Below, piece by piece: positions 1-64,000 of a stretch of DNA of 64,000 bases. Both the position numbers and the translations under genes were made by a program. Origin of the DNA: Nitrosopumilaceae archaeon (GTDB lineage Archaea > Thermoproteota > Nitrososphaeria > Nitrososphaerales > Nitrosopumilaceae); assembly GCA_965209085.1 (NCBI GenBank), contig OZ242376.1, positions 640,001 through 704,000 on the forward strand, written 5' to 3'. How positions within the stretch are numbered: position 1 is the stretch's first letter; every line of letters begins with the position of its first letter. Under the pieces are notes generated by a model. It was not told the origin of the DNA. It saw only the letters and a list, made by a program, of their open reading frames with translations, and did not search any database.

Positions 1-2930
1 TCTAGGTACAACCTATACAATGAACATATCTGGCACAACTGCAACTGCGACTGTAACAGTAACTGCACTATCTTCAGAGGGGAATGTCACCTTTGATATC
101 ACAGCAGCTGATCTTGCAGAAAACACTCTGAGTGCAAATCACACAAATCTAAACTCTTCAAACGTCACAATAGACCGCACAAACCCACAGCTGATGAATC
201 TGACCATATACAGCGACAACCATGTCCCATCCTTTGCAACCTTGAACGATAATCTGACCATAACAATTACCGCCAATGAGGCACTCAAAGCGGCAGACAT
301 TGCGGTTCTAGGTACAACCTATACAATGAACATATCTGGCACAACTGCAACTGCGACTGTAACAGTAACTGCACTATCTTCAGAGGGGAATGTCACCTTT
401 GATATCACAGCAGCTGATCTTGCAGGAAACACTCTGAGTGCAAATCAGATAAATCTAACATCTTCAAACGTCACAATAGACCGCACCGCACCAAGTGGTG
501 TAAATCTCATAGTTCACAGCGACAATGCGGACCCGACGCTTACAAAGGCAGGCGATGTGATAAACATCACCCTAATGGCAGCAGAACCAATCATGAATGC
601 AACTTTACAAATATTTGATAATGACAATATAACCATGACTGTAACAAATGATACTGCGTCTGCAAACATTCCCGTCCCGCAAAATGCTTCAAACGGACAG
701 ATAATGTTCAACATTACAGCAGAAGATATCTCTGGCAATACATTTTCTGTAACACAGGCAAACATCACATCCGGCGAAGTCCGAGTTGATACAATAGATC
801 CGAAACTGACAAACCTGAGCATATCCAGTGACAATTCAAACTCTACTATTGCAACCATAAACGATACTTTAACCATAACAATTACCGCCGATGAGGCACT
901 CAAAGGGGCAAACGTTACGGTTCTAGGTACAACCTATACAATGAACATAAACAATGACACTGCAAGTGCAAACGTAACGGTAAACTCGACAAATCCTGAA
1001 GGAAACGTCACATTTAACATCACAGCCTTTGATCTTGCAGGAAACATTCTGAGTGCAAATCACACAAATCTAAACTCTTCAAACGTCACAATAGACCGCA
1101 CAAACCCACAGCTGATGAATCTGACCATATACAGCGACAACCATGTCCCATCCTTTGCAACCTTGAACGATAATCTGACCATAACAATTACCGCCAATGA
1201 GGCACTCAAAGCGGCAGACATTGCGGTTCTAGGTACAACCTATACAATGAACATATCTGGCACAACTGCAACTGCGACTGTAACAGTAACTGCACTATCT
1301 TCAGAGGGGAATGTCACCTTTGATATCACAGCAGCTGATCTTGCAGGAAACACTCTGAGTGCAAATCACACAAATCTAAACTCTTCAAACGTCACAATAG
1401 ACCGCACCGCACCAAGTGGTGTAAATCTCATAGTTCACAGCGACAATGCGGACCCGACGCTTGCAAAGGCAGGCGATGTGATAAACATCACCCTAATGGC
1501 AGCAGAACCAATCATGAATGCAACTTTACAAATATTTGATAATGACAATATAACCATGACTGTAACAAATGATACTGCGTCTGCAAACATTCCCGTCCCG
1601 CAAAATGCTTCAAACGGACAGATAATGTTCAACATTACAGCAGAAGATATCTCTGGCAATACATTTTCTGTAACACAGGCAAACATCACATCCGGCGAAG
1701 TCCGAGTTGATACAATAGATCCGAAACTGACAAACCTGAGCATATCCAGTGACAATTCAAACTCTACTATTGCAACCATAAACGATACTTTAACCATAAC
1801 AATTACCGCCGATGAGGCACTCAAAGGGGCAAACGTTACGGTTCTAGGTGAATTATATACAATGGCCATATCTGGCACAACTGCAACTGCTACTGTAACA
1901 GTAACTGCACTATCTTCAGAGGGGAATGTCACCTTTGATATCACAGCAGCTGATCTTGCAGAAAACACTCTGAGTGCAAATCAGATAAATCTAACATCTT
2001 CAAACGTCACAATAGACCGCACAGATCCCAAATTGACAGACCTGACAGTGTCTAGCAACAACCGTAACTCTGCCTTTGCAACCATAAACGATACTTTAAC
2101 CATAACAATTACCGCCAATGAGGCACTCAAAAATGCCAGTTTTACATCTCTAAATATCACCGATATTATGATCATAAACGGCTTCACTGCAAGTGTAAAC
2201 GTAACGGTAACTGTTGAAGCTCCCCAAGGGATCGTCAACTTTACCATCACCGCTTTTGATCTTGCAGGAAACAACCTGAGAGTAAACCAAACAAATAGCT
2301 CTAAAAACATCACAATAGACTCTGACATACCAACAGTGGGAATTCTGATTTTGAATAGCAGTAACGCCAATGCGTTACTTGCAAAGGCTGGAGACATGAT
2401 AAACATCACCTTGAGTGTATCTGAGGAAATCAACAACGCGACCCTATCCATCTTAAATCGCGGCCTCATCAACATGATTGTGGATAACATTACTGCCACT
2501 GCCAACATCATAGTTAAATCAAACGATAAAAACGGACCGGTTGAATTTACCATCACAGTATATGATATTGCCGGCAACACATTTAGCGTAACACAAGATT
2601 CCAACTCATCCCTCAACTTTGTAATCGATACGGCTGATCCAAGTCTGACAAACTTGGCCATATCCAGCAGCAACTCTAACCCTGCCCTTGCAACCATAGG
2701 CGATACCCTGACCCTAACAATCACCGCCGATGAGGCACTCAAAAAAGCCAACGTTACGGTTCTAGGTACAACCTATACAATGAACATAAACAATGACACT
2801 GCAAGTGCAAACGTAACGGTAAACTCGACAAATCCTGAAGGAAACGTCACATTTAACATCACAGCCTTTGATCTTGCAGGAAACATTCTGAGTGCAAATC
2901 ACACAAATCTAAACTCTTCAAACGTCATAA
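1..2930 (+). repeat. Near-identical intragenic DNA repeats (about 306-bp units; 921-bp higher-order repeat)
   Basis: Sequence at 132 recurs at 1053 (921 bp apart); 1-180 recurs from 307; the block at about 911-1090 recurs at about 2749-2925. Confidence 0.85.
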
Positions 2931-5614
2931 TAGACTACACAGACCCAGTTTTGACAAACCTGATCATATCCAGCAGCAACCCCACCTCTACTCTTGCAAC
3001 CATAAACGATATTCTAACCATAACAATTACAGCCGATGAGACACTCAAAAAAGCAAACGTTACGATTCTAGGTACAACCCACATAATGCGCATAAACGGT
3101 AACACTGCAAGTGCAGACGTTACAGTAAACGGTCAAGACCCAGAAGGGCAGGTCACATTTAACCTCACAGCATTTGATCTTGCAGAAAACACCATGACTG
3201 AAGATCATACAAATCTAAACTCTGCAAACGTCACAATAGATTACACCATACCTGCAGTGGTCCACCTATCCGTGAACAGCAGCAACCCTGACCCATCGCT
3301 TGCAAAAGCTGATGATATACTAAACCTCACTTTGAGAGCATCAGAGCAAATCAATAATGCAACCGTGCAAATCATGGGCAATCTTATCAACATGAGCGTA
3401 AATAACGATACTGCCACTGCAAACGTTACGGTTTTACAAAACGGTACAAACGGAAATGCCACATTCACCATTACAACGTATGATAATGCCGGAAACGAGC
3501 TTGTCATAACGCAGGCAAGTCTCACATTCAGAAACGTCGTAATAGATACGGCAAACCCGCAGCTAGAAGATCTGAGAATATATAGTAATAATAACAGAAC
3601 CGATTATGCACAAACTGGCCAAATGTTAAACATTACAATTACCGTCGATGAGACACTCCAAAGTGCAAACATTACAATTCTAAACTCCACTTATACTATG
3701 ACAGTAAACGGCGCTGTGGCAAATGCAACTCTGATCATAGGTGAAAATCCTCAAGAAGGACTTGTATCCTTTAACATTACAACATTTGATCTTGCAGGAA
3801 ACAATATGAGTGCAAACCACACGAATCTGGAATCCTCAAACGTCATTATAGACAACATACAGCCTACAATAAGTCTTATCGGAGCCGAGACGGTGTTAGT
3901 GTCGCTTGGTATACTGTATGCTGATGAGGGAGCAAGTACAGCCGATGTGGACCCTGAATATGGAAACACCATAATATATACAATCTTTAGAAACATGACG
4001 GCAGAAACCACCATACCTGGAACGTACGTACTGCAATACGAGGCACCAAATGATATGGCAGGAAACGTGGGCTTGAAAATAAACAGAACCATTCATGTGA
4101 TAAACCATACTGATACTGAATCTCTCACTCTTGACACCGCCTCTACTGACTCAAACTCATCAGTATCCATATTCCCTACTGAGAAAGCTCAGATAGACGT
4201 TGATGATTCAGGACGCAACTATACAATTATCGTATACTCACCTAGTGTATTGCTAAATCTGACCGCGGCTGCAACGTTTGATCTGATCGAGAATACAACT
4301 GGCCAAAACAATACCATCACCGTGAAAACAAACACGCACCCACTTGTAGTAATAGTCAATCCGTCAATAACAGTATACGTCCAAAGTAATACCAACATAT
4401 CCTCACTGGAAAATTCCAATGCCAGCGACAGCTTTGTCTTTGTTCACGTAAGCAATGACCATGTATATCTAGGCTCCAATGATGCCTCTTTTGAATTTGA
4501 AAACAATGCCCTAAGAATTGTCTTTACGGATCTGCCTCATAATTGGATACCAATGTACAAAAATCACACACGCGAGTCATTCAGCAATATTGTAGAATAT
4601 AAAAACTCAGCCATTGCAATAAACAACGCATCACAAGCGCTTGAAATCCTGAATAATGATTCATCATATTATGGTTCAATGTATGTGCGCGACGGCTCTA
4701 CGGTCACAATATGGACTGCACACGCATCAAATTGGACAGGTACTACCCCCGTAATTATAGAGCCGACACCTGCCCCCGTCATTACAGAGCCGACACCTGC
4801 CCCCATCATTAGAGCCGGCGGCGGTAACAGCAGAAGCGGTGGAAGCGGTGGTGGTGGCGGTGGTGGCGGCGGCACCATTACCAGCGAAACCCCGTATACG
4901 CTGATACCAACTGGAAGGATTACCATACAGGCAGAATCTGATGCATACAGTCCTGGAGGAATAGTAAAGGTTGCCGGCATACTGATAGATTCACTCACAC
5001 CATTCCCGATTACATTAAAGGTGACAAATGCTCTTGGAAATCTCATAAACATAGGCCAGATAATGCCAAATAATGATTCCACATGGTCATACCAGTTCAA
5101 ACTCTCTCCAAAGGCAAAGGATGACACATACTTTGTAAGCGTACTGTATGCAAAGGCAGTAGCTCAGATCAACTTTACCGTAGACTCTAAACTCCACGCA
5201 TACCCTACTCTGAAAACAGTTGAAATCACAGACTATGATATTACAGGAGGTACAGTACTTGGAATATATACAAATTATGAGACAGGCTCTGTATTGGTAA
5301 AAATAAACGCAACCGAGGATGGCATACTTGGAATCTCTTTGCTTCGAGCTGTCATAAACTCGACTGGCAATAATACACTTGACAAGGAATTCTTCGTTAC
5401 AGTTGATGATGAAATCAACTCTTTTGAAGAAGTTGAGAGTACCTCTGAATACAGGAGATTAAACATAGAGTTTTCAGCTGGTGCACAGTCGATAGAAATA
5501 ATCGGTACAAGCGTGATACCTGAATTTGGAACCGTGGCACTGGCAATCTTGGCAGTTGCCCTGATATCCGTTACTGCCATTACATCAAGACTGGTACGCA
5601 ATCCGATAGAATAA
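2..5614 (+). CDS. Giant repetitive cell-surface protein with Ig-like repeats and a PEFG-CTERM sorting signal (5' end outside the window)
   Basis: Frame is open from position 2. About 100-aa Thr/Asn-rich repeats (D-x-T-x-P...A-x-D-L-A-G-N), many N-x-T/S sequons, a Pro-Thr and Gly-rich linker, and C-terminal VIPEFG + hydrophobic helix + basic residues. Confidence 0.85.
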   Translation, partial: LGTTYTMNISGTTATATVTVTALSSEGNVTFDITAADLAENTLSANHTNLNSSNVTIDRTNPQLMNLTIYSDNHVPSFATLNDNLTITITANEALKAADIAVLGTTYTMNISGTTATATVTVTALSSEGNVTFDITAADLAGNTLSANQINLTSSNVTIDRTAPSGVNLIVHSDNADPTLTKAGDVINITLMAAEPIMNATLQIFDNDNITMTVTNDTASANIPVPQNASNGQIMFNITAEDISGNTFSVTQANITSGEVRVDTIDPKLTNLSISSDNSNSTIATINDTLTITITADEALKGANVTVLGTTYTMNINNDTASANVTVNSTNPEGNVTFNITAFDLAGNILSANHTNLNSSNVTIDRTNPQLMNLTIYSDNHVPSFATLNDNLTITITANEALKAADIAVLGTTYTMNISGTTATATVTVTALSSEGNVTFDITAADLAGNTLSANHTNLNSSNVTIDRTAPSGVNLIVHSDNADPTLAKAGDVINITLMAAEPIMNATLQIFDNDNITMTVTNDTASANIPVPQNASNGQIMFNITAEDISGNTFSVTQANITSGEVRVDTIDPKLTNLSISSDNSNSTIATINDTLTITITADEALKGANVTVLGELYTMAISGTTATATVTVTALSSEGNVTFDITAADLAENTLSANQINLTSSNVTIDRTDPKLTDLTVSSNNRNSAFATINDTLTITITANEALKNASFTSLNITDIMIINGFTASVNVTVTVEAPQGIVNFTITAFDLAGNNLRVNQTNSSKNITIDSDIPTVGILILNSSNANALLAKAGDMINITLSVSEEINNATLSILNRGLINMIVDNITATANIIVKSNDKNGPVEFTITVYDIAGNTFSVTQDSNSSLNFVIDTADPSLTNLAISSSNSNPALATIGDTLTLTITADEALKKANVTVLGTTYTMNINNDTASANVTVNSTNPEGNVTFNITAFDLAGNILSANHTNLNSSNVIIDYTDPVLTNLIISSSNPTSTLATINDILTITITADETLKKANVTILGTTHIMRINGNTASADVTVNGQDPEGQVTFNLTAFDLAENTMTEDHTNLNSANVTIDYTIPAVVHLSVNSSNPDPSLAKADDILNLTLRASEQINNATVQIMGNLINMSVNNDTATANVTVLQNGTNGNATFTITTYDNAGNELVITQASLTFRNVVIDTANPQLEDLRIYSNNNRTDYAQTGQMLNITITVDETLQSANITILNSTYTMTVNGAVANATLIIGENPQEGLVSFNITTFDLAGNNMSANHTNLESSNVIIDNIQPTISLIGAETVLVSLGILYADEGASTADVDPEYGNTIIYTIFRNMTAETTIPGTYVLQYEAPNDMAGNVGLKINRTIHVINHTDTESLTLDTASTDSNSSVSIFPTEKAQIDVDDSGRNYTIIVYSPSVLLNLTAAATFDLIENTTGQNNTITVKTNTHPLVVIVNPSITVYVQSNTNISSLENSNASDSFVFVHVSNDHVYLGSNDASFEFENNALRIVFTDLPHNWIPMYKNHTRESFSNIVEYKNSAIAINNASQALEILNNDSSYYGSMYVRDGSTVTIWTAHASNWTGTTPVIIEPTPAPVITEPTPAPIIRAGGGNSRSGGSGGGGGGGGGTITSETPYTLIPTGRITIQAESDAYSPGGIVKVAGILIDSLTPFPITLKVTNALGNLINIGQIMPNNDSTWSYQFKLSPKAKDDTYFVSVLYAKAVAQINFTVDSKLHAYPTLKTVEITDYDITGGTVLGIYTNYETGSVLVKINATEDGILGISLLRAVINSTGNNTLDKEFFVTVDDEINSFEEVESTSEYRRLNIEFSAGAQSIEIIGTSVIPEFGTVALAILAVALISVTAITSRLVRNPIE

Positions 5615-5974
5615 TGCATATAACCTTTGATTGGGCATTTTAGAATGCGTGCATACTATAAGGGTAGAATTCATCCACTATCATACGCATCTGAGAATTA
5701 TAATCCGCACAGGGTATACGTTGCAATAGAGTATGCCACGCTATCCGAATTTGGCACCGCATGTAAGGTGATGATAAAATGAGCCCCTCTTATCCTATCA
5801 TTTTTAATGCAAAAAACGTTCTCATTGTACAAAAGTCGCACCACTGAATTATTAATTTTGGGCTTTACGAATAATTGAGAAATGGATGATTTATGTATTA
5901 AATTTGCTTTTTTGGTTAATTGTGCATAAACTCTACCGTACAAAAAAAACCAAGTTTTTCAAAAAAACACCAAA

Positions 5975-7024
5975 TTATGATGATGCACCGGCCGGCTCTA
6001 AACCGCGCGCAATTCTTACAGCATCAGCTAAACCATCAGCATATCCTATGCACAAAACGGCAAGATCCTCCTCTCCCTGCTCTAAAAACCGTTCAGCATC
6101 CTTGGCATACCTTGAGGCACCATCAAGCACCTCTGCAAGATGTGCATCATTTTTGCACAATTTTTCAGCATCCTTTATCGCCTGTTCAATCATTGGCACG
6201 TATTTTTTTAACATTTGCTTTGGAATACTCGGGGTAAACTCTGAATTATCTGATGGCTCATCAAGGCATTCGGCAAGAGCTTTGATTGAATCTGACTCTG
6301 TAAAATGCAAACTTCCCGGAATGATTATTGCATGCGGTGGGGCGCCAAATTCAACTTTTGCAAGAGTTGATATCTTCCCCGCAGTTATCTTTTGATCCGT
6401 ACCCCCTATCCTTGATGCCACCATGCAAAAAATTCCATCCCCTGCTGCCCCCCGGCGCTGGCCATTTTCAGTATCCTGGAGAATCCTCAGCGCATTTGCC
6501 GGATTTAAAAAATACCCCTTATCCTGGTTGTATTCAAGTAACAGTATGGTATGCGAGCCTTGGACCATATTTTTGTATATTGTATAATAGGGGGTGGTAT
6601 ACTGGCCGGCATTATCCATCATGGTGACCATCCTGCCCACCTTGTACTGGTGCAGACCGCACTCGCCTATCATTGCAGTTAATGCCGAAGCTCCATGAAT
6701 GGTGCGAGCCTTTATTCCCAATAATGCTGCCCTTACGCGCAGCTCTATATGCGTGGTTGCAGCATACGAATCACCCCATGAAATCAGGGATACCGTACCT
6801 TTTTTTGCCTTCTCTAAAATCATGCCGCCATCCTCAACTGCCCATCTTTTTACAGCATGTGTTTTACCTGGTGCAATTTTTTCAATCTCATCAAAGTATT
6901 CGGCATCCGTGGGACTTGTAAACTGTTCTACAAATACAGCATCTGATTCCAGTATTGCATTTTTTGCCTGCAATGTCAGCGATTTTACCCCGCAGAGTCC
7001 AGCTCCTATAAACCAGAGGGTCAT
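5975..7024 (-). CDS. dph5: Diphthine synthase with a C-terminal DUF357-like extension
   Basis: LWFIGAGL start, GDSYAATTH, GLHQYKVG, HTILLLE, PPHAIIIPGSLHFTE; C-terminal YAKDA..F...GYADG helical domain. Confidence 0.9.
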   Translation of the reverse strand: MTLWFIGAGLCGVKSLTLQAKNAILESDAVFVEQFTSPTDAEYFDEIEKIAPGKTHAVKRWAVEDGGMILEKAKKGTVSLISWGDSYAATTHIELRVRAALLGIKARTIHGASALTAMIGECGLHQYKVGRMVTMMDNAGQYTTPYYTIYKNMVQGSHTILLLEYNQDKGYFLNPANALRILQDTENGQRRGAAGDGIFCMVASRIGGTDQKITAGKISTLAKVEFGAPPHAIIIPGSLHFTESDSIKALAECLDEPSDNSEFTPSIPKQMLKKYVPMIEQAIKDAEKLCKNDAHLAEVLDGASRYAKDAERFLEQGEEDLAVLCIGYADGLADAVRIARGLEPAGASS

Positions 7025-8139
7025 TTCTTTTTTTTATCGTGCAGCCGTTTCAAGTTGCCTAGCACGCATTTTAAGACCTCTATTCCGCGAAGATACTCAT
7101 TTATCGAGACTGATTCATTGACAGTATGCGATGCGTGCGGGTCCCCAGGTCCGTACGTGACAACCGGTATGTTAAACCTGTTTCCAACCACGTTCATATC
7201 CCCGGTACCGGTCTTGCGTATAAGCTGGATTCTATTGACATTAGCAGCTGCTGCACTCAGATTAAATGCGCGAACCAGGGGTGAGTTATGGTCTGCCTCA
7301 AAGGGTTCAGTCTCATCAAGTATGGAATGAAACGCCTCAACGCCCCTCTCCTTTGATGCAGACTGGACAGCATTTGAGACCTGCTCCTCTATCTGCCCGC
7401 AGCTTGTTCCAACGGGGATGCGTATGTCTATTGTAGCGCGGCACTCTCCGGGGGTTACATTATGACTTGTACCTCCATTTATCTCAGTCAAGGTGGCAGT
7501 AACTGCCTGCCATTTGGCAGTATCCTCATCCATATTCTCAACATTCTCCTTTATGCGTTTGACAAAATACACAGCCTCCTCTATGGCGTTCTTTGAGAGC
7601 CACGGGGCACTGGCGTGCGAGCTATCCGGCGCCTTTATGCGCAAACTTGTGGCAAGCCTTCCCTTGTATGCAATGGTGACTTTGCCCGTACCGCTAGGCT
7701 CGCCAAATATTGCATAATCAATGTCGAGCTTTTTTGATGCAATATTTTTAATTCCAGTGGCGCTTCCCTCCTCATCCACGGCTCCGACAAACATTACAGT
7801 ACCCATGTTCTCATCAATGGATGCTGCTGCAAACAGCATTGCCATCAGGGGGGCTTTGGCATCAGAGGCGCCGCGGCCAAACAATCTATCCTTATCTCTT
7901 TTGACTGTAATTTTACCCGGAACTGTATCCATATGACCGCACAGCATTATGGTAGGTGAGCCGTTCCCCTTTACTGCCAAAACATTGCCCACATCATCTG
8001 TGCGTATGTCATGAAATCCCAAATCAGTACACACTCTTGCAATATATTCTGCCATGGGTTTTTCTGCAAGTGATGGCGTGTACAATCCAAGGGTGTGGAT
8101 GAGCGCCTTTACTGCAAAATCATCTGTTAGATTTGACAA
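7021..8139 (-). CDS. lysK: [LysW]-lysine/[LysW]-ornithine hydrolase (M20 peptidase)
   Basis: GHMDTVPG, GRGASDAK, DEEG, GTGDMN, YGPGD..SH motifs; lys cluster context. Confidence 0.9.
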   Translation of the reverse strand: MSNLTDDFAVKALIHTLGLYTPSLAEKPMAEYIARVCTDLGFHDIRTDDVGNVLAVKGNGSPTIMLCGHMDTVPGKITVKRDKDRLFGRGASDAKAPLMAMLFAAASIDENMGTVMFVGAVDEEGSATGIKNIASKKLDIDYAIFGEPSGTGKVTIAYKGRLATSLRIKAPDSSHASAPWLSKNAIEEAVYFVKRIKENVENMDEDTAKWQAVTATLTEINGGTSHNVTPGECRATIDIRIPVGTSCGQIEEQVSNAVQSASKERGVEAFHSILDETEPFEADHNSPLVRAFNLSAAAANVNRIQLIRKTGTGDMNVVGNRFNIPVVTYGPGDPHASHTVNESVSINEYLRGIEVLKCVLGNLKRLHDKKKK

Positions 8140-8988
8140 TTATTTTCCAGCTCCTGCCGCATACTCTATCATGAGTTTTGCAATATCCACCCCGCATACG
8201 CGCACGGTATTTTTAAACTCGGTGGTATTGTTCACCTCGTGCACCAAAAGACCGCGCTCACTCTCCATTAGATCAACACCTACAATATTCCCCCCGACTG
8301 CCTCTTTTGCCTTTATGCAAATATTTTCCATCTCTGATGTTACAGGACATTTCTCAGCTCTTCCGCCAAGTGACATGTTTGTCTTCCACTCACCTGTCCC
8401 CGAATACCGGTATATTGCAGCCACTACGCTGTCTCCTATAACTATGGCACGTATGTCCCTCTCTGGGCGTTTGACAAACTCTTCAAGATAGTGTATCTGG
8501 TATATGGGGTGGAGGTTTTCGCGCGCATCAAGTATTGCATCAGCTGATTCAGCATCCTGCACCTTTGCAACCATGCGGCCCCAGCTGCCAACAGTCGGCT
8601 TTGAGACTATGGGGTATCCTCGCATCTCCATAGTCTCAATGGCGCCTGATTTTGAAAACGCAACATCAGCTTTTGGAGTTGGAACATTGTATTTGCGAAG
8701 CAGCATGTGCGAGTAGAGTTTGTTCCCAGCATAAATGCCAGTCTTTAAGGGGTTTATCACCTTGCATCCTGCCCCTTCAAGCGCAGCTGTTGCATGGACA
8801 TTTCTGTAATAGCTGACGCATCTTTGCAAAACAACGCCATACTCTGGAGCATCCGCATCCAAATCAAAATGCTCTTCTCTGCAATCTCTCATGCAAACTG
8901 TAATGTTGGATTTTTTTGAAGCCTCTGCAAGGGATTTTTCCTCCCACCGTACCGTATCGTACAGGACTGTGACCCCCTGATAGGTCAC
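8140..8988 (-). CDS. lysX: LysX/RimK-family ATP-grasp ligase (copy next to homocitrate synthase)
   Basis: RWEEK, LQRCVSY, KPTVGSWGR, RDIR, HEVNNTTEFK. Confidence 0.9.
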   Translation of the reverse strand: MTYQGVTVLYDTVRWEEKSLAEASKKSNITVCMRDCREEHFDLDADAPEYGVVLQRCVSYYRNVHATAALEGAGCKVINPLKTGIYAGNKLYSHMLLRKYNVPTPKADVAFSKSGAIETMEMRGYPIVSKPTVGSWGRMVAKVQDAESADAILDARENLHPIYQIHYLEEFVKRPERDIRAIVIGDSVVAAIYRYSGTGEWKTNMSLGGRAEKCPVTSEMENICIKAKEAVGGNIVGVDLMESERGLLVHEVNNTTEFKNTVRVCGVDIAKLMIEYAAGAGK

Positions 8989-9152
8989 TGTCCCCAGTCC
9001 TCGCCTACACTCTGTGCCGGTTTTAGGATGAATTTGTCCCCATCCTTTCTCAACTCAAAGCTTGCGCCGCACTCGGGGCAGGTGGTAATCTCGCCTGCCA
9101 TCGAATCTGAAGGTATTGAGATATCTGCATCACATTCTTCACATTTTGCCAA
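8985..9152 (-). CDS. lysW: LysW-family carrier protein ending in EDWGQ (not in ORF track)
   Basis: Hand translation from TTG: MAKCEECDADISIPSDSMAGEITTCPECGASFELRKDGDKFILKPAQSVGEDWGQ. Two CxxC motifs; the stop overlaps the lysX start. Confidence 0.9.
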   Translation of the reverse strand: MAKCEECDADISIPSDSMAGEITTCPECGASFELRKDGDKFILKPAQSVGEDWGQ

Positions 9153-9153
9153 T

Positions 9154-10353
9154 CTATTCACCACCGTTTGAGCGTCTCTTATCGCCTATTATCTTTTTTT
9201 CCACCCTCTCATCAAGTGGTATGTCTATGAGATCGCCCATTCTAAGATCTTTAAGCCCAGCTGCTAACCGTTTTGCCGACTTTGCATCAGCATCAAGACC
9301 CAACATGGACAAAAGATATGCAGACCCTGTCTTTCCTGCCAGCTCGCCAAATACTATTCTTCTGTGGTTGCCAACGGTTCTAGGGGGTATGGGCTCATAA
9401 GCTGCTGGATTTTTCAAAATGGCAGCTAGGTGCGTACCAGCTTTATGTTTGTATGCTGATGATCCGACAATGGGTTTTGAATCATAGGGCGCAATTTTGG
9501 TATAATCCTCTATGAGGCGCGATAAATCCTGCAGCATGTCAAGTCGGAAATCATTTGGGGATTTAAACAGGTATGTCAGACCCACTGCAACCTCAGCTAG
9601 TGCGGGAATTCCTGTTCTCTCGCCAATGCCGTCAATTGTAGTGTGTATCTGGCTGACTCCTGCCTCGCATGCGGCAAACGCGTTTGCAAGTGCAAATCCC
9701 ATATCGTTGTGAGCGTGCACGTCCAGGGCGACATTTGTAATTTTGCGCACCCTGCTTACAAAATTATACATTCCGCGCGGCCGCAGTATCCCGACAGTAT
9801 CTGGAAGACTGATGCGGTCAACTCCGGCTTTGGTTATGGTGCGGCACATTTTATCCATGAATTCCGGTTCTGCCCGACTTCCATCCTCTATTGTAAACCG
9901 TATTTTAAGACCGTGTGATTTTGCATACTCTACTGTATCAACTGCCCTCTCCAGGGCCTGCTCTTGCGTTATTCTCAGTTTGTCGCGCAAATGCACTTTT
10001 GATATTCCAAGGTATGCTGCCACCCATTTTGCATCACAGTCAAGGGATACGTCAATATCTTCGCGCAATGCCCTGCCATGGGATACGATATCTGCACTCA
10101 GTCCCTGTTTGATTATAGTCTTTACTGCTTTTTTATGATCATTTGATATCACAGGAGATATCTCTATTTGATCAACTCCAAAGTAATCAAGCATCCATGC
10201 TATCTGTATGCGCTGTTTGTTTGTAAATGAAACCCCGGGGTGCTGCTCACCTTCCCGCAACGTACTATCTAGCACTGATATTTTTTTTTGGTTTGAATCG
10301 TATTCATTGTATGCATCCGCATACATGTTTGGATTTTCCATAAAGTTATTCAC
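9154..10353 (-). CDS. Homocitrate synthase (LeuA/HCS family)
   Basis: LDSTLREGEQ, HAHND.G.A.AN, GIGERTG, HKAGTH; sits in the lysine cluster. Confidence 0.85.
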   Translation of the reverse strand: MNNFMENPNMYADAYNEYDSNQKKISVLDSTLREGEQHPGVSFTNKQRIQIAWMLDYFGVDQIEISPVISNDHKKAVKTIIKQGLSADIVSHGRALREDIDVSLDCDAKWVAAYLGISKVHLRDKLRITQEQALERAVDTVEYAKSHGLKIRFTIEDGSRAEPEFMDKMCRTITKAGVDRISLPDTVGILRPRGMYNFVSRVRKITNVALDVHAHNDMGFALANAFAACEAGVSQIHTTIDGIGERTGIPALAEVAVGLTYLFKSPNDFRLDMLQDLSRLIEDYTKIAPYDSKPIVGSSAYKHKAGTHLAAILKNPAAYEPIPPRTVGNHRRIVFGELAGKTGSAYLLSMLGLDADAKSAKRLAAGLKDLRMGDLIDIPLDERVEKKIIGDKRRSNGGE

Positions 10354-10423
10354 AGAATGGCGGATATAAACATATTTGAGCGGATTCCGCTATTTTTTAC
10401 CATAAACATAGCGGATTTCACTA

Positions 10424-10840
10424 TTATACCGTGCGCAGTATTATCACAGTATTTGTATCAGATACGCCTGTAACTTTGCGCAGCGCATCAATGCTGCCGT
10501 TTAATGATGCAATGTTTTCTGCACTCATTATTACTGCAATATCATACTGTCCGGTAATTTCATAGACTGTGCGAATATCGGATAGTTTTTTTAATTTTTT
10601 TGAAACAAGCGCAGTATCAGCTGCTGAATCAACTGAGACTAAAACTATGGCCTTTGTTGAATTTGCATCATCCTGCTCTACGGTAAACCGCCTTATTGTA
10701 CCTGCATCCTGCATATTTTTTATGCGCCGTCTAACTGCTGTCTCTGAGAGTCTTGTTGCCTCCCCTATAGAGGATACTGATTCGCGGGAATTGTTACTAA
10801 GAATCTGCAGTATTTTTTTGTCAGTTGAATCATTTTGCAT
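10424..10840 (-). CDS. lysM: Lrp/AsnC-family regulator LysM
   Basis: N-terminal HTH (LSETAVRRRIKNM) and YEITGQYDI domain. The ATG at 10840 (MQND) is more plausible than 10876. Confidence 0.8.
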   Translation of the reverse strand: MQNDSTDKKILQILSNNSRESVSSIGEATRLSETAVRRRIKNMQDAGTIRRFTVEQDDANSTKAIVLVSVDSAADTALVSKKLKKLSDIRTVYEITGQYDIAVIMSAENIASLNGSIDALRKVTGVSDTNTVIILRTV

Positions 10841-12008
10841 TCTGTCTTTCCTCCTCCATTGATAACAGCTCATCAAGTATGCCTAAAACCTTTTGCACTT
10901 GCACCTGCGAGATTGAAAGCGGCGGAAGAAAACGCAGTACGTTTCTTCCGGAATACAGCAACAGTACGCCTTTTTTTATACCATCCATGAGAATATCCTT
11001 TACATCAAATTTCAACTCTACGCCAATCATCAGCCCCATGCCGCGCACCTCTCTGATTATGGAATGTTTTTTTGCCAGCTTTTTTAAACCGTCAATTAAA
11101 ATCCCTCCAACGAATGCAGCATTATCTATTAGAGCATCCTCTTTAAGCGATGTAATTGCAGCACTAGCTGCGGCACACGCAAGCGGATTTCCGCCAAACG
11201 TCGAGGAGTGCTCGCCTTTTGACATTGATGCAATAATTTCAGGTTTTACAAGAGTTGCCCCCATTGGAACCCCGCCTGCAATTCCTTTAGCAATGCATAA
11301 AATATCCGGTATGGTATTCCAGTGCTCGCATGCCCACATGCGCCCCGTACGGCCAAGACCGCACTGTATCTCATCAAAGACTAGCAACGCTCCTCTCTTA
11401 TCGCATATTTTCCGTGCCTCTTGTAAAAATCCCTCAGGAGCTACATGAATTCCACTCTCTCCCTGGATTGGCTCCATTATCACCATTGCAGTCTCATCAT
11501 TTACTGCATTTTGCAGCGCATCTGTATTGCCAAAGGGCACAAACTCGACTTTATCAACTAGGGGTGCAAAGCTTTTCCTATACTTTGGATTAAACGTCAG
11601 TGAGAGCGCCCCCATGGATTTTCCATGATATGATCCCCTCATTGCAACCATGTGTTTCTTACCTGTATACTTGCGGGCAAATTTTATGGCAGCCTCTACA
11701 GCTTCGGCCCCGCTGTTGTTTAGGTGAACCTGTGATAGGCCCTCCGGCGCCATTGAAATCAGTTTTTTCAAAAACCGCAGGCGGGTGGTATTATACATTG
11801 AGCCGTGCACGGTGATAATCTCATCCAACTGTTCCCGGAGCGCCTTTACAACGCGCTCGTTTCTATGACCAACAAGGGCTACGCCATACCCGCCCATGCA
11901 GTCGATGTATTCTTTTCCACTCTCATCCCAGACGATGGAGCCTTTGCCTTTGCGTATTGTAACTGGAAATTTCTGATACAAATTTCCCATAAATTCCTCC
12001 TCACTCAT
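10830..12008 (-). CDS. lysJ: [LysW]-aminoadipate/glutamate semialdehyde aminotransferase (LysJ/ArgD)
   Basis: Class III aminotransferase motifs NSGAEAVEAA, EPIQGESG, DEIQCGLGRTG, AKG, TFGGNP. Start taken as MSEEEF. Confidence 0.9.
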   Translation of the reverse strand: MSEEEFMGNLYQKFPVTIRKGKGSIVWDESGKEYIDCMGGYGVALVGHRNERVVKALREQLDEIITVHGSMYNTTRLRFLKKLISMAPEGLSQVHLNNSGAEAVEAAIKFARKYTGKKHMVAMRGSYHGKSMGALSLTFNPKYRKSFAPLVDKVEFVPFGNTDALQNAVNDETAMVIMEPIQGESGIHVAPEGFLQEARKICDKRGALLVFDEIQCGLGRTGRMWACEHWNTIPDILCIAKGIAGGVPMGATLVKPEIIASMSKGEHSSTFGGNPLACAAASAAITSLKEDALIDNAAFVGGILIDGLKKLAKKHSIIREVRGMGLMIGVELKFDVKDILMDGIKKGVLLLYSGRNVLRFLPPLSISQVQVQKVLGILDELLSMEEERQNAK

Positions 12009-12808
12009 TGCTCTATCACCGTGCATTCCCTGTGATTAAGAGCAGCTGAGATTGGATTTTCCCTCTTGCCGTTTGCAATCAGTGCCTCGCCCACGCCCAT
12101 TTCAATTGCCTCAGTTGATGCCAATATTTTTTTTTCCATTCCAGGACCAATTGTGGGTATAATCTCTTTTGCGCGCTTTAAATTCAGATGCTTTACAAGA
12201 TTTTTCTCACCATCCAACAATCCGTCCACGTTTGTGATGAAAATGACGCATTTTGATTTTGTAGCACCTGCAATGTATGCTGCCGCCCTGTCCCCGTCCA
12301 CGTTTAAAAAATCCGACTCCTCACTTGCTGCCACAGGTGAGATTACGGGGACCATTTTATTTTCCACCAGATATTTTAAAAAATTGGAATTTACCCCAGT
12401 TATCCTGCCAGTATATCCGCCATCAATTGCCTGCTTTCTCCCCTTTTCGTTTACGATGAGCAGCCGTTTTTTGCGCTCTGCCTGTATCAGGCGTCCGTCA
12501 ATTCCTGAGAGTCCGACTGCGTTTATGCCGTTTTTCTGCAAAATCCGCACAATGTTTTTGCCAATGCGGCCTGCCATTACCATTGTAAATATCTCCGATG
12601 TCCGCATATCCGTATACCTGCTCTTTATTCCGCTCGGGGATGTGACAAATTCCGGTTTCACTCCTAGCTGTAATGATACCCGGCTTACCTCTTTTGCCCC
12701 CCCGTGAACTAAAATTAGACCCTGCTTGAGGGCGGTTTTTTTCATATCATCAATGACTGATTCGTGCAGCTCATCTACAACACTGCCGCCTATCTTTATT
12801 GTAATCAT
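12005..12808 (-). CDS. lysZ: [LysW]-aminoadipate/glutamate kinase (LysZ/ArgB)
   Basis: MITIKIGGS, VHGG, SRYTD, NVDGDRAA, GMEKK. Confidence 0.9.
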   Translation of the reverse strand: MITIKIGGSVVDELHESVIDDMKKTALKQGLILVHGGAKEVSRVSLQLGVKPEFVTSPSGIKSRYTDMRTSEIFTMVMAGRIGKNIVRILQKNGINAVGLSGIDGRLIQAERKKRLLIVNEKGRKQAIDGGYTGRITGVNSNFLKYLVENKMVPVISPVAASEESDFLNVDGDRAAAYIAGATKSKCVIFITNVDGLLDGEKNLVKHLNLKRAKEIIPTIGPGMEKKILASTEAIEMGVGEALIANGKRENPISAALNHRECTVIEQ

Positions 12809-12812
12809 TATT

Positions 12813-13859
12813 TTACACCGGCGTGAGCGGAGTATATGATATACCCGTTGCCTCATCAAGTCCAAACATTACGTTCATGTTTTGAATTGCAGAGCCTGCC
12901 GCTCCTTTCATAAGATTATCCGATGCTGAGAGTACCACCAAACGGTTGTTATCCCTGTCAATGTCAAAACCAATGTCGCAAAAATTCGAGCCTACAAGGA
13001 ATTTTGGATCCGGAAATTTGTAGAGTCCTTTTTTATCCCGTATCAGCCGAATGTGTCTCTCATTACCGTACGCTGCGCGGTATATCTTCCAAATCTCTTT
13101 TTCATCAATGTCTTTTTTCAAAAACGTATGACTGGTGCACAAAATACCCCGGACCACATCAACTGCGTGCGGACTCATTGCAACGCCAATCTTTTCTCCG
13201 GCAATCTCGCTTAGCTCCTGTTCTATCTCTCCGGTATGTCTGTGCCCTGAGGGTTTGTACGGGCGTATTACCCCCGCCCGCATGGCGTGCGCTGTCCCAG
13301 CACCGGCTCCGGCACCTGATGAGCCTATCTTTGAATCAACAATGATGTGTTTTGTATCAATAATATTCTCGCGAATCAGGGGGGCTAGTGCAAGCGTTGC
13401 AGTTACTGCCATGCATCCGGGGCATGATACAATTTTTGCATCTTTGATTTTATCGCGGTGCAGCTCAGGTATGCCAAAGACTGATTTGGCCAAATAGTCC
13501 GGATGCGGATGCTCCCAGCCGTACCACTTGCCGTAATCGTCCGGATTGTGCAGGCGGTAATCTGCACTCAGGTCAATTACCTTTGTGCCCAAATCGTAGA
13601 ATGTTTTTACAATTCCAGTTGCTGTTCCGTGCGGTACTGCGGTAAATACAACATCGCACTCTGATGATATTTTATCATAGTTTAGATCTGAAAATTTTAT
13701 GTCTGTAAACCCCTTTAGGCTCGGCTGTATCCTGTGAAGATACTCTCCGGCATGCTGCCTGGAAGTTACCGTTACAATCTCAGCTTTTGGGTGGTTTATC
13801 AGCAGCCTTATGGTCTCGCCTCCCACGTATCCTGAAGCTCCAATTATGCCCACTTTCAT
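12813..13859 (-). CDS. lysY: [LysW]-aminoadipate/glutamyl-phosphate reductase (LysY/ArgC)
   Basis: GASGYVGGE, DLSADYRL, CPGC, HRH..EI, DNLMKGAAG. Confidence 0.9.
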   Translation of the reverse strand: MKVGIIGASGYVGGETIRLLINHPKAEIVTVTSRQHAGEYLHRIQPSLKGFTDIKFSDLNYDKISSECDVVFTAVPHGTATGIVKTFYDLGTKVIDLSADYRLHNPDDYGKWYGWEHPHPDYLAKSVFGIPELHRDKIKDAKIVSCPGCMAVTATLALAPLIRENIIDTKHIIVDSKIGSSGAGAGAGTAHAMRAGVIRPYKPSGHRHTGEIEQELSEIAGEKIGVAMSPHAVDVVRGILCTSHTFLKKDIDEKEIWKIYRAAYGNERHIRLIRDKKGLYKFPDPKFLVGSNFCDIGFDIDRDNNRLVVLSASDNLMKGAAGSAIQNMNVMFGLDEATGISYTPLTPV

Positions 13860-13905
13860 GGTTTGGATTCAAACATGGCTTAATTTATCTTAAAGGTGGG
13901 AGATA

Positions 13906-14802
13906 TTGATAAAAAGGCAAGAACTTGATAGCAATTCTAATGAAAAAAGGTTGATTGGATTGAGATCGCAAAAATTTACAAGAGATAAACTGGCTAGTCG
14001 GATGATTGTGGGGGATACTTTGGATTGTTTAGATAAGATACGCAAAAATAGTATAAAATTGATTGTTACGTCTCCACCATATAATATTGGCAAAGAATAT
14101 GAAAAACAGGAACAATTATCAAAATATTTGAAAAATCAAAAACATGTAATAACGAAATGTATTGATAAATTACGCAATGATGGATCAATGTGCTGGCAAG
14201 TTGGAAGTTTTATTGAAAATGGAGGCACCATACCGTTGGATGTGGTATTGTATTCAATATTTACTGATTTGGGTTTAAAGTTGCGTAATAGAGTAATATG
14301 GCATTTTGGTCATGGACTGCATTGTTCTAAAAGATTATCTGGCAGGTATGAAACAATTTTATGGTTCACAAAAACAGATGACTATACATTCAATTTAGAT
14401 CCCATACGCGTACCCTCAAAATATCCAAACAAGCGATATTTTTCAGGTAAGAAAAAAGGTCAGTTGAGCTGCAATCCGTTAGGCAAGAACCCATCTGACG
14501 TATGGGAGATACCAAATGTTAAACACAATCATGTTGAAAAAACAGAACATCCTGCACAATTTCCAGTGGAACTAGTTGAACGGCTAGTATTATCATTAAC
14601 CAACAAAGGCGACACTGTTTTGGATCCATATATGGGATCCGGGTCTAGCGCCATAGCTGCACTAAAACATAACCGTAAAAGTGTCGGTATTGAAAGAGAG
14701 AAAAAATATGTACAGATTATGAATAAACGATTAACGCTACTAGGTCAAAATAAGCTAGAAACACGACCTATGAATAAGCCAATACATGAGCCAAACAAGT
14801 GA
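13906..14802 (+). CDS. DNA methyltransferase, beta class (N4-C/N6-A), M.BglII-like
   Basis: TSPPYN (motif IV) precedes DPYMGSGS (motif I); HPAQFP; GKNPSDVW. Confidence 0.85.
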   Translation: MIKRQELDSNSNEKRLIGLRSQKFTRDKLASRMIVGDTLDCLDKIRKNSIKLIVTSPPYNIGKEYEKQEQLSKYLKNQKHVITKCIDKLRNDGSMCWQVGSFIENGGTIPLDVVLYSIFTDLGLKLRNRVIWHFGHGLHCSKRLSGRYETILWFTKTDDYTFNLDPIRVPSKYPNKRYFSGKKKGQLSCNPLGKNPSDVWEIPNVKHNHVEKTEHPAQFPVELVERLVLSLTNKGDTVLDPYMGSGSSAIAALKHNRKSVGIEREKKYVQIMNKRLTLLGQNKLETRPMNKPIHEPNK

Positions 14803-15295
14803 AAATCAAAGAGAGATATTCCAATCTAAAGGGGGTTTGAATGTAAGATACCTTGAAATTTCAAAAGAAATCGACATGGTGATATCTAACCGGGAGAAAA
14901 ATAAGATTGGCAGGAAATACCATGATCCAAAAAAACTGTACACGGATTTTAAAACAGCATTCGCAAAATTTGAATATGCAAAAGCGTTTTTGTCACTCAA
15001 AAAACAACTGAAATATCCAGCACGGGGAAATGGCAAGCAGATGGATTATTCCAAAGTTTGTGCGCTCAAAGTTCAATTTGGCAAATATTCATTCATGTTT
15101 TATGGCATGTCCAAATTTCAGCAGGCATGTGATGAAAATTTGATAAATGTCAGAATTGAAATTGTCGCAACTTGTGAGATGAACAAAGAGATGTCCGGCG
15201 GTGTGTCATATGAAGAACAGTTGGTAAATGACATAACGGCACCACATAGGCATTACCCATCAGCTCCTGTAAAGATTATAATGATAGAGCCATAG
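14786..15295 (+). CDS. BglII/BstYI-family restriction endonuclease, probably degenerate
   Basis: Overlaps the MTase. D-x-x-K...xVQFGKY motif resembles the BglII family, but has K where E-V-Q is expected. Confidence 0.6.
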   Translation: MSQTSENQREIFQSKGGLNVRYLEISKEIDMVISNREKNKIGRKYHDPKKLYTDFKTAFAKFEYAKAFLSLKKQLKYPARGNGKQMDYSKVCALKVQFGKYSFMFYGMSKFQQACDENLINVRIEIVATCEMNKEMSGGVSYEEQLVNDITAPHRHYPSAPVKIIMIEP

Positions 15296-15305
15296 ATCGC
15301 CCACA

Positions 15306-15515
15306 TTGACTTGTAATGGCAAATGCAAACCGTTTAAAAAAATACGGCAATATAATACACCTAATTCCAGATATTGTCAGAATTGCAACATATTCATGGA
15401 ATTGGATAGTGTTCTTTGCCCATGTTGTAATGGCCGGCTCAAAACACGTCCTAGGCACTCAAGCAGACGTAGAGCATATAATGAGAGAATGGGCATAAAT
15501 CTAAATATTGAATGA
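15306..15515 (+). CDS. Small Cys-rich (Zn-binding) protein
   Basis: CxxxC, CxxC, CPCC and RLKTRPR; resembles a small protein family common in thaumarchaea (from memory). Confidence 0.65.
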   Translation: MTCNGKCKPFKKIRQYNTPNSRYCQNCNIFMELDSVLCPCCNGRLKTRPRHSSRRRAYNERMGINLNIE

Positions 15516-15727
15516 ATTTCAAAATATGCATTCGTATCTATAAAGTCACAAGTTTGGAGAATCATAAAGTGATAAATTTAAACTGCGTAATGCAAGATAA
15601 CATTATGGAAAAAATAAAATCTGGGGCAATACATGAATAACTTTGATACCCTACTGATCATGATTCTCAAAAAATCCAAACTGTGATAAAATCCTGGCAC
15701 TCTACATTTACAGGATAATATTCTCAC

Positions 15728-16483
15728 TTATCGCAGTCCCCATCTGCGCATTATTCTATTCTCCAGCCTTGTAAATACGACTGCATCAACAATCATTCCA
15801 ATTACCATTATGACAAGCATTATGGCCATAACCTGTGATACATCAACTGTCTGTCTGCCAACGTTGAGCAAAAACCCAAGACCCAAAAATGAAAACAAAA
15901 TCTCAGCTCCAATTACGCCGCGCCACGCAAACGCCCATCCCTGCTTGAATCCTGAAAAAATATAGGGAAATGCTGCGGGAATTAAAACTGAAAAGACCAG
16001 TTTGTGCCCTCCTGCCCCCATATTGCGGGCAGCTTCAAGATAGTGCGGATCTATGTTTTTGACTCCAGAATGCGTGTTTATCGTAACTGCAAAAACGGCA
16101 CCTATTACAGTTACAAAAATAATTCCAGCATCTGTAACTCCAAACCATATGAGGGCAAGCGGTACCCATGCAACAGAGGGTATTGACTGCAAACCTAGCA
16201 CCAGCGAGCCGATAGTCTGATTTACAGTCTCCACGCGCGCCATGAGCACACCCAACACCACTCCGCCTATTATCGCCATGGAAAGACCTGCAATCAGACG
16301 AAGCAGGCTTGTAGCAATTCCATAAAACAAACTGCCATCAAGTGCGCCGTATGCTAAATCCTCGGCTATCTCATAGGGGGATGGAAATATCTGATCGGGC
16401 CAGAGATCAAAACTGGCAGTTATCTGCCAGAGTGCAATCACTGTGGAAAAAAATATGATTTTTTTAAACATGTGCGATGACAA
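15728..16483 (-). CDS. ABC transporter permease (sulfonate/nitrate/taurine type)
   Basis: Hydrophobic; QSIPSVAWVPLA, EAARNMGA (EAA loop), GLGFLL. Confidence 0.9.
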   Translation of the reverse strand: MSSHMFKKIIFFSTVIALWQITASFDLWPDQIFPSPYEIAEDLAYGALDGSLFYGIATSLLRLIAGLSMAIIGGVVLGVLMARVETVNQTIGSLVLGLQSIPSVAWVPLALIWFGVTDAGIIFVTVIGAVFAVTINTHSGVKNIDPHYLEAARNMGAGGHKLVFSVLIPAAFPYIFSGFKQGWAFAWRGVIGAEILFSFLGLGFLLNVGRQTVDVSQVMAIMLVIMVIGMIVDAVVFTRLENRIMRRWGLR

Positions 16484-17236
16484 TTATTTTGGCACCTCTG
16501 CAAGCTTTGCACGTATTTGTTTTTGTACATCAATAAGATTCTCATCCCCCGAATGCCTAGGTCTTGGAGCATCCACTTTGAATTCGCCCTTTACATATGC
16601 GGGTCTATTCCCAAAGACAATGATTCGCGTTCCAAGTACTGCCGCCTCTGCCACATTGTGCGTCACAAAGAGTATGGTCTTTTTTGTGCGCATCCAAATA
16701 TCCTGCATCTCCCCCAACAGATGATCCCTTGTTTGCGCATCCAAAGATGCAAACGGCTCATCCATGAGCAGCACGTCCGGATCCATTACAAGTGCGCGAG
16801 CTATGGCAACCCTTTGTTTCATGCCAGTGGAGAGCTGATACGTGTAATATTCTGCAAATTTATCCAACTGCATCATCTCAAGGTATCTTGCGGATATCTG
16901 CGTGCACTCTTTTTGCGGAATTCCGGAAATTTTCAGGCCAAACTCTACATTATCTTTTACCTTTAGCCACGGGAACAGCGCCCCCTCCTGAAACACCATT
17001 ATGCGGCCAGGTCCCGTACCCTCAACTATCTTGCCGTTTACCAAAATCTTACCGGAATCTGGTTTTTCAAGACCTGCTAGAATGCGCAAAAACGTGGATT
17101 TGCCACAGCCGGATGGACCAACAATGCAGACAAACTCTCCAGAATTTGCATCAAGACTAATCCCATCTATGGCCTTTAACACGTGCTTTTCATGCTTGAA
17201 ATATTTTACAATATCTCTTGCCTCTATCTCTGGCAT
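16484..17236 (-). CDS. ABC transporter ATP-binding protein
   Basis: GPSGCGKST, LSTGMKQR, LLMDEPF, VTH. Confidence 0.9.
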   Translation of the reverse strand: MPEIEARDIVKYFKHEKHVLKAIDGISLDANSGEFVCIVGPSGCGKSTFLRILAGLEKPDSGKILVNGKIVEGTGPGRIMVFQEGALFPWLKVKDNVEFGLKISGIPQKECTQISARYLEMMQLDKFAEYYTYQLSTGMKQRVAIARALVMDPDVLLMDEPFASLDAQTRDHLLGEMQDIWMRTKKTILFVTHNVAEAAVLGTRIIVFGNRPAYVKGEFKVDAPRPRHSGDENLIDVQKQIRAKLAEVPK

Positions 17237-18231
17237 TACTCTGCAACCTCTGTACTGTAATAAATTCCGTCAAGATTGTATTGCCCGCGTCCAAGATATC
17301 CCAAAGAATGGGCTCTGCTAGCAAACTCCTCAACTGACTCTGGAATAATATCCGATGTAATCTCTATTCTGGATAATGACTCTGATATAATCTCCTCTCT
17401 AAATGATGATCCAAATTCACGTTTTATAAATTCGTACAAAATCCTAGAACTCTCTTCGGGATTTTCATTTATCCATGATACTGATTCTTCATGCCCGTTT
17501 AGCCATCCCTGCACTATATGGGGATTCTCCATTACGTATTTTGTGCGCGCAACAAGCAGCACCGATGCAAACTTGCCATTATCCCACAGCTGACTCTCCT
17601 CAAATATTCTCACACCGTTTAAATCCTCCACCAAAAGTGTTGCCCAGGGTTCAGGAACCCACGCTGCATCAACATCGCCTTTTGAAAATAATGTATAAAT
17701 GTCCGGATTTGGAACATTAATCACGTATACTGTTCCGCCCCGTTCAGCTTCGGATAATCCATTCTCATGCAGGTGATATCTGAGTGAGACATCCTGCGTG
17801 TTTGCAATCTGCGGTGCTGCAACGCGCATTTTATCAAGTTTTGCAATAGAGTCAATACCTGAATCTGATTGTACCACAAAGCTTGCCCCGCCGCTTGCAG
17901 CGCCTCCAAGAATTACCACCTCGCCATCTGATCTGAGAAATCCGTTGACTGCCGGTCCTGGACCCACGTATGCCATATCTGATGATTTGGAAAATAACGA
18001 CTCTATTGCCTGCGGGCCGCTGTCATAAATTTTCAATTCAATATCAATATCGGGAATTTCTTTTGCAAAAATTCCTCGTTCCATACCTATTATGGGTGCA
18101 GCATGTCCTGCATTTGCAAATGCTGTAACGCGAAGGGCAGGTTTGGCATTATCTGATTCTTGAACATACATTGCTGTAGCAAAAAGTACAACAGCCAAAC
18201 TGATCCCCGTTATCACATACACAACTTTCAT
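17236..18231 (-). CDS. ABC transporter substrate-binding protein (SsuA-like)
   Basis: N-terminal anchor; YVGPGPA, PQIANTQD, WVPEPW. Confidence 0.85.
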   Translation of the reverse strand: MKVVYVITGISLAVVLFATAMYVQESDNAKPALRVTAFANAGHAAPIIGMERGIFAKEIPDIDIELKIYDSGPQAIESLFSKSSDMAYVGPGPAVNGFLRSDGEVVILGGAASGGASFVVQSDSGIDSIAKLDKMRVAAPQIANTQDVSLRYHLHENGLSEAERGGTVYVINVPNPDIYTLFSKGDVDAAWVPEPWATLLVEDLNGVRIFEESQLWDNGKFASVLLVARTKYVMENPHIVQGWLNGHEESVSWINENPEESSRILYEFIKREFGSSFREEIISESLSRIEITSDIIPESVEEFASRAHSLGYLGRGQYNLDGIYYSTEVAE

Positions 18232-18346
18232 AAAAAAAAGCGTATGCAGATCATTAAATAATGATCGGATTTTAGCTATAGCTTCATGTTTTAATAGCCA
18301 TCAGGCAGTTTGCATACAATGGTAAAAATACACAAGGTGATGAAAT

Positions 18347-19546
18347 ATGTCTAAAAAAGCGATACTTGCTTTTTCAGGCGGCCTTGATACCTCTGTGGTG
18401 GTAAAATATCTCTCCGAAGAGTACGGTCTTGATACAATTACCCTTACAGTGGATGTCGGACAGCAGGATGATTATCGCAAAGTTGCGGCAAAATCCAAAA
18501 AACTTGGGGCGATAAAACATGTGCACATTGATGCAAGAAATGAATTTGTAACAGATTACGTGTATTTGGCCATACAGGCAAACGCTCTATACCAGAAAAA
18601 ATATTCAATGGCAACTGCCCTTGCACGGCCGCTTATTGCAAAAAAACTGGTTGCCGTTGCCCGAAAAGAAAACGCGTCAGCTTTGGCACACGGGTGCTCT
18701 GGAAAGGGAAACGATCAAGTGCGGTTTGATAATACATTGCATGCGTACTCTAAACTGCCGGTAATTGCGCCGATAAGAGATTTAAACCTTGATAGAAAAA
18801 CAGAGCTTGCATTTGCAAAAAAACACGGCATAAAGATAGATGCGGTGGCAAAAAAATTCAGCATTGATCAAAATCTGTGGGGTCGGGCAATCGAGGGCGG
18901 AATAATGGAGGATGCATCAAATGAGCCCCCCAAGAGTGCGTTTGAATGGGTAAAAATAACTGATGCGCTTAAAAATCCCTCATACGTGCGGATTGGATTT
19001 TTCTGCGGCATACCTGTATCAGTTGACGGTAAAAAGATGAATCCGGTATCTCTTGTGGAATATTTGAATAATAAAGCCGGAGCTGCCGGAGTTGGCATAT
19101 CTGATCACATTGAGGATAGAATCGTTGGGATAAAATCGCGTGAAATCTACGAGGCGCCAGCTGCTGCATGCATAATAGAGGCCCACCGGGATCTTGAAAA
19201 AATGGTCCACACAAAACATCAGACGCGCTTCAAGGGTGCAGTTGATGAGCAGTGGGCCGAGATTGCGTATTCAGGATTGTGGGAGGATCCGCTGCGCAAT
19301 GACCTTGATGCATACCTTGTACAGAGCCAAAAACGCGTCACAGGAGAGGTAAAACTGCGCATGCATTATGGCAGTTTGCGGGTGGTGGGCCGCTCTTCAA
19401 AATATTCCCTATATGATGTTAAATCCTCCACGTACGGGGCAGATTCAACCTTTGATCAGCGTCTAGCTACTGGGTTTGTGACCCTTTGGGGTTTACAGTC
19501 AACAGAAGCTAATAAATTACAAGGTTCAAGGTCAGCAAAAATATGA
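18347..19546 (+). CDS. argG: Argininosuccinate synthase
   Basis: AFSGGLDTS, ALARP, HGCSGKGNDQVRF, SIDQNLWG, KSREIYEAP. Confidence 0.95.
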   Translation: MSKKAILAFSGGLDTSVVVKYLSEEYGLDTITLTVDVGQQDDYRKVAAKSKKLGAIKHVHIDARNEFVTDYVYLAIQANALYQKKYSMATALARPLIAKKLVAVARKENASALAHGCSGKGNDQVRFDNTLHAYSKLPVIAPIRDLNLDRKTELAFAKKHGIKIDAVAKKFSIDQNLWGRAIEGGIMEDASNEPPKSAFEWVKITDALKNPSYVRIGFFCGIPVSVDGKKMNPVSLVEYLNNKAGAAGVGISDHIEDRIVGIKSREIYEAPAAACIIEAHRDLEKMVHTKHQTRFKGAVDEQWAEIAYSGLWEDPLRNDLDAYLVQSQKRVTGEVKLRMHYGSLRVVGRSSKYSLYDVKSSTYGADSTFDQRLATGFVTLWGLQSTEANKLQGSRSAKI

Positions 19547-19710
19547 ACTGCCCAGAATGTGACGCTTCAATAAATGTCCCAAAAGATGCTGCAACAGGCG
19601 AGATTGTCTCCTGCCCTGACTGCGGAGCTGACTATGAGATATCCATAAAGGACGGTTCTAAAATGGAACTAAAAAAAGCAGAGAGCATAGGCGAAGACTG
19701 GGGAGAGTAA
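19543..19710 (+). CDS. lysW: LysW/ArgW carrier protein ending in canonical EDWGE (not in ORF track)
   Basis: Hand translation: MNCPECDASINVPKDAATGEIVSCPDCGADYEISIKDGSKMELKKAESIGEDWGE. Overlaps the argG stop and the next start. Confidence 0.92.
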   Translation: MNCPECDASINVPKDAATGEIVSCPDCGADYEISIKDGSKMELKKAESIGEDWGE

Positions 19711-20567
19711 TGTCCAAAATCAGCATCATCTTTGATAGACTGCGGATTGAGGAAAAATTACTCTCAAAACAGGCCTTGGATATGGGTCTGCAAGTTGAAA
19801 TGGTCGATGCCAAATCCTCGCATATTAATACTGACAATAAGGCAAATGATTTTGATTTTGGCGATGGCGCACTTGAGAGGTGCATTAGCTATTTTCGCGG
19901 CCTGCATTATACCGCATGCCTTGAATTTTTAAAAATTCCCGTGATAAACAAACTAGCTGTTGCTAGCGTGTGCGGGAATAAAATGATGATGACATTAAAG
20001 CTGGCCGAATATAAAATTCCATCACCTAGGACATTTTTTGCATTTACGCGCGAATCAGCATTGGAGATGGCAGATAATGCCGGATACCCGCTTGTGATAA
20101 AACCGCTTGTTGGAAGCTGGGGGCGGGGCGTTGCAAAAATATCCAACCGTGAAACGCTTGAAGCGGTAACTGAATCCAGGGATATATCTGATGGCGCATA
20201 CGATAGGATATACTATCTGCAGAAAATGGTAAAACGCCCCCCGCGCGATATACGCGTTATCACCGTGGGGGGGCGCGCAATTGCGGCAATGTATAGAAAA
20301 TCATCCGGAGGATTTAAGACAAACGTCGCACTTGGTGCTGACCCTGAACCGTGTAAAATAACAAAAGAGATGGAGGATTTGGCCGTAAAATCCTCTGATG
20401 CAGTGGGCGGCGGAATCTTAGGCGTTGACATGATGGAGGATGAAGAGCGCGGCCTTGTCGTACATGAAGTAAACAATACAGTCGAATTCAAAGGCATATC
20501 AAAGACCACTGAGATAAACATTCCAAAAGAAATGATAGAGTATCTTCTTTATTTCATTCGTAAATAG
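19710..20567 (+). CDS. lysX: LysX/ArgX ATP-grasp ligase (copy next to argG; ArgX by context)
   Basis: RIEEK, LERCISY, KPLVGSWGRG, RDIR, HEVNNTVEFK. Confidence 0.88.
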   Translation: MSKISIIFDRLRIEEKLLSKQALDMGLQVEMVDAKSSHINTDNKANDFDFGDGALERCISYFRGLHYTACLEFLKIPVINKLAVASVCGNKMMMTLKLAEYKIPSPRTFFAFTRESALEMADNAGYPLVIKPLVGSWGRGVAKISNRETLEAVTESRDISDGAYDRIYYLQKMVKRPPRDIRVITVGGRAIAAMYRKSSGGFKTNVALGADPEPCKITKEMEDLAVKSSDAVGGGILGVDMMEDEERGLVVHEVNNTVEFKGISKTTEINIPKEMIEYLLYFIRK

Positions 20568-20576
20568 CAGCGTACC

Positions 20577-21032
20577 TTAGAGCCTGCAATTTTTTCTCAT
20601 ATACTCTTGATGATATTCCTCTGCCTTGTAAAACTCGCCTGCGGGGAGAATCTGGGTTACTATGGCATCCTTGTGGACGCCTGATTCCGCAATGCGTTTT
20701 TTTACAGCATTTGCTATTTCCTGCTGTTTTGTATCGTGTGCAAATACAACGGATCTGTACTGTGTTCCGACATCCGGACCCTGTCTGTTGGGAGTTGTGG
20801 GATCATGGTTTGCCCAAAACACCTCTAGCAAATCCTCGTATGAGACTTTGTCCGGGTTGTAATCAATTTGGACTGATTCGGCATGTCCTGTTTTACCTGT
20901 GCATACTTGCTCATAGGTGGGATCTCCAAGATCGCCTCCGGCGTATCCTACAGCAGTGGATACAACTCCGGGAATCTTACCAAACACATGCTCTACGTGC
21001 CAAAAGCATCCTGCACCAAACGTGGCTCTCAC
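20577..21032 (-). CDS. msrA: Peptide methionine sulfoxide reductase MsrA
   Basis: [33 protein letters not shown]. Confidence 0.95.
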
Positions 21033-21430
21033 ACAGTATGCACGTGCATATATCTAGTTTAAACTTGTTTATGCGGGGTTCTGTGTAATGCATGGGGGTT
21101 GTGCGTAGGTGTGTATTTTCGGGGGTTTTTGCTTTATATGTAAAATAGTGTGTAAATTCGGGGGTTGGTACAAGCATCACGTGGATATTTGCGATCAGGG
21201 TTTTTTTGAAATAGCGATCTAGTTTTAGACGAGTCAAACTCTTACGAAAATCATTAGATGTGAAATTTCAGGGTTTTTACAGAATCTGCGATCAGAAAGG
21301 TATGAATTCACCATTTGGTTATGAGATCTGTTTAACAATATGCCTACGAAAGTATCAATTTTGAGAGATTTTTTCATATATTAGATCGAAGTATGTGATT
21401 TTGGAAGATTTTCGATCAGAGTAGGGTATA

Positions 21431-22378
21431 CTATGAATATCTAAATAAATTCTGCTCAAACCACTTGTATGTCATTGTCAATCCTTCTTCCAGGGTAAAT
21501 TTTGGCTTCCACATTGGGGATTGACTCTCAATGTCAAATGATATGGGTTTGCCATCGACCAGCTCGCCCGGTTCATATTCGCCAGATTTGATATTGATGT
21601 CACTTTTACCAATTTTTGTAACCATTTTTGCTAGAGTCGTATTCTTGACAATATTGTTTCCAGCATTTCCTGCACAGTGCAGTGTTTGACCTATGTACTG
21701 GTCTAGATTTTCTATTAATTTTGCATAAAATTCAATAATGTCATCTCCAAATGTCCACAATCTCTTGGCATTTGGAGATCTGACGGTTATATCCCTGCCT
21801 TTTAACACATTCAATATCAACTGGGCCGGAAATTCATCACTTCTCATTCTAGCCCCATATCCACTACCTACCCGTGTTATCACGCAGGGTACTCCATGAG
21901 CTTTGTGGTATGTACTGTAAAGTAGTTCTGCGGCAGCCTTGGTCCAGCCATATACAGAAGAGGGGTTTGGGAGCATTTTTGAAACATATACGGATCCTGC
22001 AGGATGTCCATACAGCGTATTAAAGGAGCTGGGATAGATTATTGTGGGTTTTTTTGCATCCATCTTGCTGACCGTTTCCAAAATCCGAAATGATGGGGCG
22101 AGGTTTGCAGTAAACGTATGTGTTGGGCTAGATGTTCCAAGTGGTCGATCTGCCACCCCTATTCCACTGTCTACTATCACATCAATTCCTTGAAGATCCT
22201 CTAACAGTAGGTCATTTGAGGCCTTCCAGATGTATTTTATTTGATCCTGTACATTGTTTAATCTCCATGCTTCATCAATTCTGCATGTCCATACAACTGA
22301 CGGCCATGCCCATTTTGAGGAATTTTTCAGTAAGTGCAGAGCCGATTACTCCTGTACCCCCATTATCAGAATATTCAT
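21431..22378 (-). pseudogene. NAD-dependent epimerase/dehydratase, frameshifted
   Basis: YGWTK (YxxxK) in the 3' ORF. The Rossmann start MNILIMG/GTGVIGSAL can be read from the ATG at 22378 only across two frameshifts. A MITE sits 1 bp upstream of the ATG. Confidence 0.8.
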
Positions 22379-22379
22379 T

Positions 22380-22457
22380 AGACTTCATGCATAATGGGCC
22401 AAATTCACAATTTTTACGAATAAAAATGACTGATTTTAATGATTATGCATGAGGTCT
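22380..22457. mobile_element. 78-bp MITE (IS5-type TIRs)
   Basis: TIRs AGACTTCATGCATAAT / ATTATGCATGAGGTCT; ATT duplicated on both sides; several copies in the window. Confidence 0.9.
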
Positions 22458-22495
22458 ATTATTTATCAAGTTGTAGAAATTACTGCCATCTAATA

Positions 22496-23719
22496 ATATA
22501 GTATAAGAAGTTATTAATTACGTTTAACCACTCTGTAACAAAAATTTAATCGCTACGTTTAGATCGCACCAGATTTAAGAGCAAATATGACGCGACAGAA
22601 CAGAATTCCGACAGGCATCGAGTTCATGCCAAACATGAGCATCACATATCTTAGAAATTGTTATGCAAAAGAAAAGATTCCAGTTGCAAAACAGCGTCTT
22701 CTCTCATGGATTAAAAGAAAACAGGACAAAACAATGGAGAAGATTGGCGAGGAGCTTGGCGTAAAAGAGACAACAGTATGCAAATGGCTCATACGGGTAA
22801 TGGAGGATGGACTAGCCTCAAGATACAACATAAAACGTCTTGGCAGGGAATGCCATCTTTCAGAAAAACAGCTTGAAAAACTAACAAAGGATCTGATTGC
22901 CGGACCTGAAAAATGCGGATATAGTCAGTCCGCATGGTCTACTGTAATGGTAACGGATCACATTTGGAAAAAATTCAAGGTACAATATGTCCCACGTTCT
23001 GTACAAAATCTACTCAAACGTCTTGGATTTACAATTCAAAAACCCCGTCAGTACCATCCCAAAGCTGCATCAAAGAGTGAACAGGAACGCTTTAAAAAAA
23101 AACTAGGCACATATTGGCACAAAGAGAGGCACACGGAGCAGTAACTGTATCCATGGATGAGATTCATCTTTACCCAACAACCAATATCCGTAACGCATGG
23201 TACCTCATAGGCAGCAAACCCCAAGTTCCATTAGATCCGACCAGACACAGAATAACCATGTTTGGAGCTTTAAGCAAGGATTCTTTCATATTCGAGTTTT
23301 ACGATAAAGCAAACAAAGACAGTCATTTGGATTTTATAAAAATCCTGGAAAAAGAGTTTGGCCGTGTGACAATAGTGCATGATAATGCATCTTATCATCG
23401 TCACCGTGACGTATTTGAATACATCAAATCTAGAAAAGGACGAATCAGTTTAATTTATCTTCCACCGTATACGCCAGAGCTGAACCCAATAGAAATCCAG
23501 TGGCGTGTTTTACGAAAATGCATATCAAATGGGCATTTTGAATCGATCAGACACCTGAAAAAGAAAATTGACCGGGTCATATTGTCTAATCAGATGAAAC
23601 TTGTCAAACTGCACGATTATCTAATTTTTTAGAAACAATAATGTGGGGTAATTGTTACTATGGAGATTGTATTCGGTGTGTTTGTGATAAAATGTAAATT
23701 ATAAATTCTTATACTATAT
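22496..23719 (+). mobile_element. IS630-family element; orfA 22587-23144 and orfB to 23632, joined by a probable -1 frameshift
   Basis: TIRs TATAGTATAAGAA in TA context; HTH orfA; DDE orfB (DE, DNASYH, PELNPIE); TTTAAAAAAAAAC run at about 23091-23103. Confidence 0.88.
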
Positions 23720-23812
23720 TATCTCCATTTAGATCTAAATATGTTAACTTTTGAAAAATATTTGTGCTAATATAATTACATGGTTTATTAATGTGTGATA
23801 TAAAATCAATAT

Positions 23813-24496
23813 ATGCATGATGATGAATTTAAGAAGGTGTGTATTGAACAGAAATGGAATTCAAATCTTGCACAAGAATATTATGATATAATATCTAAAA
23901 TATTTGATGATGCATTAGAGAATGATGCCGAATTTAATAAAAAATTCATAGATAGACAAAATGAATTTCATCGTACAGCACTTCCGAATTATAACAATTG
24001 GTTAGAATTATGTGAAAAAATAAGAATAAACATTAATGTAAAAAGTGATGAAGTGGATCTAATTTTTCTTATACGTTATTTGATAACAGTGGAGAGTTTG
24101 GCTTCACATTATGCCACTGTACTATACTATGCATGTTACAAAGCATATGATAATAAAAATAAAGCATATCATGAATCATTTAACACCATACACAATTACG
24201 TTTTACTTGGACCCAAGTTAAAATACCTTGAAAATAAGGGTTTAGCAAAATACACCAATAGTATAAATCGCTTTCTTCGTAATCAAATAGGACATATGAC
24301 TTTTAAAATAAATAATGGTAAAATTGAAATTCCTGAAGATCAGTCAGATCAGCATGGTTATAAAAAAGTGAATATAGAACAAATGGGGACTGATTTGGAT
24401 ATGCATATTTTGGCCATGTATGCTGCCATATGGCGTTATTATAGTCGATATTCTAAAGTCCCGTTTTATAATTCTGATTTTATAACTCATTTATAA
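23813..24496 (+). CDS. Hypothetical helical protein with a HEPN-like R-x4-H motif
   Basis: 227-aa AT-rich ORF with RNQIGH near the C-terminus. Confidence 0.55.
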   Translation: MHDDEFKKVCIEQKWNSNLAQEYYDIISKIFDDALENDAEFNKKFIDRQNEFHRTALPNYNNWLELCEKIRININVKSDEVDLIFLIRYLITVESLASHYATVLYYACYKAYDNKNKAYHESFNTIHNYVLLGPKLKYLENKGLAKYTNSINRFLRNQIGHMTFKINNGKIEIPEDQSDQHGYKKVNIEQMGTDLDMHILAMYAAIWRYYSRYSKVPFYNSDFITHL

Positions 24497-24497
24497 T

Positions 24498-24575
24498 AGA
24501 CTTCATGCATAATGGGCCAAATTCACAATTTTTACGAATAAAAATGATGGATTTTAATGATTATGCATGAGGTCT
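24498..24575. mobile_element. 78-bp MITE copy
   Basis: Nearly identical to 22380-22457; AAT duplication overlaps the preceding stop codon. Confidence 0.9.
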
Positions 24576-25238
24576 AATATCATATTTTAGATTAAACAAA
24601 CGAAATCACTCATCTTGCCATTTGTTTGGAGATAATCTGTCAGATGTGACATCTTGGCTCAAACTGTTTATTTTTATCATCTGGCTTTAAAAATCACATC
24701 CAGTACGAGCTAATTATAAAGCTAGAAATACGATAAATTTGATCAAGGCAAATTTTCTCTCAAAAGGTACAGATTACCTAGTTCCAAAATAATCAAAACG
24801 CGTAAAAAATGGAAATACTTTACTTCGTAATCTGCCGATAAATTTTCCAAAATCCAGTGAAAATGCGATAACCGTGGTCTCTAATGTATTTTTTATAGAA
24901 GAATCATGATCAATTGTTTTTATCATCCATCGATCAATAACACATTCGGACAAAACCACAAATCCTGCCCAAGATGCCGTAAAACTCCAAGAAACTAGTT
25001 TGGCGAATGAGAGTCCGATAAAAATTATTGAGTCCATCAACAAAGTTTCTGTTATATTTGGATAGTTGTAGAAACTGTTTTTTGTGAATATTTGGCAAGA
25101 TGGAATCCCCCAACGACCATCTGAAAAACCGTTTGTAGCTTCTAGATCCATTTCTCCACCAGTTGTGATGCACTATTGCATTATGCACTACTTTGAATCG
25201 TTTTTTTGTCCTTTTAGTATGTGTAAACAAAAATCAAT

Positions 25239-26535
25239 AGGCCTTATGCATAATCAATCACTGAGACATACGGTTCCGACTATGACGCTGTCATGATCAA
25301 AGTACACATGGCCTAAAACCTTCAAGCAGACAACAAAATAAATCAAAATATCATATGCATGACAAAAAGCAGAATATTATGCGTGACTGTATGCACAAAG
25401 ATGTGCTACTTGATTTGAGCGCAAACTTTTTCCAACGGTTCGATATACTTGCGATCCTTTAACATGATGTGCAGATTGGTCAGTCCTGTAACCACTTGGA
25501 TTTCTGTATAAAACGCATCCATTGTATCATCATATACGGCACTCATTCTGCGGAACCATTTGAGCCGGTTTATGGCATGCTCTACTTTTATGCGCTTACG
25601 ACTGATTCTCTTGCTGTATTCACGTTCTGTCTCTGTCAATCCCTTACCCTTTGGTTTTTTGTACGGCTGCTTTGAGATAATGCCCCGATAGTCTTTTTCC
25701 ACGGACAGATATCCCTTGTCAGTATATAGCATAATTTGGCGCTCTTTTTTTGTATCAGAGTTTTTCATGCCATTGGTCCATTTGCCAAAATTTGGCGGAT
25801 TACGCCGCAGTACCTCCATGTCATGTACTGAGCCATCTTCAGGTCCGCCAATGTCAAGTACCAACCCGTCTTTGTTTGAGGTTATCTGTACGTTGTAGAC
25901 GTGCCTCTTACGCTTTCCAGAGTATACTACCTCTTGGTTTTCCTGCGGTCTTTGAACCTGTACAAACGTGGCATCAAGATATAGCTCGCCGCCGCCTCTG
26001 CCGGGTACGAATTTTTTAAACAACTCGCTTGTACGTATTGTCCGTATTGCAGCACCAATATTCTTAGCCGTTGGAAGAATATTCATCAACAATTCATCAG
26101 AAAAGGTCAGATATCTGCTGATGGTGCTCTGATCAACGCCTGCAATGGCCGCAAGCAATTCCTGTTTAGGATTGTTGCGTTTGCGGCACAGTGTGACAAA
26201 CAAAATTTGAGATGCAGTGAGAATACAGGTGTTTCCAGGATCGTCGACATCATCTGAAAAGCGGGGGACCTTGGGCGAATATTCGATAACTTTTTCAAAC
26301 CGTTCCTGAATCCATTCAAACTCTTCACGGTTCATTCCAGTCGTCCCGTACAAATAATTGTCATCGTCAATTATGTGGTTCAAATATTCGTAGGCAGATT
26401 GTTGCTTTTCGACCTCATTATCATGTATCGTTTTTTTGTAGTGTTGAATTTCTGCTTCAAGCTTGGAGATCATCTCTGTTTGCTGGGCGATTATACGCTT
26501 GTCTGGGGCACACATGCTGTACGAATGTGATACTA
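25239..26535 (-). mobile_element. IS5-family element A (transposase 25406-26515), left end lost at an IS110 junction
   Basis: DATF..QRP, YSGK, G.VHD, DKGY, R..VEH motifs; TIR AGGCCTTATGCATAAT; nearly identical to 55289-56643. Confidence 0.88.
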
Positions 26536-27867
26536 ACCATATGTGCCCAAGAAATCAAGGAATTCAGATGGTTGCTTAAATGATAAATCCGTATCAGTCA
26601 ACAAACGCAAGCCCAAAAACAAAGCTCAAAATGCAAACAAAAACACTAGGGTGTTTAAGAGCAAGTCCATGTTTGTTGGAATTGACTCCCATAAAGAATT
26701 TCTCCAGATAGCAGCAATTGACGGCAAAGGCAAACTGATCTTAAACACGCGTGTTGAAAACAGACACGCGGACATTAGAAAGTTTTTCCAAATAAGCATA
26801 CCCGAGGGTTCAAAGATGGTAATGGAGTCATCATCTGTCTGGTACGGACTGTTCCGATACATGACCGACAGACTGGATCTTGATGTGATTCTCTCAAACC
26901 CATATCAGACAAAGGCCATTGCCGCATCCACTAAAAAAACAGACAAAGTTGATGCGCAAATTTTGGCAAATTTGCTGCGAGGAGGATATATCAACGAGTG
27001 CTATGTTCCAGGTAAAAAGATTGTAGAGCAAAGACAACTGGTCCGATACAGGCACAAACTTGTACAGGCGAGAACAAATATGAAAAATTCCATACATGGA
27101 ATACTGCTCCAAAAAGGAATTAAAATTCCAGGACGTACGTTTTCGTACAAATACATTGCAAGCCTTTAAGCCATAAACGACTATCGAATAGACGGTTTTC
27201 TTGCATCCATTGGCCTTTATGACAATCAGATACAAAAAGCCAATGTACTGATCTACAAGTGCACGTACAAGCCGGTATGCCGATATACTCAAAACTGTCC
27301 CAGGAATTGCAGATTTTACGGCATTAACGATTGCATCTGAGATTGATAATGTTGAGAGATTCTCTGATCCTGAAAAGCTAAAATCATACGTAGGACTTGC
27401 ACCATCGGTCCGCAATTCTGCCAATCTCGTACATCATGGACACATAACAAAAAGAGGAAGCAGAATGCTCAGGTGGGTTCTAGTTGAGGCAATACGCTCG
27501 CACGTACTACATGCACCAAAAAGTGACATTTCAATATTTTACAAGCGGCTTGCAAGAAAGAGAGGAAACTCCAAGGCTGCAGTTGCAGCAGCTGGAAAAA
27601 TGCTAAAGGTGATTTACTGGTTACTAAAGGAGAATCGGGATTTTGAACAAAATTACAGTTAGTTGCACGGCCGCGGCGCAGTATATGGAGATAGTGCTCC
27701 GAGATTCTAACTGCGGTAAGCTCTAACAAGTGGATGAAGATGGTTGTGGGGATAATGCCCCGAATGGATATATGTCTCTCATTCTTTAATTGGAAAAATA
27801 GCCCCTAGTGGATACTGTACAAAAATATGGAAAAACGCAAGGAATACTTAAAAAAGAGGCACATGGA
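26536..27867 (+). mobile_element. IS110/IS1111-type element, variant 2 (transposase broken by a stop and a frameshift)
   Basis: GIDSHK, MES, KTDKVDA (DEDD), GLAPSVRNS. Ends ACCATATGTG...CACATGGA flanked by TA; about 200-bp 3' non-coding region. Confidence 0.88.
27663..27867 (+). ncRNA. Putative bridge/seek RNA of IS110 variant 2
   Basis: CCGCG-[GCGCAGTATAT]-GGAG..CTCC-[GAGATTCTAA]-CTGCGG module, then an ATGGTT / GGGG..CCCC / ATGGATA module. Exact RNA ends unknown. Confidence 0.65.
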
Positions 27868-27869
27868 TA

Positions 27870-28987
27870 TACTGCGGATCAAAAGTAACTGCAATCTACA
27901 GCTTTTCTCATAACAAAATCCATTATTGATACTTTGAATCGTACAGTTCTAAAATATTCTGAAATTGTATATTTCATATTCTCAAATGTTTCATAATATT
28001 CAGTGACGGCCAACGCACGTTTGGCCTGATACCAACATTCTTCAACGGCACTCAGAAACGGTGAACTTGTAGGGAAAAACAAAAGCTTTACCTCATCTTT
28101 ATTCTCAGATATATATTTTTTAATAATTTTGGATTTTCTGTGTTGTGCAGTTCTATCCGTAATTATGCAAATTTTTCCAAATTTTTGATGAGCCATTTTT
28201 AAAAACTTGAGAAATGATTTTGCATCAAACAAATCATAGTTTGCAAACATCTGCCTGCTATCCGATAAGAGTACTCCAAAGACAACAATTTTTTTGTGAG
28301 AACCTGTGGATTTTACGTAACAATTTTTGCTTATTTCAATCCAGAGTTTCTTGCCGGATAATGAATCGTATTTTATTATACATTCATCCTGAACGCCTAC
28401 TGCAAATCCACGCTCTTCAAGTAGGCATATTTGACGCCTAGTGTTTTGCGACCAGTTGTAGCAGACTGATGCCGGCGCTGCATTGACATGAATTCTTTTT
28501 GGAGCCTTGCTGACAAATGAGAATTTGTGGAGTCTTTTTCTGATGTTTGATATGTGATATTTTACTCCGGTTTTGCGTTTAATGTTGTGCATTACCTGTT
28601 TTGGATCAACTGAACCGTTCTCTCGTCTTGTCATGTCAATAATTTTTTTAAATCGTATATTTGATAATAATAAAGGCCTGCCCGATTTGGGCAGGGTTTT
28701 AAGACCGTCTAATCCAAGCTCGTCATATCGTTGCATGCATTCTTTGCCCCAGTTGTAGCTTTTCATCAGTAATTCCGAAGCTTTAGCTATATGGGGATGT
28801 TTTGGTATTTGACCATGCTTACAAGATATATTTTTGATATCTCTTTTCTGTCTTTGACATGCCTGCTTGCATTATACAGTTCCTGATGTTCTTTGTTCAT
28901 GATTGATTCATACCCGAGGTGATCCAAATATCTTGCGGTTACATTGTGCCTAGAGTCATAAATTGCAGTTACTTTTGCGTGTCAGTA
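27870..28987 (-). mobile_element. IS630-family element 2 (ORF 27879-28766; 5' part frameshifted)
   Basis: QDE, DRTAQH, SPFLSAVEECW; TIRs TACTG....CAAAAGTAACTGCAAT with TA flanks. Confidence 0.8.
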
Positions 28988-28989
28988 TA

Positions 28990-29530
28990 CTTGGGGTTTT
29001 TATTCCAAAAAATACCGCATATGTTGAAAATCCCATTTGAAATGCAATGTTGTTCAAATCCCACATGGCAAGAATCTTTTTGTTCTCTACGTTTACAGCT
29101 AGCGCTATTCGGATAAACCTGATTCAAATTTTCCACTTTATGCGCCTTTGCTCCATGCTTTCGCCTGCATTTATTTCGCTGCAATCAAATGCAACCTCTA
29201 TATTCTCCGTCTCTTTTGTAATGGAGTTTGAAAACGTAAAGACACCATCGTGTTCTTTGTAACCTATATCAATTACAGATATCCTCCTCAATATCTGGAC
29301 AAACCCGATCCCAAAGGAATCGTTGGTCTATTTTGATAACAGACCGTCCATCTGTCTGTATCCGATGCCAAACACGGATCTGATAAACACCATTTGAAGT
29401 ATCAGTGATTCAGGACAGATGAATGGTTTGCCCGTTTTGTTTTTATTCATGCTGCAAAGCTCGGATTTCATTTGTGTGTAATCTGAGCTTACCCCGATTT
29501 TTCCCCTGGCTTACATATATTGCATCCGTG
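28990..29530 (-). pseudogene. IS5 (IS903-like) transposase remnant
   Basis: A broken frame reads MNKNKTGKPFICPES...GIGYRQMDG, similar to 47867-48184. Boundaries approximate. Confidence 0.55.
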
Positions 29531-29661
29531 CAGTACGTCAACACAAGGGATGTGATCTGATCTTTTTGTGTTTCGGTCGGCATCAGTCATTTTAGGCAGG
29601 GTTATGAAACAAAGTCATGCGATCTACAACTATAAATACATAAATTCTAATTCATCTGTTA

Positions 29662-30225
29662 TTGTCCATCAATATCAAATATCCAAAAATCATCGAATTG
29701 AGCAACGGTAAAAAAATACTGCTAACTGATGATGATTGGGAAAAACGTACATTAGTAATAGAAACAGACAAACTTGAATCTGAAGTTCGAACGATACTGA
29801 AAAAAGAAGGCTATGATGATACAAATTTGTTAGAATTTAAAAAATTGGAGCAGTTGGGTAATGGACTTATCAAACAAATCGATGAATGTCAAATACACAT
29901 TAGACTCTATTCACATAAGAATCACATACAGTTGGATGCAGAAGCCGAACTATCTAATAAGTATGTGGAACATTTATCATACGGATGGATTTCAGCATTT
30001 CAAGAAAGCTGGAATATTATAAATAAAAATTTTGGTAATGTTTGGATATATCATAAAGGTAACAAAAGATATGTTAAAAAAGTAATTTCAGAAACTATTC
30101 TGACATTAAATGATTCACAATCAAAAACAGATTATAAATTATTGATGGCATCTGGAATATTTGGAGCTATTATTGGGGCAGGTTTATTTTGGGCTCTTAA
30201 TCGTTATGCAAAAAAAGATACATGA
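29662..30225 (+). CDS. Hypothetical protein with a C-terminal membrane anchor
   Basis: 187-aa ORF ending in a hydrophobic GIFGAIIGAGLFWAL followed by basic residues. Confidence 0.6.
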   Translation: MSINIKYPKIIELSNGKKILLTDDDWEKRTLVIETDKLESEVRTILKKEGYDDTNLLEFKKLEQLGNGLIKQIDECQIHIRLYSHKNHIQLDAEAELSNKYVEHLSYGWISAFQESWNIINKNFGNVWIYHKGNKRYVKKVISETILTLNDSQSKTDYKLLMASGIFGAIIGAGLFWALNRYAKKDT

Positions 30226-30402
30226 CTCCGTTGCATAACTGCGGTAAGCTTTAACATGTGGATGAAGATGGTTGTGGGATTAAATCCCGAATGGATAGAT
30301 GTCTTTTTACTTTTTGACTGGAAACAGACACATAGCGAAAGCCATACCGCATGACACAAAAAAGCAAGAAACCTTTAAAAAGTATTCACATGGGTGAACT
30401 CT
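30226..30402 (+). mobile_element. Solo right-end fragment of IS110 variant 1 plus a MITE TIR remnant
   Basis: Matches 47563-47737; ends CACATGGG-TG-AACTCT-AAT. Confidence 0.85.
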
Positions 30403-30409
30403 AATAAAC

Positions 30410-30737
30410 TGACTCAAATGGTTCCGTAAAATGAGTGCCATATATGATGACATAATGGATGTGTTTTATACAGAAATTTAAGTGGTTACAGGATTGATCA
30501 ATCTGCACATCATGTAAAGGATCGCAAGTATGCCGAACCGTTGGAAAAAGTTTGTCCTCAAATCAAGTAGCACATCTTTGTGTATACAGTCACGCATAAT
30601 ATTCTGCTTTTTGTCATGCATGTGACATTTTAATTTATTTTGTTGTCTGTTTGAGATCATTATTCACTATGTGTTTTGATCATGGCAATGCCATAGTCAG
30701 AATCGTATGTCAATGTAATTGATTATGCATAAACTTT
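30410..30737 (+). mobile_element. Degenerate 3' end of IS5 element A
   Basis: Aligns with about 56310-56643, including the ATTATGCATAA TIR core. Confidence 0.8.
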
Positions 30738-30831
30738 ATTTATTTCTGATTCAAATTCATTGCTGCATACATTGTATCTTTTATGGCTTATTTATTTTTA
30801 GCATTTTTCGTTCATTCCACTTAATAAAAAA

Positions 30832-31800
30832 TTAGTCAATTTTTAATATTTTTTGATTTGTATTTGTATATGGGAATTTAAAATCTATTTCACGTGGGAA
30901 CACAAGTTTAGATTTATAATTTTTATTATTTTCTAAAAAATTCTCAATTTTAGATTTGTTTTGGTAAATTATTGATTGAAGAATTCCAAAGTATGGTGTA
31001 AGATGTTTTTTATCACCTCGCCCACAATCTTTTTCATTTTTTAATATTAATTCAACATCTTCAGGAGTCATATTAATATTTTTTAATAATTGATCAATAT
31101 TTTGAATAAGCATGATTCTAATTTTTTTATTTGGTAATAGACTATCATCCCAATATTTTAAAATTTTTTCAATTTTTTTATATCTTATCAAGGTATTGTT
31201 AGTTTTTTTTACAAGTATAGATTTTTTATTATTATCTATTTGATTAATTGACAATTCGATATTCTCCAACATAGCTTTTATTTGATATGCTATACGCATT
31301 TCCCCCCAATCATTTTTTTTAGATTTGTAAATACGATCATGTGTCGCTAAAATCCACGCATGTTGTAAAAATGTTTTTATCTGTATCTCGAACAGTATGT
31401 CATGCATAGGACTATATGGTAATTTCGGATCATTTTTTAATTTACCATATAATCTAAGATCATCAAACTCAAATGAATCAGGTTCTTTATGTGTAAAATC
31501 TACACTCTTAGGTTTGACACGACATTCATTAAAGAAATTGGAGATTGATCTTCTTGCAGTATTAATTTCATCATTATTTTTAACAACAATTGTGCATGCA
31601 AAAAAATCTTCTAATTGGTCCACAAGGAATCTCCCAGTTTCTATCTTTAATGCGTATGATTCAATAGTTTTTAATCTGCTAAAATAATGCCAGTGTGGTT
31701 TTTTTCGTTCTTTGATTAGAGTATCAACTCTTTTTTTAACAAGTTTATTTATTTTTAGTTGTGGATCATAATGCACTTTAATAGAATTAAGTATTATCAT
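30832..31800 (-). CDS. RelA/SpoT-like nucleotidyltransferase domain protein
   Basis: SRLKTIES..K, EDFFACTIVV, FEIQIKTFLQHAW...HDRIYK match the alarmone-synthetase motif order. Confidence 0.75.
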   Translation of the reverse strand: MIILNSIKVHYDPQLKINKLVKKRVDTLIKERKKPHWHYFSRLKTIESYALKIETGRFLVDQLEDFFACTIVVKNNDEINTARRSISNFFNECRVKPKSVDFTHKEPDSFEFDDLRLYGKLKNDPKLPYSPMHDILFEIQIKTFLQHAWILATHDRIYKSKKNDWGEMRIAYQIKAMLENIELSINQIDNNKKSILVKKTNNTLIRYKKIEKILKYWDDSLLPNKKIRIMLIQNIDQLLKNINMTPEDVELILKNEKDCGRGDKKHLTPYFGILQSIIYQNKSKIENFLENNKNYKSKLVFPREIDFKFPYTNTNQKILKID

Positions 31801-32854
31801 TTTTTAAATAATCCTTTAATGCATTATAACGGCCAATTCTTAAACCATGATCTGTAGTGGCGCCTATAGAATGTTTGAAATATAACCAAATAGGATCCAT
31901 TTGATCCACATTTTGACTCACATCATCTTTGTTGGATTTATAGTAGTTAACTTTAGAAATAAAGTGCAAATATTTCCTAACAAATTCATTTGGATTTGGC
32001 AATTCTTCATTTAATAATATCCAATTCCATAACGTATAAAAATTATATCCAAGAGAAATAAATTTAATTAATTCTTTATCATCAGCATTTAATAATTGTT
32101 TTATATATTCTATAACTCTAGTTTTATTTTCTCGATAGTCATCTAGAATAAAATCTGGGACATTATTTAGATTATCATATTTTGCATACATTTCATCAAT
32201 ATGATCCGGGTGAAAACCATAATTTGTTTTTCCTATTGTCATGATCAATAATTCTGAAATAAATTGTACATCTTTCATACGTCTCGCTTTTTGGATCGAG
32301 CTAACTTTAACTTCGGTCCAGAATTTATCATTAGATGTTAATGTGGATTCCGTGATAAACCAACCACTATATTTTGCGTGTCTTAATTCTTGCTGATTTA
32401 AATTGTGTGCATTTCGATTAAACCTATCAAACATTTCACTTATGACGTCAGATTCTACCGAATCTATTTGTTCTATAACTAACGAATATTGCCAAAAATC
32501 TTTTTTTTGTTCTATTGAAAGTTCATTAAATTTTTTCCCAGCTAAATTTTTATCTGCAAACTCACGAGGTATGCATAGATCATTATTGTTAAAATCTATG
32601 ATGGTTTGTAATCTTTGCTTTCCATCAATGATGGAATATATTGATACCCCTTCGTCGTCAATACGATGGTTCAAAAATAATGCCGGGCAAGGATAATTTT
32701 TAAATATTGTTTCTAGGAAATATTCTTGATCAGAAATTGACCAAACACTATATCTTTGATATGGCGGATCAAGATTAAGTAATCTGCGAGAATTAAGATC
32801 TAAAAACCAACTAATTTGTTGAGTATTCGTTATATGTACCATATTATCACACAA
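31787..32854 (-). CDS. DUF262 (GmrS/ParB-like) domain protein
   Basis: PPYQRYSVW, IIDGKQRL, MFDRFNR, LNQQELRHA. Confidence 0.85.
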   Translation of the reverse strand: MCDNMVHITNTQQISWFLDLNSRRLLNLDPPYQRYSVWSISDQEYFLETIFKNYPCPALFLNHRIDDEGVSIYSIIDGKQRLQTIIDFNNNDLCIPREFADKNLAGKKFNELSIEQKKDFWQYSLVIEQIDSVESDVISEMFDRFNRNAHNLNQQELRHAKYSGWFITESTLTSNDKFWTEVKVSSIQKARRMKDVQFISELLIMTIGKTNYGFHPDHIDEMYAKYDNLNNVPDFILDDYRENKTRVIEYIKQLLNADDKELIKFISLGYNFYTLWNWILLNEELPNPNEFVRKYLHFISKVNYYKSNKDDVSQNVDQMDPIWLYFKHSIGATTDHGLRIGRYNALKDYLKNDNT

Positions 32855-32891
32855 TGAATGTATTTCTTATAAATATCTACGGTGTGTTCTA

Positions 32892-33060
32892 ACCATATGT
32901 GCCCAAGAAATCAAGGAATTCAGATGGTTGCTTAAATGATAAATCCGTATCAGTCAACAAACGTAAACCCAAAAGCAAAGCTCAAAATGCAAACAAAAAC
33001 ACTAGGGCATTTAATAGGAAATCTATGTTTGATGGAATCAACACCAATAAAGAATTCCTT
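32892..33060 (+). mobile_element. Left-end fragment of IS110 variant 2
   Basis: Nearly identical to 26536-26700; preceded by TTC-TA. Confidence 0.85.
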
Positions 33061-33142
33061 GATTTCTTGGGTACATATGGTTATGTAGGACATTATTTAG
33101 ATCAAACATACCAAAAAATGCAAAGAACGTCTTGGAATCATC

Positions 33143-35575
33143 TTATTCATATGGACCTAAAAATCGTATACCATCAAAATGAATCATATGTGATGGAGAA
33201 TCTGCGATCCAAACTTCAGATTCCCACGATATTTTTTGTAAATATTTGCGCATGGTCGCTTTATTTAAAAATGCAGTAATAAAGACTAGACCAACTTTTG
33301 ATTTAGAAAAAATCTTTTTTAGTTCTAATCGTCTTTTATCATCCATCGGTCCATGACTAGTTACCGCTTCAATTATTAATAACCATTCATCTTTATGTTG
33401 AATTATAACATCTGGCATTTTTCCATGTGGATCTATGGTTATGCCTAGTTCTTTTAATCTGTCGTTTCCAATACTAGATTTTTTTTTAGCATCGCCAACA
33501 TAAAGTAAACACCCACCTGGAGCAAATCTTGGACCTAATTCGGTCCAAATTTTTTTTATAAGAGGATTTTGCCCCCCGGGAGATAATGATAATAATTTTT
33601 CAGGTATTTTCAATGGTATCATATTCATTTTACGTTTTATTGCATAATTTTGTTTAAGTGAAGGTTGATGTAATCTATATTTTAATAATTTTTTGTTCCA
33701 GTCAATAGTTTTATACGTTTTTAGCAGCTTTAATGATTCTTTAGTTATTCTATAAACAGTTTTTCCACTATTTGGAGGCCTCGTCGGATTATCTGGATTA
33801 ATTTCTATTAGCCCTGCATCTAAAAATTGATGAATTGTTTGTCTTCTCACGGTTTCGCGTGAATTTGGCGCATATTTTTTATCATACTTATTTTCAAAAT
33901 ATTTCATCATTTGTGTAACACCAAGCATTGGATTTTTTGACATACTCCACAGATTGTTTTTATCTAGATCTAGTAGAGCTAATAATGTCAATGCAGAACG
34001 AATGTTTTGTTGTCCTTTAGGAAAGTCTAATTGTTTTAATACGTAGATTGCTTCATTGATTTTTTGTTTTTTTGTCATGATATTATTGGTATTTTTGGTA
34101 TTAAATAATATTTTCCACATAAGCACGTCTATTTTATCTTGGTTATCGTGTACTTCAAGATATTTTACCCCTAATGATTTTAACTGATTATATGTAGGAT
34201 ATTTTATGTATTGAAGATCAGATGCGTTAACTTGTGTATGACCGTTAAATTGTCTGAAATATTGATCCACCATACTAGAATTAAGAAATAGTGATAGACC
34301 ACGTGCAATATTTATATTCATATTTTTATCACCCATATGGAAATAATTTACCCTGTTATCAAATCCGACTAAAGAATATTTATATTCATTTTTTGATATT
34401 ACTGCGCTAGAGATGCGTTTTACTTCTTCTTTAGAACTAAATCGTTTTATAATTACATAATTTTTAATTGTTAATAATAATTTACGAGATTGATGCGTGA
34501 TTTTAATATAATTATGTTTTTTAGAATTAACAGGATGTGTTATAATACCTTCATTGATGTTATATGGTTGAATAAGTGGTATAACATCTTCATCATATTT
34601 ATGCCGTAACAAATGTTTAATTCTAAAATCAACTATTTTACCTGTAGATACATATATGTTAAGATCATACAATGAAGTTTTTAGTTGAGCCATTATTAAC
34701 GATATTTGTTTATTTGAATCATCCGATATTATATGAATAAATTTCTTTGAATCATTTGGTTTGATTATTAAATCACTTGAAATATTTTTTATTATCATGT
34801 TAAAATCATTTGGACTAGATGATGTTGTGATGGTCAGGGTATTTTTTTTAATTTTTTCATTAACAGAATATACAATTATATTTTCCTGCAATACATCATC
34901 GTCACTAAATGATGTAGTTCTAGAATCAAATATATGTATTCTTTTTAAAAGTAATGATCGTAAAAATTTTTTTCTAAATGATTCAAAATAAACACCATTA
35001 CAAAAACTTCTTGGAGATATAAACACCATTTGACCATGTAATTTCAACACTTTTTGAGATATTGCAATGAATGCACTGTAAATATTTGTATGATCAATAT
35101 TTTCTGTTAACAATAATTTAGCTGTAGTAGACGAATTGTTGATTTTTGAGTATGGGGGATTTATTATTATGTGACTAAATTGTTTATTAAAACATGAGGC
35201 TATCATATCCGTAATAAAATTTTTATGAATTACACTATATGAAAAATTTATTCCGTTCTTATTGCATAATGTCATACACCGTTTCATCGATTTTTCTAAA
35301 TATGGTATTAATGATTTATCTATTTCATAGGCGGTTATTCTTATAACATTTGGTCTAAAATTATTATTAATAATTTCTTCTATACATGCTACGGATAACG
35401 CGCCAATTCCAGCTCCAGGATCTAGAATATCTATTTCGTTTTTTTTGTAGCTCATCATGGATGCCATAAGTTTAGAAAGAGAAGCACTTGAAAAATATTG
35501 TTTAAATTTGTCTTTTTTCTTGTGTCGATCCATACTCAATCTTAATACATCGACATATGATGATATTTCATTCAT
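33143..35575 (-). CDS. Fused adenine methyltransferase + BsuBI/PstI-family restriction endonuclease
   Basis: LDPGAGIG, NPPY, FNGHTQVNA, then YAPNSRETVRRQTIHQF, HGKMPD, IEAVTSHGP, WESEVW. Confidence 0.88.
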   Translation of the reverse strand: MNEISSYVDVLRLSMDRHKKKDKFKQYFSSASLSKLMASMMSYKKNEIDILDPGAGIGALSVACIEEIINNNFRPNVIRITAYEIDKSLIPYLEKSMKRCMTLCNKNGINFSYSVIHKNFITDMIASCFNKQFSHIIINPPYSKINNSSTTAKLLLTENIDHTNIYSAFIAISQKVLKLHGQMVFISPRSFCNGVYFESFRKKFLRSLLLKRIHIFDSRTTSFSDDDVLQENIIVYSVNEKIKKNTLTITTSSSPNDFNMIIKNISSDLIIKPNDSKKFIHIISDDSNKQISLIMAQLKTSLYDLNIYVSTGKIVDFRIKHLLRHKYDEDVIPLIQPYNINEGIITHPVNSKKHNYIKITHQSRKLLLTIKNYVIIKRFSSKEEVKRISSAVISKNEYKYSLVGFDNRVNYFHMGDKNMNINIARGLSLFLNSSMVDQYFRQFNGHTQVNASDLQYIKYPTYNQLKSLGVKYLEVHDNQDKIDVLMWKILFNTKNTNNIMTKKQKINEAIYVLKQLDFPKGQQNIRSALTLLALLDLDKNNLWSMSKNPMLGVTQMMKYFENKYDKKYAPNSRETVRRQTIHQFLDAGLIEINPDNPTRPPNSGKTVYRITKESLKLLKTYKTIDWNKKLLKYRLHQPSLKQNYAIKRKMNMIPLKIPEKLLSLSPGGQNPLIKKIWTELGPRFAPGGCLLYVGDAKKKSSIGNDRLKELGITIDPHGKMPDVIIQHKDEWLLIIEAVTSHGPMDDKRRLELKKIFSKSKVGLVFITAFLNKATMRKYLQKISWESEVWIADSPSHMIHFDGIRFLGPYE

Positions 35576-35618
35576 GAATTAATGTACTATAACTACCATA
35601 TATCATATGATCATTAAT

Positions 35619-37119
35619 AGAGTTTATCCATGCGAATACTTTAAAGATTTCTTGATTTTCGGTGTCATGCGATATGGCTTTCGCTATGTGTCTGTTTCTA
35701 GTCAAAAGATACAAGACATCTATCCATTCGGGATTTAATCCCACAACCATCTTCATCTACATGTTAAAGATTACCGCAGTTATGCCGCCGAGGTAACATC
35801 CCCAAAGTCTAACCCGCGGTTTGTTGCTTTAACTATGATGTATTTCAAATTCACTCCTATCCTTTAGCATACGAAATATGACATCAAGCATCTTGGCCGC
35901 TGCTGCAACTTTGGCCTTGGATGATCCTCTCTTTTTTGCAAGACGCCGGTAAAATTCAGAAATGTTCCTCTCTGATGAAAATTGGACATGAGTGGTATAC
36001 TGCCGCTCATAAATAAATGCAATTTTTGAAGCATGTTAACATTAGGACTAGGCGTGAATAATTGCAGTTACTTTTGAGTGGCAGTATAATAGCTTCCACC
36101 AGTGCTCACCGCATCATCCTACTTCCTCTTTTTGTTATATGTCCGTGATGGACCACATCTCTGAATTGTGAACAGATGGGGCAAGACCAGCATATGATGT
36201 GAGTTGTTTTGGTTCAGAAAACCTCTCAATTCCATCAATTTCTGCTGCCAGTATCAATGAAATAAAATCCACTATGCCAGGTATTGTCTTGAGCAACATT
36301 GCATCCTTGTTTGAACAGGATGCGTTGTGCACCTTTATGTTTGAATCTGCAATTTTTGTATTAACGAATCCAATAGAATCCAAATATCCGTTTATACGAT
36401 AGTCCTTTAGAAAACGCAGTTTTTATTGTATGCAAGCGTAAATGTTACTCCAAAGATCTTTATCCTTCCCTGTAACAAAATTCCATATATTTTGTTTTTT
36501 TAGAGTTGTTCTTGTCTTGACAAGACTGTTGCGATATTGTACAAGTTGCTGTTGTTCCATTATGTCCTTGTTTGAGACATGACAGAGGGATATGTATCTG
36601 CAGCGTAATATGTCTGCAAGTGTTACAGCATCCCTCTTGTCAGTCTTTTTCTTGGATGCGGCGATGATTTTTGTAGCCCAATGATTTGACAATACGACAT
36701 CATAACCCATCTTGTCTGTCATGCATCGATTTAGTCTGTATCATACGGATGAAGATTCCATGACGATTTTTGCATTTTCAGGTACGCTTGATCAGATGAA
36801 TAATCTGATGGACTTGTTTTCATTTTCAATCCTCTCATTAAAAATCACTTTAGCTTTTTTATCCATCATTGCAATTTGGAGAAATTTCTTGTGAACGTCC
36901 ATTCCCACAAACATATCCTTCCCAGAATATGTGGTAATCTGTTTGTTTACATTTGGATCTTTTTTAGATGATTTACGTCTCGGTAATACGGATCGTTTGA
37001 CATTCTGACAACCATCGATGGTCTTAGAATCTTTCTTCACATATGGTTATGCATAATGAGCCAAATTCACAATTTTTACGAATAAAAATGACCGATTTGA
37101 ACGATTATGTATACGATCT
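35619..37119 (-). mobile_element. MITE interrupted in its TIR by a degenerate IS110 variant 1 (35627-37047)
   Basis: AGAGTT-TA-[IS110]-TA-TGCATAAT...GATCT; the transposase has several stops. Confidence 0.88.
35996..36089. mobile_element. About 90-bp IS630-derived MITE nested in the IS110 copy
   Basis: Absent from other IS110 copies. Ends TATACTGCC.CTCA / TGAGTGGCAGTATA resemble the TIRs of IS630 element 2; TA duplication. Confidence 0.8.
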
Positions 37120-37346
37120 TTTGTATACCTGCAAGCATAAATTCGTTTAAAAATCAACCATTGCACAATATCCATAAACGAGTTCTGCGAAAAATACAAG
37201 AGTTGTGAGTTGGTGTGAAGTTTCGGAAGTGGTTTTTTCATTGACAGATCCACTCCAGAGGAGGTAAAATTTGTAACACTTGGAGCATTCTCATTTTATG
37301 AGGTCTACTCTAATTTCAAGTAATGCTGTAATTTGCTTGATCAAAA

Positions 37347-38315
37347 TTAACAATTTACAACAAACCTCGTCCTATCAGTAACTGTACCGATAATGAGATC
37401 TGTACTTTCTTTTTTATTTGAATCCTGATTGTCCAATTCTACATCGATCACTTTGAAAAGAAATTTTGTATTCTCATCCCATGTGGAAAAATGCATTCCA
37501 CTCGTAAGATAATATCCGATACAATATTCGAACATTTTTTTTGACATTGACATAAAAGATGAATCCATGGTTCTCCCTGATTCATCAGATGTTAATTTTG
37601 TCGGGTGGATTATGAACATGTCCGGTTTGCACGGTGTGGTGACTGTTTCTAATATTTTGAGGGTGATTTTTAGAGCATTTGTTGTTTTGACAGGTACGAC
37701 CTCTACAAGATCGCCATTGTCAATTACACCGTTAAATCTCAAACCCTGATTTATTACAGTTTCAGGTAGTTCGCCATTATATACGAAATGCGATATACAT
37801 GTGGCTACGGTTTGCTTTGCTCCTGTCACTAGGACCGGATCTCCATCGTCAATTCCAAGTTTTTTCACAATATCATAACTTGTACGTAAAATGTTGGCTC
37901 CAACAGGCACTTGCACTAGGGTACTCCGATTGTCATCTTCTGATTCCTCTATCATCCAAACGTCTCTAATGTGCGTATCCGGATCAGCAAGCATGAATGC
38001 TCTCATTTCGCCGTGTGGTATGTAGTACATTCTACTTTTTTTGTAGCGATTTGGATTGAGAATGCCCTCCACATGCTTGTCTATAATGGAATCGGTTCCA
38101 TCCACATTCTTGTTTTCAATCAATCTTGACATCTGATCTAATGGTGCATCGTGAAAATTTACAGTGTGACCATATTTTGATTTTAATTCTTCTTTATCAT
38201 CATCTGTCCATCTGGCAACATGTACGTATGGAACTGGGACATCATCTGCAACACACAGTAACTCATTTATGGCAACTCTAAGCGGTGTTGATTTTTGATC
38301 TTTATTTTTTGACAT
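37347..38315 (-). CDS. Hypothetical protein with a CDC48/VAT N-domain-like region and no ATPase domain
   Basis: KLGIDDGDPVLVTG.KQTVA...LRFNG...GDLVEV resembles the CDC48 double-psi barrel, followed by a CDC48_2-like segment. Confidence 0.55.
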   Translation of the reverse strand: MSKNKDQKSTPLRVAINELLCVADDVPVPYVHVARWTDDDKEELKSKYGHTVNFHDAPLDQMSRLIENKNVDGTDSIIDKHVEGILNPNRYKKSRMYYIPHGEMRAFMLADPDTHIRDVWMIEESEDDNRSTLVQVPVGANILRTSYDIVKKLGIDDGDPVLVTGAKQTVATCISHFVYNGELPETVINQGLRFNGVIDNGDLVEVVPVKTTNALKITLKILETVTTPCKPDMFIIHPTKLTSDESGRTMDSSFMSMSKKMFEYCIGYYLTSGMHFSTWDENTKFLFKVIDVELDNQDSNKKESTDLIIGTVTDRTRFVVNC

Positions 38316-38321
38316 ATTTTT

Positions 38322-41300
38322 TTATTCCTCTGTCGGCTCCACAGGATTCCCGTCTGTTTTGGATGAAGGTTTGCTGGGTTTTTTATGGATGTATTTTTTA
38401 GGTTCATAGTCTGCTGGAAGATCTACTACAAACGTACGTATCCTCTCATAACCTTCATCCACCTCTTCTCGCAGGTTGACAATTTTGCCGTTTGCAGACC
38501 AGACATGGCATTCATCAAAGCCAAGTTCAATCCATTTTCTCATGTTGAATAATACATGCTCTGGGTGGGATTGAACCTCTGTTATTGATTCAATCTCGAC
38601 TGAAACTGCCATACCAACAGAATAATCATATGCAACAAAGTCCGGTCTGTTTTGCCCCTTTTGGGCACTTTGATGTGCAAGGCTGACAAACCATCCTTTT
38701 TTGCGGTAATAATCCACTGCCTGCTGTGCTACAAGTGGGGTATCTGGGGCGCTGCCAATCTGATTGTAATCCAAATCAACGTATGCCTTTATGCCATTAT
38801 CTGTTAGACCATATAACGGACTGCGCTGTACCTTTGAATTTAGAATGTGTTCCACAAAACCTGAATCCTGCAAAGTTGTAAGGGCAGCTGTCACAGCATC
38901 TCGCGTCATGGCCTTTATGCCTCGGGTTATGTCAAGCAGTATGTGCTTTTCATGCATTAGGTGCATTATCACCTGCCATTCTATTTCAAATGGCAGACCA
39001 TTTGAGCAGCATACTTTCCACTTGCTTGCCCCGCCTTGTATTTGATCATACTCTAAATTCTCTTCAAGATCTTTAGATTTTATGCCGTATATGGCCTTAC
39101 ATTTTGCATATATTTCATCAACTTTAACATTGCTTAGCAGAACAGGTGGCGGAGGCAGGGAATTTGTATACACGGGCATGCCAGGCTCGTGTCCATCAGG
39201 GGAGCGTTGCTTTACGTAAAATGCGTGATCTGCAAGTCCTGCAAGTGAATTGCGCAGTTTTTCAGACAGTGCCGGATCCACCATTAGTGCAATTTTAGAT
39301 GCATCAGAGCCTGAGAGTCGGCCAAAGATCATAGTAGAGCAGTTGCCCATAATCCCATCCAAAATTGGTTTGCTAATCTGTGCAGAGTTTTGATGTGCCA
39401 ATATTACACCCATGCCAAAACTGCGGGCCTGTGCCATCAAGGTTGCAATAAGACCCATATCTCCAATTCGCTGAAACTCATCCAATGCAAGTATCACTGG
39501 TATACGCTCCTCTGAACTTGTCCGTACCGCACGTTTTTTTACAGCATACCATATCTTTGAAACCATCGACATCAGCAAAACCCTGTGGGCAATTTCCGGT
39601 GTTTCAGCATCGCTTATGCGAATCAAAATTACAGTATTTGGCTTTAACATTTCACCGAATTTGATCTTGCTTTTTCTAACACCAAAATGCCGGCGCAGAT
39701 ACTCATCTGTAACAAACGGCTCTATGCGGTTTAGTATGGAATTCCATGCATCATCACGAAGTGTCGCAGCTGATTCAAGAGCCTGAATGAATTCTCTGTT
39801 TGGTATGCGATAGGAGCGTTTTATGCGCTCCATTGCCCCATCTTTTTTAAACGTCATTACAAGGCGGTACATGTCCGCAAGTGTTGGAGAATCCGCATTA
39901 TGATAAAGTAATTGTAGCAACAGTTTCAAGAGCCGCTCCATCTGCACATACTGTTGCGTCTGTTGGTAAAATTCCTTAAACATGGATAAAACATGGTCCA
40001 CCATGAACGAGACAGTAACACTCCTCTCGCCGTGCTTGTATTCTGGAAGCTCTAAAAGGTTTATTCCAAAATCCGTCTTGTTTATGTCCAGTAAAATTAC
40101 GTTGATTCCAGGAATTGTGCGTTTTACAAATTCAAAGGTGTCATTTTCCTTGCTGTCGATTCCTATGTAAACGCCTGGTCTGCCGGCGGCCATCGCATTT
40201 ATCATGTGCAAATATATGTTTAACAACATTGTAGTCTTGCCGCAGCCAGATGCCCCTAACACATAGGTGTGCCGTGTTAAATCATCAAGATCGTATACCG
40301 TATTGTGTGAGCTAGACGGTACCATTTGCCCGTATTTGATATTTGCCTGATTATCCTTACTGTCGGTCCCGATTACACATCCGCTGCGCTCTTGTGGGAG
40401 TGTCTCAAAATGTGCCCGATTATATCTGACGGGGAGTGTTTCTGTATACGGCATATGGCATGCGATTTGTATCAGCTCATCCGCATTTAGACAGAAAAAC
40501 GGTACCATGTCGCGGCCTCTACCCCAAAGACCATCCTTCCACATTTTTTTATTATCGTATAGCTGCTGTATTGCATTATCATCGTACATCGTACGGGATT
40601 TCATGTATTGATCAAAATATGGATATTTTTTGTATGTTATCAGCAAACCTCTGTCCTGTTTTGAGCGCAGATGCTCTGCAAGACTCTGCATGGTTTTTAG
40701 ATTTGCACCATGCTCATCTTTTGCAATGATTCCACGTATGCTCATTGCACAAAGGTTCTCATGCACTCTTTGTTCATAATCGGGGCGTGCGGTACGCATG
40801 AATTCTGGCACCTGTTTGTCACTTGGGGTATGGACCGTGTTGTATTTTGGTATAAAATTTCTATCAACGGATGCATGAAAATCTGTTTTGCCCTTTGTAA
40901 TGTCTTTTATTTCATTATATAGTGAGTTTAGATGAATACTGCATGCATCATTTATTCGATCATCACGTACGAATAAAATTTGAATCCATGCATAACTCAT
41001 GTTTGAAATAGTCGATATGAGCATTTCTAGAAAATCTGTATTATCCATCAGCATGGGTGAAAAGTTGAACGCTTTACTAACTTCAATGTCAAACTGTATT
41101 GCATCATCGGGTCTTCCCACAGGTTCTGTCTGCTCCAAATGATCGTAATTTACAAGGTTTAGGGAATTTGTAAAAAATTTCATCTCACCTTGCTGTGCAC
41201 CAAGAATTATCCGAACCTGCTCTGATTTTGGCTCTTTCCACAATTCGATTGCTCTTGTCCTGTTTGTCACGACCGTATTTTGCGTCTTTGATTTTATGCC

Positions 41301-41495
41301 AGATGTGGGGTATATTTCGGCAAGCTGTATGGGATTTTGTACATCCTCTGCTGGCTCATCCATTGCATGCATGCCTCCGCCAAAATATTTCATGTTCGGT
41401 TCTTTGATTTTTTTGCCGTTTTCTTTGATGATTTCATACACTTTCTTTTTTACTGTTCTACCCAGCCAGTCCTTTTTCTCATCATGCCAAACCAC
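38322..41495 (-). CDS. TraD/VirD4/HerA-superfamily ATPase with C-terminal wHTH and PD-(D/E)xK-like region
   Basis: RHTYVLGASGCGKT (Walker A), LALDEFQ (Walker B), ARSFG...LAHQ; C-terminal RPDFVAYD...VEIE. Confidence 0.8.
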   Translation of the reverse strand: MVWHDEKKDWLGRTVKKKVYEIIKENGKKIKEPNMKYFGGGMHAMDEPAEDVQNPIQLAEIYPTSGIKSKTQNTVVTNRTRAIELWKEPKSEQVRIILGAQQGEMKFFTNSLNLVNYDHLEQTEPVGRPDDAIQFDIEVSKAFNFSPMLMDNTDFLEMLISTISNMSYAWIQILFVRDDRINDACSIHLNSLYNEIKDITKGKTDFHASVDRNFIPKYNTVHTPSDKQVPEFMRTARPDYEQRVHENLCAMSIRGIIAKDEHGANLKTMQSLAEHLRSKQDRGLLITYKKYPYFDQYMKSRTMYDDNAIQQLYDNKKMWKDGLWGRGRDMVPFFCLNADELIQIACHMPYTETLPVRYNRAHFETLPQERSGCVIGTDSKDNQANIKYGQMVPSSSHNTVYDLDDLTRHTYVLGASGCGKTTMLLNIYLHMINAMAAGRPGVYIGIDSKENDTFEFVKRTIPGINVILLDINKTDFGINLLELPEYKHGERSVTVSFMVDHVLSMFKEFYQQTQQYVQMERLLKLLLQLLYHNADSPTLADMYRLVMTFKKDGAMERIKRSYRIPNREFIQALESAATLRDDAWNSILNRIEPFVTDEYLRRHFGVRKSKIKFGEMLKPNTVILIRISDAETPEIAHRVLLMSMVSKIWYAVKKRAVRTSSEERIPVILALDEFQRIGDMGLIATLMAQARSFGMGVILAHQNSAQISKPILDGIMGNCSTMIFGRLSGSDASKIALMVDPALSEKLRNSLAGLADHAFYVKQRSPDGHEPGMPVYTNSLPPPPVLLSNVKVDEIYAKCKAIYGIKSKDLEENLEYDQIQGGASKWKVCCSNGLPFEIEWQVIMHLMHEKHILLDITRGIKAMTRDAVTAALTTLQDSGFVEHILNSKVQRSPLYGLTDNGIKAYVDLDYNQIGSAPDTPLVAQQAVDYYRKKGWFVSLAHQSAQKGQNRPDFVAYDYSVGMAVSVEIESITEVQSHPEHVLFNMRKWIELGFDECHVWSANGKIVNLREEVDEGYERIRTFVVDLPADYEPKKYIHKKPSKPSSKTDGNPVEPTEE

Positions 41496-41555
41496 GTATT
41501 ATAATACACGTTCTGATAAAAAAGTATTATTATGAACGATATATGACATAATTAC

Positions 41556-42032
41556 ATGTATGAACACGATTCATATCTTTTAGCATTTATTGATAGTGGT
41601 GGCGACGTATATGATGTTCACATATGTGATGATTTACATTCTAGTGGAACATTTGAATATGTTGAATTCAAGTATTCATTACCTTATGCTCATTATATTG
41701 TAATTTGGAGAAGGGATCACAAAAAAATCACACGAAAAAATGCAGACGTGATTTTTAAATACATAAAAGATGACATGGAAGAATTTATGATGGAGGACGA
41801 AGGGGAAAAGAATGCATGGCACGTGCATATTCGACGTAAGCTAACTCGCGATCATGATTGCTTGGTACTTGCATGGGATAAAATGTCATTGCCAAAATCA
41901 TTTCCAACATGGCCAGAATTTCTTAGTTGGGCATATATGATAGTAGAAGAAAATTCATCTGTTATTGCAGAACCAAATTCAATACATGATAGAGAACTTG
42001 CAATTTATGACGGGCGAATGTTTCCAAAATAA
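41556..42032 (+). CDS. Hypothetical protein
   Basis: 158-aa ORF divergent from the ATPase gene; no recognised motif. Confidence 0.55.
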   Translation: MYEHDSYLLAFIDSGGDVYDVHICDDLHSSGTFEYVEFKYSLPYAHYIVIWRRDHKKITRKNADVIFKYIKDDMEEFMMEDEGEKNAWHVHIRRKLTRDHDCLVLAWDKMSLPKSFPTWPEFLSWAYMIVEENSSVIAEPNSIHDRELAIYDGRMFPK

Positions 42033-42081
42033 ATCTGTCAATATCGGTCTAATAATATAATTCTAAATATAATGGACCTTA

Positions 42082-43413
42082 TCCATGTGAATATTTTTTA
42101 AACGTTTCTTGCTTTTTTGTGTCATGCGGTATGGCTTTCGCTATGTGTCTGGTTCCAACCAAAAGATGAAAAGACATTTACCCATTCGGGATTTAATACC
42201 ACAACCATCTTTATCCACATGTTAAAGCTTACCGCAGTTATACAGCCGGGGTAACATCCCCAAAGTCTAACCCGCGGTTTGTTGCTTTAACTATGATGTA
42301 TTTCAAATTCACTCCTATCCTTTAGCATACAAAATATGACATCAAGCATGTTGGCCGCTGCTGCAACTTTGGCCTTGGATGATCCTCTCTTTTTTGCAAG
42401 ACGTCGGTAAAATTCAGAAATGTTACTCTCTGATGCAAATCAGACATGGGTGGTAACAGCTTCCACCAGTGCCCACCGTATCATCCTGCTGCCTCTTTTT
42501 GTTATATGTCCATGATGTACCACATCTGCTGAATTGCGAACCGATGGGGCAAGACTCGCATATGATTTGAGTTGTTTTGGTTCAGAAAACCTCTCATTTT
42601 CATCAATCTCTGCTGCCAGTACCAATGAAATAAAATCACCTATGCCAGGTATTGTCTTGAGCAACATTGCATCCTTGTTTGAACAGGATGCGTTGTGTAC
42701 TTTTATGTTTGAGTCTGCAATTTTTGTATTAACGAATCCAATAGAATCCAAATATCCGTTTATACGGCAATCCTTTAGAGAACGCAGTTTTCTATTGTAT
42801 GCAAGCGTAAATGTTGCTCCAAAGATCTTTATCACTCCCTGTAACAAAATTCCATGTATTTTGTTTTTTAGAGTTGTCCTTGTCTTGATAAGACTCACGA
42901 TATCGTACAAGTTGTCGTTGTTCCACTATGTCCTTGTTTGAGACATGACAGAGGGATATGCATCCACACCGTAATAGGTCTGCAAGTGTTACAGCATCCC
43001 TCTTGTCGGTCTTTTTCTTGGATGCGGCGATGATTTTTGTCGCCCATGGATTTGACAATACGACATCATAACCCATTTTATCTGTCATGTATCGATATAA
43101 TCCGTACCATACGGACGAAGATTCCATTACGATTTTTGCATTTTCAGGTACACTTGATCTGAAGAATCGGCTGATGGACTTGTTTTCATTTTCAATCCTC
43201 TCATTAAAAATCACTTTGGCTTTTTCATCCATCATTGCAATTTGGAGAAATTTCTTGTGAACGTCCATTCCAACAAACATATCCTTCCCAGAATATGTGG
43301 CAATCTGTTTGTTTACATTTGGATCTTTTTTAGATGATTTACGTTTCGGTGATACGGATCGTTTGACATTCTTACAACCATCTGTGGTCTTAGAAGCTCC
43401 CTTCACATATGGT
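42082..43413 (-). mobile_element. IS110 variant 1, pseudogenised
   Basis: Same ends and TA flanks as other copies. One flank is TIR-like (GGACCT). Shares its frameshift and premature TGA with 46400-47730. Confidence 0.9.
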
Positions 43414-43890
43414 TATAACTGATAGAAAAGGTGATGCGCTACAGCTTTCCAGTCTACTAGAGGATGCAAAAAACGTTCTCGGGAAACGACCTGTGCTAAA
43501 CGGGGATGGAAGTTATGATTCAAAGGAGAATTTTAATTATTGTCACAGGCTGGAAGTGGATGCAAGAATTAAAGTTAGCATAAACTCTGGGTTAAATGCT
43601 GGAGGATTTGCACGCAATTCCCCAGTACGGGATCAGCTCGGTGGATGAAAAGATCGCTAACGTATAATGCACATACGCAAAGATGAGATGATACACAATA
43701 GGATCGAGTGGAAAAACGTGTGCATTATGGACGGAGATGGATAACAGAGGTAGTTTTTTCAGCGTTTAAGAAAATCTTTGGTGATTCTGTATACTCTAAG
43801 AAATGGGACAATATTGTCCAGGAGATTCGAATAAAAGTATCAGCATATTGGCTGTTTCTAGTGACGATCTGTATTGATTTTTGATTCAAA
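43414..43890 (+). pseudogene. IS5 (IS903-like) transposase C-terminal remnant
   Basis: GDGSYDS, and HYGRRWITEVVFSAFKKIFG in a shifted frame. Confidence 0.65.
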
Positions 43891-44053
43891 TCCATTGCTG
43901 TGTACACCATTGTCTTTTTCGTAGTTTAAGGGCTTTTTGATTTTTTCATACATACCACCTCCTACAGGGATCCACATCAGACCATTTTTTCTATGTGTAT
44001 GTGTATCACAAAATTAAGAAAAATTTAATACCACACAAGTAAATTTAATCATA

Positions 44054-46342
44054 TTGGAGAAGTTAATATCTAAACTTGCACATATGGATTGTCACGTTAT
44101 TTGCATATCCCATAAAGCTGATGTGGATGGCATTGGTGCTGCTACTTTAATAAAAAAAATTTTTAATGCAGAACCAATTTTAGTAGATACTAATGATTTT
44201 ATTAAAACACTTGAGATTGTTTCTAATACTGAAAAATTAAAAAAACTCTATATTTGTGATTTTGGTATCGATATTAAAGATACACAACAATTCAACAAAA
44301 TAATAAATAATCTCATTGCCAAAAATATTTTGGTAACATATATTAGATGCCTTGCGTAATAAAGAAATTCGATCATGCAGTCCAAACTTTTAGATCACAT
44401 CGATCTATTTTCATGCATATTTACGGTGTTTTGTGTTCTCAGAAACGACAATGCGCAAAAAACCGCATGCATTCAAGGCGTTTACCGGTCTTACGGTCGA
44501 AGAATTTGATTCCTTGATTCCTGGCATACGTAAAAAATATCTTGAATGCCAGCTGGATGTTGCAGATGCAGCAGAAAGACAACGAAGTCCAGGAGGAGGC
44601 AGGAAACATCACTTGTCACTGCCAGATCGGTTAATAATGACGCTTGTTTATTTACGAGAATACCAGTCGTATGAAAAAATAGGATACATGTTTGACTTGG
44701 ATCAAAGTAATGTACAACGAAACATAGGCATGATTCTAAAGATATTGGCAGATATTCTTCCAACTCCACATAAACTACACAAACAAGTTTTAGAAATAAA
44801 ATCTTCCAAAGATCTTGAAAAGAATTTTCCAGACAATTATTGCGTTACAGATGCTACAGAACAACGGGTATGGCGTCCAAGTGACAAGGAAGAACAAAAG
44901 AAAAACTATTCTGGCAAGCACAAAACACATACTAGAAAAACAACAGAAGTCATAAACGGAAACGGAATGATCTTGTATAGCTCAATGTCATATCCTGGCA
45001 GTGTACACGATTATGCCATTGTGAAAGAGAATCACCCACTGCAGTGTGAAAACAAAATTACGCAGGATCTGCTGAATTCTGTCTCAAATCTCTATGATAG
45101 CGCATATCAGGGAATACATGACGCGTTTCCACAAGCAAATTCGATCATACCCTGTAAAAAATATAAAAACAAAAAGAGAACCCGTGAACAAATATTTCAC
45201 AATAAATTACTCTCAAGCGTACGTGTGCGGATAGAACATGTTTACAGCAGAATTAAGAAATTCAACATACGCCGAGATGTATTCCGATCCCGATTTGATA
45301 AATATGATGGAATCGTGCAGGTTGTAAACGGATTAATAAATTACAAAAATGAGTGGGCACGCTCATTATAATATCATACTGCACGCCAGATATTGACCAG
45401 ATGTACATGTTGTCGTGTGGATTTGCAAACCTACATTGTTCCAACATGAATTACTGCAAACGGTGATCACATAATTGACATGTGGCGTATTGTCTTAGAT
45501 TAACTGTAAATCATATTCCAGAATGTGATTTTTTAACATAACACTTTAATTATTAGGCACAATATATTGTTATGCCGAATTTTTTATTACGCAAGACATC
45601 TATTGATCATCACGATACAGACCAAAAAATTATTGAAGAATTAAAAATTAAAATAAATGTAATTCATAATAGTTCTGAATGCGCAACAGTTCTTGCATAC
45701 AATGAATTTGGTGAAAATTTATCATATACTGCACAATTTTTAGCTGCATGTGCTGCAATCACTGATTATACCGACAAAGCACCTAAAAGCAGTAAGCTTG
45801 TAAGCATGTTTGATCGACAATTTTTATTTGCAAATGCTACAATGTTTACCTATTACATTTCAGATAATCAAAAGAAGGATAATGTTTTAGAAAAATTGAT
45901 CATAGAATTAATAAATTCTAATCTTCCCTGTGAAATTACAGGATTATATAAAAGTGCAAAAGATGCAATGTCAAAAATTGCACAATTGATTCCATATGTG
46001 GATAAAAATAAAATCATTTTGGATAATCTCGCATATTTAGAAATCAAAAAATCTTGGCGCCCACGTGATGTCACTCATTTTGTTCATGGTTTATCAGGCA
46101 AAAATGTTGGAATTGCGTATAAAAAGAAGTCAAATAATGAGTACGGCGTGTCAATAAAAGGTTCAGGGGACAATCCTCATTTGGGAAATTTGGTAAGCAC
46201 ATTAGCACCTAAATTTGGTGGATTTGGATGTGGGCTTAAAAACGCATGTGGTTGCAACATACCAACATTAAAAATGATTTCATTCATACATGAATTTGAT
46301 AAACATGTTGGATTATATTTTAATAGTAGACCGTATGCATAA
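44054..46342 (+). pseudogene. DHH-family phosphoesterase (RecJ/NrnA-like) split by IS5 element B
   Basis: SHKADVDG and ICDFG upstream of the IS. Removing the IS and one ATT restores TYI-DHH. DHHA1-like GGFG.G...ACG at the C-terminus. Confidence 0.85.
44345..45601 (+). mobile_element. IS5-family element B, intact (transposase 44433-45371)
   Basis: TIRs AGATGCCTTGCGTAATAAA / TTTATTACGCAAGACATCT; ATT duplication; DATE, YSGK, GSVHD, DSAYQG, RVRIEH. Confidence 0.92.
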
Positions 46343-47737
46343 TCGTTCAAATCGGTCATTTTTATTCGTAAAAATTGTGAATTTGGTTCATTATGCATAA
46401 CCATATGTGAATAGAGCTTCTAAGACCACAGATGGTTGTAAGAATGTCAAACGATCCGTATCACCGAAACGTAAATCATCTAAAAAAGATCCAAATGTAA
46501 ACAAACAGATTGCCACATATTCTGGGAAGGATATGTTTGTTGGAATGGACGTTCACAAGAAATTTCTCCAAATTGCAATGATGGATGAAAAAGCCAAAGT
46601 GATTTTTAATGAGAGGATTGAAAATGAAAACAAGTCCATCAGCCGATTCTTCAGATCAAGTGTACCTGAAAATGCAAAAATCGTAATGGAATCTTCGTCC
46701 GTATGGTACGGATTATATCGATACATGACAGATAAAATGGGTTATGATGTCGTATTGTCAAATCCATGGGCGACAAAAATCATCGCCGCATCCAAGAAAA
46801 AGACCGACAAGAGGGATGCTGTAACACTTGCAGACCTATTACGGTGTGGATGCATATCCCTCTGTCATGTCTCAAACAAGGACATAGTGGAACAACGACA
46901 ACTTGTACGATATCGTGAGTCTTATCAAGACAAGGACAACTCTAAAAAACAAAATACATGGAATTTTGTTACAGGGAGTGATAAAGATCTTTGGAGCAAC
47001 ATTTACGCTTGCATACAATAGAAAACTGCGTTCTCTAAAGGATTGCCGTATAAACGGATATTTGGATTCTATTGGATTCGTTAATACAAAAATTGCAGAC
47101 TCAAACATAAAAGTACACAACGCATCCTGTTCAAACAAGGATGCAATGTTGCTCAAGACAATACCTGGCATAGGTGATTTTATTTCATTGGTACTGGCAG
47201 CAGAGATTGATGAAAATGAGAGGTTTTCTGAACCAAAACAACTCAAATCATATGCGAGTCTTGCCCCATCGGTTCGCAATTCAGCAGATGTGGTACATCA
47301 TGGACATATAACAAAAAGAGGCAGCAGGATGATACGGTGGGCACTGGTGGAAGCTGTTACCACCCATGTCTGATTTGCATCAGAGAGTAACATTTCTGAA
47401 TTTTACCGACGTCTTGCAAAAAAGAGAGGATCATCCAAGGCCAAAGTTGCAGCAGCGGCCAAGATGCTGGATATCATATTTCGTATGCTAAAGGATAGGA
47501 GTGAATTTGAAATACATCATCGTTAAAGCAACAAACCGCGAGTTAGAGTTTGGGGATGTTACCCCGTTGCATAACTGCGGTAAGCTTTAACATGTGGATA
47601 AAGATGGTTGTGGGATTAAATCCCGAATGGATAGATGTCTTTTTACCTTTTGACTGGAAACAAACACATAGCGAAAGCCATACCGCATGACACAAAAAAG
47701 CAAGAAACCTTTAAAAAGTATTCACATGGATAACTCT
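46328..47737 (+). mobile_element. MITE interrupted in its TIR by IS110 variant 1 (46400-47730, pseudogenised)
   Basis: AGACCGTATGCATAAT...ATTATGCA-TA-[IS110]-TA-ACTCT. Confidence 0.9.
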
Positions 47738-47866
47738 AAAGGCGAATATTTTTCTAGTTTTGATTTCTACAAGAAAGTGTATCTTGATAAATCCGTGCCG
47801 TACGTTCCATTTTTCACGTATCCGTTCGCCACGATCGTTTAGCTGCAGGTAGATAACTGTCAACTG

Positions 47867-48184
47867 TCAGCATGTGCAATCGTTGTCAGTTCTGTACACA
47901 TGCTCATCATAATTTAGCGTTACATCAAGTGCATTTATCCTTCTGCACATGGTGGTGTGATCTGATACATCATCTCTTAGAATGCTGCGTGCTATTCCCT
48001 CGTATGCCCTGTAAGAGATGCCCGTACACGATTTGATTAATGCAAGCGTTTCAAACATGCTGTATGTATACTTGAAACGTCTGCCGTTTTTGTTCTTGTT
48101 TTTTGCTCTGATTTGGATCCTCCAGACTCGGGATTTTTTAAAATTCAAAAATTTACCGCGTGCGATGCATCTGTGATCACTCAT
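47867..48184 (-). pseudogene. IS5 (IS903-like) transposase N-terminal remnant
   Basis: NKNKNGRRFKY, ISYRAYEG, DHTTMCRR. Confidence 0.65.
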
Positions 48185-48402
48185 GCAGACAACATCTCAC
48201 GGTAATGCCACCTGTCTGTATACGGTGCGGTGAAGACATACGACAGAAATATTAATTGACATGATGTACTCAACACGGATCATCTATGGTGGGTTTTGTT
48301 TTCATCGATAATCCATATATCTGGGGGTGATCTATTTGTTTAGATGAGATTATTGTCAGATGTGCAGTTTAGGCAGGTTATACAACTACGTAAAAAAGAT
48401 GG

Positions 48403-49180
48403 ATGCCGATTAATGTGTCATCCCAAACGATTCTTGGACAAAAATGTTTGCGAGAATTAAACATATGGTCAATAAACGATTCACTAGACGTTATTTCGTT
48501 CCTAAATGACAGGATTTACCAATTGGATCTTCGAATACGTAAAAAAGCAGAAAATGGCAAATATGCAAAAATCCTTATCACCATGCCTGGAATATCATAC
48601 TATTCGGCACTTTCTATATCTGCAGAGATTGTAGACATTGACAGATTTGAAAACCATGAACACTTGTGTTCATATGCACGATTGATTCCAAGAGTGTATC
48701 AATCTGGGGAAAAGCTAGAGATGCGCGCTGTAGGAAAACGTGGAAGTCAAATGCTCAGCTGGATGACTGTACAATGCATGTTTGTTCACAGAAAAAATTG
48801 TCCAAATTCGGTAATCACCATACACTACAACAAGATAGCAGAAAGACGCAACAAATCAAAGGCAAAGATCGTAGCGGCTAGAAAGATGATGAAAATCATC
48901 TATGTAATGCTAAAAGAAAACACATCTTTTAGACATGATGGATAAGTGGACGGCATAAAGGCCCATAACGTTCTTGTACTACAAGTGCGTGAATGAGGTC
49001 GGGTCCATAATGCCGCATAAGCGAAAACCACGATGCGTTTGGAACGTGAATAGTAGTATGCGATCCATCTGATTCAAAATCCACAAATGTGGAGACTGAC
49101 CCATAGCGATAGATATGCACCGTTTTAAACAAAACCGTGTAAGTTTATAACAAAATGACTCCAATCGTTCATAGGAGAAC
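48403..49180 (+). mobile_element. Third, divergent IS110 element: C-terminal transposase fragment (48403-48945) plus 3' non-coding region
   Basis: TMPGI, AEIVDIDRF, SYARLIPRVYQSG, AARK (Transposase_20-like). Right boundary approximate. Confidence 0.75.
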
Positions 49181-49258
49181 CATTCTTTTGAAAATATTAA
49201 TACAAGAACCAATCATGGTTGATCATGGTATTATATGTAAAAGATGTAACAGTTGTAG

Positions 49259-52126
49259 ATGATATGGTGTTTAATATTGACCACAAGTGAAACCGAGTTA
49301 AACAGTGCCATGTCTGAAGTTCTAAATGATATGCGTGAAAATTGGAATGTAAAAGGTGAACAGATGGGAAAGATTTTGGAAGGAGGAAAGAGACCTGACA
49401 TAATAATTACAGAAGAAGGTTATGCTCCAGTAATTATAGAAAATGAATTTGAACCTGCAATTACGGTGGAAACGGATGCTAAAGAACGACTTCATCTTAA
49501 ACATCGTGATACAGGATTGAATATAGAATCATTAATAGCAATTAAAGTTCCTAAACAATTGAAAAATTTTAATGGGATGGAACTAAGATCTGAATTAACA
49601 AAAACCAATACATTGCAATACGTCATATATACTCCAGAGAGATATCCTGATAAAGGATGGATTATTGGTAATCTTGTAGATATAGTAACAGCTGCACAAA
49701 TAATATCAATTCCAAAACAACAAGTAGAAGAATGTGTAAATTTATTAAATGAAAGTATGAAAAGAATTTCAAATCATATAAATACACTTAATGATCAAAA
49801 AAAACAAGAAATTGCAAACAGATTAAATCAAAATCCGTGTGAACAAACATGGAAAATGGCAGCATTAGTCACATCAAATGCTTTATTGTTTTATGATATT
49901 ATCTCTGGAACTAATGAAGCAGAAAACATAAATATAAAAAGTATATCAAAATTACATATTCTTGGATCTATTCCACAAAATATGTTAGTAGAAGCTTGGA
50001 ATAATGTATTAAAAATTAATTATTATCCGATATTCAAAGTCGCACAAGATATATTGCAAATCATGAATGAAGATGTAGCTAGTAAAGTAATACAGGAATT
50101 AGTAAAAACTAATGGTGTGGTCATTGCAAAACGATTGACACGATCATCTGATATGTATGGATTATTATTTCAAAAAGTAATAAGTGATCGAAGTAAGCTT
50201 GCTACATTTTATACTAGACCAGAATCTGCTGTACTTATAGCAACTATTGTGGTTCCATCTCCAACGGATAATTTATGGAATGATGAAAATATTTTAAAAT
50301 ATCGTGTAGCAGATTTTGCATGTGGTACTGGCATATTACTTACATCTATCTATAAAAAAATAATTTCCAATTATGAAATTAATGGAGGTAACATGAAGAT
50401 TATGCATACCCGTATGATGGAGAATTGCATCCATGGTCTTGACGTGCTTCCAATTGCTACACATTTGACAGTGTCTGCATTAGCTAGTATATTTCCTACA
50501 AGAATATTCACTAAAACAAAAATTCATACTATGCCCATAGGTATACAATTAAAAGGTGAAAAAGATTACAGGTTAGGATCATTGGATCTAATAGACGATA
50601 CTAATAAAAGTACACTATTTCCTTCTAGTCAACAAATCACAGGAAGTGGTGAAAGTGGCAGCACACACCATGGAATACATGACGCATCATGCGATTTAAT
50701 TGTAATGAATCCTCCATTTGTTAGACCAACAAATCATGTTGGTACGCACCAGGGTGATGCAGTTCCTGCATATGCCGCGTTTAATACAACAATCGAGGAT
50801 CAGAAAGAAATGGGCAAATTAGCAAGTAAAAAATTTCAAGGCACATGCGCTAATGGTAATGCTGGTCTTGCTTCAAATTTTGTTGCAATTTGTGATAAAA
50901 AGATTGCCAAAAATGGCACTATTGCATTAATACTTCCTGCAACGATATGCAATGGAGAAAGTTGGAGTGCAGTACGTACTTTATTTAATAAATATGATAT
51001 CACAGTAATCAGCATAGCAAGAAAAGAACTAAAATTAGAAGATTATGCTTTCTCATCCGATACCGGAATTGGCGAAATAATACTTATTGCCAAAAAACAT
51101 GATAAGCCAAAAAACTCGAATAATAGAGGAAAATTTGTCGTGTTATCTGAAAGACCATCATCGATTCTTAGTGGAATACATATAGGCACTATAATTAAAA
51201 AACAAGGCATTATTCATAAATTGGAAAACGTGCATGGGGGCTCTCTCTTAAAAGTAGGTGATAAAATTGTAGGAACTATGCTTGATTGCCCTATCGATAA
51301 ATTCTGGCCTTTTGTTAATGTTGTTGATCCAGCATTAATTCAGTACATGCACAAAATTACAAATAATACAACTACAAAATTTATTACATTAGGCAAAATA
51401 TCTATGGTCGGGCCACACGCATTAGATATAACAGGAAATAATCTTAGAGGTCCATTTGATCGGCATTATATTGATGGAATACCATTATACCCTACATTAT
51501 GGAATAACGACAAGGATGCACAATCATCACTAATTGTCAAACCAGATCAAATGTTAATACCGCGAATAGATGCAAAAAACGATCATGTTGAAAAAATATG
51601 GAATACATCTACACATATGCATATCAACATAAACCCTAGATATACATCCCAATCTATAATTGCGGCATATACAAATGTGCCATCGGTAGGTGGAAGATCT
51701 TGGCCAAGTATAATATTAAATAAAAAATATGAAAAAGCATTAACTATATGGTGTAATTCGATATTTGGCATATTCTATTTCTGGTACATTACTGGAAAAC
51801 AGCAGTTTGGTCGCGGTATGTCCTCCAGAACCGCTATTTTATCACTATTAGTGCCAGATTTTAATACATTCGATCCAAAAAAATTAAGATTATATAATTC
51901 ATTATTTGATAAATATAGGTATGAAAAATTACTTCCCATATGCCAACTTCATCGCGATAGCACAAGGAAAAAAATTGATAATGAACTAGCTGATATACTG
52001 GATATCGATATAAACTTGGATGATTTGAGGTTACGACTATGTTCAGAACCGTCAATTAGTGGAGGGAAATTAGATGACGATTTGAAAAAATTTGATCGCG
52101 GTCTTTTATCATTTGACAGCGCTTAA
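49259..52126 (+). CDS. Type IIG-like fused restriction-modification enzyme
   Basis: N-terminal RPDIII...IIENE nuclease-like motif; FYTRP, DFACGTG, MNPPF; C-terminal specificity-like region. Confidence 0.8.
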   Translation: MIWCLILTTSETELNSAMSEVLNDMRENWNVKGEQMGKILEGGKRPDIIITEEGYAPVIIENEFEPAITVETDAKERLHLKHRDTGLNIESLIAIKVPKQLKNFNGMELRSELTKTNTLQYVIYTPERYPDKGWIIGNLVDIVTAAQIISIPKQQVEECVNLLNESMKRISNHINTLNDQKKQEIANRLNQNPCEQTWKMAALVTSNALLFYDIISGTNEAENINIKSISKLHILGSIPQNMLVEAWNNVLKINYYPIFKVAQDILQIMNEDVASKVIQELVKTNGVVIAKRLTRSSDMYGLLFQKVISDRSKLATFYTRPESAVLIATIVVPSPTDNLWNDENILKYRVADFACGTGILLTSIYKKIISNYEINGGNMKIMHTRMMENCIHGLDVLPIATHLTVSALASIFPTRIFTKTKIHTMPIGIQLKGEKDYRLGSLDLIDDTNKSTLFPSSQQITGSGESGSTHHGIHDASCDLIVMNPPFVRPTNHVGTHQGDAVPAYAAFNTTIEDQKEMGKLASKKFQGTCANGNAGLASNFVAICDKKIAKNGTIALILPATICNGESWSAVRTLFNKYDITVISIARKELKLEDYAFSSDTGIGEIILIAKKHDKPKNSNNRGKFVVLSERPSSILSGIHIGTIIKKQGIIHKLENVHGGSLLKVGDKIVGTMLDCPIDKFWPFVNVVDPALIQYMHKITNNTTTKFITLGKISMVGPHALDITGNNLRGPFDRHYIDGIPLYPTLWNNDKDAQSSLIVKPDQMLIPRIDAKNDHVEKIWNTSTHMHININPRYTSQSIIAAYTNVPSVGGRSWPSIILNKKYEKALTIWCNSIFGIFYFWYITGKQQFGRGMSSRTAILSLLVPDFNTFDPKKLRLYNSLFDKYRYEKLLPICQLHRDSTRKKIDNELADILDIDINLDDLRLRLCSEPSISGGKLDDDLKKFDRGLLSFDSA

Positions 52127-52633
52127 AATTTGAACAAATAGACTCTGCACAATCCAATATTGATCAAACATGATGATCTCATACAAAATTATTGATGCAA
52201 AATACAAAAAATCATAGAAATGAATGGAGACTGCTAATTACATTTCATTTTTTTCTTCATTTTTATAGTTTCAAATTCTGTACAAAGATTATCAAGTTCG
52301 TCTGGATGTTCTTTTGTAGCCTTGATCAATGTATTCAAAACATCATGATCGCTAGGCATATTATATATTGCATGTTTTTGGTTATAAATCTTGATGGTGC
52401 ATTAATAGTTCTTAGGGATTTTCTCATAATTCCCTCCTGGAATCATATGTTTATCCGAGTAAAATTGACAACATTTCAAAAGCAATGATGCTTTTGTCTT
52501 TGATACATTTTTTCAATATGCCATTCCAGCCTGAAATCTCCTTCCGCAGATTCCACCGACCTCCGTTATGAGTTCTTTTTACAACTCTGGCCAAAAGATA
52601 TGTTGTTAGAACAATCTCTGGTATGAATTCCAT

Positions 52634-52874
52634 TTATTCGAGCACCTGCCTTGCACCAATTTCTGTGCTAAATCCACAGATGTTTGATAGTCGATTCATA
52701 TCTTGGTGTGTTATCGTACATCTATCATGAGCTAGTCTCAATGAATATGGATACCCTTTGAGGCTATTATTGGCAAGAGAGTTGATCAGTAATTTTATTT
52801 CAGATTCTGTATGACCGTTGTCAAATAATTCCAGTTTTAACAGCGGACAGCAATCCGCAAGGCGTACATATAAT
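52634..52874 (-). pseudogene. NurA-like nuclease C-terminal fragment truncated by IS5 element B
   Basis: GYPYSLRLAHDRCTI motif typical of the NurA C-terminus. Confidence 0.6.
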
Positions 52875-53558
52875 AGATGCCTTGCGTAATAAAGAAATTC
52901 GATCATGCAGTCCAAACTTTTAGATCACATCGATCTATTTTCATGCATATTTACGGTGTTTTGTGTTCTCAGAAACGACAATGCGCAAAAAACCGCATGC
53001 ATTCAAGGCGTTTACCGGTCTTACGGTCGAAGAATTTGATTCCTTGATTCCTGGCATACGTAAAAAATATCTTGAATGCCAGCTGGATGTTGCAGATGCA
53101 GCAGAAAGACAACGAAGTCCAGGAGGAGGCAGGAAACATCACTTGTCACTGCCAGATCGGTTAATAATGACGCTTGTTTATTTACGAGAATACCAGTCGT
53201 ATGAAAAAATAGGATACATGTTTGACTTGGATCAAAGTAATGTACAACGAAACATAGGCATGATTCTAAAGATATTGGCAGATATTCTTCCAACTCCACA
53301 TAAACTACACAAACAAGTTTTAGAAATAAAATCTTCCAAAGATCTTGAAAAGAATTTTCCAGACAATTATTGCGTTACAGATGCTACAGAACAACGGGTA
53401 TGGCGTCCAAGTGACAAGGAAGAACAAAAGAAAAACTATTCTGGCAAGCACAAAACACATACTAGAAAAACAACAGAAGTCATAAACGGAAACGGAATGA
53501 TCTTGTATAGCTCAATGTCATATCCTGGCAGTGTACACGATTATGCCATTAGACCGTA

Positions 53559-53762
53559 TCCATGTGAATACTTTTTAAAGGTTTCTTGCTTTTTTGTGTC
53601 ATGCGGTATGGCTTTCGCTATGTGTCTGGTTCCAACCAAAAGATAAAAGACATCTATCCATTCGGGATTTAATCCCACAACCATCTTCATCTACATGTTA
53701 AAGCTTACCGCAGTTATGCAGCCGGGGTAACATCCCCAAAGTCTAACCCGCGGTTTGTTGCT
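53559..53762 (-). ncRNA. Putative bridge/seek RNA of IS110 variant 1
   Basis: Target-like loop at 53707-53754 (TTAGACTTT / TGCATAA); donor-like loop at about 53646-53688 (ATGGTT / ATGGATA). Confidence 0.7.
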
Positions 53763-54884
53763 TTAACGATGATGTATTTCAAATTCACTCCTATCCTTTA
53801 GCATACGAAATATGATATCCAGCATCTTGGCCGCTGCTGCAACTTTGGCCTTGGATGATCCTCTCTTTTTTGCAAGACGCCGGTAAAATTCAGAAATGTT
53901 ACTCTCTGATGCAAATCGGACATGTGTGGTAACAGCTTCCACCAATGCCCACCGCATCATCCTGCTGCCTCTTTTTGTTATATGTCCGTGATGGACCACA
54001 TCTGCTGAATTACGAACCGATGGGGCAAGACCCGCATATGATTTGAGTTGTTTTGGTTCAGAAAATCTCTCAACTCCATCAATCTCTGCTGCCAGTATCA
54101 ATGAAATAAAATCACCTATGCCAGGTATTGTCTTGAGCAACATTGCATCCTTGTTTGAACAGGATGCGTTGTGTACCTTTATGTTTGAGTCTGCAATTTT
54201 TGTATTAACGAATCCAATAGAATCCAAATATCCGTTTATACGGTAATCCTTTAGAGAACGCAGTTTTCTATTGTATGTAAGCGTAAATGTTGCTCCAAAG
54301 ATCTTTATCCCTCCCTGTAATAAAATTCCATGTATTTTGTTTTTTAGAGTTGTTCTTGTCTTGACAAGACTGTCGCGATATCGTACAAGTTGCCGTTGTT
54401 CCATTATATCCTTGTTTGAGACATGACAGAGGGATATGTATCCGCATCGTAACAGATCTGCAAGTGTTACAGCATCCCTCTTGTCGGTCTTTTTCTTGGA
54501 TGCGGCGATGATTTTTGTCGCCCATGGATTTGACAATACGACATTATAACCCATTTTATCTGTCATGTATCGATATAGACCGTACCATACGGATGAAGAT
54601 TCCATTACGATTTTTGCATTTTCAGGTACGCTTGATCTGAAGAATCGACTGATGGACTTGTTTTCATTTTCAATCCTCTCATTAAAAATCACTTTGGCTT
54701 TTTTATCCATCATTGCAACTTGAAGAAATTTCTTGTGAACGTCCATTCCAACAAACATATTCTTCCCAGAATATGTGGTAATCTGTTTGTTTGCATTTGG
54801 ATCTTTTTTAGATGATTTACGTTTCGGTGATACGGATCGTTTGACATTCTTACAACCATCTGTGGTCTTAGAAGCTCTCTTCAC
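53763..54884 (-). CDS. IS110-family DEDD transposase/recombinase, intact
   Basis: 373 aa; GMDVHK, MES, KTDKRDA, IPGIG, YAGLAPSVRNSA, AAAKML. Confidence 0.95.
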   Translation of the reverse strand: MKRASKTTDGCKNVKRSVSPKRKSSKKDPNANKQITTYSGKNMFVGMDVHKKFLQVAMMDKKAKVIFNERIENENKSISRFFRSSVPENAKIVMESSSVWYGLYRYMTDKMGYNVVLSNPWATKIIAASKKKTDKRDAVTLADLLRCGYISLCHVSNKDIMEQRQLVRYRDSLVKTRTTLKNKIHGILLQGGIKIFGATFTLTYNRKLRSLKDYRINGYLDSIGFVNTKIADSNIKVHNASCSNKDAMLLKTIPGIGDFISLILAAEIDGVERFSEPKQLKSYAGLAPSVRNSADVVHHGHITKRGSRMMRWALVEAVTTHVRFASESNISEFYRRLAKKRGSSKAKVAAAAKMLDIIFRMLKDRSEFEIHHR

Positions 54885-55288
54885 ATATGGTTATGCATAA
54901 TCGTTCAAATCGGTCATTTTTATTCGTAAAAATTGTGAATTTGACCCATTATGCATAAAGTCTATTGTGAAAGAGAATCACCCACTGCAGTGTGAAAACA
55001 AAATTACGCAGGATCTGCTGAATTCTGTCTCAAATCTCTATGATAGCGCATATCAGGGAATACATGACGCGTTTCCACAAGCAAATTCGATTATACCCTG
55101 TAAAAAATATAAAAACAAAAAGAGAACCCGTGAACAAATATTTCACAATAAATTACTCTCAAGCGTACGTGTGCGGATAGAACATGTTTACAGCAGAATT
55201 AAGAAATTCAACATACGCCGAGATGTATTCCGATCCCGATTTGATAAATATGATGGAATCGTGCAGGTTGTAAACGGATTAATAAATT

Positions 55289-56643
55289 AGACCTTATGCA
55301 TAATTAACCAAAAAATCAATTTTGACAAATCGAAAGATCTATGATCTAGTATCACATTCGTACAGCATGTGTGCCCCAGACAAGCGTATAATCGCCCAGC
55401 AAACAGAGATGATCTCCAAGCTTGAAGCAGAAATTCAACACTACAAAAAAACGATACATGATAATGAGGTCGAAAAGCAACAATCTGCCTACGAATATTT
55501 GAACCACATAATTGATGATGACAATTATTTGTACGGGACGACTGGAATGAACCGTGAAGAGTTTGAATGGATTCAGGAACGGTTTGAAAAAGTTATCGAA
55601 TATTCGCCCAAGGTCCCCCGCTTTTCAGATTATGTCGACGATCCTGGAAACACCTGTATTCTCACTGCATCTCAAATTTTGTTTGTCACACTGTGCCGCA
55701 AACGCAACAATCCTAAACAGGAATTGCTTGCGGCCATTGCAGGCGTTGATCAGAGCACCATTAGCAGATATCTGACCTTTTCTGATGAATTGTTGATGAA
55801 TATTCTTCCAACGGCTAAGAATATTGGTGCTGCAATACGGACAATACGTACAAGCGAGTTGTTTAAAAAATTCGTACCCGGTAGAGGCGGCGGCGAGCTG
55901 TATCTTGATGCCACGTTTGTACAGGTTCAAAGACCGCAGGAAAACCAAGAGGTAGTATACTCTGGAAAGCGTAAGAGGCACGTCTACAACGTACAGATAA
56001 CCTCAAACAAAGACGGGTTGGTACTTGACATTGGCGGACCTGAAGATGGCTCAGTACATGACATGGAGGTACTGCGGCGTAATCCGCCAAATTTTGGCAA
56101 ATGGACCGATGGCATGAAAAACTCTGATACAAAAAAAGAGCGCCAAATTATGCTATATACTGACAAGGGATATCTGTCCGTGGAAAAAGACTATCGGGGC
56201 ATTATCTCAAAGCAGCCGTACAAAAAACCAAAGGGTAAGGGATTGACAGAGACGGAACGTGAATACAGCAAGAGAATCAGTCGTAAGCGCATAAAAGTAG
56301 AGCATGCCATAAACCGGCTCAAATGGTTCCGCAGAATGAGTGCCGTATATGATGATACAATGGATGCGTTTTATACAGAAATCCAAGTGGTTACAGGACT
56401 GACCAATCTGCACATCATGTTAAAGGATCGCAAGTATATCGAACCGTTGGAAAAAGTTTGCGCTCAAATCAAGTAGCACATCTTTGTGCATACAGTCACG
56501 CATAATATTCTGCTTTTTGTCATGCATATGATATTTTGATTTATTTTGTTGTCTGCTTGAAGGTTTTAGGCCATGTGTACTTTGATCATGACAGCGTCAT
56601 AGTCGGAACCGTATGTCTCAGTGATTGATTATGCATAAGGCCT
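55289..56643 (+). mobile_element. IS5-family element A, intact (transposase 55322-56476)
   Basis: TIRs AGACCTTATGCATAAT / ATTATGCATAAGGCCT; ATT duplication; DDE motifs. Confidence 0.92.
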
Positions 56644-57246
56644 ATTACAAAAATGAGTGGGCACGCTCATTATAATATCATACTGCACGCCAGATATTGA
56701 CCAGATGTACATGTTGTCGTGTGGATTTGCAAACCTACATCGTTCCAACATGAATTACTGCAAACGGTGATCACATAATTGACATATGTGGCATATTGTC
56801 TCAGATTAACTGTAAATCATATTCCAGAATGTGATTTTTTAACATAACACTTTAATTATTAGGCATAATATGTTGTTATGTCGAATTTTTTATTACGCAA
56901 GACATCTACTATACCCCAAAGCATTAATTCGTTTAAAAAAACCGTCAATATTATCATAATATGACGAAGTTATAGATGTAAAAAACATGAATCATTTATG
57001 AACGTTATTCAGAATTTAAATGAATTTATGATCTGCGGTATAGAACGTTCTTTTTTGTACGCTTTTTCAAGTTGTTCTAATTTGTTCATGTGTATTGCAA
57101 TAATTTGGAGATCCAAATACTTTTCGGTTCGATAAATTTAGCTCATGAACTTTTGCGTGTGGCTAAAGAATGTCAAACTTTCTAACATGCGTTTTGACAT
57201 GGAAAATGCAGAGTAAAAGCGTCTTTGAAGAGGTGCTCAGTATAGT

Positions 57247-57323
57247 AGACTTCATGCATAATGGACCAAATTCACAATTTTTACGAATAAAAATGACTGA
57301 TTTTAATGATTATGCGTAAGGTT
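57247..57323. mobile_element. MITE copy just upstream of the giant surface-protein gene
   Basis: Matches 22380-22457 with a slightly decayed right TIR; AGT on both sides. Confidence 0.88.
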
Positions 57324-57358
57324 AGTTTAATATCTAGCCTCATACATCATAATACAAT

Positions 57359-60300
57359 ATGTATGTGGTATTCGCAATAATGTTGGTATTACTCTCACCT
57401 TTACCATTTACTTCGCCATTTATATACGATGATCAGGATATCTCAGTAAATCGTGCATATGGAGTAGAAAATAATGCCACGCAAACACTATCAATTATCA
57501 TAGTCCAGGATCTGTTCACATACCCCACATCTAGCATAACCAATAACGCCGAATATTCTTTATGGATTGCACAAGACATTACCACCGTTACTTTGAATGA
57601 TGCCGTATACGCGTTGGTCACATCTGTGGGTAACCACAGCGTCCAAATAATCAACATTACAGACCCCTCATCGCCGTCTGCTGTATCTAGCATACGTGAT
57701 GGTCATGGGGGTTTTGATACACTATACCGTCCACGTGGCATTACCACCGTTACTTTGAATGATGCCGTATACGCGCTGGTCACATCCTTTGGTGACAACG
57801 GCGTTCAAATAATAAACATTACAGACCCATCATCGCCGTCTGCTGTATCTAGCATAATTAATGGTTCTGATGGTTTTGATACACTACATCAACCACGTGG
57901 CATTACCACCGTTACTTTGAATGATGCCGTATACGCGCTGGTTGCATCCTTTGGTGATCACGGCGTTCAAATAATAAACATTACAGACCCATCATCGCCG
58001 TCTGCTGTATCTAGCATACGTGATGGTCATGGGGGTTTTGATACACTATATGGTTCAATCGACATTACCACCGTTACTTTGAATGACACCGTATACGCAC
58101 TGGTCACAGCCTTTAGTGATATAGGCGTCCAAATAATAAACATTACAGACCCCTCATCACCGTCTGCTGTATCTAGCATACGTGATGGTTTTGATGATTT
58201 TGATACACTACGTAATCCCGACTCTATTACCACCGTTACTTTGAATGACACCGTATACGCGCTGGTCACATCTTGGGGTAACGCGGGCGTTCAAATAATA
58301 AACATTACAGACCCCTCATCGCCGTCTGCTGTATCTAGCATACGTGATGGTCATGGGGGTTTTGATACACTGAGAACTCCGCGTGACATTACCACCGTTA
58401 CTTTGGAAAACGCCACATACGCACTTGTTATATCTGATCATTATCTTGAAAACGGCATCCAAATAATCAACATTACAGACCCCTCATCGCCGTCTGCCGT
58501 ATATGGAATACGTGATAGTTCATATGGTTTTGATACACTAAGCGCTCCACGTGGCATTACCGCCGTTACTTTGAATGACACCGTATACGCGCTAGTCACA
58601 TCCGCCGATGATGATGGTGTTCAAATAATAAGATTTGAAACCAAAGAAAAAGTCTTGTCAATAAAAAGCAGTAATAGAAACCCGGAATACGCAAAAGCAG
58701 AAGATACACTGACTGTCAAATTTAAAGTAAATGGTACAATTGATGAGGGTAACGCCACAATACTAGACTTGAATGCATCATCAAACTTTATTGATCAAGA
58801 CTTTACCGCTAGCATAACTGTGCCTGACACCGAACGGGAAGAGTATGCAAACTTTAGAGCAGTGGTTGAAAACAATCAAACTTCCAGCCTTGTTGTAACA
58901 CAGAATGATCTGCCTGCTCGAAACATATTCATTGATACCATACCCCCCACCATAACACTGATCGGGGATGCAAACTATACGGTATTTGCAGGCACTACAA
59001 ACCCGTCCATTCCAGGCGCCACTGTAAGCGATGGAGATCCAAAATATTCTAGCGATGTTACCATCACCCCAAACGGCACTTTGAATACAAGTAAAATCGG
59101 CTCTGTAATTCTCTATACGTATACGGCAGATTCAGATGAGGCAGGAAACCTTGCAACACACGTCAGCCGAACTGTGACAGTGATAGACTATGAACCCCTT
59201 GACATCACAGCCCTGACCGTGAGCAGTACTAATTCAGTGAACAGTACCAATTATGCAAAGGCAGACGATATTGTGATAATTCAGATCAACACCACTAGCA
59301 CCAATATTACAAGCATAACAGGCAGCATACCTGGCGGCATATTTACACCTGACATCTCTGGAAATGGTGGAATAATACGCCTGTACAAAATCATCGAACA
59401 AAGTGACACAAACGGCAACCTCACATTTGACATATCTGTGATAAATTCCAACGATTACGCAATCAGAGTTACACAAGATGACCTAACTAGTGAGAATATT
59501 ATAATAGATACAACGGCGCCAAACATAACACTTAACGGTGCAAACAACCCCGTATCAATACTGAATCGTACGTATGCGGATAAGAATGCAACAGCCTATG
59601 ATCTCTCGTACGGCTATAAAACAATCCTGCCAACAGGATCTGTGGACACAACTAGTGTGGGAAACTATACGCTCACTTATACTGCACCTGATGATTATGC
59701 AGGCAATCCAGGCAACACTGTATCCCGCACTGTACACGTCCAGGTTGCATCACCACCTGAAATTGTATCTAATGCCACGCAAATACTACCAATTGCCATA
59801 GTTCAGGGTCTGTTCACATACCCCACATCGAGCATAACCAATAGCGCCGAATATTCTTTATCGGATAGACTACAAGACATTACCACCGTTACTTTGAATG
59901 ACGCAGTATACGCGCTGGTCACATCCTCTGGTGACAACGGCGTCCAAATAATCAACATTACAGACCCCTCATCTCCGTCTGCTGTATCTAGCATACGTGA
60001 CGGTTCCAATGATTTTGATACACTAAATCAACCACACTCCATTACCACCGTTACTTTGAATGACACCGTATACGCGCTAGTCACATCTTTGGGTGACAAC
60101 GGCGTCCAAATAATCAACATTACAGACCCCTCATCTCCGTCTGCTGTATCTAGCATACGTGACGGTTCCAATGATTTTGATACACTAAATCGACCACACT
60201 CCATTACCACCGTTACTTTGAATGACGCAGTATACGCGCTGGTCACATCCTCTGGTGACAACGGCGTCCAAATAATCAACATTACAGACCCCTCATCACC

Positions 60301-63300
60301 GTCTGCTGTATCTAGCATACGTTACGGTTCCAATGGTTTTGATATACTAAATCGACCACACTCCATTACCACCGTTACTTTGAATGACGCAGTATACGCG
60401 CTGGTCACATCCTCTGGTGACGACGGCGTCCAAATAATCAACATTACAGACCCCTCATCACCGTCTGCTGTATTTAGGATACGTGATGATCATGATGGTT
60501 TTGTTGCACTAGACACTCCAAGTAGCATTATCACCGTTACTTTGAATGACACCGTATACGCGCTAGTCACATCCTATCGTGAGCACAACGTCCAAATAAT
60601 CAACATTACAGACCCCTTATCGCCGTCTCCCACATCTAATATAGGACGGTCTGATGGTGCTGGTGCCTTATTTTACCCGATTGACATTACCACCATTACT
60701 TTGAAAAACGTCACATACGCACTAGTTATATCTTGGCACGGGAGTTGTAGTTGCGTCCAAATAATCAACATTACAGACCCCTCATCACCGTCTCCCGTAT
60801 ATGCCATATATGATAATAATGCTGACTTTCGTCATCATAGTAATCCTGATGGTTTTGTTGCACTAGGTAATCCATACTCCATTACCACCGTTACTTTGAA
60901 TGACACAGTATACGCGCTAGTCACATCCTATGAAGGCATCCAAATAATAAGATTTGAAACCAAAGAAAAAGCCTTGTCAATAAACAGCAATAATGGAAAT
61001 TCGTATTACGCAAAAGAAGGAGATACACTGACTGTCAAATTTAAAGTAAATGGTACAATTGATGAGGGTAACGCCACAATACTAGACTTGAATGCATCAT
61101 CAAACTTTATTGATCAAGACTTTACCGCTAGCATAACTGTGCCTGACACCGAACGGGAAGAGTATGCAAACTTTAGAGCAGTGGTTGAAAACAATCAAAC
61201 TTCCAGCCTTGTTGTAACACAGAATGATCTGCCTGCTCGAAACATATTTGTCGATACCATACCCCCCACCATAACACTGATCGGGGATGCAAACTATACG
61301 ATATTTGCAGGCACTACAAACCAGTCCATTCCAGGCGCCACTGTAAGCGATGGAGATCCAAACTATTTTGGTCGTGTTTTCTCTTCAACAAACGGCACTT
61401 TGAACACAAGTAAAATCGGCTCTGTAATTCTCTACACGTATAAGGCAGATTCAGACCGGGCAGGAAACCTTGCAACACCCGTCTACCGAACCGTGACAGT
61501 GATAGACTATGAATCACTTGACATCACAACCCTGACCGTGAGCAGTACTAATTCAGTGAACAGTACCAATTATGCAAAGGCAGGCGATACTGTGAGAATT
61601 CAGATCAACACTACTAGCACCAATATTACAAGCATAACAGGCAACATACTTGGCAGTAGCTTTACACCTGAAACCTCTGGAAATGGTGGAATAATACACC
61701 TGAACAAAACCATAAAGCAAAGCGATACAAACGGCAACCTCACATTTGACATTTTTGTGGTAAATTCCAGCGATTACGCAATCAGAGTTACACAAGATGA
61801 CCTGACTAGTGGGAATATCATCATAGATACAACGGCGCCAAACATAACACTCAACGGTGCAAACAATACCGTATCCCTACTGAATCGTACATATGCGGAT
61901 AAAAATGCAACAGCATATGATCTCTCATACGGCTATAAAACCATCCTGCCAACAGGATCTGTGACCACAACTAGTGTGGGAAACTATACCCTCACCTATA
62001 CTGCACCTGATGATTATGCAGGAAATCCAGGTAACACCATATCACGTACTGTGATTGTTTCGGATGCGGCGCCGTTGGTGCTTGTAACTAAACTTATCCA
62101 CTCTCCGAGTGGAATACTAACAAAAGGTACTGATTTTTCAACCGATATACAACCTGAAAACATCAATCTGTTTGAAACAAGTGGTAAAACATATGCCTTG
62201 TTAGCGGAAGGATCCAGCGGAGCATGGATTATTGCAGACGTTACAAATCCTGCATTACCTAGTATAGTATATAATAATACCTTTTTCACACCTGCATTAA
62301 AAACATCCATCTTTACAATAGATAATACCCAATATGCCATAGCTGCAGGTGGTATCGGTATTACTAGTATAATCGACATCAGCTTACCTGCATCCCCCTC
62401 TATTATTGCAACACTTGTAAACGGCACAGACTATCCGCGACTATACAATGCACAAAGCGTTACAACCGTAACAATAGGCGCCTCAACTTTTGCACTGTTT
62501 GCATCGGCCCATCCTACAAACGGCGTCCAAATCATAGACGTTACAAACCCCCACAGCCCATCACATGTATCCTACCTTACCGATGATACGGATGGTTATT
62601 TGGAACTAGGAGACGCATCTGACATTACCACTGTAACAATCGGCGCATCCGTTTATGCCTTGGTGGCATCCTATGATAATGGCATCCAAATCATAGACAT
62701 TACAGACCCATACAACCCATTACCTGCATCAAATGTAACAGATGAAATGGACGGCTATGATGAACTAGATAGTCCAAGTAGCATCACCACCGTAACTGTA
62801 GGATCATCAGTTTATGCCTTGGTGGCATCCTTTAATGATAATGGCATCCAAATCATAAACATTACAGACCCATACAACCCATCAAATGCATCAAGCGTAA
62901 CAGATGGAATAGGCGGCTATGATGAACTAGATAGTCCATATGGGATCACCACCGTAACTGTAGGATCATCAGTTTATGCTTTGGTGACATCTTATTTTGA
63001 TAATGGCGTCCAAACAATAGACATTACAAACCCCTACAACCCCAAACCTGCATATTCTTTCATAGATAATACTGATGGTTATGAAAATCTGAATCAACCA
63101 CGAGATGTCATTACTGCAACCATAAATGGCGCAGCATATGCATTTATACCCTCAACTGAGGGTCTCCAAATAATAAAACTGGAATCACCACTGGTTAACA
63201 TAATTAGCAACAATACAAATCCAGCATATGCAAAAACAGGCGATACACTCACCATACAATTTGCCATAAATGATACAATCTCATCTCATACAAGCCAAAT

Positions 63301-64000
63301 ACTGGGATTAACCCCCGCCGTATCCATAAGCGGTGCAGATTTTAGTGCAACAATAACCGTACCTCCTGTACAAACTGAATCGTATGCAACCTTTGCAGCA
63401 GAGGTTGTAAACAATGATGGCGCAACCCTATCTGTGACAGAAAACGACGTACCACTAGCCTCCAACGTATTCATCGACACAATTGGACCTAGAATATCAC
63501 TCATCGGCGCCTCATCTTTTAATGTACCTTTGAATTCAACTGATCCGTTCATCCCTGGTGTAACCGTAACTGACGGGGACCCAAACTATCCTGATACCTT
63601 TACTACCACAATCATCGGCACTTTGGATACTAGTACTGTGGGATCTGTAATCTATACATATACTGCAGACTCTGATGCGGCAGGAAACTTGGGAGCTAGC
63701 ATCAACCGTACAGTAAGCGTAATAGATTATGATCCAATTAACATTACATCCCTGACTGTATCAAGTGATAATTCAAACGCCAGCGGCAATTATGCAAAGT
63801 CCGGCGATGTGATAACAATCACGCTTGTAACTGACGGATCTGATATTGGAAACGCAACAGGTAACATACAAGATGGCAACTTTACGTCAAATCCATTTGG
63901 CGGCAACATACTCTTCGAGAAAACCATTACAAATGATGATACAAACGGTAACCTCACATTTGACATATATGTGACAAATTCCACAGACCATGCAATCCGT
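57359..64000 (+). CDS. Giant secreted/surface protein with LVIVD-like beta-propeller repeats and Ig-like (DUF5011-like) domains; runs off the window (not in ORF track)
   Basis: ATG at 57359; signal-like MYVVFAIMLVLLSP...RAYG. Frame spot-checked open at 58.6, 59.8, 61.0, 62.0 and 64.0 kb. Repeat unit ITTVTLNDAVYALVTS..VQIINITDPSSPSAVSSI. Confidence 0.88.
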   Translation, partial: MYVVFAIMLVLLSPLPFTSPFIYDDQDISVNRAYGVENNATQTLSIIIVQDLFTYPTSSITNNAEYSLWIAQDITTVTLNDAVYALVTSVGNHSVQIINITDPSSPSAVSSIRDGHGGFDTLYRPRGITTVTLNDAVYALVTSFGDNGVQIINITDPSSPSAVSSIINGSDGFDTLHQPRGITTVTLNDAVYALVASFGDHGVQIINITDPSSPSAVSSIRDGHGGFDTLYGSIDITTVTLNDTVYALVTAFSDIGVQIINITDPSSPSAVSSIRDGFDDFDTLRNPDSITTVTLNDTVYALVTSWGNAGVQIINITDPSSPSAVSSIRDGHGGFDTLRTPRDITTVTLENATYALVISDHYLENGIQIINITDPSSPSAVYGIRDSSYGFDTLSAPRGITAVTLNDTVYALVTSADDDGVQIIRFETKEKVLSIKSSNRNPEYAKAEDTLTVKFKVNGTIDEGNATILDLNASSNFIDQDFTASITVPDTEREEYANFRAVVENNQTSSLVVTQNDLPARNIFIDTIPPTITLIGDANYTVFAGTTNPSIPGATVSDGDPKYSSDVTITPNGTLNTSKIGSVILYTYTADSDEAGNLATHVSRTVTVIDYEPLDITALTVSSTNSVNSTNYAKADDIVIIQINTTSTNITSITGSIPGGIFTPDISGNGGIIRLYKIIEQSDTNGNLTFDISVINSNDYAIRVTQDDLTSENIIIDTTAPNITLNGANNPVSILNRTYADKNATAYDLSYGYKTILPTGSVDTTSVGNYTLTYTAPDDYAGNPGNTVSRTVHVQVASPPEIVSNATQILPIAIVQGLFTYPTSSITNSAEYSLSDRLQDITTVTLNDAVYALVTSSGDNGVQIINITDPSSPSAVSSIRDGSNDFDTLNQPHSITTVTLNDTVYALVTSLGDNGVQIINITDPSSPSAVSSIRDGSNDFDTLNRPHSITTVTLNDAVYALVTSSGDNGVQIINITDPSSPSAVSSIRYGSNGFDILNRPHSITTVTLNDAVYALVTSSGDDGVQIINITDPSSPSAVFRIRDDHDGFVALDTPSSIITVTLNDTVYALVTSYREHNVQIINITDPLSPSPTSNIGRSDGAGALFYPIDITTITLKNVTYALVISWHGSCSCVQIINITDPSSPSPVYAIYDNNADFRHHSNPDGFVALGNPYSITTVTLNDTVYALVTSYEGIQIIRFETKEKALSINSNNGNSYYAKEGDTLTVKFKVNGTIDEGNATILDLNASSNFIDQDFTASITVPDTEREEYANFRAVVENNQTSSLVVTQNDLPARNIFVDTIPPTITLIGDANYTIFAGTTNQSIPGATVSDGDPNYFGRVFSSTNGTLNTSKIGSVILYTYKADSDRAGNLATPVYRTVTVIDYESLDITTLTVSSTNSVNSTNYAKAGDTVRIQINTTSTNITSITGNILGSSFTPETSGNGGIIHLNKTIKQSDTNGNLTFDIFVVNSSDYAIRVTQDDLTSGNIIIDTTAPNITLNGANNTVSLLNRTYADKNATAYDLSYGYKTILPTGSVTTTSVGNYTLTYTAPDDYAGNPGNTISRTVIVSDAAPLVLVTKLIHSPSGILTKGTDFSTDIQPENINLFETSGKTYALLAEGSSGAWIIADVTNPALPSIVYNNTFFTPALKTSIFTIDNTQYAIAAGGIGITSIIDISLPASPSIIATLVNGTDYPRLYNAQSVTTVTIGASTFALFASAHPTNGVQIIDVTNPHSPSHVSYLTDDTDGYLELGDASDITTVTIGASVYALVASYDNGIQIIDITDPYNPLPASNVTDEMDGYDELDSPSSITTVTVGSSVYALVASFNDNGIQIINITDPYNPSNASSVTDGIGGYDELDSPYGITTVTVGSSVYALVTSYFDNGVQTIDITNPYNPKPAYSFIDNTDGYENLNQPRDVITATINGAAYAFIPSTEGLQIIKLESPLVNIISNNTNPAYAKTGDTLTIQFAINDTISSHTSQILGLTPAVSISGADFSATITVPPVQTESYATFAAEVVNNDGATLSVTENDVPLASNVFIDTIGPRISLIGASSFNVPLNSTDPFIPGVTVTDGDPNYPDTFTTTIIGTLDTSTVGSVIYTYTADSDAAGNLGASINRTVSVIDYDPINITSLTVSSDNSNASGNYAKSGDVITITLVTDGSDIGNATGNIQDGNFTSNPFGGNILFEKTITNDDTNGNLTFDIYVTNSTDHAIR
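57578..58630 (+). repeat. Seven 162-bp (54-aa) tandem coding repeats; a second set at about 59880-60950 and a more diverged third set at about 62150-63180
   Basis: ATTACC(A/G)CCGTTACTTTG at 57578, 57740, 57902, 58064, 58226, 58388 and 58556. Confidence 0.9.

Follow-up and report, generated by a model that had tools for sequence, protein, structure and literature searches.

Predicted guide RNA of an IS1111-group element matches the IS630-family terminus beside it in an archaeal genome

At one locus of the 1.69-Mb genome of an ammonia-oxidising archaeon, an IS110-type element, here called v2, ends one TA dinucleotide before the terminus of an IS630-family element, here called IS630-2. This raises the question of whether v2 was guided to this site by its own RNA or came to lie there in some other way. 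The locus was analysed within a window of 64,000 nt, which is the whole stretch of DNA under study and which also contains a sister element, v1. The initial annotation had proposed that v2 is a naturally reprogrammed sister which has kept its donor specificity but whose target guide has changed and now matches one end of an IS630 element, and this proposal was borne out by four of four v2 copies in the genome and by covariation in a sister species. It is quite probable that v2 is an IS1111-group element with a diverged bridge-RNA target loop that directs its insertion beside the L-end of IS630-2. The RNA-guided mechanism is already known, and v2 represents a clear natural example of it and not a new mechanism. 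With a shared donor and different targets, the two sisters in one genome make up a natural experiment on the programmability of bridge (seek) RNAs, to which the sister species supplies further guide classes.

Boundaries, ends and coding content of v2

Four full v2 copies with identities of 98.1-100% were found in the genome. The element was first placed at 26528-27880; it is real, but its proper boundaries and the two core TA dinucleotides are those given in Table 1. The subterminal repeats ATGTGCC (26541-26547) and GGCACAT (27858-27864) pair over 7 bp, and the terminal extensions outside of them are short and asymmetric, as is typical of IS1111 elements, with 3 nt on the right (GGA) and 5 nt on the left (ACCAT), or 7 nt if the core TA is counted. 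The left end (LE) ACCATATGTG and the right end (RE) CACATGGA-TA are the same in v1 and v2. Extensions that usually measure 7 bp (left) and 3 bp (right) and a usual repeat length of 11-13 bp are given in the available text of PMC11187229, whereas a range of 7-17 bp is stated for subterminal repeats in the accessible part of PMC11208160; the 7 bp of v2 lie inside this range and below the usual length of the former.

A long non-coding region downstream of the transposase gene is another mark of IS1111 elements named in that portion of PMC11187229, and v2 has one of about 205 nt between the stop codon (27660-27662) and the RE (27867). Upstream of the gene there are 7 to about 130 nt, depending on the start codon chosen. 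Insertion is site- and orientation-specific, as all four copies are found in the same position and orientation, and only the TA is repeated. With DEDD/RuvC-like and Tnp domains and a predicted 3' non-coding guide RNA, v2 is, judged by its sequence, a member of the IS1111 group of the IS110 family. No Rfam family was detected in the window at gathering thresholds.

The two halves of the recombinase gene are readily recognised, by PF01548 at 26543-27166 (88.8 bits, cut-off 29) and by PF02371 (IS116/IS110/IS902) at 27252-27659 (80.7 bits, cut-off 21.3). They are separated by an in-frame TAA at 27167-27169 that is present in all four copies, in place of a codon that is AAG (Lys) in an intact sister-species copy; the natural stop of the gene is the TAG at its end. 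The window copy alone has an extra 2-nt deletion near 27257, which leads to a frameshift, and contigs of the other v2 copies show 'AG' inserted behind 27257 relative to it. After the TAA, no in-frame start is available before the catalytic-serine region. The uninterrupted recombinase frame of an autonomous element is thus lacking in v2 and present in v1, and v2 is a defective member of its group. Because the same in-frame TAA is found in all extant copies, these would now be immobile or dependent on a helper recombinase.

Table 1. Coordinates of v2, its parts, its neighbours and related features within the window
Feature	Position	Strand	Remark
v2, IS1111-type (IS110-family) element body, LE to RE	26536..27867	+	ends identical across copies
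Left core TA	26534..26535	.	also the IS630-family neighbour's TA target duplication
Right core TA	27868..27869	.	flanks v2
v2 left end: ACCAT, then subterminal inverted repeat ATGTGCC	26536..26547	+	
v2 right end: subterminal repeat GGCACAT and 3-nt extension GGA	27858..27867	+	identical in 4/4 copies
Recombinase gene, N-terminal part, DEDD_Tnp_IS110	26543..27169	+	PF01548, E = 4e-25
Recombinase gene, C-terminal part, Transposase_20	27170..27662	+	PF02371, E = 1e-22
Bridge/seek RNA (predicted)	27655..27780	+	RNAalifold consensus
Right-target guide (5' strand of target loop) GCGCAGTATAT	27676..27686	+	invariant in 4 copies
Left-target guide (3' strand of target loop) GAGATTCTAA, GAGATTC-TA-A	27701..27710	+	same sense as left flank and core
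Left-donor guide ATGGTT	27740..27745	+	reverse complement AACCAT = second core base and LE ACCAT
Right-donor guide AATGGATATAT	27763..27773	+	ATGGA-TA = RE and core
IS5-like element (DDE_Tnp_4), whose end flanks the window copy of v2 on the left	25236..26533	-	Pfam
IS630-2, IS630-family element	27870..28987	-	DDE_3, HTH_32, HTH_33; TIRs
Remnant of an earlier v2-like left end (91% identity over 168 nt)	32892..33081	+	left flank GTGTTC-TA
v1 reference copy	46400..47730	+	ends and donor guides as v2

Predicted bridge RNA and the sister element v1

The non-coding region behind the gene is predicted to fold into a bridge (seek) RNA in which 27658-27662 and 27723-27727 form a basal stem, 27671-27716 the target-binding loop and 27732-27777 the donor-binding loop. 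The RNAalifold consensus comprises 28 pairs in six helices, and in the underlying alignment of 21 sequences 98.3% of the cells were paired versus at most 47% in slid controls. Double-sided (compensatory) changes were seen in 3 of the 28 pairs. Two such changes already described in the initial annotation were found again, namely GGGG/CCCC in v1 versus GGAG/CTCC in v2 in the inner target stem, and GGGA/TCCC in v1 versus GGGG/CCCC in v2 in the inner donor stem. The minimum free energy fold of the single v2 RNA has the same architecture, but with a z score of only -0.84 it is no better than that of shuffled sequences, 37 of 200 of which fold equally well.

v1 (47600-47640 region) and v2 have the donor guide cores ATGGTT and ATGGATA in common, and the scaffold of the RNA is 83% identical, whereas the elements as a whole share 65% of their nucleotides and 57-60% of their amino acids. 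The claim of same ends and same donor guides with a diverged transposase is hereby supported. Differences are found in the subterminal repeats, which read ATGTGAA/TTCACAT in v1 where v2 has ATGTGCC/GGCACAT, and in the target loop. The target guides of v1 are GAGTTAGAGTT and GTTGCA-TA-A, and 11 of 12 v1 left ends abut ..ATGCA-TA in the ends of palindromic MITE-like repeats or in IS5-like ends.

In v2, both strands of the target loop were found as first annotated. The reverse complement of the right-target guide, ATATACTGCGC, matches positions 27867-27877 (ATATACTGCGG, reverse complement CCGCAGTATAT) in 10 of 11 nucleotides and reads A-TA-TACTGCG, which is the TA duplication followed by an IS630-family terminus. 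Beyond the core, the right guide matches 7 nt at a fixed register, for which the chance probability is about 6e-5. For v2, a structured RNA is predicted whose loops would be complementary to its target as well as to its own ends.

According to the mechanism proposed here, a v2 recombinase would act together with the bridge (seek) RNA derived from the element's 3' non-coding end. The donor loop would read the joined ends of v2 itself, ATGGA-TA-ACCAT, as in v1, and the target loop would read the TA duplication and the first 7 nt of the IS630-2 L-end. Recombination at the core TA would put v2 exactly between flanking DNA and the IS630 terminus and would regenerate TA on both sides, leaving the IS630 end still TA-flanked and no host gene newly hit. 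The left-target guide, GAGATTC-TA, which is near a possibly ancestral GATGTTC-TA of the sister species, would contribute little, and recognition would be dominated by the right half and the core. That v2 produces this RNA and was inserted under its guidance is what we infer from these sequence features.

IS630-2 ends and the pattern of insertion

The right neighbour of v2 is a 1.1-kb element with a transposase reading frame on the minus strand (27879-28766), a DDE_3 domain (54.1 bits, cut-off 28.6), N-terminal HTH_32 and HTH_33 matches below their cut-offs, terminal inverted repeats (TACTG...AAAAGTAACTGCAAT) and a TA duplication at 28988-28989; the listed complete copies have TA at either end. 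These are the features of the IS630 family, and the assignment of the right flank to an IS630 terminus with a 10/11 guide match was correct. The L-end terminus TACTGCGGATCAAAAGTAACTGC forms the right half of the v2 target.

Seven L-ends and eight R-ends of IS630-2 were examined, and these show the terminal inverted repeats and TA flanks. Empty ends read flank-TA-TACTGCGG and occupied ends flank-TA-[v2]-TA-TACTGCGG. Four of the L-ends are occupied by v2 and three are empty, and none of the R-ends is occupied; their terminus TACTGAC matches the guide in only 5 of 7 positions. As the initial annotation had implied for a true guide, the other v2 copies share the right junction of the window copy: all four join GGA-TA-(T)ACTGCGGATCAAAAG, beside four different IS630-2 copies and with unrelated left flanks, and the copy at 1173k lacks one T at the junction. 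These right junctions are the same repeat, so that the guide-flank match represents one sequence class, though four events.

Since all four full copies adjoin IS630-2 in the same orientation, v2 and IS630-2 might also form one composite unit that is copied together, and the guide match would be irrelevant. However, no IS630-type inverted repeat is present at the outer end of v2, the left boundary is exactly the LE set by homology to v1, and the empty L-ends show that IS630-2 exists without v2. Moreover, v2 pairs diverge by 0.5-1.6% and the adjacent IS630-2 pairs by 1.4-4.7%, which is a 2-4 times lower divergence of v2, and the nearest relative of the window IS630-2 (98.65%) is an empty copy. 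This makes a composite unit very unlikely. Empty and occupied IS630-2 copies are also intermingled when ordered by identity. Together with the lower divergence of v2, this shows that v2 came later and independently.

The reverse order, in which IS630-2 inserted beside a pre-existing v2 and the guide complementarity is a coincidence, would agree with the insertion of IS630-family elements at TA, as the right end of v2 is followed by TA. It would, however, need four independent insertions into the same TA in the same orientation in addition to the 7-nt chance match (~6e-5). The DNA past the far ends of IS630-2 (TA-cttgg, TA-gtacg, TA-gagtc, TA-gtaga) is unlike the guide, contrary to what this order would lead one to expect, and the IS630-2 copies are more diverged and hence older than v2. 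This order of events can be regarded as extremely unlikely, and insertion of v2 at an existing IS630-2 end is preferred.

Less regularity was found on the left side. In the window, the left neighbour is IS5-like, is 99% identical to 55347-56646 and belongs to an element with many copies in the genome. The flanks of v2 do come from different elements, as had been noted, but the left one is not IS630, and the later rearrangement proposed to account for this is not needed, because the crossover falls on the TA immediately outside the IS630 terminus, so that any DNA in which the IS630 copy had landed can form the left flank. The annotated left flanks, GTGATAC-TA in the window and that of the fragment at 32892, were found as described; the guide match, which is 5 of 7 for the window copy, falls to 2, 3 and 2 of 7 in the other copies. 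Position -1 of the left-target guide (C/G) differs among the v2 copies. Only C/G-TA is common to the left flanks, which fits a CTAG-like site preference of IS630. The motif (C/G)ATAC in the left flanks of three copies was considered as a pairing signal and dropped, as its offsets differ. Behind the fragment at 32892 the LE tip recurs in inverted form over 30 nt, and the fragment's flank GTGTTC-TA resembles the sister-species left target AAGTTC-TA.

Twenty other TATACTGCG sites exist in the genome, two L-ends among them, and all are empty; a 9-nt match is thus insufficient for occupancy. Selection against insertions in genes may explain the other empty sites. Left matches of 5, 3, 2 and 2 of 7 at occupied sites versus at most 2 at all 20 empty sites give a weak hint at a contribution of the left guide, and the top two of 24 left matches are both among the four occupied sites (post-hoc chance ~0.02). 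A perfect left-guide site is located at 1360575-1360590 of the genome, where it adjoins the opposite end of one of the IS630-2 copies. Nowhere else in the genome are both guides matched over 14 contiguous nt, and this site is empty.

Most of the specificity seems to reside in one half-site together with the core. Two distal mismatches in the right target coincide with the lack of R-end occupancy (0/8), and 2-5 mismatches in the left target are tolerated. Tolerance data of this kind, taken from nature, can be of use in setting off-target rules for engineered bridge recombinases.

Sister-species relatives, known systems and the spread of defective copies

Thirteen related 3' ends with six other right-guide 7-mers were found in a sister species (G001). 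A guide and its own flank agree in 5.6 of 7 positions on average (17 loci, 4 v2 and 13 of G001, misfits included) versus 2.8 of 7 in cross pairs (n=164 pairs). In the main G001 class, C or T in the guide at the first right-target position agrees with the flank in 8 of 8 cases, and 4 of the 13 loci match their own guide poorly (L005a, L014, L022 and L026). The guides of the sister species hence covary with their own right flanks, a test that the initial annotation had suggested. In addition, the RE CACATAGAT(A/G) and the donor guide ATAGAT(A/G) vary together. The offset by one TA, previously listed as a caveat, turned out to be a feature of the lineage, as these relatives use the same register.

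The guides of G001 include a TACTTGC type, and the IS630-2 relative of this species is degenerate, with 68% identity and unreadable termini. The right flank of the intact copy L002 contains a 293-aa open frame and no IS630-type terminus, and the idea that the lineage always targets IS630 ends was dropped as not established. A further genome (G033) gave weak same-family matches without a comparable donor loop. Pattern scans of metagenomes yielded no hit in the first and one hit in the second round, which was a chance match in a high-GC coding region unrelated to IS110.

It might be argued that the IS630 terminus is recognised by the recombinase protein instead of the RNA, for instance through the inverted repeat, and that the loop complementarity is incidental. 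The 20 empty TATACTGCG sites, which demand more than 9-nt pairing, and the weak pairing of the left flanks point in this direction. Against it, sister-species relatives at other targets carry corresponding loops in the same register, all v2 proteins are truncated, and RNA guidance was shown experimentally for IS110 and IS1111 types (PMC11208160 and PMC11187229, in the sections available). Recognition by the protein is quite improbable, and guidance by the target loop is retained as the preferred reading.

Among known systems, v2 resembles IS621 (as far as covered by the available sections of PMC11208160) in its two internal loops, the guide geometry, a 2-nt core and a donor loop on the joined ends. 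The rule given there is that the guides pair, one with the bottom strand at left target and core and the other with the top strand at core and right target. Unlike in IS621, the RNA is in the right (3') and not in the left end, the core is TA and not CT, and the subterminal repeats are longer. In nature, v2 has inserted despite 2-5 mismatches in its 7-nt left target, while perfect matches were preferred in the IS621 screens. With ISEc11, ISPpu9 and comparable seekRNA elements, which target REP sequences, and with MITEPpu9, v2 shares a downstream non-coding region that encodes a guide RNA; repeated palindromic DNA as a target, as in ISEc11 and ISPpu9, is found in v1 and in the main sister-species family. 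In contrast to these, v2 has a full-length, nonsense-interrupted gene and its own target guide distinct from that of a possible helper.

Insertion of IS1111-type elements at the terminus of another transposon was reportedly described by Partridge and Hall in 2003. Like IS4321-kind elements, v2 is of the IS1111 type, has subterminal inverted repeats and has the terminus of another transposon as target in one orientation. Unlike them, it has an archaeal host and an IS630-family target and, going by the insertion position that IS4321-kind elements are said to have, a crossover at the TA outside the terminus with only the right half constant. The habit of the IS1111 group of targeting other transposons' ends now extends to ammonia-oxidising archaea. 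A target logo of IS4321 is mentioned in the part of PMC11187229 at hand. In a limited search of open-access literature, no IS110-family element aimed at IS630 ends and no bridge RNAs in ammonia-oxidising archaea were found; the catalogues of IS110/IS1111 elements and targets in the supplements of PMC11208160 and PMC11187229 might include archaeal members or members that target IS630.

The same TAA at four different loci, with no start before the catalytic-serine region, leads to the question of how v2 could spread. It is possible, though doubtful, that one of three routes was taken: (a) use of the v1 recombinase, (b) use of an intact v2 master that was lost, or (c) spread in the intact state with later gene conversion to TAA. 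Only two open 375-aa IS110-type frames exist in the genome, both of v1, and v1 shares termini, donor guides and most of the scaffold with v2. Under route (a), free mixing of protein and RNA would predict some cross-targeting, and none was found (v1 left ends at IS630-2 ends 0/12, v2 copies at the v1 target 0/4); the differing subterminal repeats also speak against this route. For route (b), the empty perfect left-guide site could be the vacated master site, but intact v2 is known nowhere. Among 102 hits no intact relative (at least 365 aa, more than 67% identity) was present, and the intact sister-species protein as a query retrieved two distant archaeal loci only (39-44% identity). Route (c) would require that conversion fixed a null allele in each of the copies.

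For defective or miniature derivatives, mobility through a transposase acting in trans has been suggested (PMC11187229 and PMC12288879, in the passages available), and v2 is a candidate case of a defective, guide-carrying, helper-dependent element. Tentatively, v2 might be a protein-less, guide-bearing parasite of its own family, with a private RNA that redirects a helper, either v1 or a lost v2 master. Its 'safe harbour' may then be set almost wholly by one half-site, TA and the IS630 terminus, and the empty site at 1360575-1360590 could represent the launch pad that the master copy left behind, which fits reports that excision needs guide-matching flanks. If this were true, natural bridge systems could divide the labour among elements and read their targets in a strongly asymmetric way.

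In contigs assembled from the DNA of four sequencing runs, no piece spanning v2 and no joints were detected. The loose contig ends of these runs were mostly flanks already present in this genome, and in run X2 two left-side loose ends were seen with low agreement (0.65).

Anatomy of v2 and comparison with its sister element

The two recombinase domains of v2 place it in the IS110 family, and further sequence features point to the IS1111 group: apart from both domains, a downstream non-coding region and a predicted guide RNA, v2 has subterminal repeats with a 3-nt extension on the right and inserts in a site- and orientation-specific manner. Of the sequence-level features of this group only autonomy is missing. 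The target- and donor-loop strands quoted in the initial annotation are indeed present in the non-coding part 3' of the gene (coordinates are collected in the table).

Features of v2, its neighbours and v1 (window coordinates)
Feature	Position	Details
v2 body	26536-27867	ends ACCATATGTG... / ...CACATGGA
Core TA flanking v2	26534-26535 and 27868-27869	
DEDD_Tnp_IS110 domain	26543-27166	domain match
Transposase_20 domain	27252-27659	domain match
Recombinase gene stop	27660-27662	~205 non-coding bases downstream
v2 target-loop strands	27676-27686; 27701-27710	GCGCAGTATAT; GAGATTCTAA
v2 donor-loop strands	27740-27745; 27763-27773	ATGGTT; AATGGATATAT
IS630-2	from 27870, 1118 bp	transposase on minus strand; DDE_3/HTH
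Left neighbour of v2	25236-26533	DDE_Tnp_4/HTH_Tnp_4; IS5-like
v1 copies	46400-47730, 42079-43416, 53557-54894, 35624-37050	

The abundant element v1 was described as a sister that shares ends and donor guides with v2 and has another target loop, and the sequences agree with this reading. The two elements have their ten outermost bases on either side and their donor strands in common, whereas the target strands differ (v1 target: TTATGCA-TA-AACTCTAA). Identity between v1 and v2 amounts to 65% for DNA and 57-60% for protein.

An alignment of the RNA region from 21 distinct copies (two v2, eight v1 and 11 from the sister species) gave an RNAalifold consensus that comprises a basal stem and two internal loops, one for target binding and one for donor binding. 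It contains 28 pairs, three of them with changes on both sides. The compensatory stem changes of the initial annotation are present. Cells were paired in 98.3%, compared to 30-47% with partners slid by 1-3 columns; a helix of two pairs within the donor guides is probably an artefact. Folded singly, the v2 RNA adopts the same architecture at an energy no better than that of shuffles (z = -0.84), and support for the structure therefore comes from comparison and not from thermodynamics.

The IS630-2 terminus and the order of insertion

The right junction of v2 (27867-27877, ATATACTGCGG) matches the reverse complement of the 5' target strand at 10/11 positions, which reproduces the earlier count. 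The element to the right, IS630-2, has inverted repeats TACTGCGGATCAAAAGTAACTGCAAT and TACTGACACGCAAAAGTAACTGCAAT with TA at both sides, which together with its DDE_3/HTH transposase confirmed the proposed IS630-family terminus. The left neighbour is IS5-like by its domains and not an IS630 element.

By BLAST, four full-length v2 copies were found in the genome (window, 730 kb, 857 kb and 1173 kb). The flank comparison suggested for further copies was run genome-wide, and all four share a right junction that is the L-end, the terminus beside v2, of four different IS630-2 copies. At 1173 kb, the junction is without one T (GGA-TA-ACTGCGG), and the IS630-2 copy there is the most diverged. Left flanks are ..GTGATAC-TA, ..AGCAACG-TA, ..CATACTC-TA and ..GCATACC-TA. 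Empty L-ends (flank-TA-TACTGCGG) occur at 1091 kb and 1361 kb, and a partial copy with one mismatch at 580 kb. Between empty and filled sites the shared core is exactly the TA of the IS630 target duplication; v2 lies between an arbitrary flank and the IS630 terminus, with TA on both sides after insertion. Occupied were 4/7 L-ends and 0/8 R-ends, the opposite termini, whose sequence TACTGAC agrees with the guide at only 5/7 positions.

Such an arrangement might also have arisen if v2 and IS630-2 were mobilised together as a composite. Against this counts that the outer end of v2 does not resemble the IS630 repeat, that v2 copies differ pairwise by only 0.5-1.6% compared to 1.4-4.7% for the adjacent IS630-2 copies, and that the nearest relative of the IS630-2 copy in the window is an empty one. 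The same divergences count against a later arrival of IS630-2 beside v2, as does the DNA past the far ends of the IS630-2 copies, which is unlike the guide. On these grounds, four separate insertions of v2 beside pre-existing IS630-2 copies are favoured.

The v2 copy at 730 kb is split at its position 974 by a different, 1110-bp insertion sequence (genome 731146-732255) with ends TACCTGCAAGCATAAATTCG... and TA on both sides. No frame above 150 aa was seen in it; it has eight genome matches including itself, six of them full length.

Guide-flank agreement in relatives and the left half of the target

A search of 61 genomes found matches only in the host genome, in its one congener (G001; 13 matches, 77-81%) and, weakly, in one family member. 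The right end in G001 is CACATAGAT(A/G), to which the donor guide ATAGAT(A/G) corresponds, and the 5' target strand has six further forms. In the v2 register, the reverse complement of the right guide (the 5' strand of the target loop) equals the last right-end base, the core and 7 nt. Scored likewise, the 13 G001 loci had agreement between own guide and own right flank of 6-7/7 in nine, 5/7 in L024 and 3-4/7 in four (L005a, L014, L022 and L026), which appear rearranged or degenerate. The mean was 5.6/7 for own pairs (17 loci, the four v2 copies and the 13 of G001) and 2.8/7 for cross pairs (164 pairs). Within the main G001 class, the guide has either C or T where the right target begins, and this base agrees with the flank in 8/8. 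The offset by one TA, noted initially as a caveat, is thus the normal register of the v2 lineage, as the G001 loci share it; that of v1 differs by 2 nt.

The main G001 class lies within a palindromic MITE-like repeat, GTATGAGGTCA...GTTC-TA-CATTTACGC...TGACCTCATAC, where both target halves are constant; its 3' strand (G)ATGTTC-TA agrees with the left flank AAGTTC-TA at 4-5/6 positions. In L014 (~1760-1800), the right end continues directly into sequence normally found 3' of the donor-loop 3' guide, and the element looks as if it had recombined with its own guide region. L005 carries two RNA/right-end modules 355 nt apart (1501-2123).

For the left half, the v2 3' strand GAGATTC-TA differs from the G001 form at two positions. 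A match of this guide to the flanks had been claimed, but it is limited to the window copy: when the left guide of each copy, which has C or G at -1, is compared with the copy's own left flank, 5, 2, 3 and 2 of 7 positions agree. We read the left guide as a little-changed inheritance, not fitted to the present flanks. Common to the left flanks is C/G-TA, consistent with a C-TA-G bias on both sides of IS630-2 copies. The 9-mer TATACTGCG occurs 27 times in the genome (~13 expected), with four sites in v2's own guides, three at filled junctions and 20 empty, the latter all with left matches of at most 2/7. The best two left matches among 24 sites are both occupied (post-hoc p ~0.02). Left pairing may help a little, but v2 clearly does not need it to the degree that IS621 did in screens (PMC11208160). 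That filled sites are all next to an IS probably reflects purifying selection against genic insertions as well.

A v2-like left-end relic lies at window 32892-33081 (168 nt at 91%, flank GTGTTC-TA), with a 30-nt inverted copy of the left-end tip after it; the overall structure is hairpin-like and MITE-like.

At genome 1360582-1361691 lies an empty IS630-2 copy whose R-end reads GAGATTC-TA-TACTGAC (site 1360575-1360590). Left guide (7/7), core and right guide (5/7) give 14 contiguous matched bases. GAGATTCTA occurs 10 times among 226,014 TA sites, and the chance of such a hit among 15 IS630-2 ends is ~0.0007, or ~0.005 conditioned on C-TA. Because excision is reported to need guide-matching flanks (PMC11187229, PMC13626964), this could be the vacated site of a v2 master copy. 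In its other flank, this IS630-2 copy has GAGATTTCTAAC at a distance of 5 nt from the TA.

Defective copies, possible helpers and genomic setting

All four v2 copies carry a TAA, between the two recombinase domains, at a codon that is AAG (Lys) in the intact G001 copy and AAG in v1. Past this stop, the first in-frame start comes 3' of the ..APSVRNSA.. segment, in which we presume the catalytic serine, and the window copy has a further 2-nt deletion. Of the IS110-type frames in the genome, just two stay open over 375 aa, both of them v1. As the stop is shared at different loci, either a helper moved the v2 copies once the stop was in place, or gene conversion carried it from copy to copy. The v1 recombinase is an attractive helper in view of the same ends, the same donor guides and an RNA scaffold that is 83% identical. 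However, subterminal repeats are unlike and there is no cross-targeting: genome-wide, 11/12 v1 left ends adjoin ..ATGCA-TA and none IS630-2, and 0/4 v2 copies lie at the site of v1. An intact v2, since lost, is an equally good candidate. Among 102 hits to the N-terminal half of v2, no protein of at least 365 aa had more than 67% identity, which is weak evidence.

The element v1, too, targets mobile-element ends: it inserts within the terminal repeat of palindromic MITE-like repeats of 67-92 nt (families D19/D20) and in the similar end of the IS5-like element. Its right flanks are AACTCTA.. or AGGTCTA..; two guide subtypes (reverse complements AAACTCTAAC and AAAGTCTAAC) track the two flank types only partially.

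IS4321/IS5075 reportedly target the inverted repeat of another transposon (Partridge & Hall 2003). Particular to v2 are its archaeal host, an IS630 end as target, a crossover placed at the TA immediately beyond the terminus, which leaves only one half-site constant, and a private guide kept by a defective element. RNA-guided targeting and its natural diversification were already established (PMC11208160, PMC11187229), and PMC12288879 proposes that miniature derivatives of ISPpu9 are mobilised in trans.

The host genome is a single contig of 1.69 Mb and encodes archaeal AmoA, which identifies an ammonia-oxidising archaeon. The window (bases 640001-704000) is dense in insertion sequences and has two long, diverged tandem-repeat arrays (38-3900 and 57570-63160; periods ~306 nt and ~162 nt), both probably inside very large repeat-domain protein genes. 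Short open frames (112-192 aa) with distant Transposase_20 matches (window 48403-48945; genome 724208, 955161, 1300610 and 1530223) suggest other decayed IS110-family lineages in the genome. The minus strand at genome 1569013-1569100 has a solo v2-type right end of 44 nt, with TA-TTGTTGCATAC after it and, before it, a piece similar to the inverted repeat of IS630-2 (..CCGATCAAAAGTTATGCAACTGCGT). A third variant is represented by two fragments, listed in the order genome 329539-329678 and 3232-3456; one has a right end, a degenerate donor loop and the flank TA-TACTCCCATCC, and the other a left end (ACCACATGTGCCCC, 72% identity) with the flank AAAC-TA.

Follow-up and report, generated by a model that had tools for sequence, protein, structure and literature searches.

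RNA guidance in the IS110 and IS1111 groups of insertion sequences, natural re-programming between related elements, and targeting of the inverted repeats of other transposons have all been published for bacteria (PMC11208160, PMC11187229), and the IS1111 family is described as abundant in bacteria and archaea (PMC11187229, Discussion). The seekRNA of IS1111-type elements is reported to carry a top-strand match 5′ of a bottom-strand match, with overlap between them at the insertion point (PMC11187229), and IS1111 members are described as having the bridge RNA in the right end (PMC11208160). The sub-terminal inverted repeats of IS1111 elements are 7–17 bp in length.

The DNA analysed here is a stretch of 64,000 nt (the window) from an ammonia-oxidising archaeon; an archaeal SSU model score of 1472 bits and an archaeal amoA in the genome agree with the archaeal version of such an element that was proposed in a first-pass annotation. 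The element at 53559–54893 very probably belongs to the IS1111 type within the IS110 family and looks active, with a guide RNA of ~135 nt encoded just 3′ of its recombinase gene; its anatomy, its site specificity, the covariation of the structure and the covariation of guides with flanks are direct observations. A genuine IS1111-type bridge/seekRNA system in an archaeon thus appears well supported by comparison of sequences. As this mechanism has already been described in bacteria, the element is a new archaeal example and not a new principle, and the novelty may be smaller still, as Supplementary Table 5 of PMC11208160 and the supplementary trees of PMC11187229 could list archaeal elements with predicted RNAs.

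Like the IS1111-type seekRNA elements ISEc11, ISPa11, ISKpn4 and ISPst6, as described by Siddiquee et al. 2024 (PMC11187229), the archaeal element has a DEDD recombinase, a long non-coding region downstream of the gene and sub-terminal inverted repeats, and its predicted RNA has the top-strand guide 5′ of the bottom-strand guide, overlapping at the insertion point. Re-programming of close relatives on conserved stems, described there for ISEc11 and ISXne4, has its counterpart in variants 1 and 2 of the archaeon. The differences from the elements described in that source are the archaeal host, the TA core and the Ser-Ala motif, a second module that is a plain internal loop mirroring both ends, and a right end with an A/T box in place of a split bacterial promoter; the archaeal element is also known here from sequence alone.

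As in the accounts of IS621 (Durrant et al. 2024, PMC11208160; Hiraizumi et al. 2024, PMC11208158), the right-target guide—here the target-loop 5′ strand—complements the core and also the last donor base, the final base of the element, in many orthologues, like the handshake guide. Unlike IS621, whose RNA is encoded in the left end (PMC11208160), the archaeal element encodes its RNA in the right end; the order of guide strands within each loop is reversed, and the core is TA, that of IS621 being CT (PMC11208160, PMC11208158).

Anatomy of the nested insertion

Variant-1 elements were delimited by BLAST across the whole genome, where their ends are sharp and common to the copies, eight of them full and many partial. 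In the window, the element is inserted in a MITE, and the MITE in an IS5-like transposase gene:

52963–55290, plus strand: IS5-like transposase gene (HTH_Tnp_4, DDE_Tnp_4), interrupted by the MITE
53551–53558, plus strand: left tip of the 78-bp MITE split by the IS110-family element; the 3-bp target duplication of the MITE lies at 53548–53550 and 54964–54966
54894–54963, plus strand: the other 70 nt of the MITE, with an intact right inverted repeat
53559–54893, minus strand: variant-1 IS110-family element, 1335 bp with the TA core counted once; left end, on the 5′ side of the recombinase gene, at 54893, right end at 53559, second TA copy at 53557–53558
53763–54884, minus strand: recombinase ORF, 373 aa, with its first start codon at left-end position 10 and the conserved catalytic domain from about residue 43

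The MITE remainder has 31 copies in the genome that span at least 56 of its 70 nt. Position 53547 is joined to 54964 in contigs of three public runs, with three bases in common, and public DNA contigs from four runs over 53400–55000 contain joints spanning the MITE and the element, as well as loose ends that continue through unbroken copies of the repeat. The circle-junction joint is not among the contig joints of these four runs over 53400–55000, where contigs drop rare forms and so are uninformative on circles. A megablast comparison with a plasmid collection gave no match.

From the stop codon (53763), 204 nt of non-coding DNA extend to the right end (53559); upstream of the gene there are 9 nt, or ~135 nt if translation begins at an internal ATG. 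An imperfect sub-terminal inverted repeat of ~10 bp is found just inside both ends and, by eye, is conserved in orthologues. Long terminal inverted repeats are absent, and a short TA core is common to both junctions instead of a conventional target duplication.

The predicted protein is an intact recombinase of the IS110 family, as the first-pass annotation had held. [quoted passage not shown] In phmmer searches, its C-terminal domain aligns with IS621 (8wt6) and ISCro4 (9t56) of the PDB, and its C-terminal serine with the motif serine of both; likeness to IS621 is detectable in this domain only (E 2.6e-6). The C-terminal motif ends Ser-Ala, and the family motif is given as Ser/Thr-Gly, Thr-Ala now and then (PMC11187229).

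The landing site in the IS5-like/MITE repeat

The IS5-like element and the 78-bp MITE have a terminal inverted repeat in common, and variant-1 copies are inserted at a single TA position within it, in one orientation throughout. Nine of the 12 variant-1 left ends in the genome adjoin the same 8-nt repeat interior, two a copy of it with one mismatch, and one unrelated DNA; at all 17 right ends a recognisable repeat tip follows (by eye), beginning TA in 16 cases and TG in one, with two of the 17 rows representing a duplicated segment with one flank in common. Tabulated genome-wide, this repeat is therefore the flank at 11 of 12 left ends and at all 17 right ends. The TA core that had been proposed is present at both junctions (16/17 right ends and every left end), and empty sites carry one TA. 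The exact 11-nt core of the repeat has 38 genomic copies, nine occupied and 29 free, and these, with the copies of the MITE remainder, bear out the view of the MITE/IS5 repeat as a multi-copy landing site.

Three copies had been assigned in the first-pass annotation to one and the same TA in the MITE repeat, and this is confirmed for those at 35627, 46398–47730 and 53559. Of the three hexamers listed for these sites, the second is found at two of them (at one a base shorter) and the third at one; the first is at none of the three and is the sequence of the intact right MITE tip at 54958–54963. A repeat-like flank had also been claimed for the copy at 42082 and for a fragment, now placed at 30232–30394, and it is present on the right-end side only.

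A published element that targets terminal inverted repeats is reportedly orientation-specific too, and inserts at one position inside the repeat of another transposon, as the archaeal element does. The targets differ, being in the archaeon an IS5-like element and its MITE, and an IS630-like element for variant 2.

Within the genome, guide sub-variant may be tied to flank variant. Sub-variant b has three of its four copies in register in the flank variant that it matches, with the fourth off by one base, and sub-variant a has six of ten copies in its own flank variant; with Fisher's p ~0.07, calculated by hand, the association is suggestive only.

The predicted RNA and its two modules

Folding and covariance modelling of the 3′ region, a check proposed in the first-pass annotation, gave a conserved structure with compensatory changes. 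The predicted fold of the 204-nt region contains two internal-loop modules, and the target module has the following parts:

53638–53771, minus strand: predicted bridge/seekRNA core, 134 nt, beginning at the recombinase stop codon; covariance model score 120.6 bits
53760–53766 with 53698–53704, minus strand: basal helix of the target module (consensus fold)
53749–53753 with 53707–53713, minus strand: flanking stems of the target module (consensus fold)
53738–53748, minus strand: target loop 5′ strand, reverse-complementary to the second base of the core and the right flank that follows it (recombinase-sense strand)
53724–53737, minus strand: apical hairpin of the target module (consensus fold)
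53714–53723, minus strand: target loop 3′ strand, identical to the last left-flank bases, the TA core and one further base

For eight elements, RNAalifold predicts 24 pairs, of which 12 show compensatory change. In an alignment of 33 orthologues, 93.4% of cells are paired, compared with 35–47% when the partners are slid; both sides have changed in 19 of the 24 pairs, and the covariation score was reached by none of 500 shuffles. This alignment was fitted to the covariance model and was used for the counts because a MAFFT alignment misplaces some loop columns. The orthologues were taken from a search of genomes; a locus search of genome contigs had found three partial relatives only. Of 101 genomes from the same archaeal family, 17 have a match to the RNA model, and a scan of 53300–55200 with the 4227 models of Rfam 15 assigned no family, the best match (E = 0.51) lying over the MITE. 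ISPpu9 of Pseudomonas putida, as described in PMC12288879, is likewise an IS110-family element with a multi-copy genomic repeat as target and a small RNA gene downstream of its transposase gene; it differs in being bacterial, in targeting REP sequences and in having solo copies of the RNA gene, whereas the 20 matches to the archaeal RNA in the source genome all lie within element copies or fragments.

Among orthologues the donor-loop strands hardly vary, in contrast to hypervariable target-loop strands. For eight elements, with loops delimited by hand, the guides score 10.0 against their own flanks and 3.4 against those of others, and the observed sum is given by the identity permutation only (1/40,320). 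For 26 non-redundant 5′ strands compared with right flanks, the values are 5.9 (own) and 3.6 (other), which none of 100,000 permutations reached, with some other element's right flank outscoring the element's own in 11 of the 26; for 17 3′ strands compared with left flanks they are 2.7 and 0.44 (again 0/100,000). The core-adjacent base of the left flank matches the 3′ strand in 17/17, and the left-flank matches are short, at 1–5 nt, and weak in variant 2 and three other lineages. Mismatches to the guides are frequent at natural sites, the 53559–54893 copy having two on the right flank. The loop-to-flank matches claimed earlier hold in the register given for them, and the target-loop strands follow each element's own flanks.

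The identity of the 3′ strand to the left flank and core would mean that this strand pairs with the bottom strand. Because variant 1 has a target whose left part is a palindrome, a single copy is compatible with reading of either DNA strand by the 3′ loop strand, and the point is settled only by orthologues with non-palindromic targets.

The second module has two loop strands that correspond to the ends of the element:

53677–53687, minus strand: donor loop 5′ strand, complementary to the first left-end bases past the core
53654–53663, minus strand: donor loop 3′ strand, identical to the last right-end bases plus the TA core

Its geometry mirrors that of the target module—a strand of 10–11 nt, a hairpin and a 10-nt strand with the core at the same place. 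The earlier claim of a match to both element ends in the same register stands, and in orthologues the donor-loop strands change with the ends, which have three states on the right and three on the left, each matching.

In the mechanism that we propose, a structured two-module RNA of ~135 nt would be encoded directly 3′ of the DEDD recombinase gene. The 5′ strand of its target module would pair with the core and right flank on the top strand, and in the second module the 3′ strand would repeat the right end and core and the 5′ strand complement the start of the left end. The recombinase–RNA complex would then join the circle junction of the excised element with a target holding the same TA, with strand exchange at the TA common to both. 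The programmed target of variant 1 would be the IS5-like/MITE terminal inverted repeat, with dozens of landing sites per genome. For the 53559–54893 element we infer transcription, binding of the RNA by the protein, circle formation and catalysis.

The donor-guide role of the second module follows the model of IS621, since the short ISEc11 seekRNA may lack a donor module. The alternative that survives best, although we think it unlikely, is that the RNA serves target choice only and that the recombinase recognises the ends by their sub-terminal inverted repeats; the likeness of the second module to the ends would then have another cause, for example protein binding or a regulatory role, with no pairing to donor DNA. 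An 82-nt ISEc11 seekRNA with target matches only is reported to have sufficed for movement, and the authors of that report stress that end recognition in IS1111 is possibly different (PMC11187229). In about half of the orthologues (by eye) pairing of the donor-loop 5′ strand with the left terminus extends over only ~5 bases and leaves the core uncovered, and the identity of this strand over 7–10 nt to an internal segment of the left end, seen in orthologues, is unexplained by a simple donor-guide model. A target-only RNA does not, however, account for a second module whose two strands follow the right end and the left terminus through three states each, or for its copying of the target-module geometry, which is the design described for IS621 (PMC11208158). 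A guide with both target and donor modules is therefore preferred.

Far less probable is targeting by protein only, in which the recombinase or a host factor would read the inverted repeat, the 3′ structure would be a terminator or an mRNA-stability element, and the likeness of loops to flanks would be chance or a captured target. Taken singly, the 53559 copy fits this reading: its matches are of 7–9 nt only, its part-palindromic target eases matching, and the single-sequence fold of its 217-nt right end is unexceptional (z = −1.35; 19/200 shuffles fold equally well), so that the case for RNA rests on comparison between elements. Loop matches beyond chance come from variant 2 and the orthologues, and it is these that targeting by protein leaves unexplained: the differing loop strands of relatives match their differing flanks, and variant 2, with a recombinase ~57% identical to that of variant 1, sits at the tip of another element with a loop match at every position. 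Least probable of all is that the conserved pairing works in single-stranded DNA, as right-end hairpins during recombination: covariation by itself cannot separate RNA from same-strand DNA, but G-U, found at one pair in 32/33 sequences and at another in 29/33, is tolerated in RNA, is weaker in DNA and would be C-A on the other strand, so that a transcript of the recombinase strand fits and its complement does not, while the biochemistry published for the bacterial family uses RNA (PMC11208160, PMC11187229) and the structure starts at the stop codon, a position that would place it in the recombinase mRNA's 3′ UTR.

Variant 2 and its target lie elsewhere in the window:

26534–27867, plus strand: variant-2 element, ~65% DNA identity, with its RNA at 27654–27787; same stems, other target-loop strands
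27868–28766: IS630-like element adjoined by variant 2, consisting of its tip and a transposase gene (DDE_3, HTH_32; 27879–28766, minus strand)

The right junction of variant 2 agrees with the reverse complement of its 5′ strand at 10/10 positions, and variant 2 is, on its predicted guide, naturally re-programmed to the tip of the IS630-like element. A same-genus relative reads the same repeat as variant 1 at a TA six bases away. Variants 1a, 1b and 2 in one genome, with this relative, form a natural re-programming series and provide a comparative case, with controls, for RNA-guided IS110/IS1111 recombination in ammonia-oxidising archaea. The ends of two transposon families would here serve a third as safe, multi-copy landing sites, a relationship relevant to the build-up of insertion sequences in small archaeal genomes. 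The elements are compact (recombinase ~331–373 aa, predicted RNA ~135 nt), and their TA core and mesophilic archaeal source would widen the pool of bridge recombinases for study.

Two candidate control sequences inside the ends

Two further sequences lie within the element, one inside each end:

53572–53579, minus strand: A/T-only 8-mer, TATA-box-like, 14–21 nt inside the right end and facing outward
54852–54861, minus strand: left-end internal segment (left-end positions 33–42), identical to the donor-loop 5′ strand and an inverted repeat of the left terminus

The position of the A/T box is conserved in orthologues, with an A/T fraction of 0.96–1.0 at −20 to −15 over 26 right ends. It could be a complete archaeal TATA-type promoter, active after circularisation, from which a leaderless recombinase mRNA would begin at the start codon at left-end positions 8–12. 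The left-end segment could make a third RNA–DNA contact, or could act as a switch, autoregulatory or by fold-back, telling circle-derived from read-through transcripts. That the right-end promoter and the left-end segment together constitute two added control layers in archaeal elements is a tentative proposal, and we regard it as possible but somewhat doubtful. Both the box and the covariation of the left-end segment with the donor loop may be new relative to the literature on bacterial systems, and they offer leads on the control of expression and of donor recognition under archaeal-type promoters. An ATG inside the left-end segment was considered as the true start of the recombinase and rejected, because in variant 1 it lies in another reading frame and in one orthologue a stop comes after it. 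The identity of the segment to the donor-loop 5′ strand persists through at least six sequence states.

Element, host and insertion sites

The IS110-family elements considered here, and the recombinase gene, are placed in the window as follows.

53559-54893, minus strand: IS110-family element, variant 1, 1335 bp
53763-54884, minus strand: recombinase open reading frame, 373 aa, with DEDD_Tnp_IS110 and Transposase_20 domains
26534-27867, plus four other copies: variant 2, a related element

The recombinase scores 223.9 bits against the NCBIfam model 'IS110 family RNA-guided transposase' (cut-off 140), and its C-terminal domain can be aligned to the solved IS621 and ISCro4 recombinases, with a serine coinciding with that of their motif. 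The host genome is one contig (C1) of 1.69 Mb and 41% G+C; an archaeal SSU rRNA (1472 bits) and archaeal amoA identify it as that of an ammonia-oxidising archaeon. An intact IS110-family recombinase and an archaeal host, both assumed in the first-pass annotation, are thus confirmed.

A BLAST comparison of the element with the genome identified eight full-length variant-1 copies, many fragments, and the second variant at approximately 65% identity. Several variant-1 copies are decayed, with in-frame stops, and weaker DEDD transposase domain matches beyond the two variants lie at C1:1300010-1300426, 1530636-1530950, 954522-954704 and 723565-723696. The region 26000-57000 of the window is rich in mobile DNA—at least five IS110-family copies or fragments, IS5-like copies, MITEs and an IS630-like element—several of which are nested.

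The insertion is itself nested: a 78-bp MITE, with its 3-bp duplication, interrupts an IS5-like transposase gene (HTH_Tnp_4 and DDE_Tnp_4), and the IS110-family element in turn interrupts the MITE, 8 bp in from the left tip. The MITE and the full-length IS5-like element have a common inverted repeat. With the flanks of all copies read in the recombinase orientation, nine of 12 variant-1 left ends (5′ of the recombinase gene) adjoin the same 8-nt inner part of this repeat, two a copy with one mismatch, and one unrelated DNA. The repeat tip follows all 17 right ends (two of these rows are a single duplicated segment), beginning with TA in 16 and TG in one, and orientation relative to the repeat is constant in every copy. 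Flank reading therefore bears out the earlier placement of three variant-1 copies at one TA, the accompanying list of hexamers being the only slip, and the genome-wide tabulation puts 17/17 right ends and 11/12 left ends at the same inverted repeat. That repeat is, as had been suggested, a multi-copy landing site: there are 31 MITE copies spanning at least 56 of 70 nt, 23 of 35 IS5-like BLAST segments are at least 1300 nt long, and the 11-nt repeat core occurs 38 times, nine occupied and 29 free.

Structure of the predicted guide RNA

The 204 nt from the recombinase stop codon to the right end hold two modules. Alone, the variant-1 3′ region folds unexceptionally (z −1.35); comparison of relatives decides the question. 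Of 201 genomes sampled across the same order, 32 carry relatives of the recombinase, and eight elements from six genomes share a common plan immediately after the stop codon, in this order:

1, basal helix
2, stem of 5-6 bp
3, large internal loop, closed by a hairpin
4, conserved linker
5, second stem with internal loop and hairpin

RNAalifold recovers 24 pairs from these eight elements, 12 of them with compensatory change, and a covariance model was built on the same set. Searched against the host genome, the model gives 20 matches, every one within an element copy or fragment; in the same archaeal family, matches occur in 17 of 101 genomes and seven of 27 genera. Among 33 model-aligned orthologues, pairing is found in 93.4% of cells compared with 35–47% when partners are slid; the alignment, being fitted to the model, is biased toward structure, but the slid controls are equally biased and still far lower. 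Both sides have changed at 19 of the 24 pairs, and none of 500 shuffles reaches the covariation score. The two-module non-coding structure described in the first-pass annotation is upheld by this comparison, in both fold and covariance model. G-U occupies one pair in 32 of the 33 sequences and another in 29, which fits an RNA that would be read from the recombinase strand. More distant relatives in other families of the order (loci L021, L022 and L026) have a similar second module, and their first module does not align to the model; these 3′ regions may represent another architecture.

Target and donor loops

Both strands of the first (target) loop are hypervariable among the 33 orthologues, except that the 3′ strand keeps a fixed TA plus one base close to its 3′ end, and both strands of the second (donor) loop are nearly constant. 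The target-loop 3′ strand is a copy of the bases immediately left of the insertion point together with the TA core. In the 17 non-redundant elements whose left end is mapped, identity extends from the core over a mean of 2.7 nt of the element's own left flank and 0.44 nt of other flanks; the base adjoining the core matches in 17/17, and the observed sum is reached in 0/100,000 permutations. The variant-1 target has a palindromic left half, so that copy does not tell which strand is read; in orthologues with non-palindromic targets the 3′ loop strand is identical to the top strand, in the register originally proposed.

The target-loop 5′ strand complements the right junction, with a mean longest match of 5.9 nt to its own junction versus 3.6 nt to others (26 non-redundant guides; 0/100,000 permutations). 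Against a guide reading, 11 of the 26 score higher with some other element's flank, and several own matches are just 2–4 nt. With loops delimited by hand in eight elements, the combined score is 10.0 for own flanks versus 3.4, and the own-flank score is attained by the identity permutation alone (1/40,320). Two registers are observed. Variant 2 and several lineages have a 5′ strand complementary to the last base of the element, all of the core and seven bases of flank. The 5′ strand of variant 1 and three others begins at the second core base and reaches further into the flank. The first of these registers is the arrangement in IS621 structures after strand exchange (PMC11208158), in which the incoming donor core is paired with the right-target guide, and donor positions 6-7 with the handshake positions.

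The donor loop has the same geometry as the target loop: its 3′ strand copies the last right-end bases and the core, its 5′ strand is complementary to the first left-end bases, and each tracks its end through three states among orthologues. The match of the second module to both ends, noted earlier from one sequence, is thus maintained as the ends change.

Natural re-programming of the predicted guide is seen in variant 2, which resembles variant 1 in its stems and donor loop and differs in its target-loop strands. In every copy the right flank is the tip of a different repeated element, IS630-like since it encodes a DDE_3 and HTH_32 transposase. Three copies of that element stand unoccupied, and insertion is at the TA immediately outside its tip (loci concerned: 26534-28766 and genome positions 580714, 1091055 and 1361701); the reverse complement of the 5′ strand matches the junction at 10/10 positions, and the left flanks are variable and weakly matching. 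Variant 1 has two guide sub-variants one base apart. All four copies of the rarer, b, lie in the flank variant matching its base (three in register, one shifted by one base), and the ten copies of a are divided between the matching flank variant (six) and the other (four), so that a tie between sub-variant and flank is suggestive only. At the right junction of L075 (genome G208, same genus), a related element with a different guide also reads this IS5-like repeat, its crossover being placed at a TA six bases deeper inside.

The first-pass observation is confirmed, and these comparisons of sequence support its interpretation as a putative IS110/IS1111 guide RNA targeting another transposon's inverted repeat, with a mechanism that would follow published bacterial systems. 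The element shares with IS1111-type seekRNA elements, as reported in PMC11187229, a long downstream non-coding region, sub-terminal inverted repeats, and a top-strand match 5′ of the bottom-strand match, the two overlapping at the insertion point. The same paper describes a pair of close relatives in which targeting was naturally re-directed and the stems were conserved, and it calls the family abundant in both bacteria and archaea. According to Durrant et al. (PMC11208160), IS1111 members carry their bridge RNA in the right end, and a preprint (10.1101/2024.06.21.599552) counts 662 archaeal IS110 recombinases. Literature searches and main-text passages turned up neither an archaeal guide RNA of this family nor these targets.

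Features of the element ends

Two further features lie near the ends of the window element.

54852-54861, minus strand: left-end internal segment (left-end positions 33-42), identical to the donor-loop 5′ strand
53572-53579, facing outward: A/T box near the right end

The left-end segment occurs at the matching place in L006, L010, L036, L050, L053, L054, L059 and L065. Its longest word shared with its own donor strand averages 7.2 nt, and with others 5.5 nt (17 non-redundant orthologues; 0/100,000 permutations); two or three hairpin-side bases vary by lineage, yet agree between the segment and the donor-loop 5′ strand. The segment is also a conserved inverted repeat of the left terminus (seven pairs, three with compensatory change), a pairing that excludes the variable bases, which still change together with the donor-loop strand. 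A further RNA–DNA contact, on the bottom strand, and a fold-back silencing read-through transcripts are both candidate roles.

Nearly all of 26 orthologues have an A/T-only box of 7–8 nt at −21 to −14 from the right end (A/T fraction 0.96–1.0 at −20 to −15). On circularisation its centre would lie approximately 25–28 nt upstream of the start codon (left-end positions 8-12), the usual spacing between an archaeal TATA box and the transcription start. The box may thus be a TATA box that reads through the circle junction and on into the recombinase gene, and from its spacing it could give the circle a promoter for a leaderless recombinase mRNA that would also supply the 3′ RNA. It would then correspond, in archaea, to the junction promoter that PMC11187229 discusses for bacteria.

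At four loci of genome G187 (L039-L042), right ends run into a left end that lacks its first bases, and L044 (genome G092) has a duplicated right end; these look like tandem or aberrant junction products.
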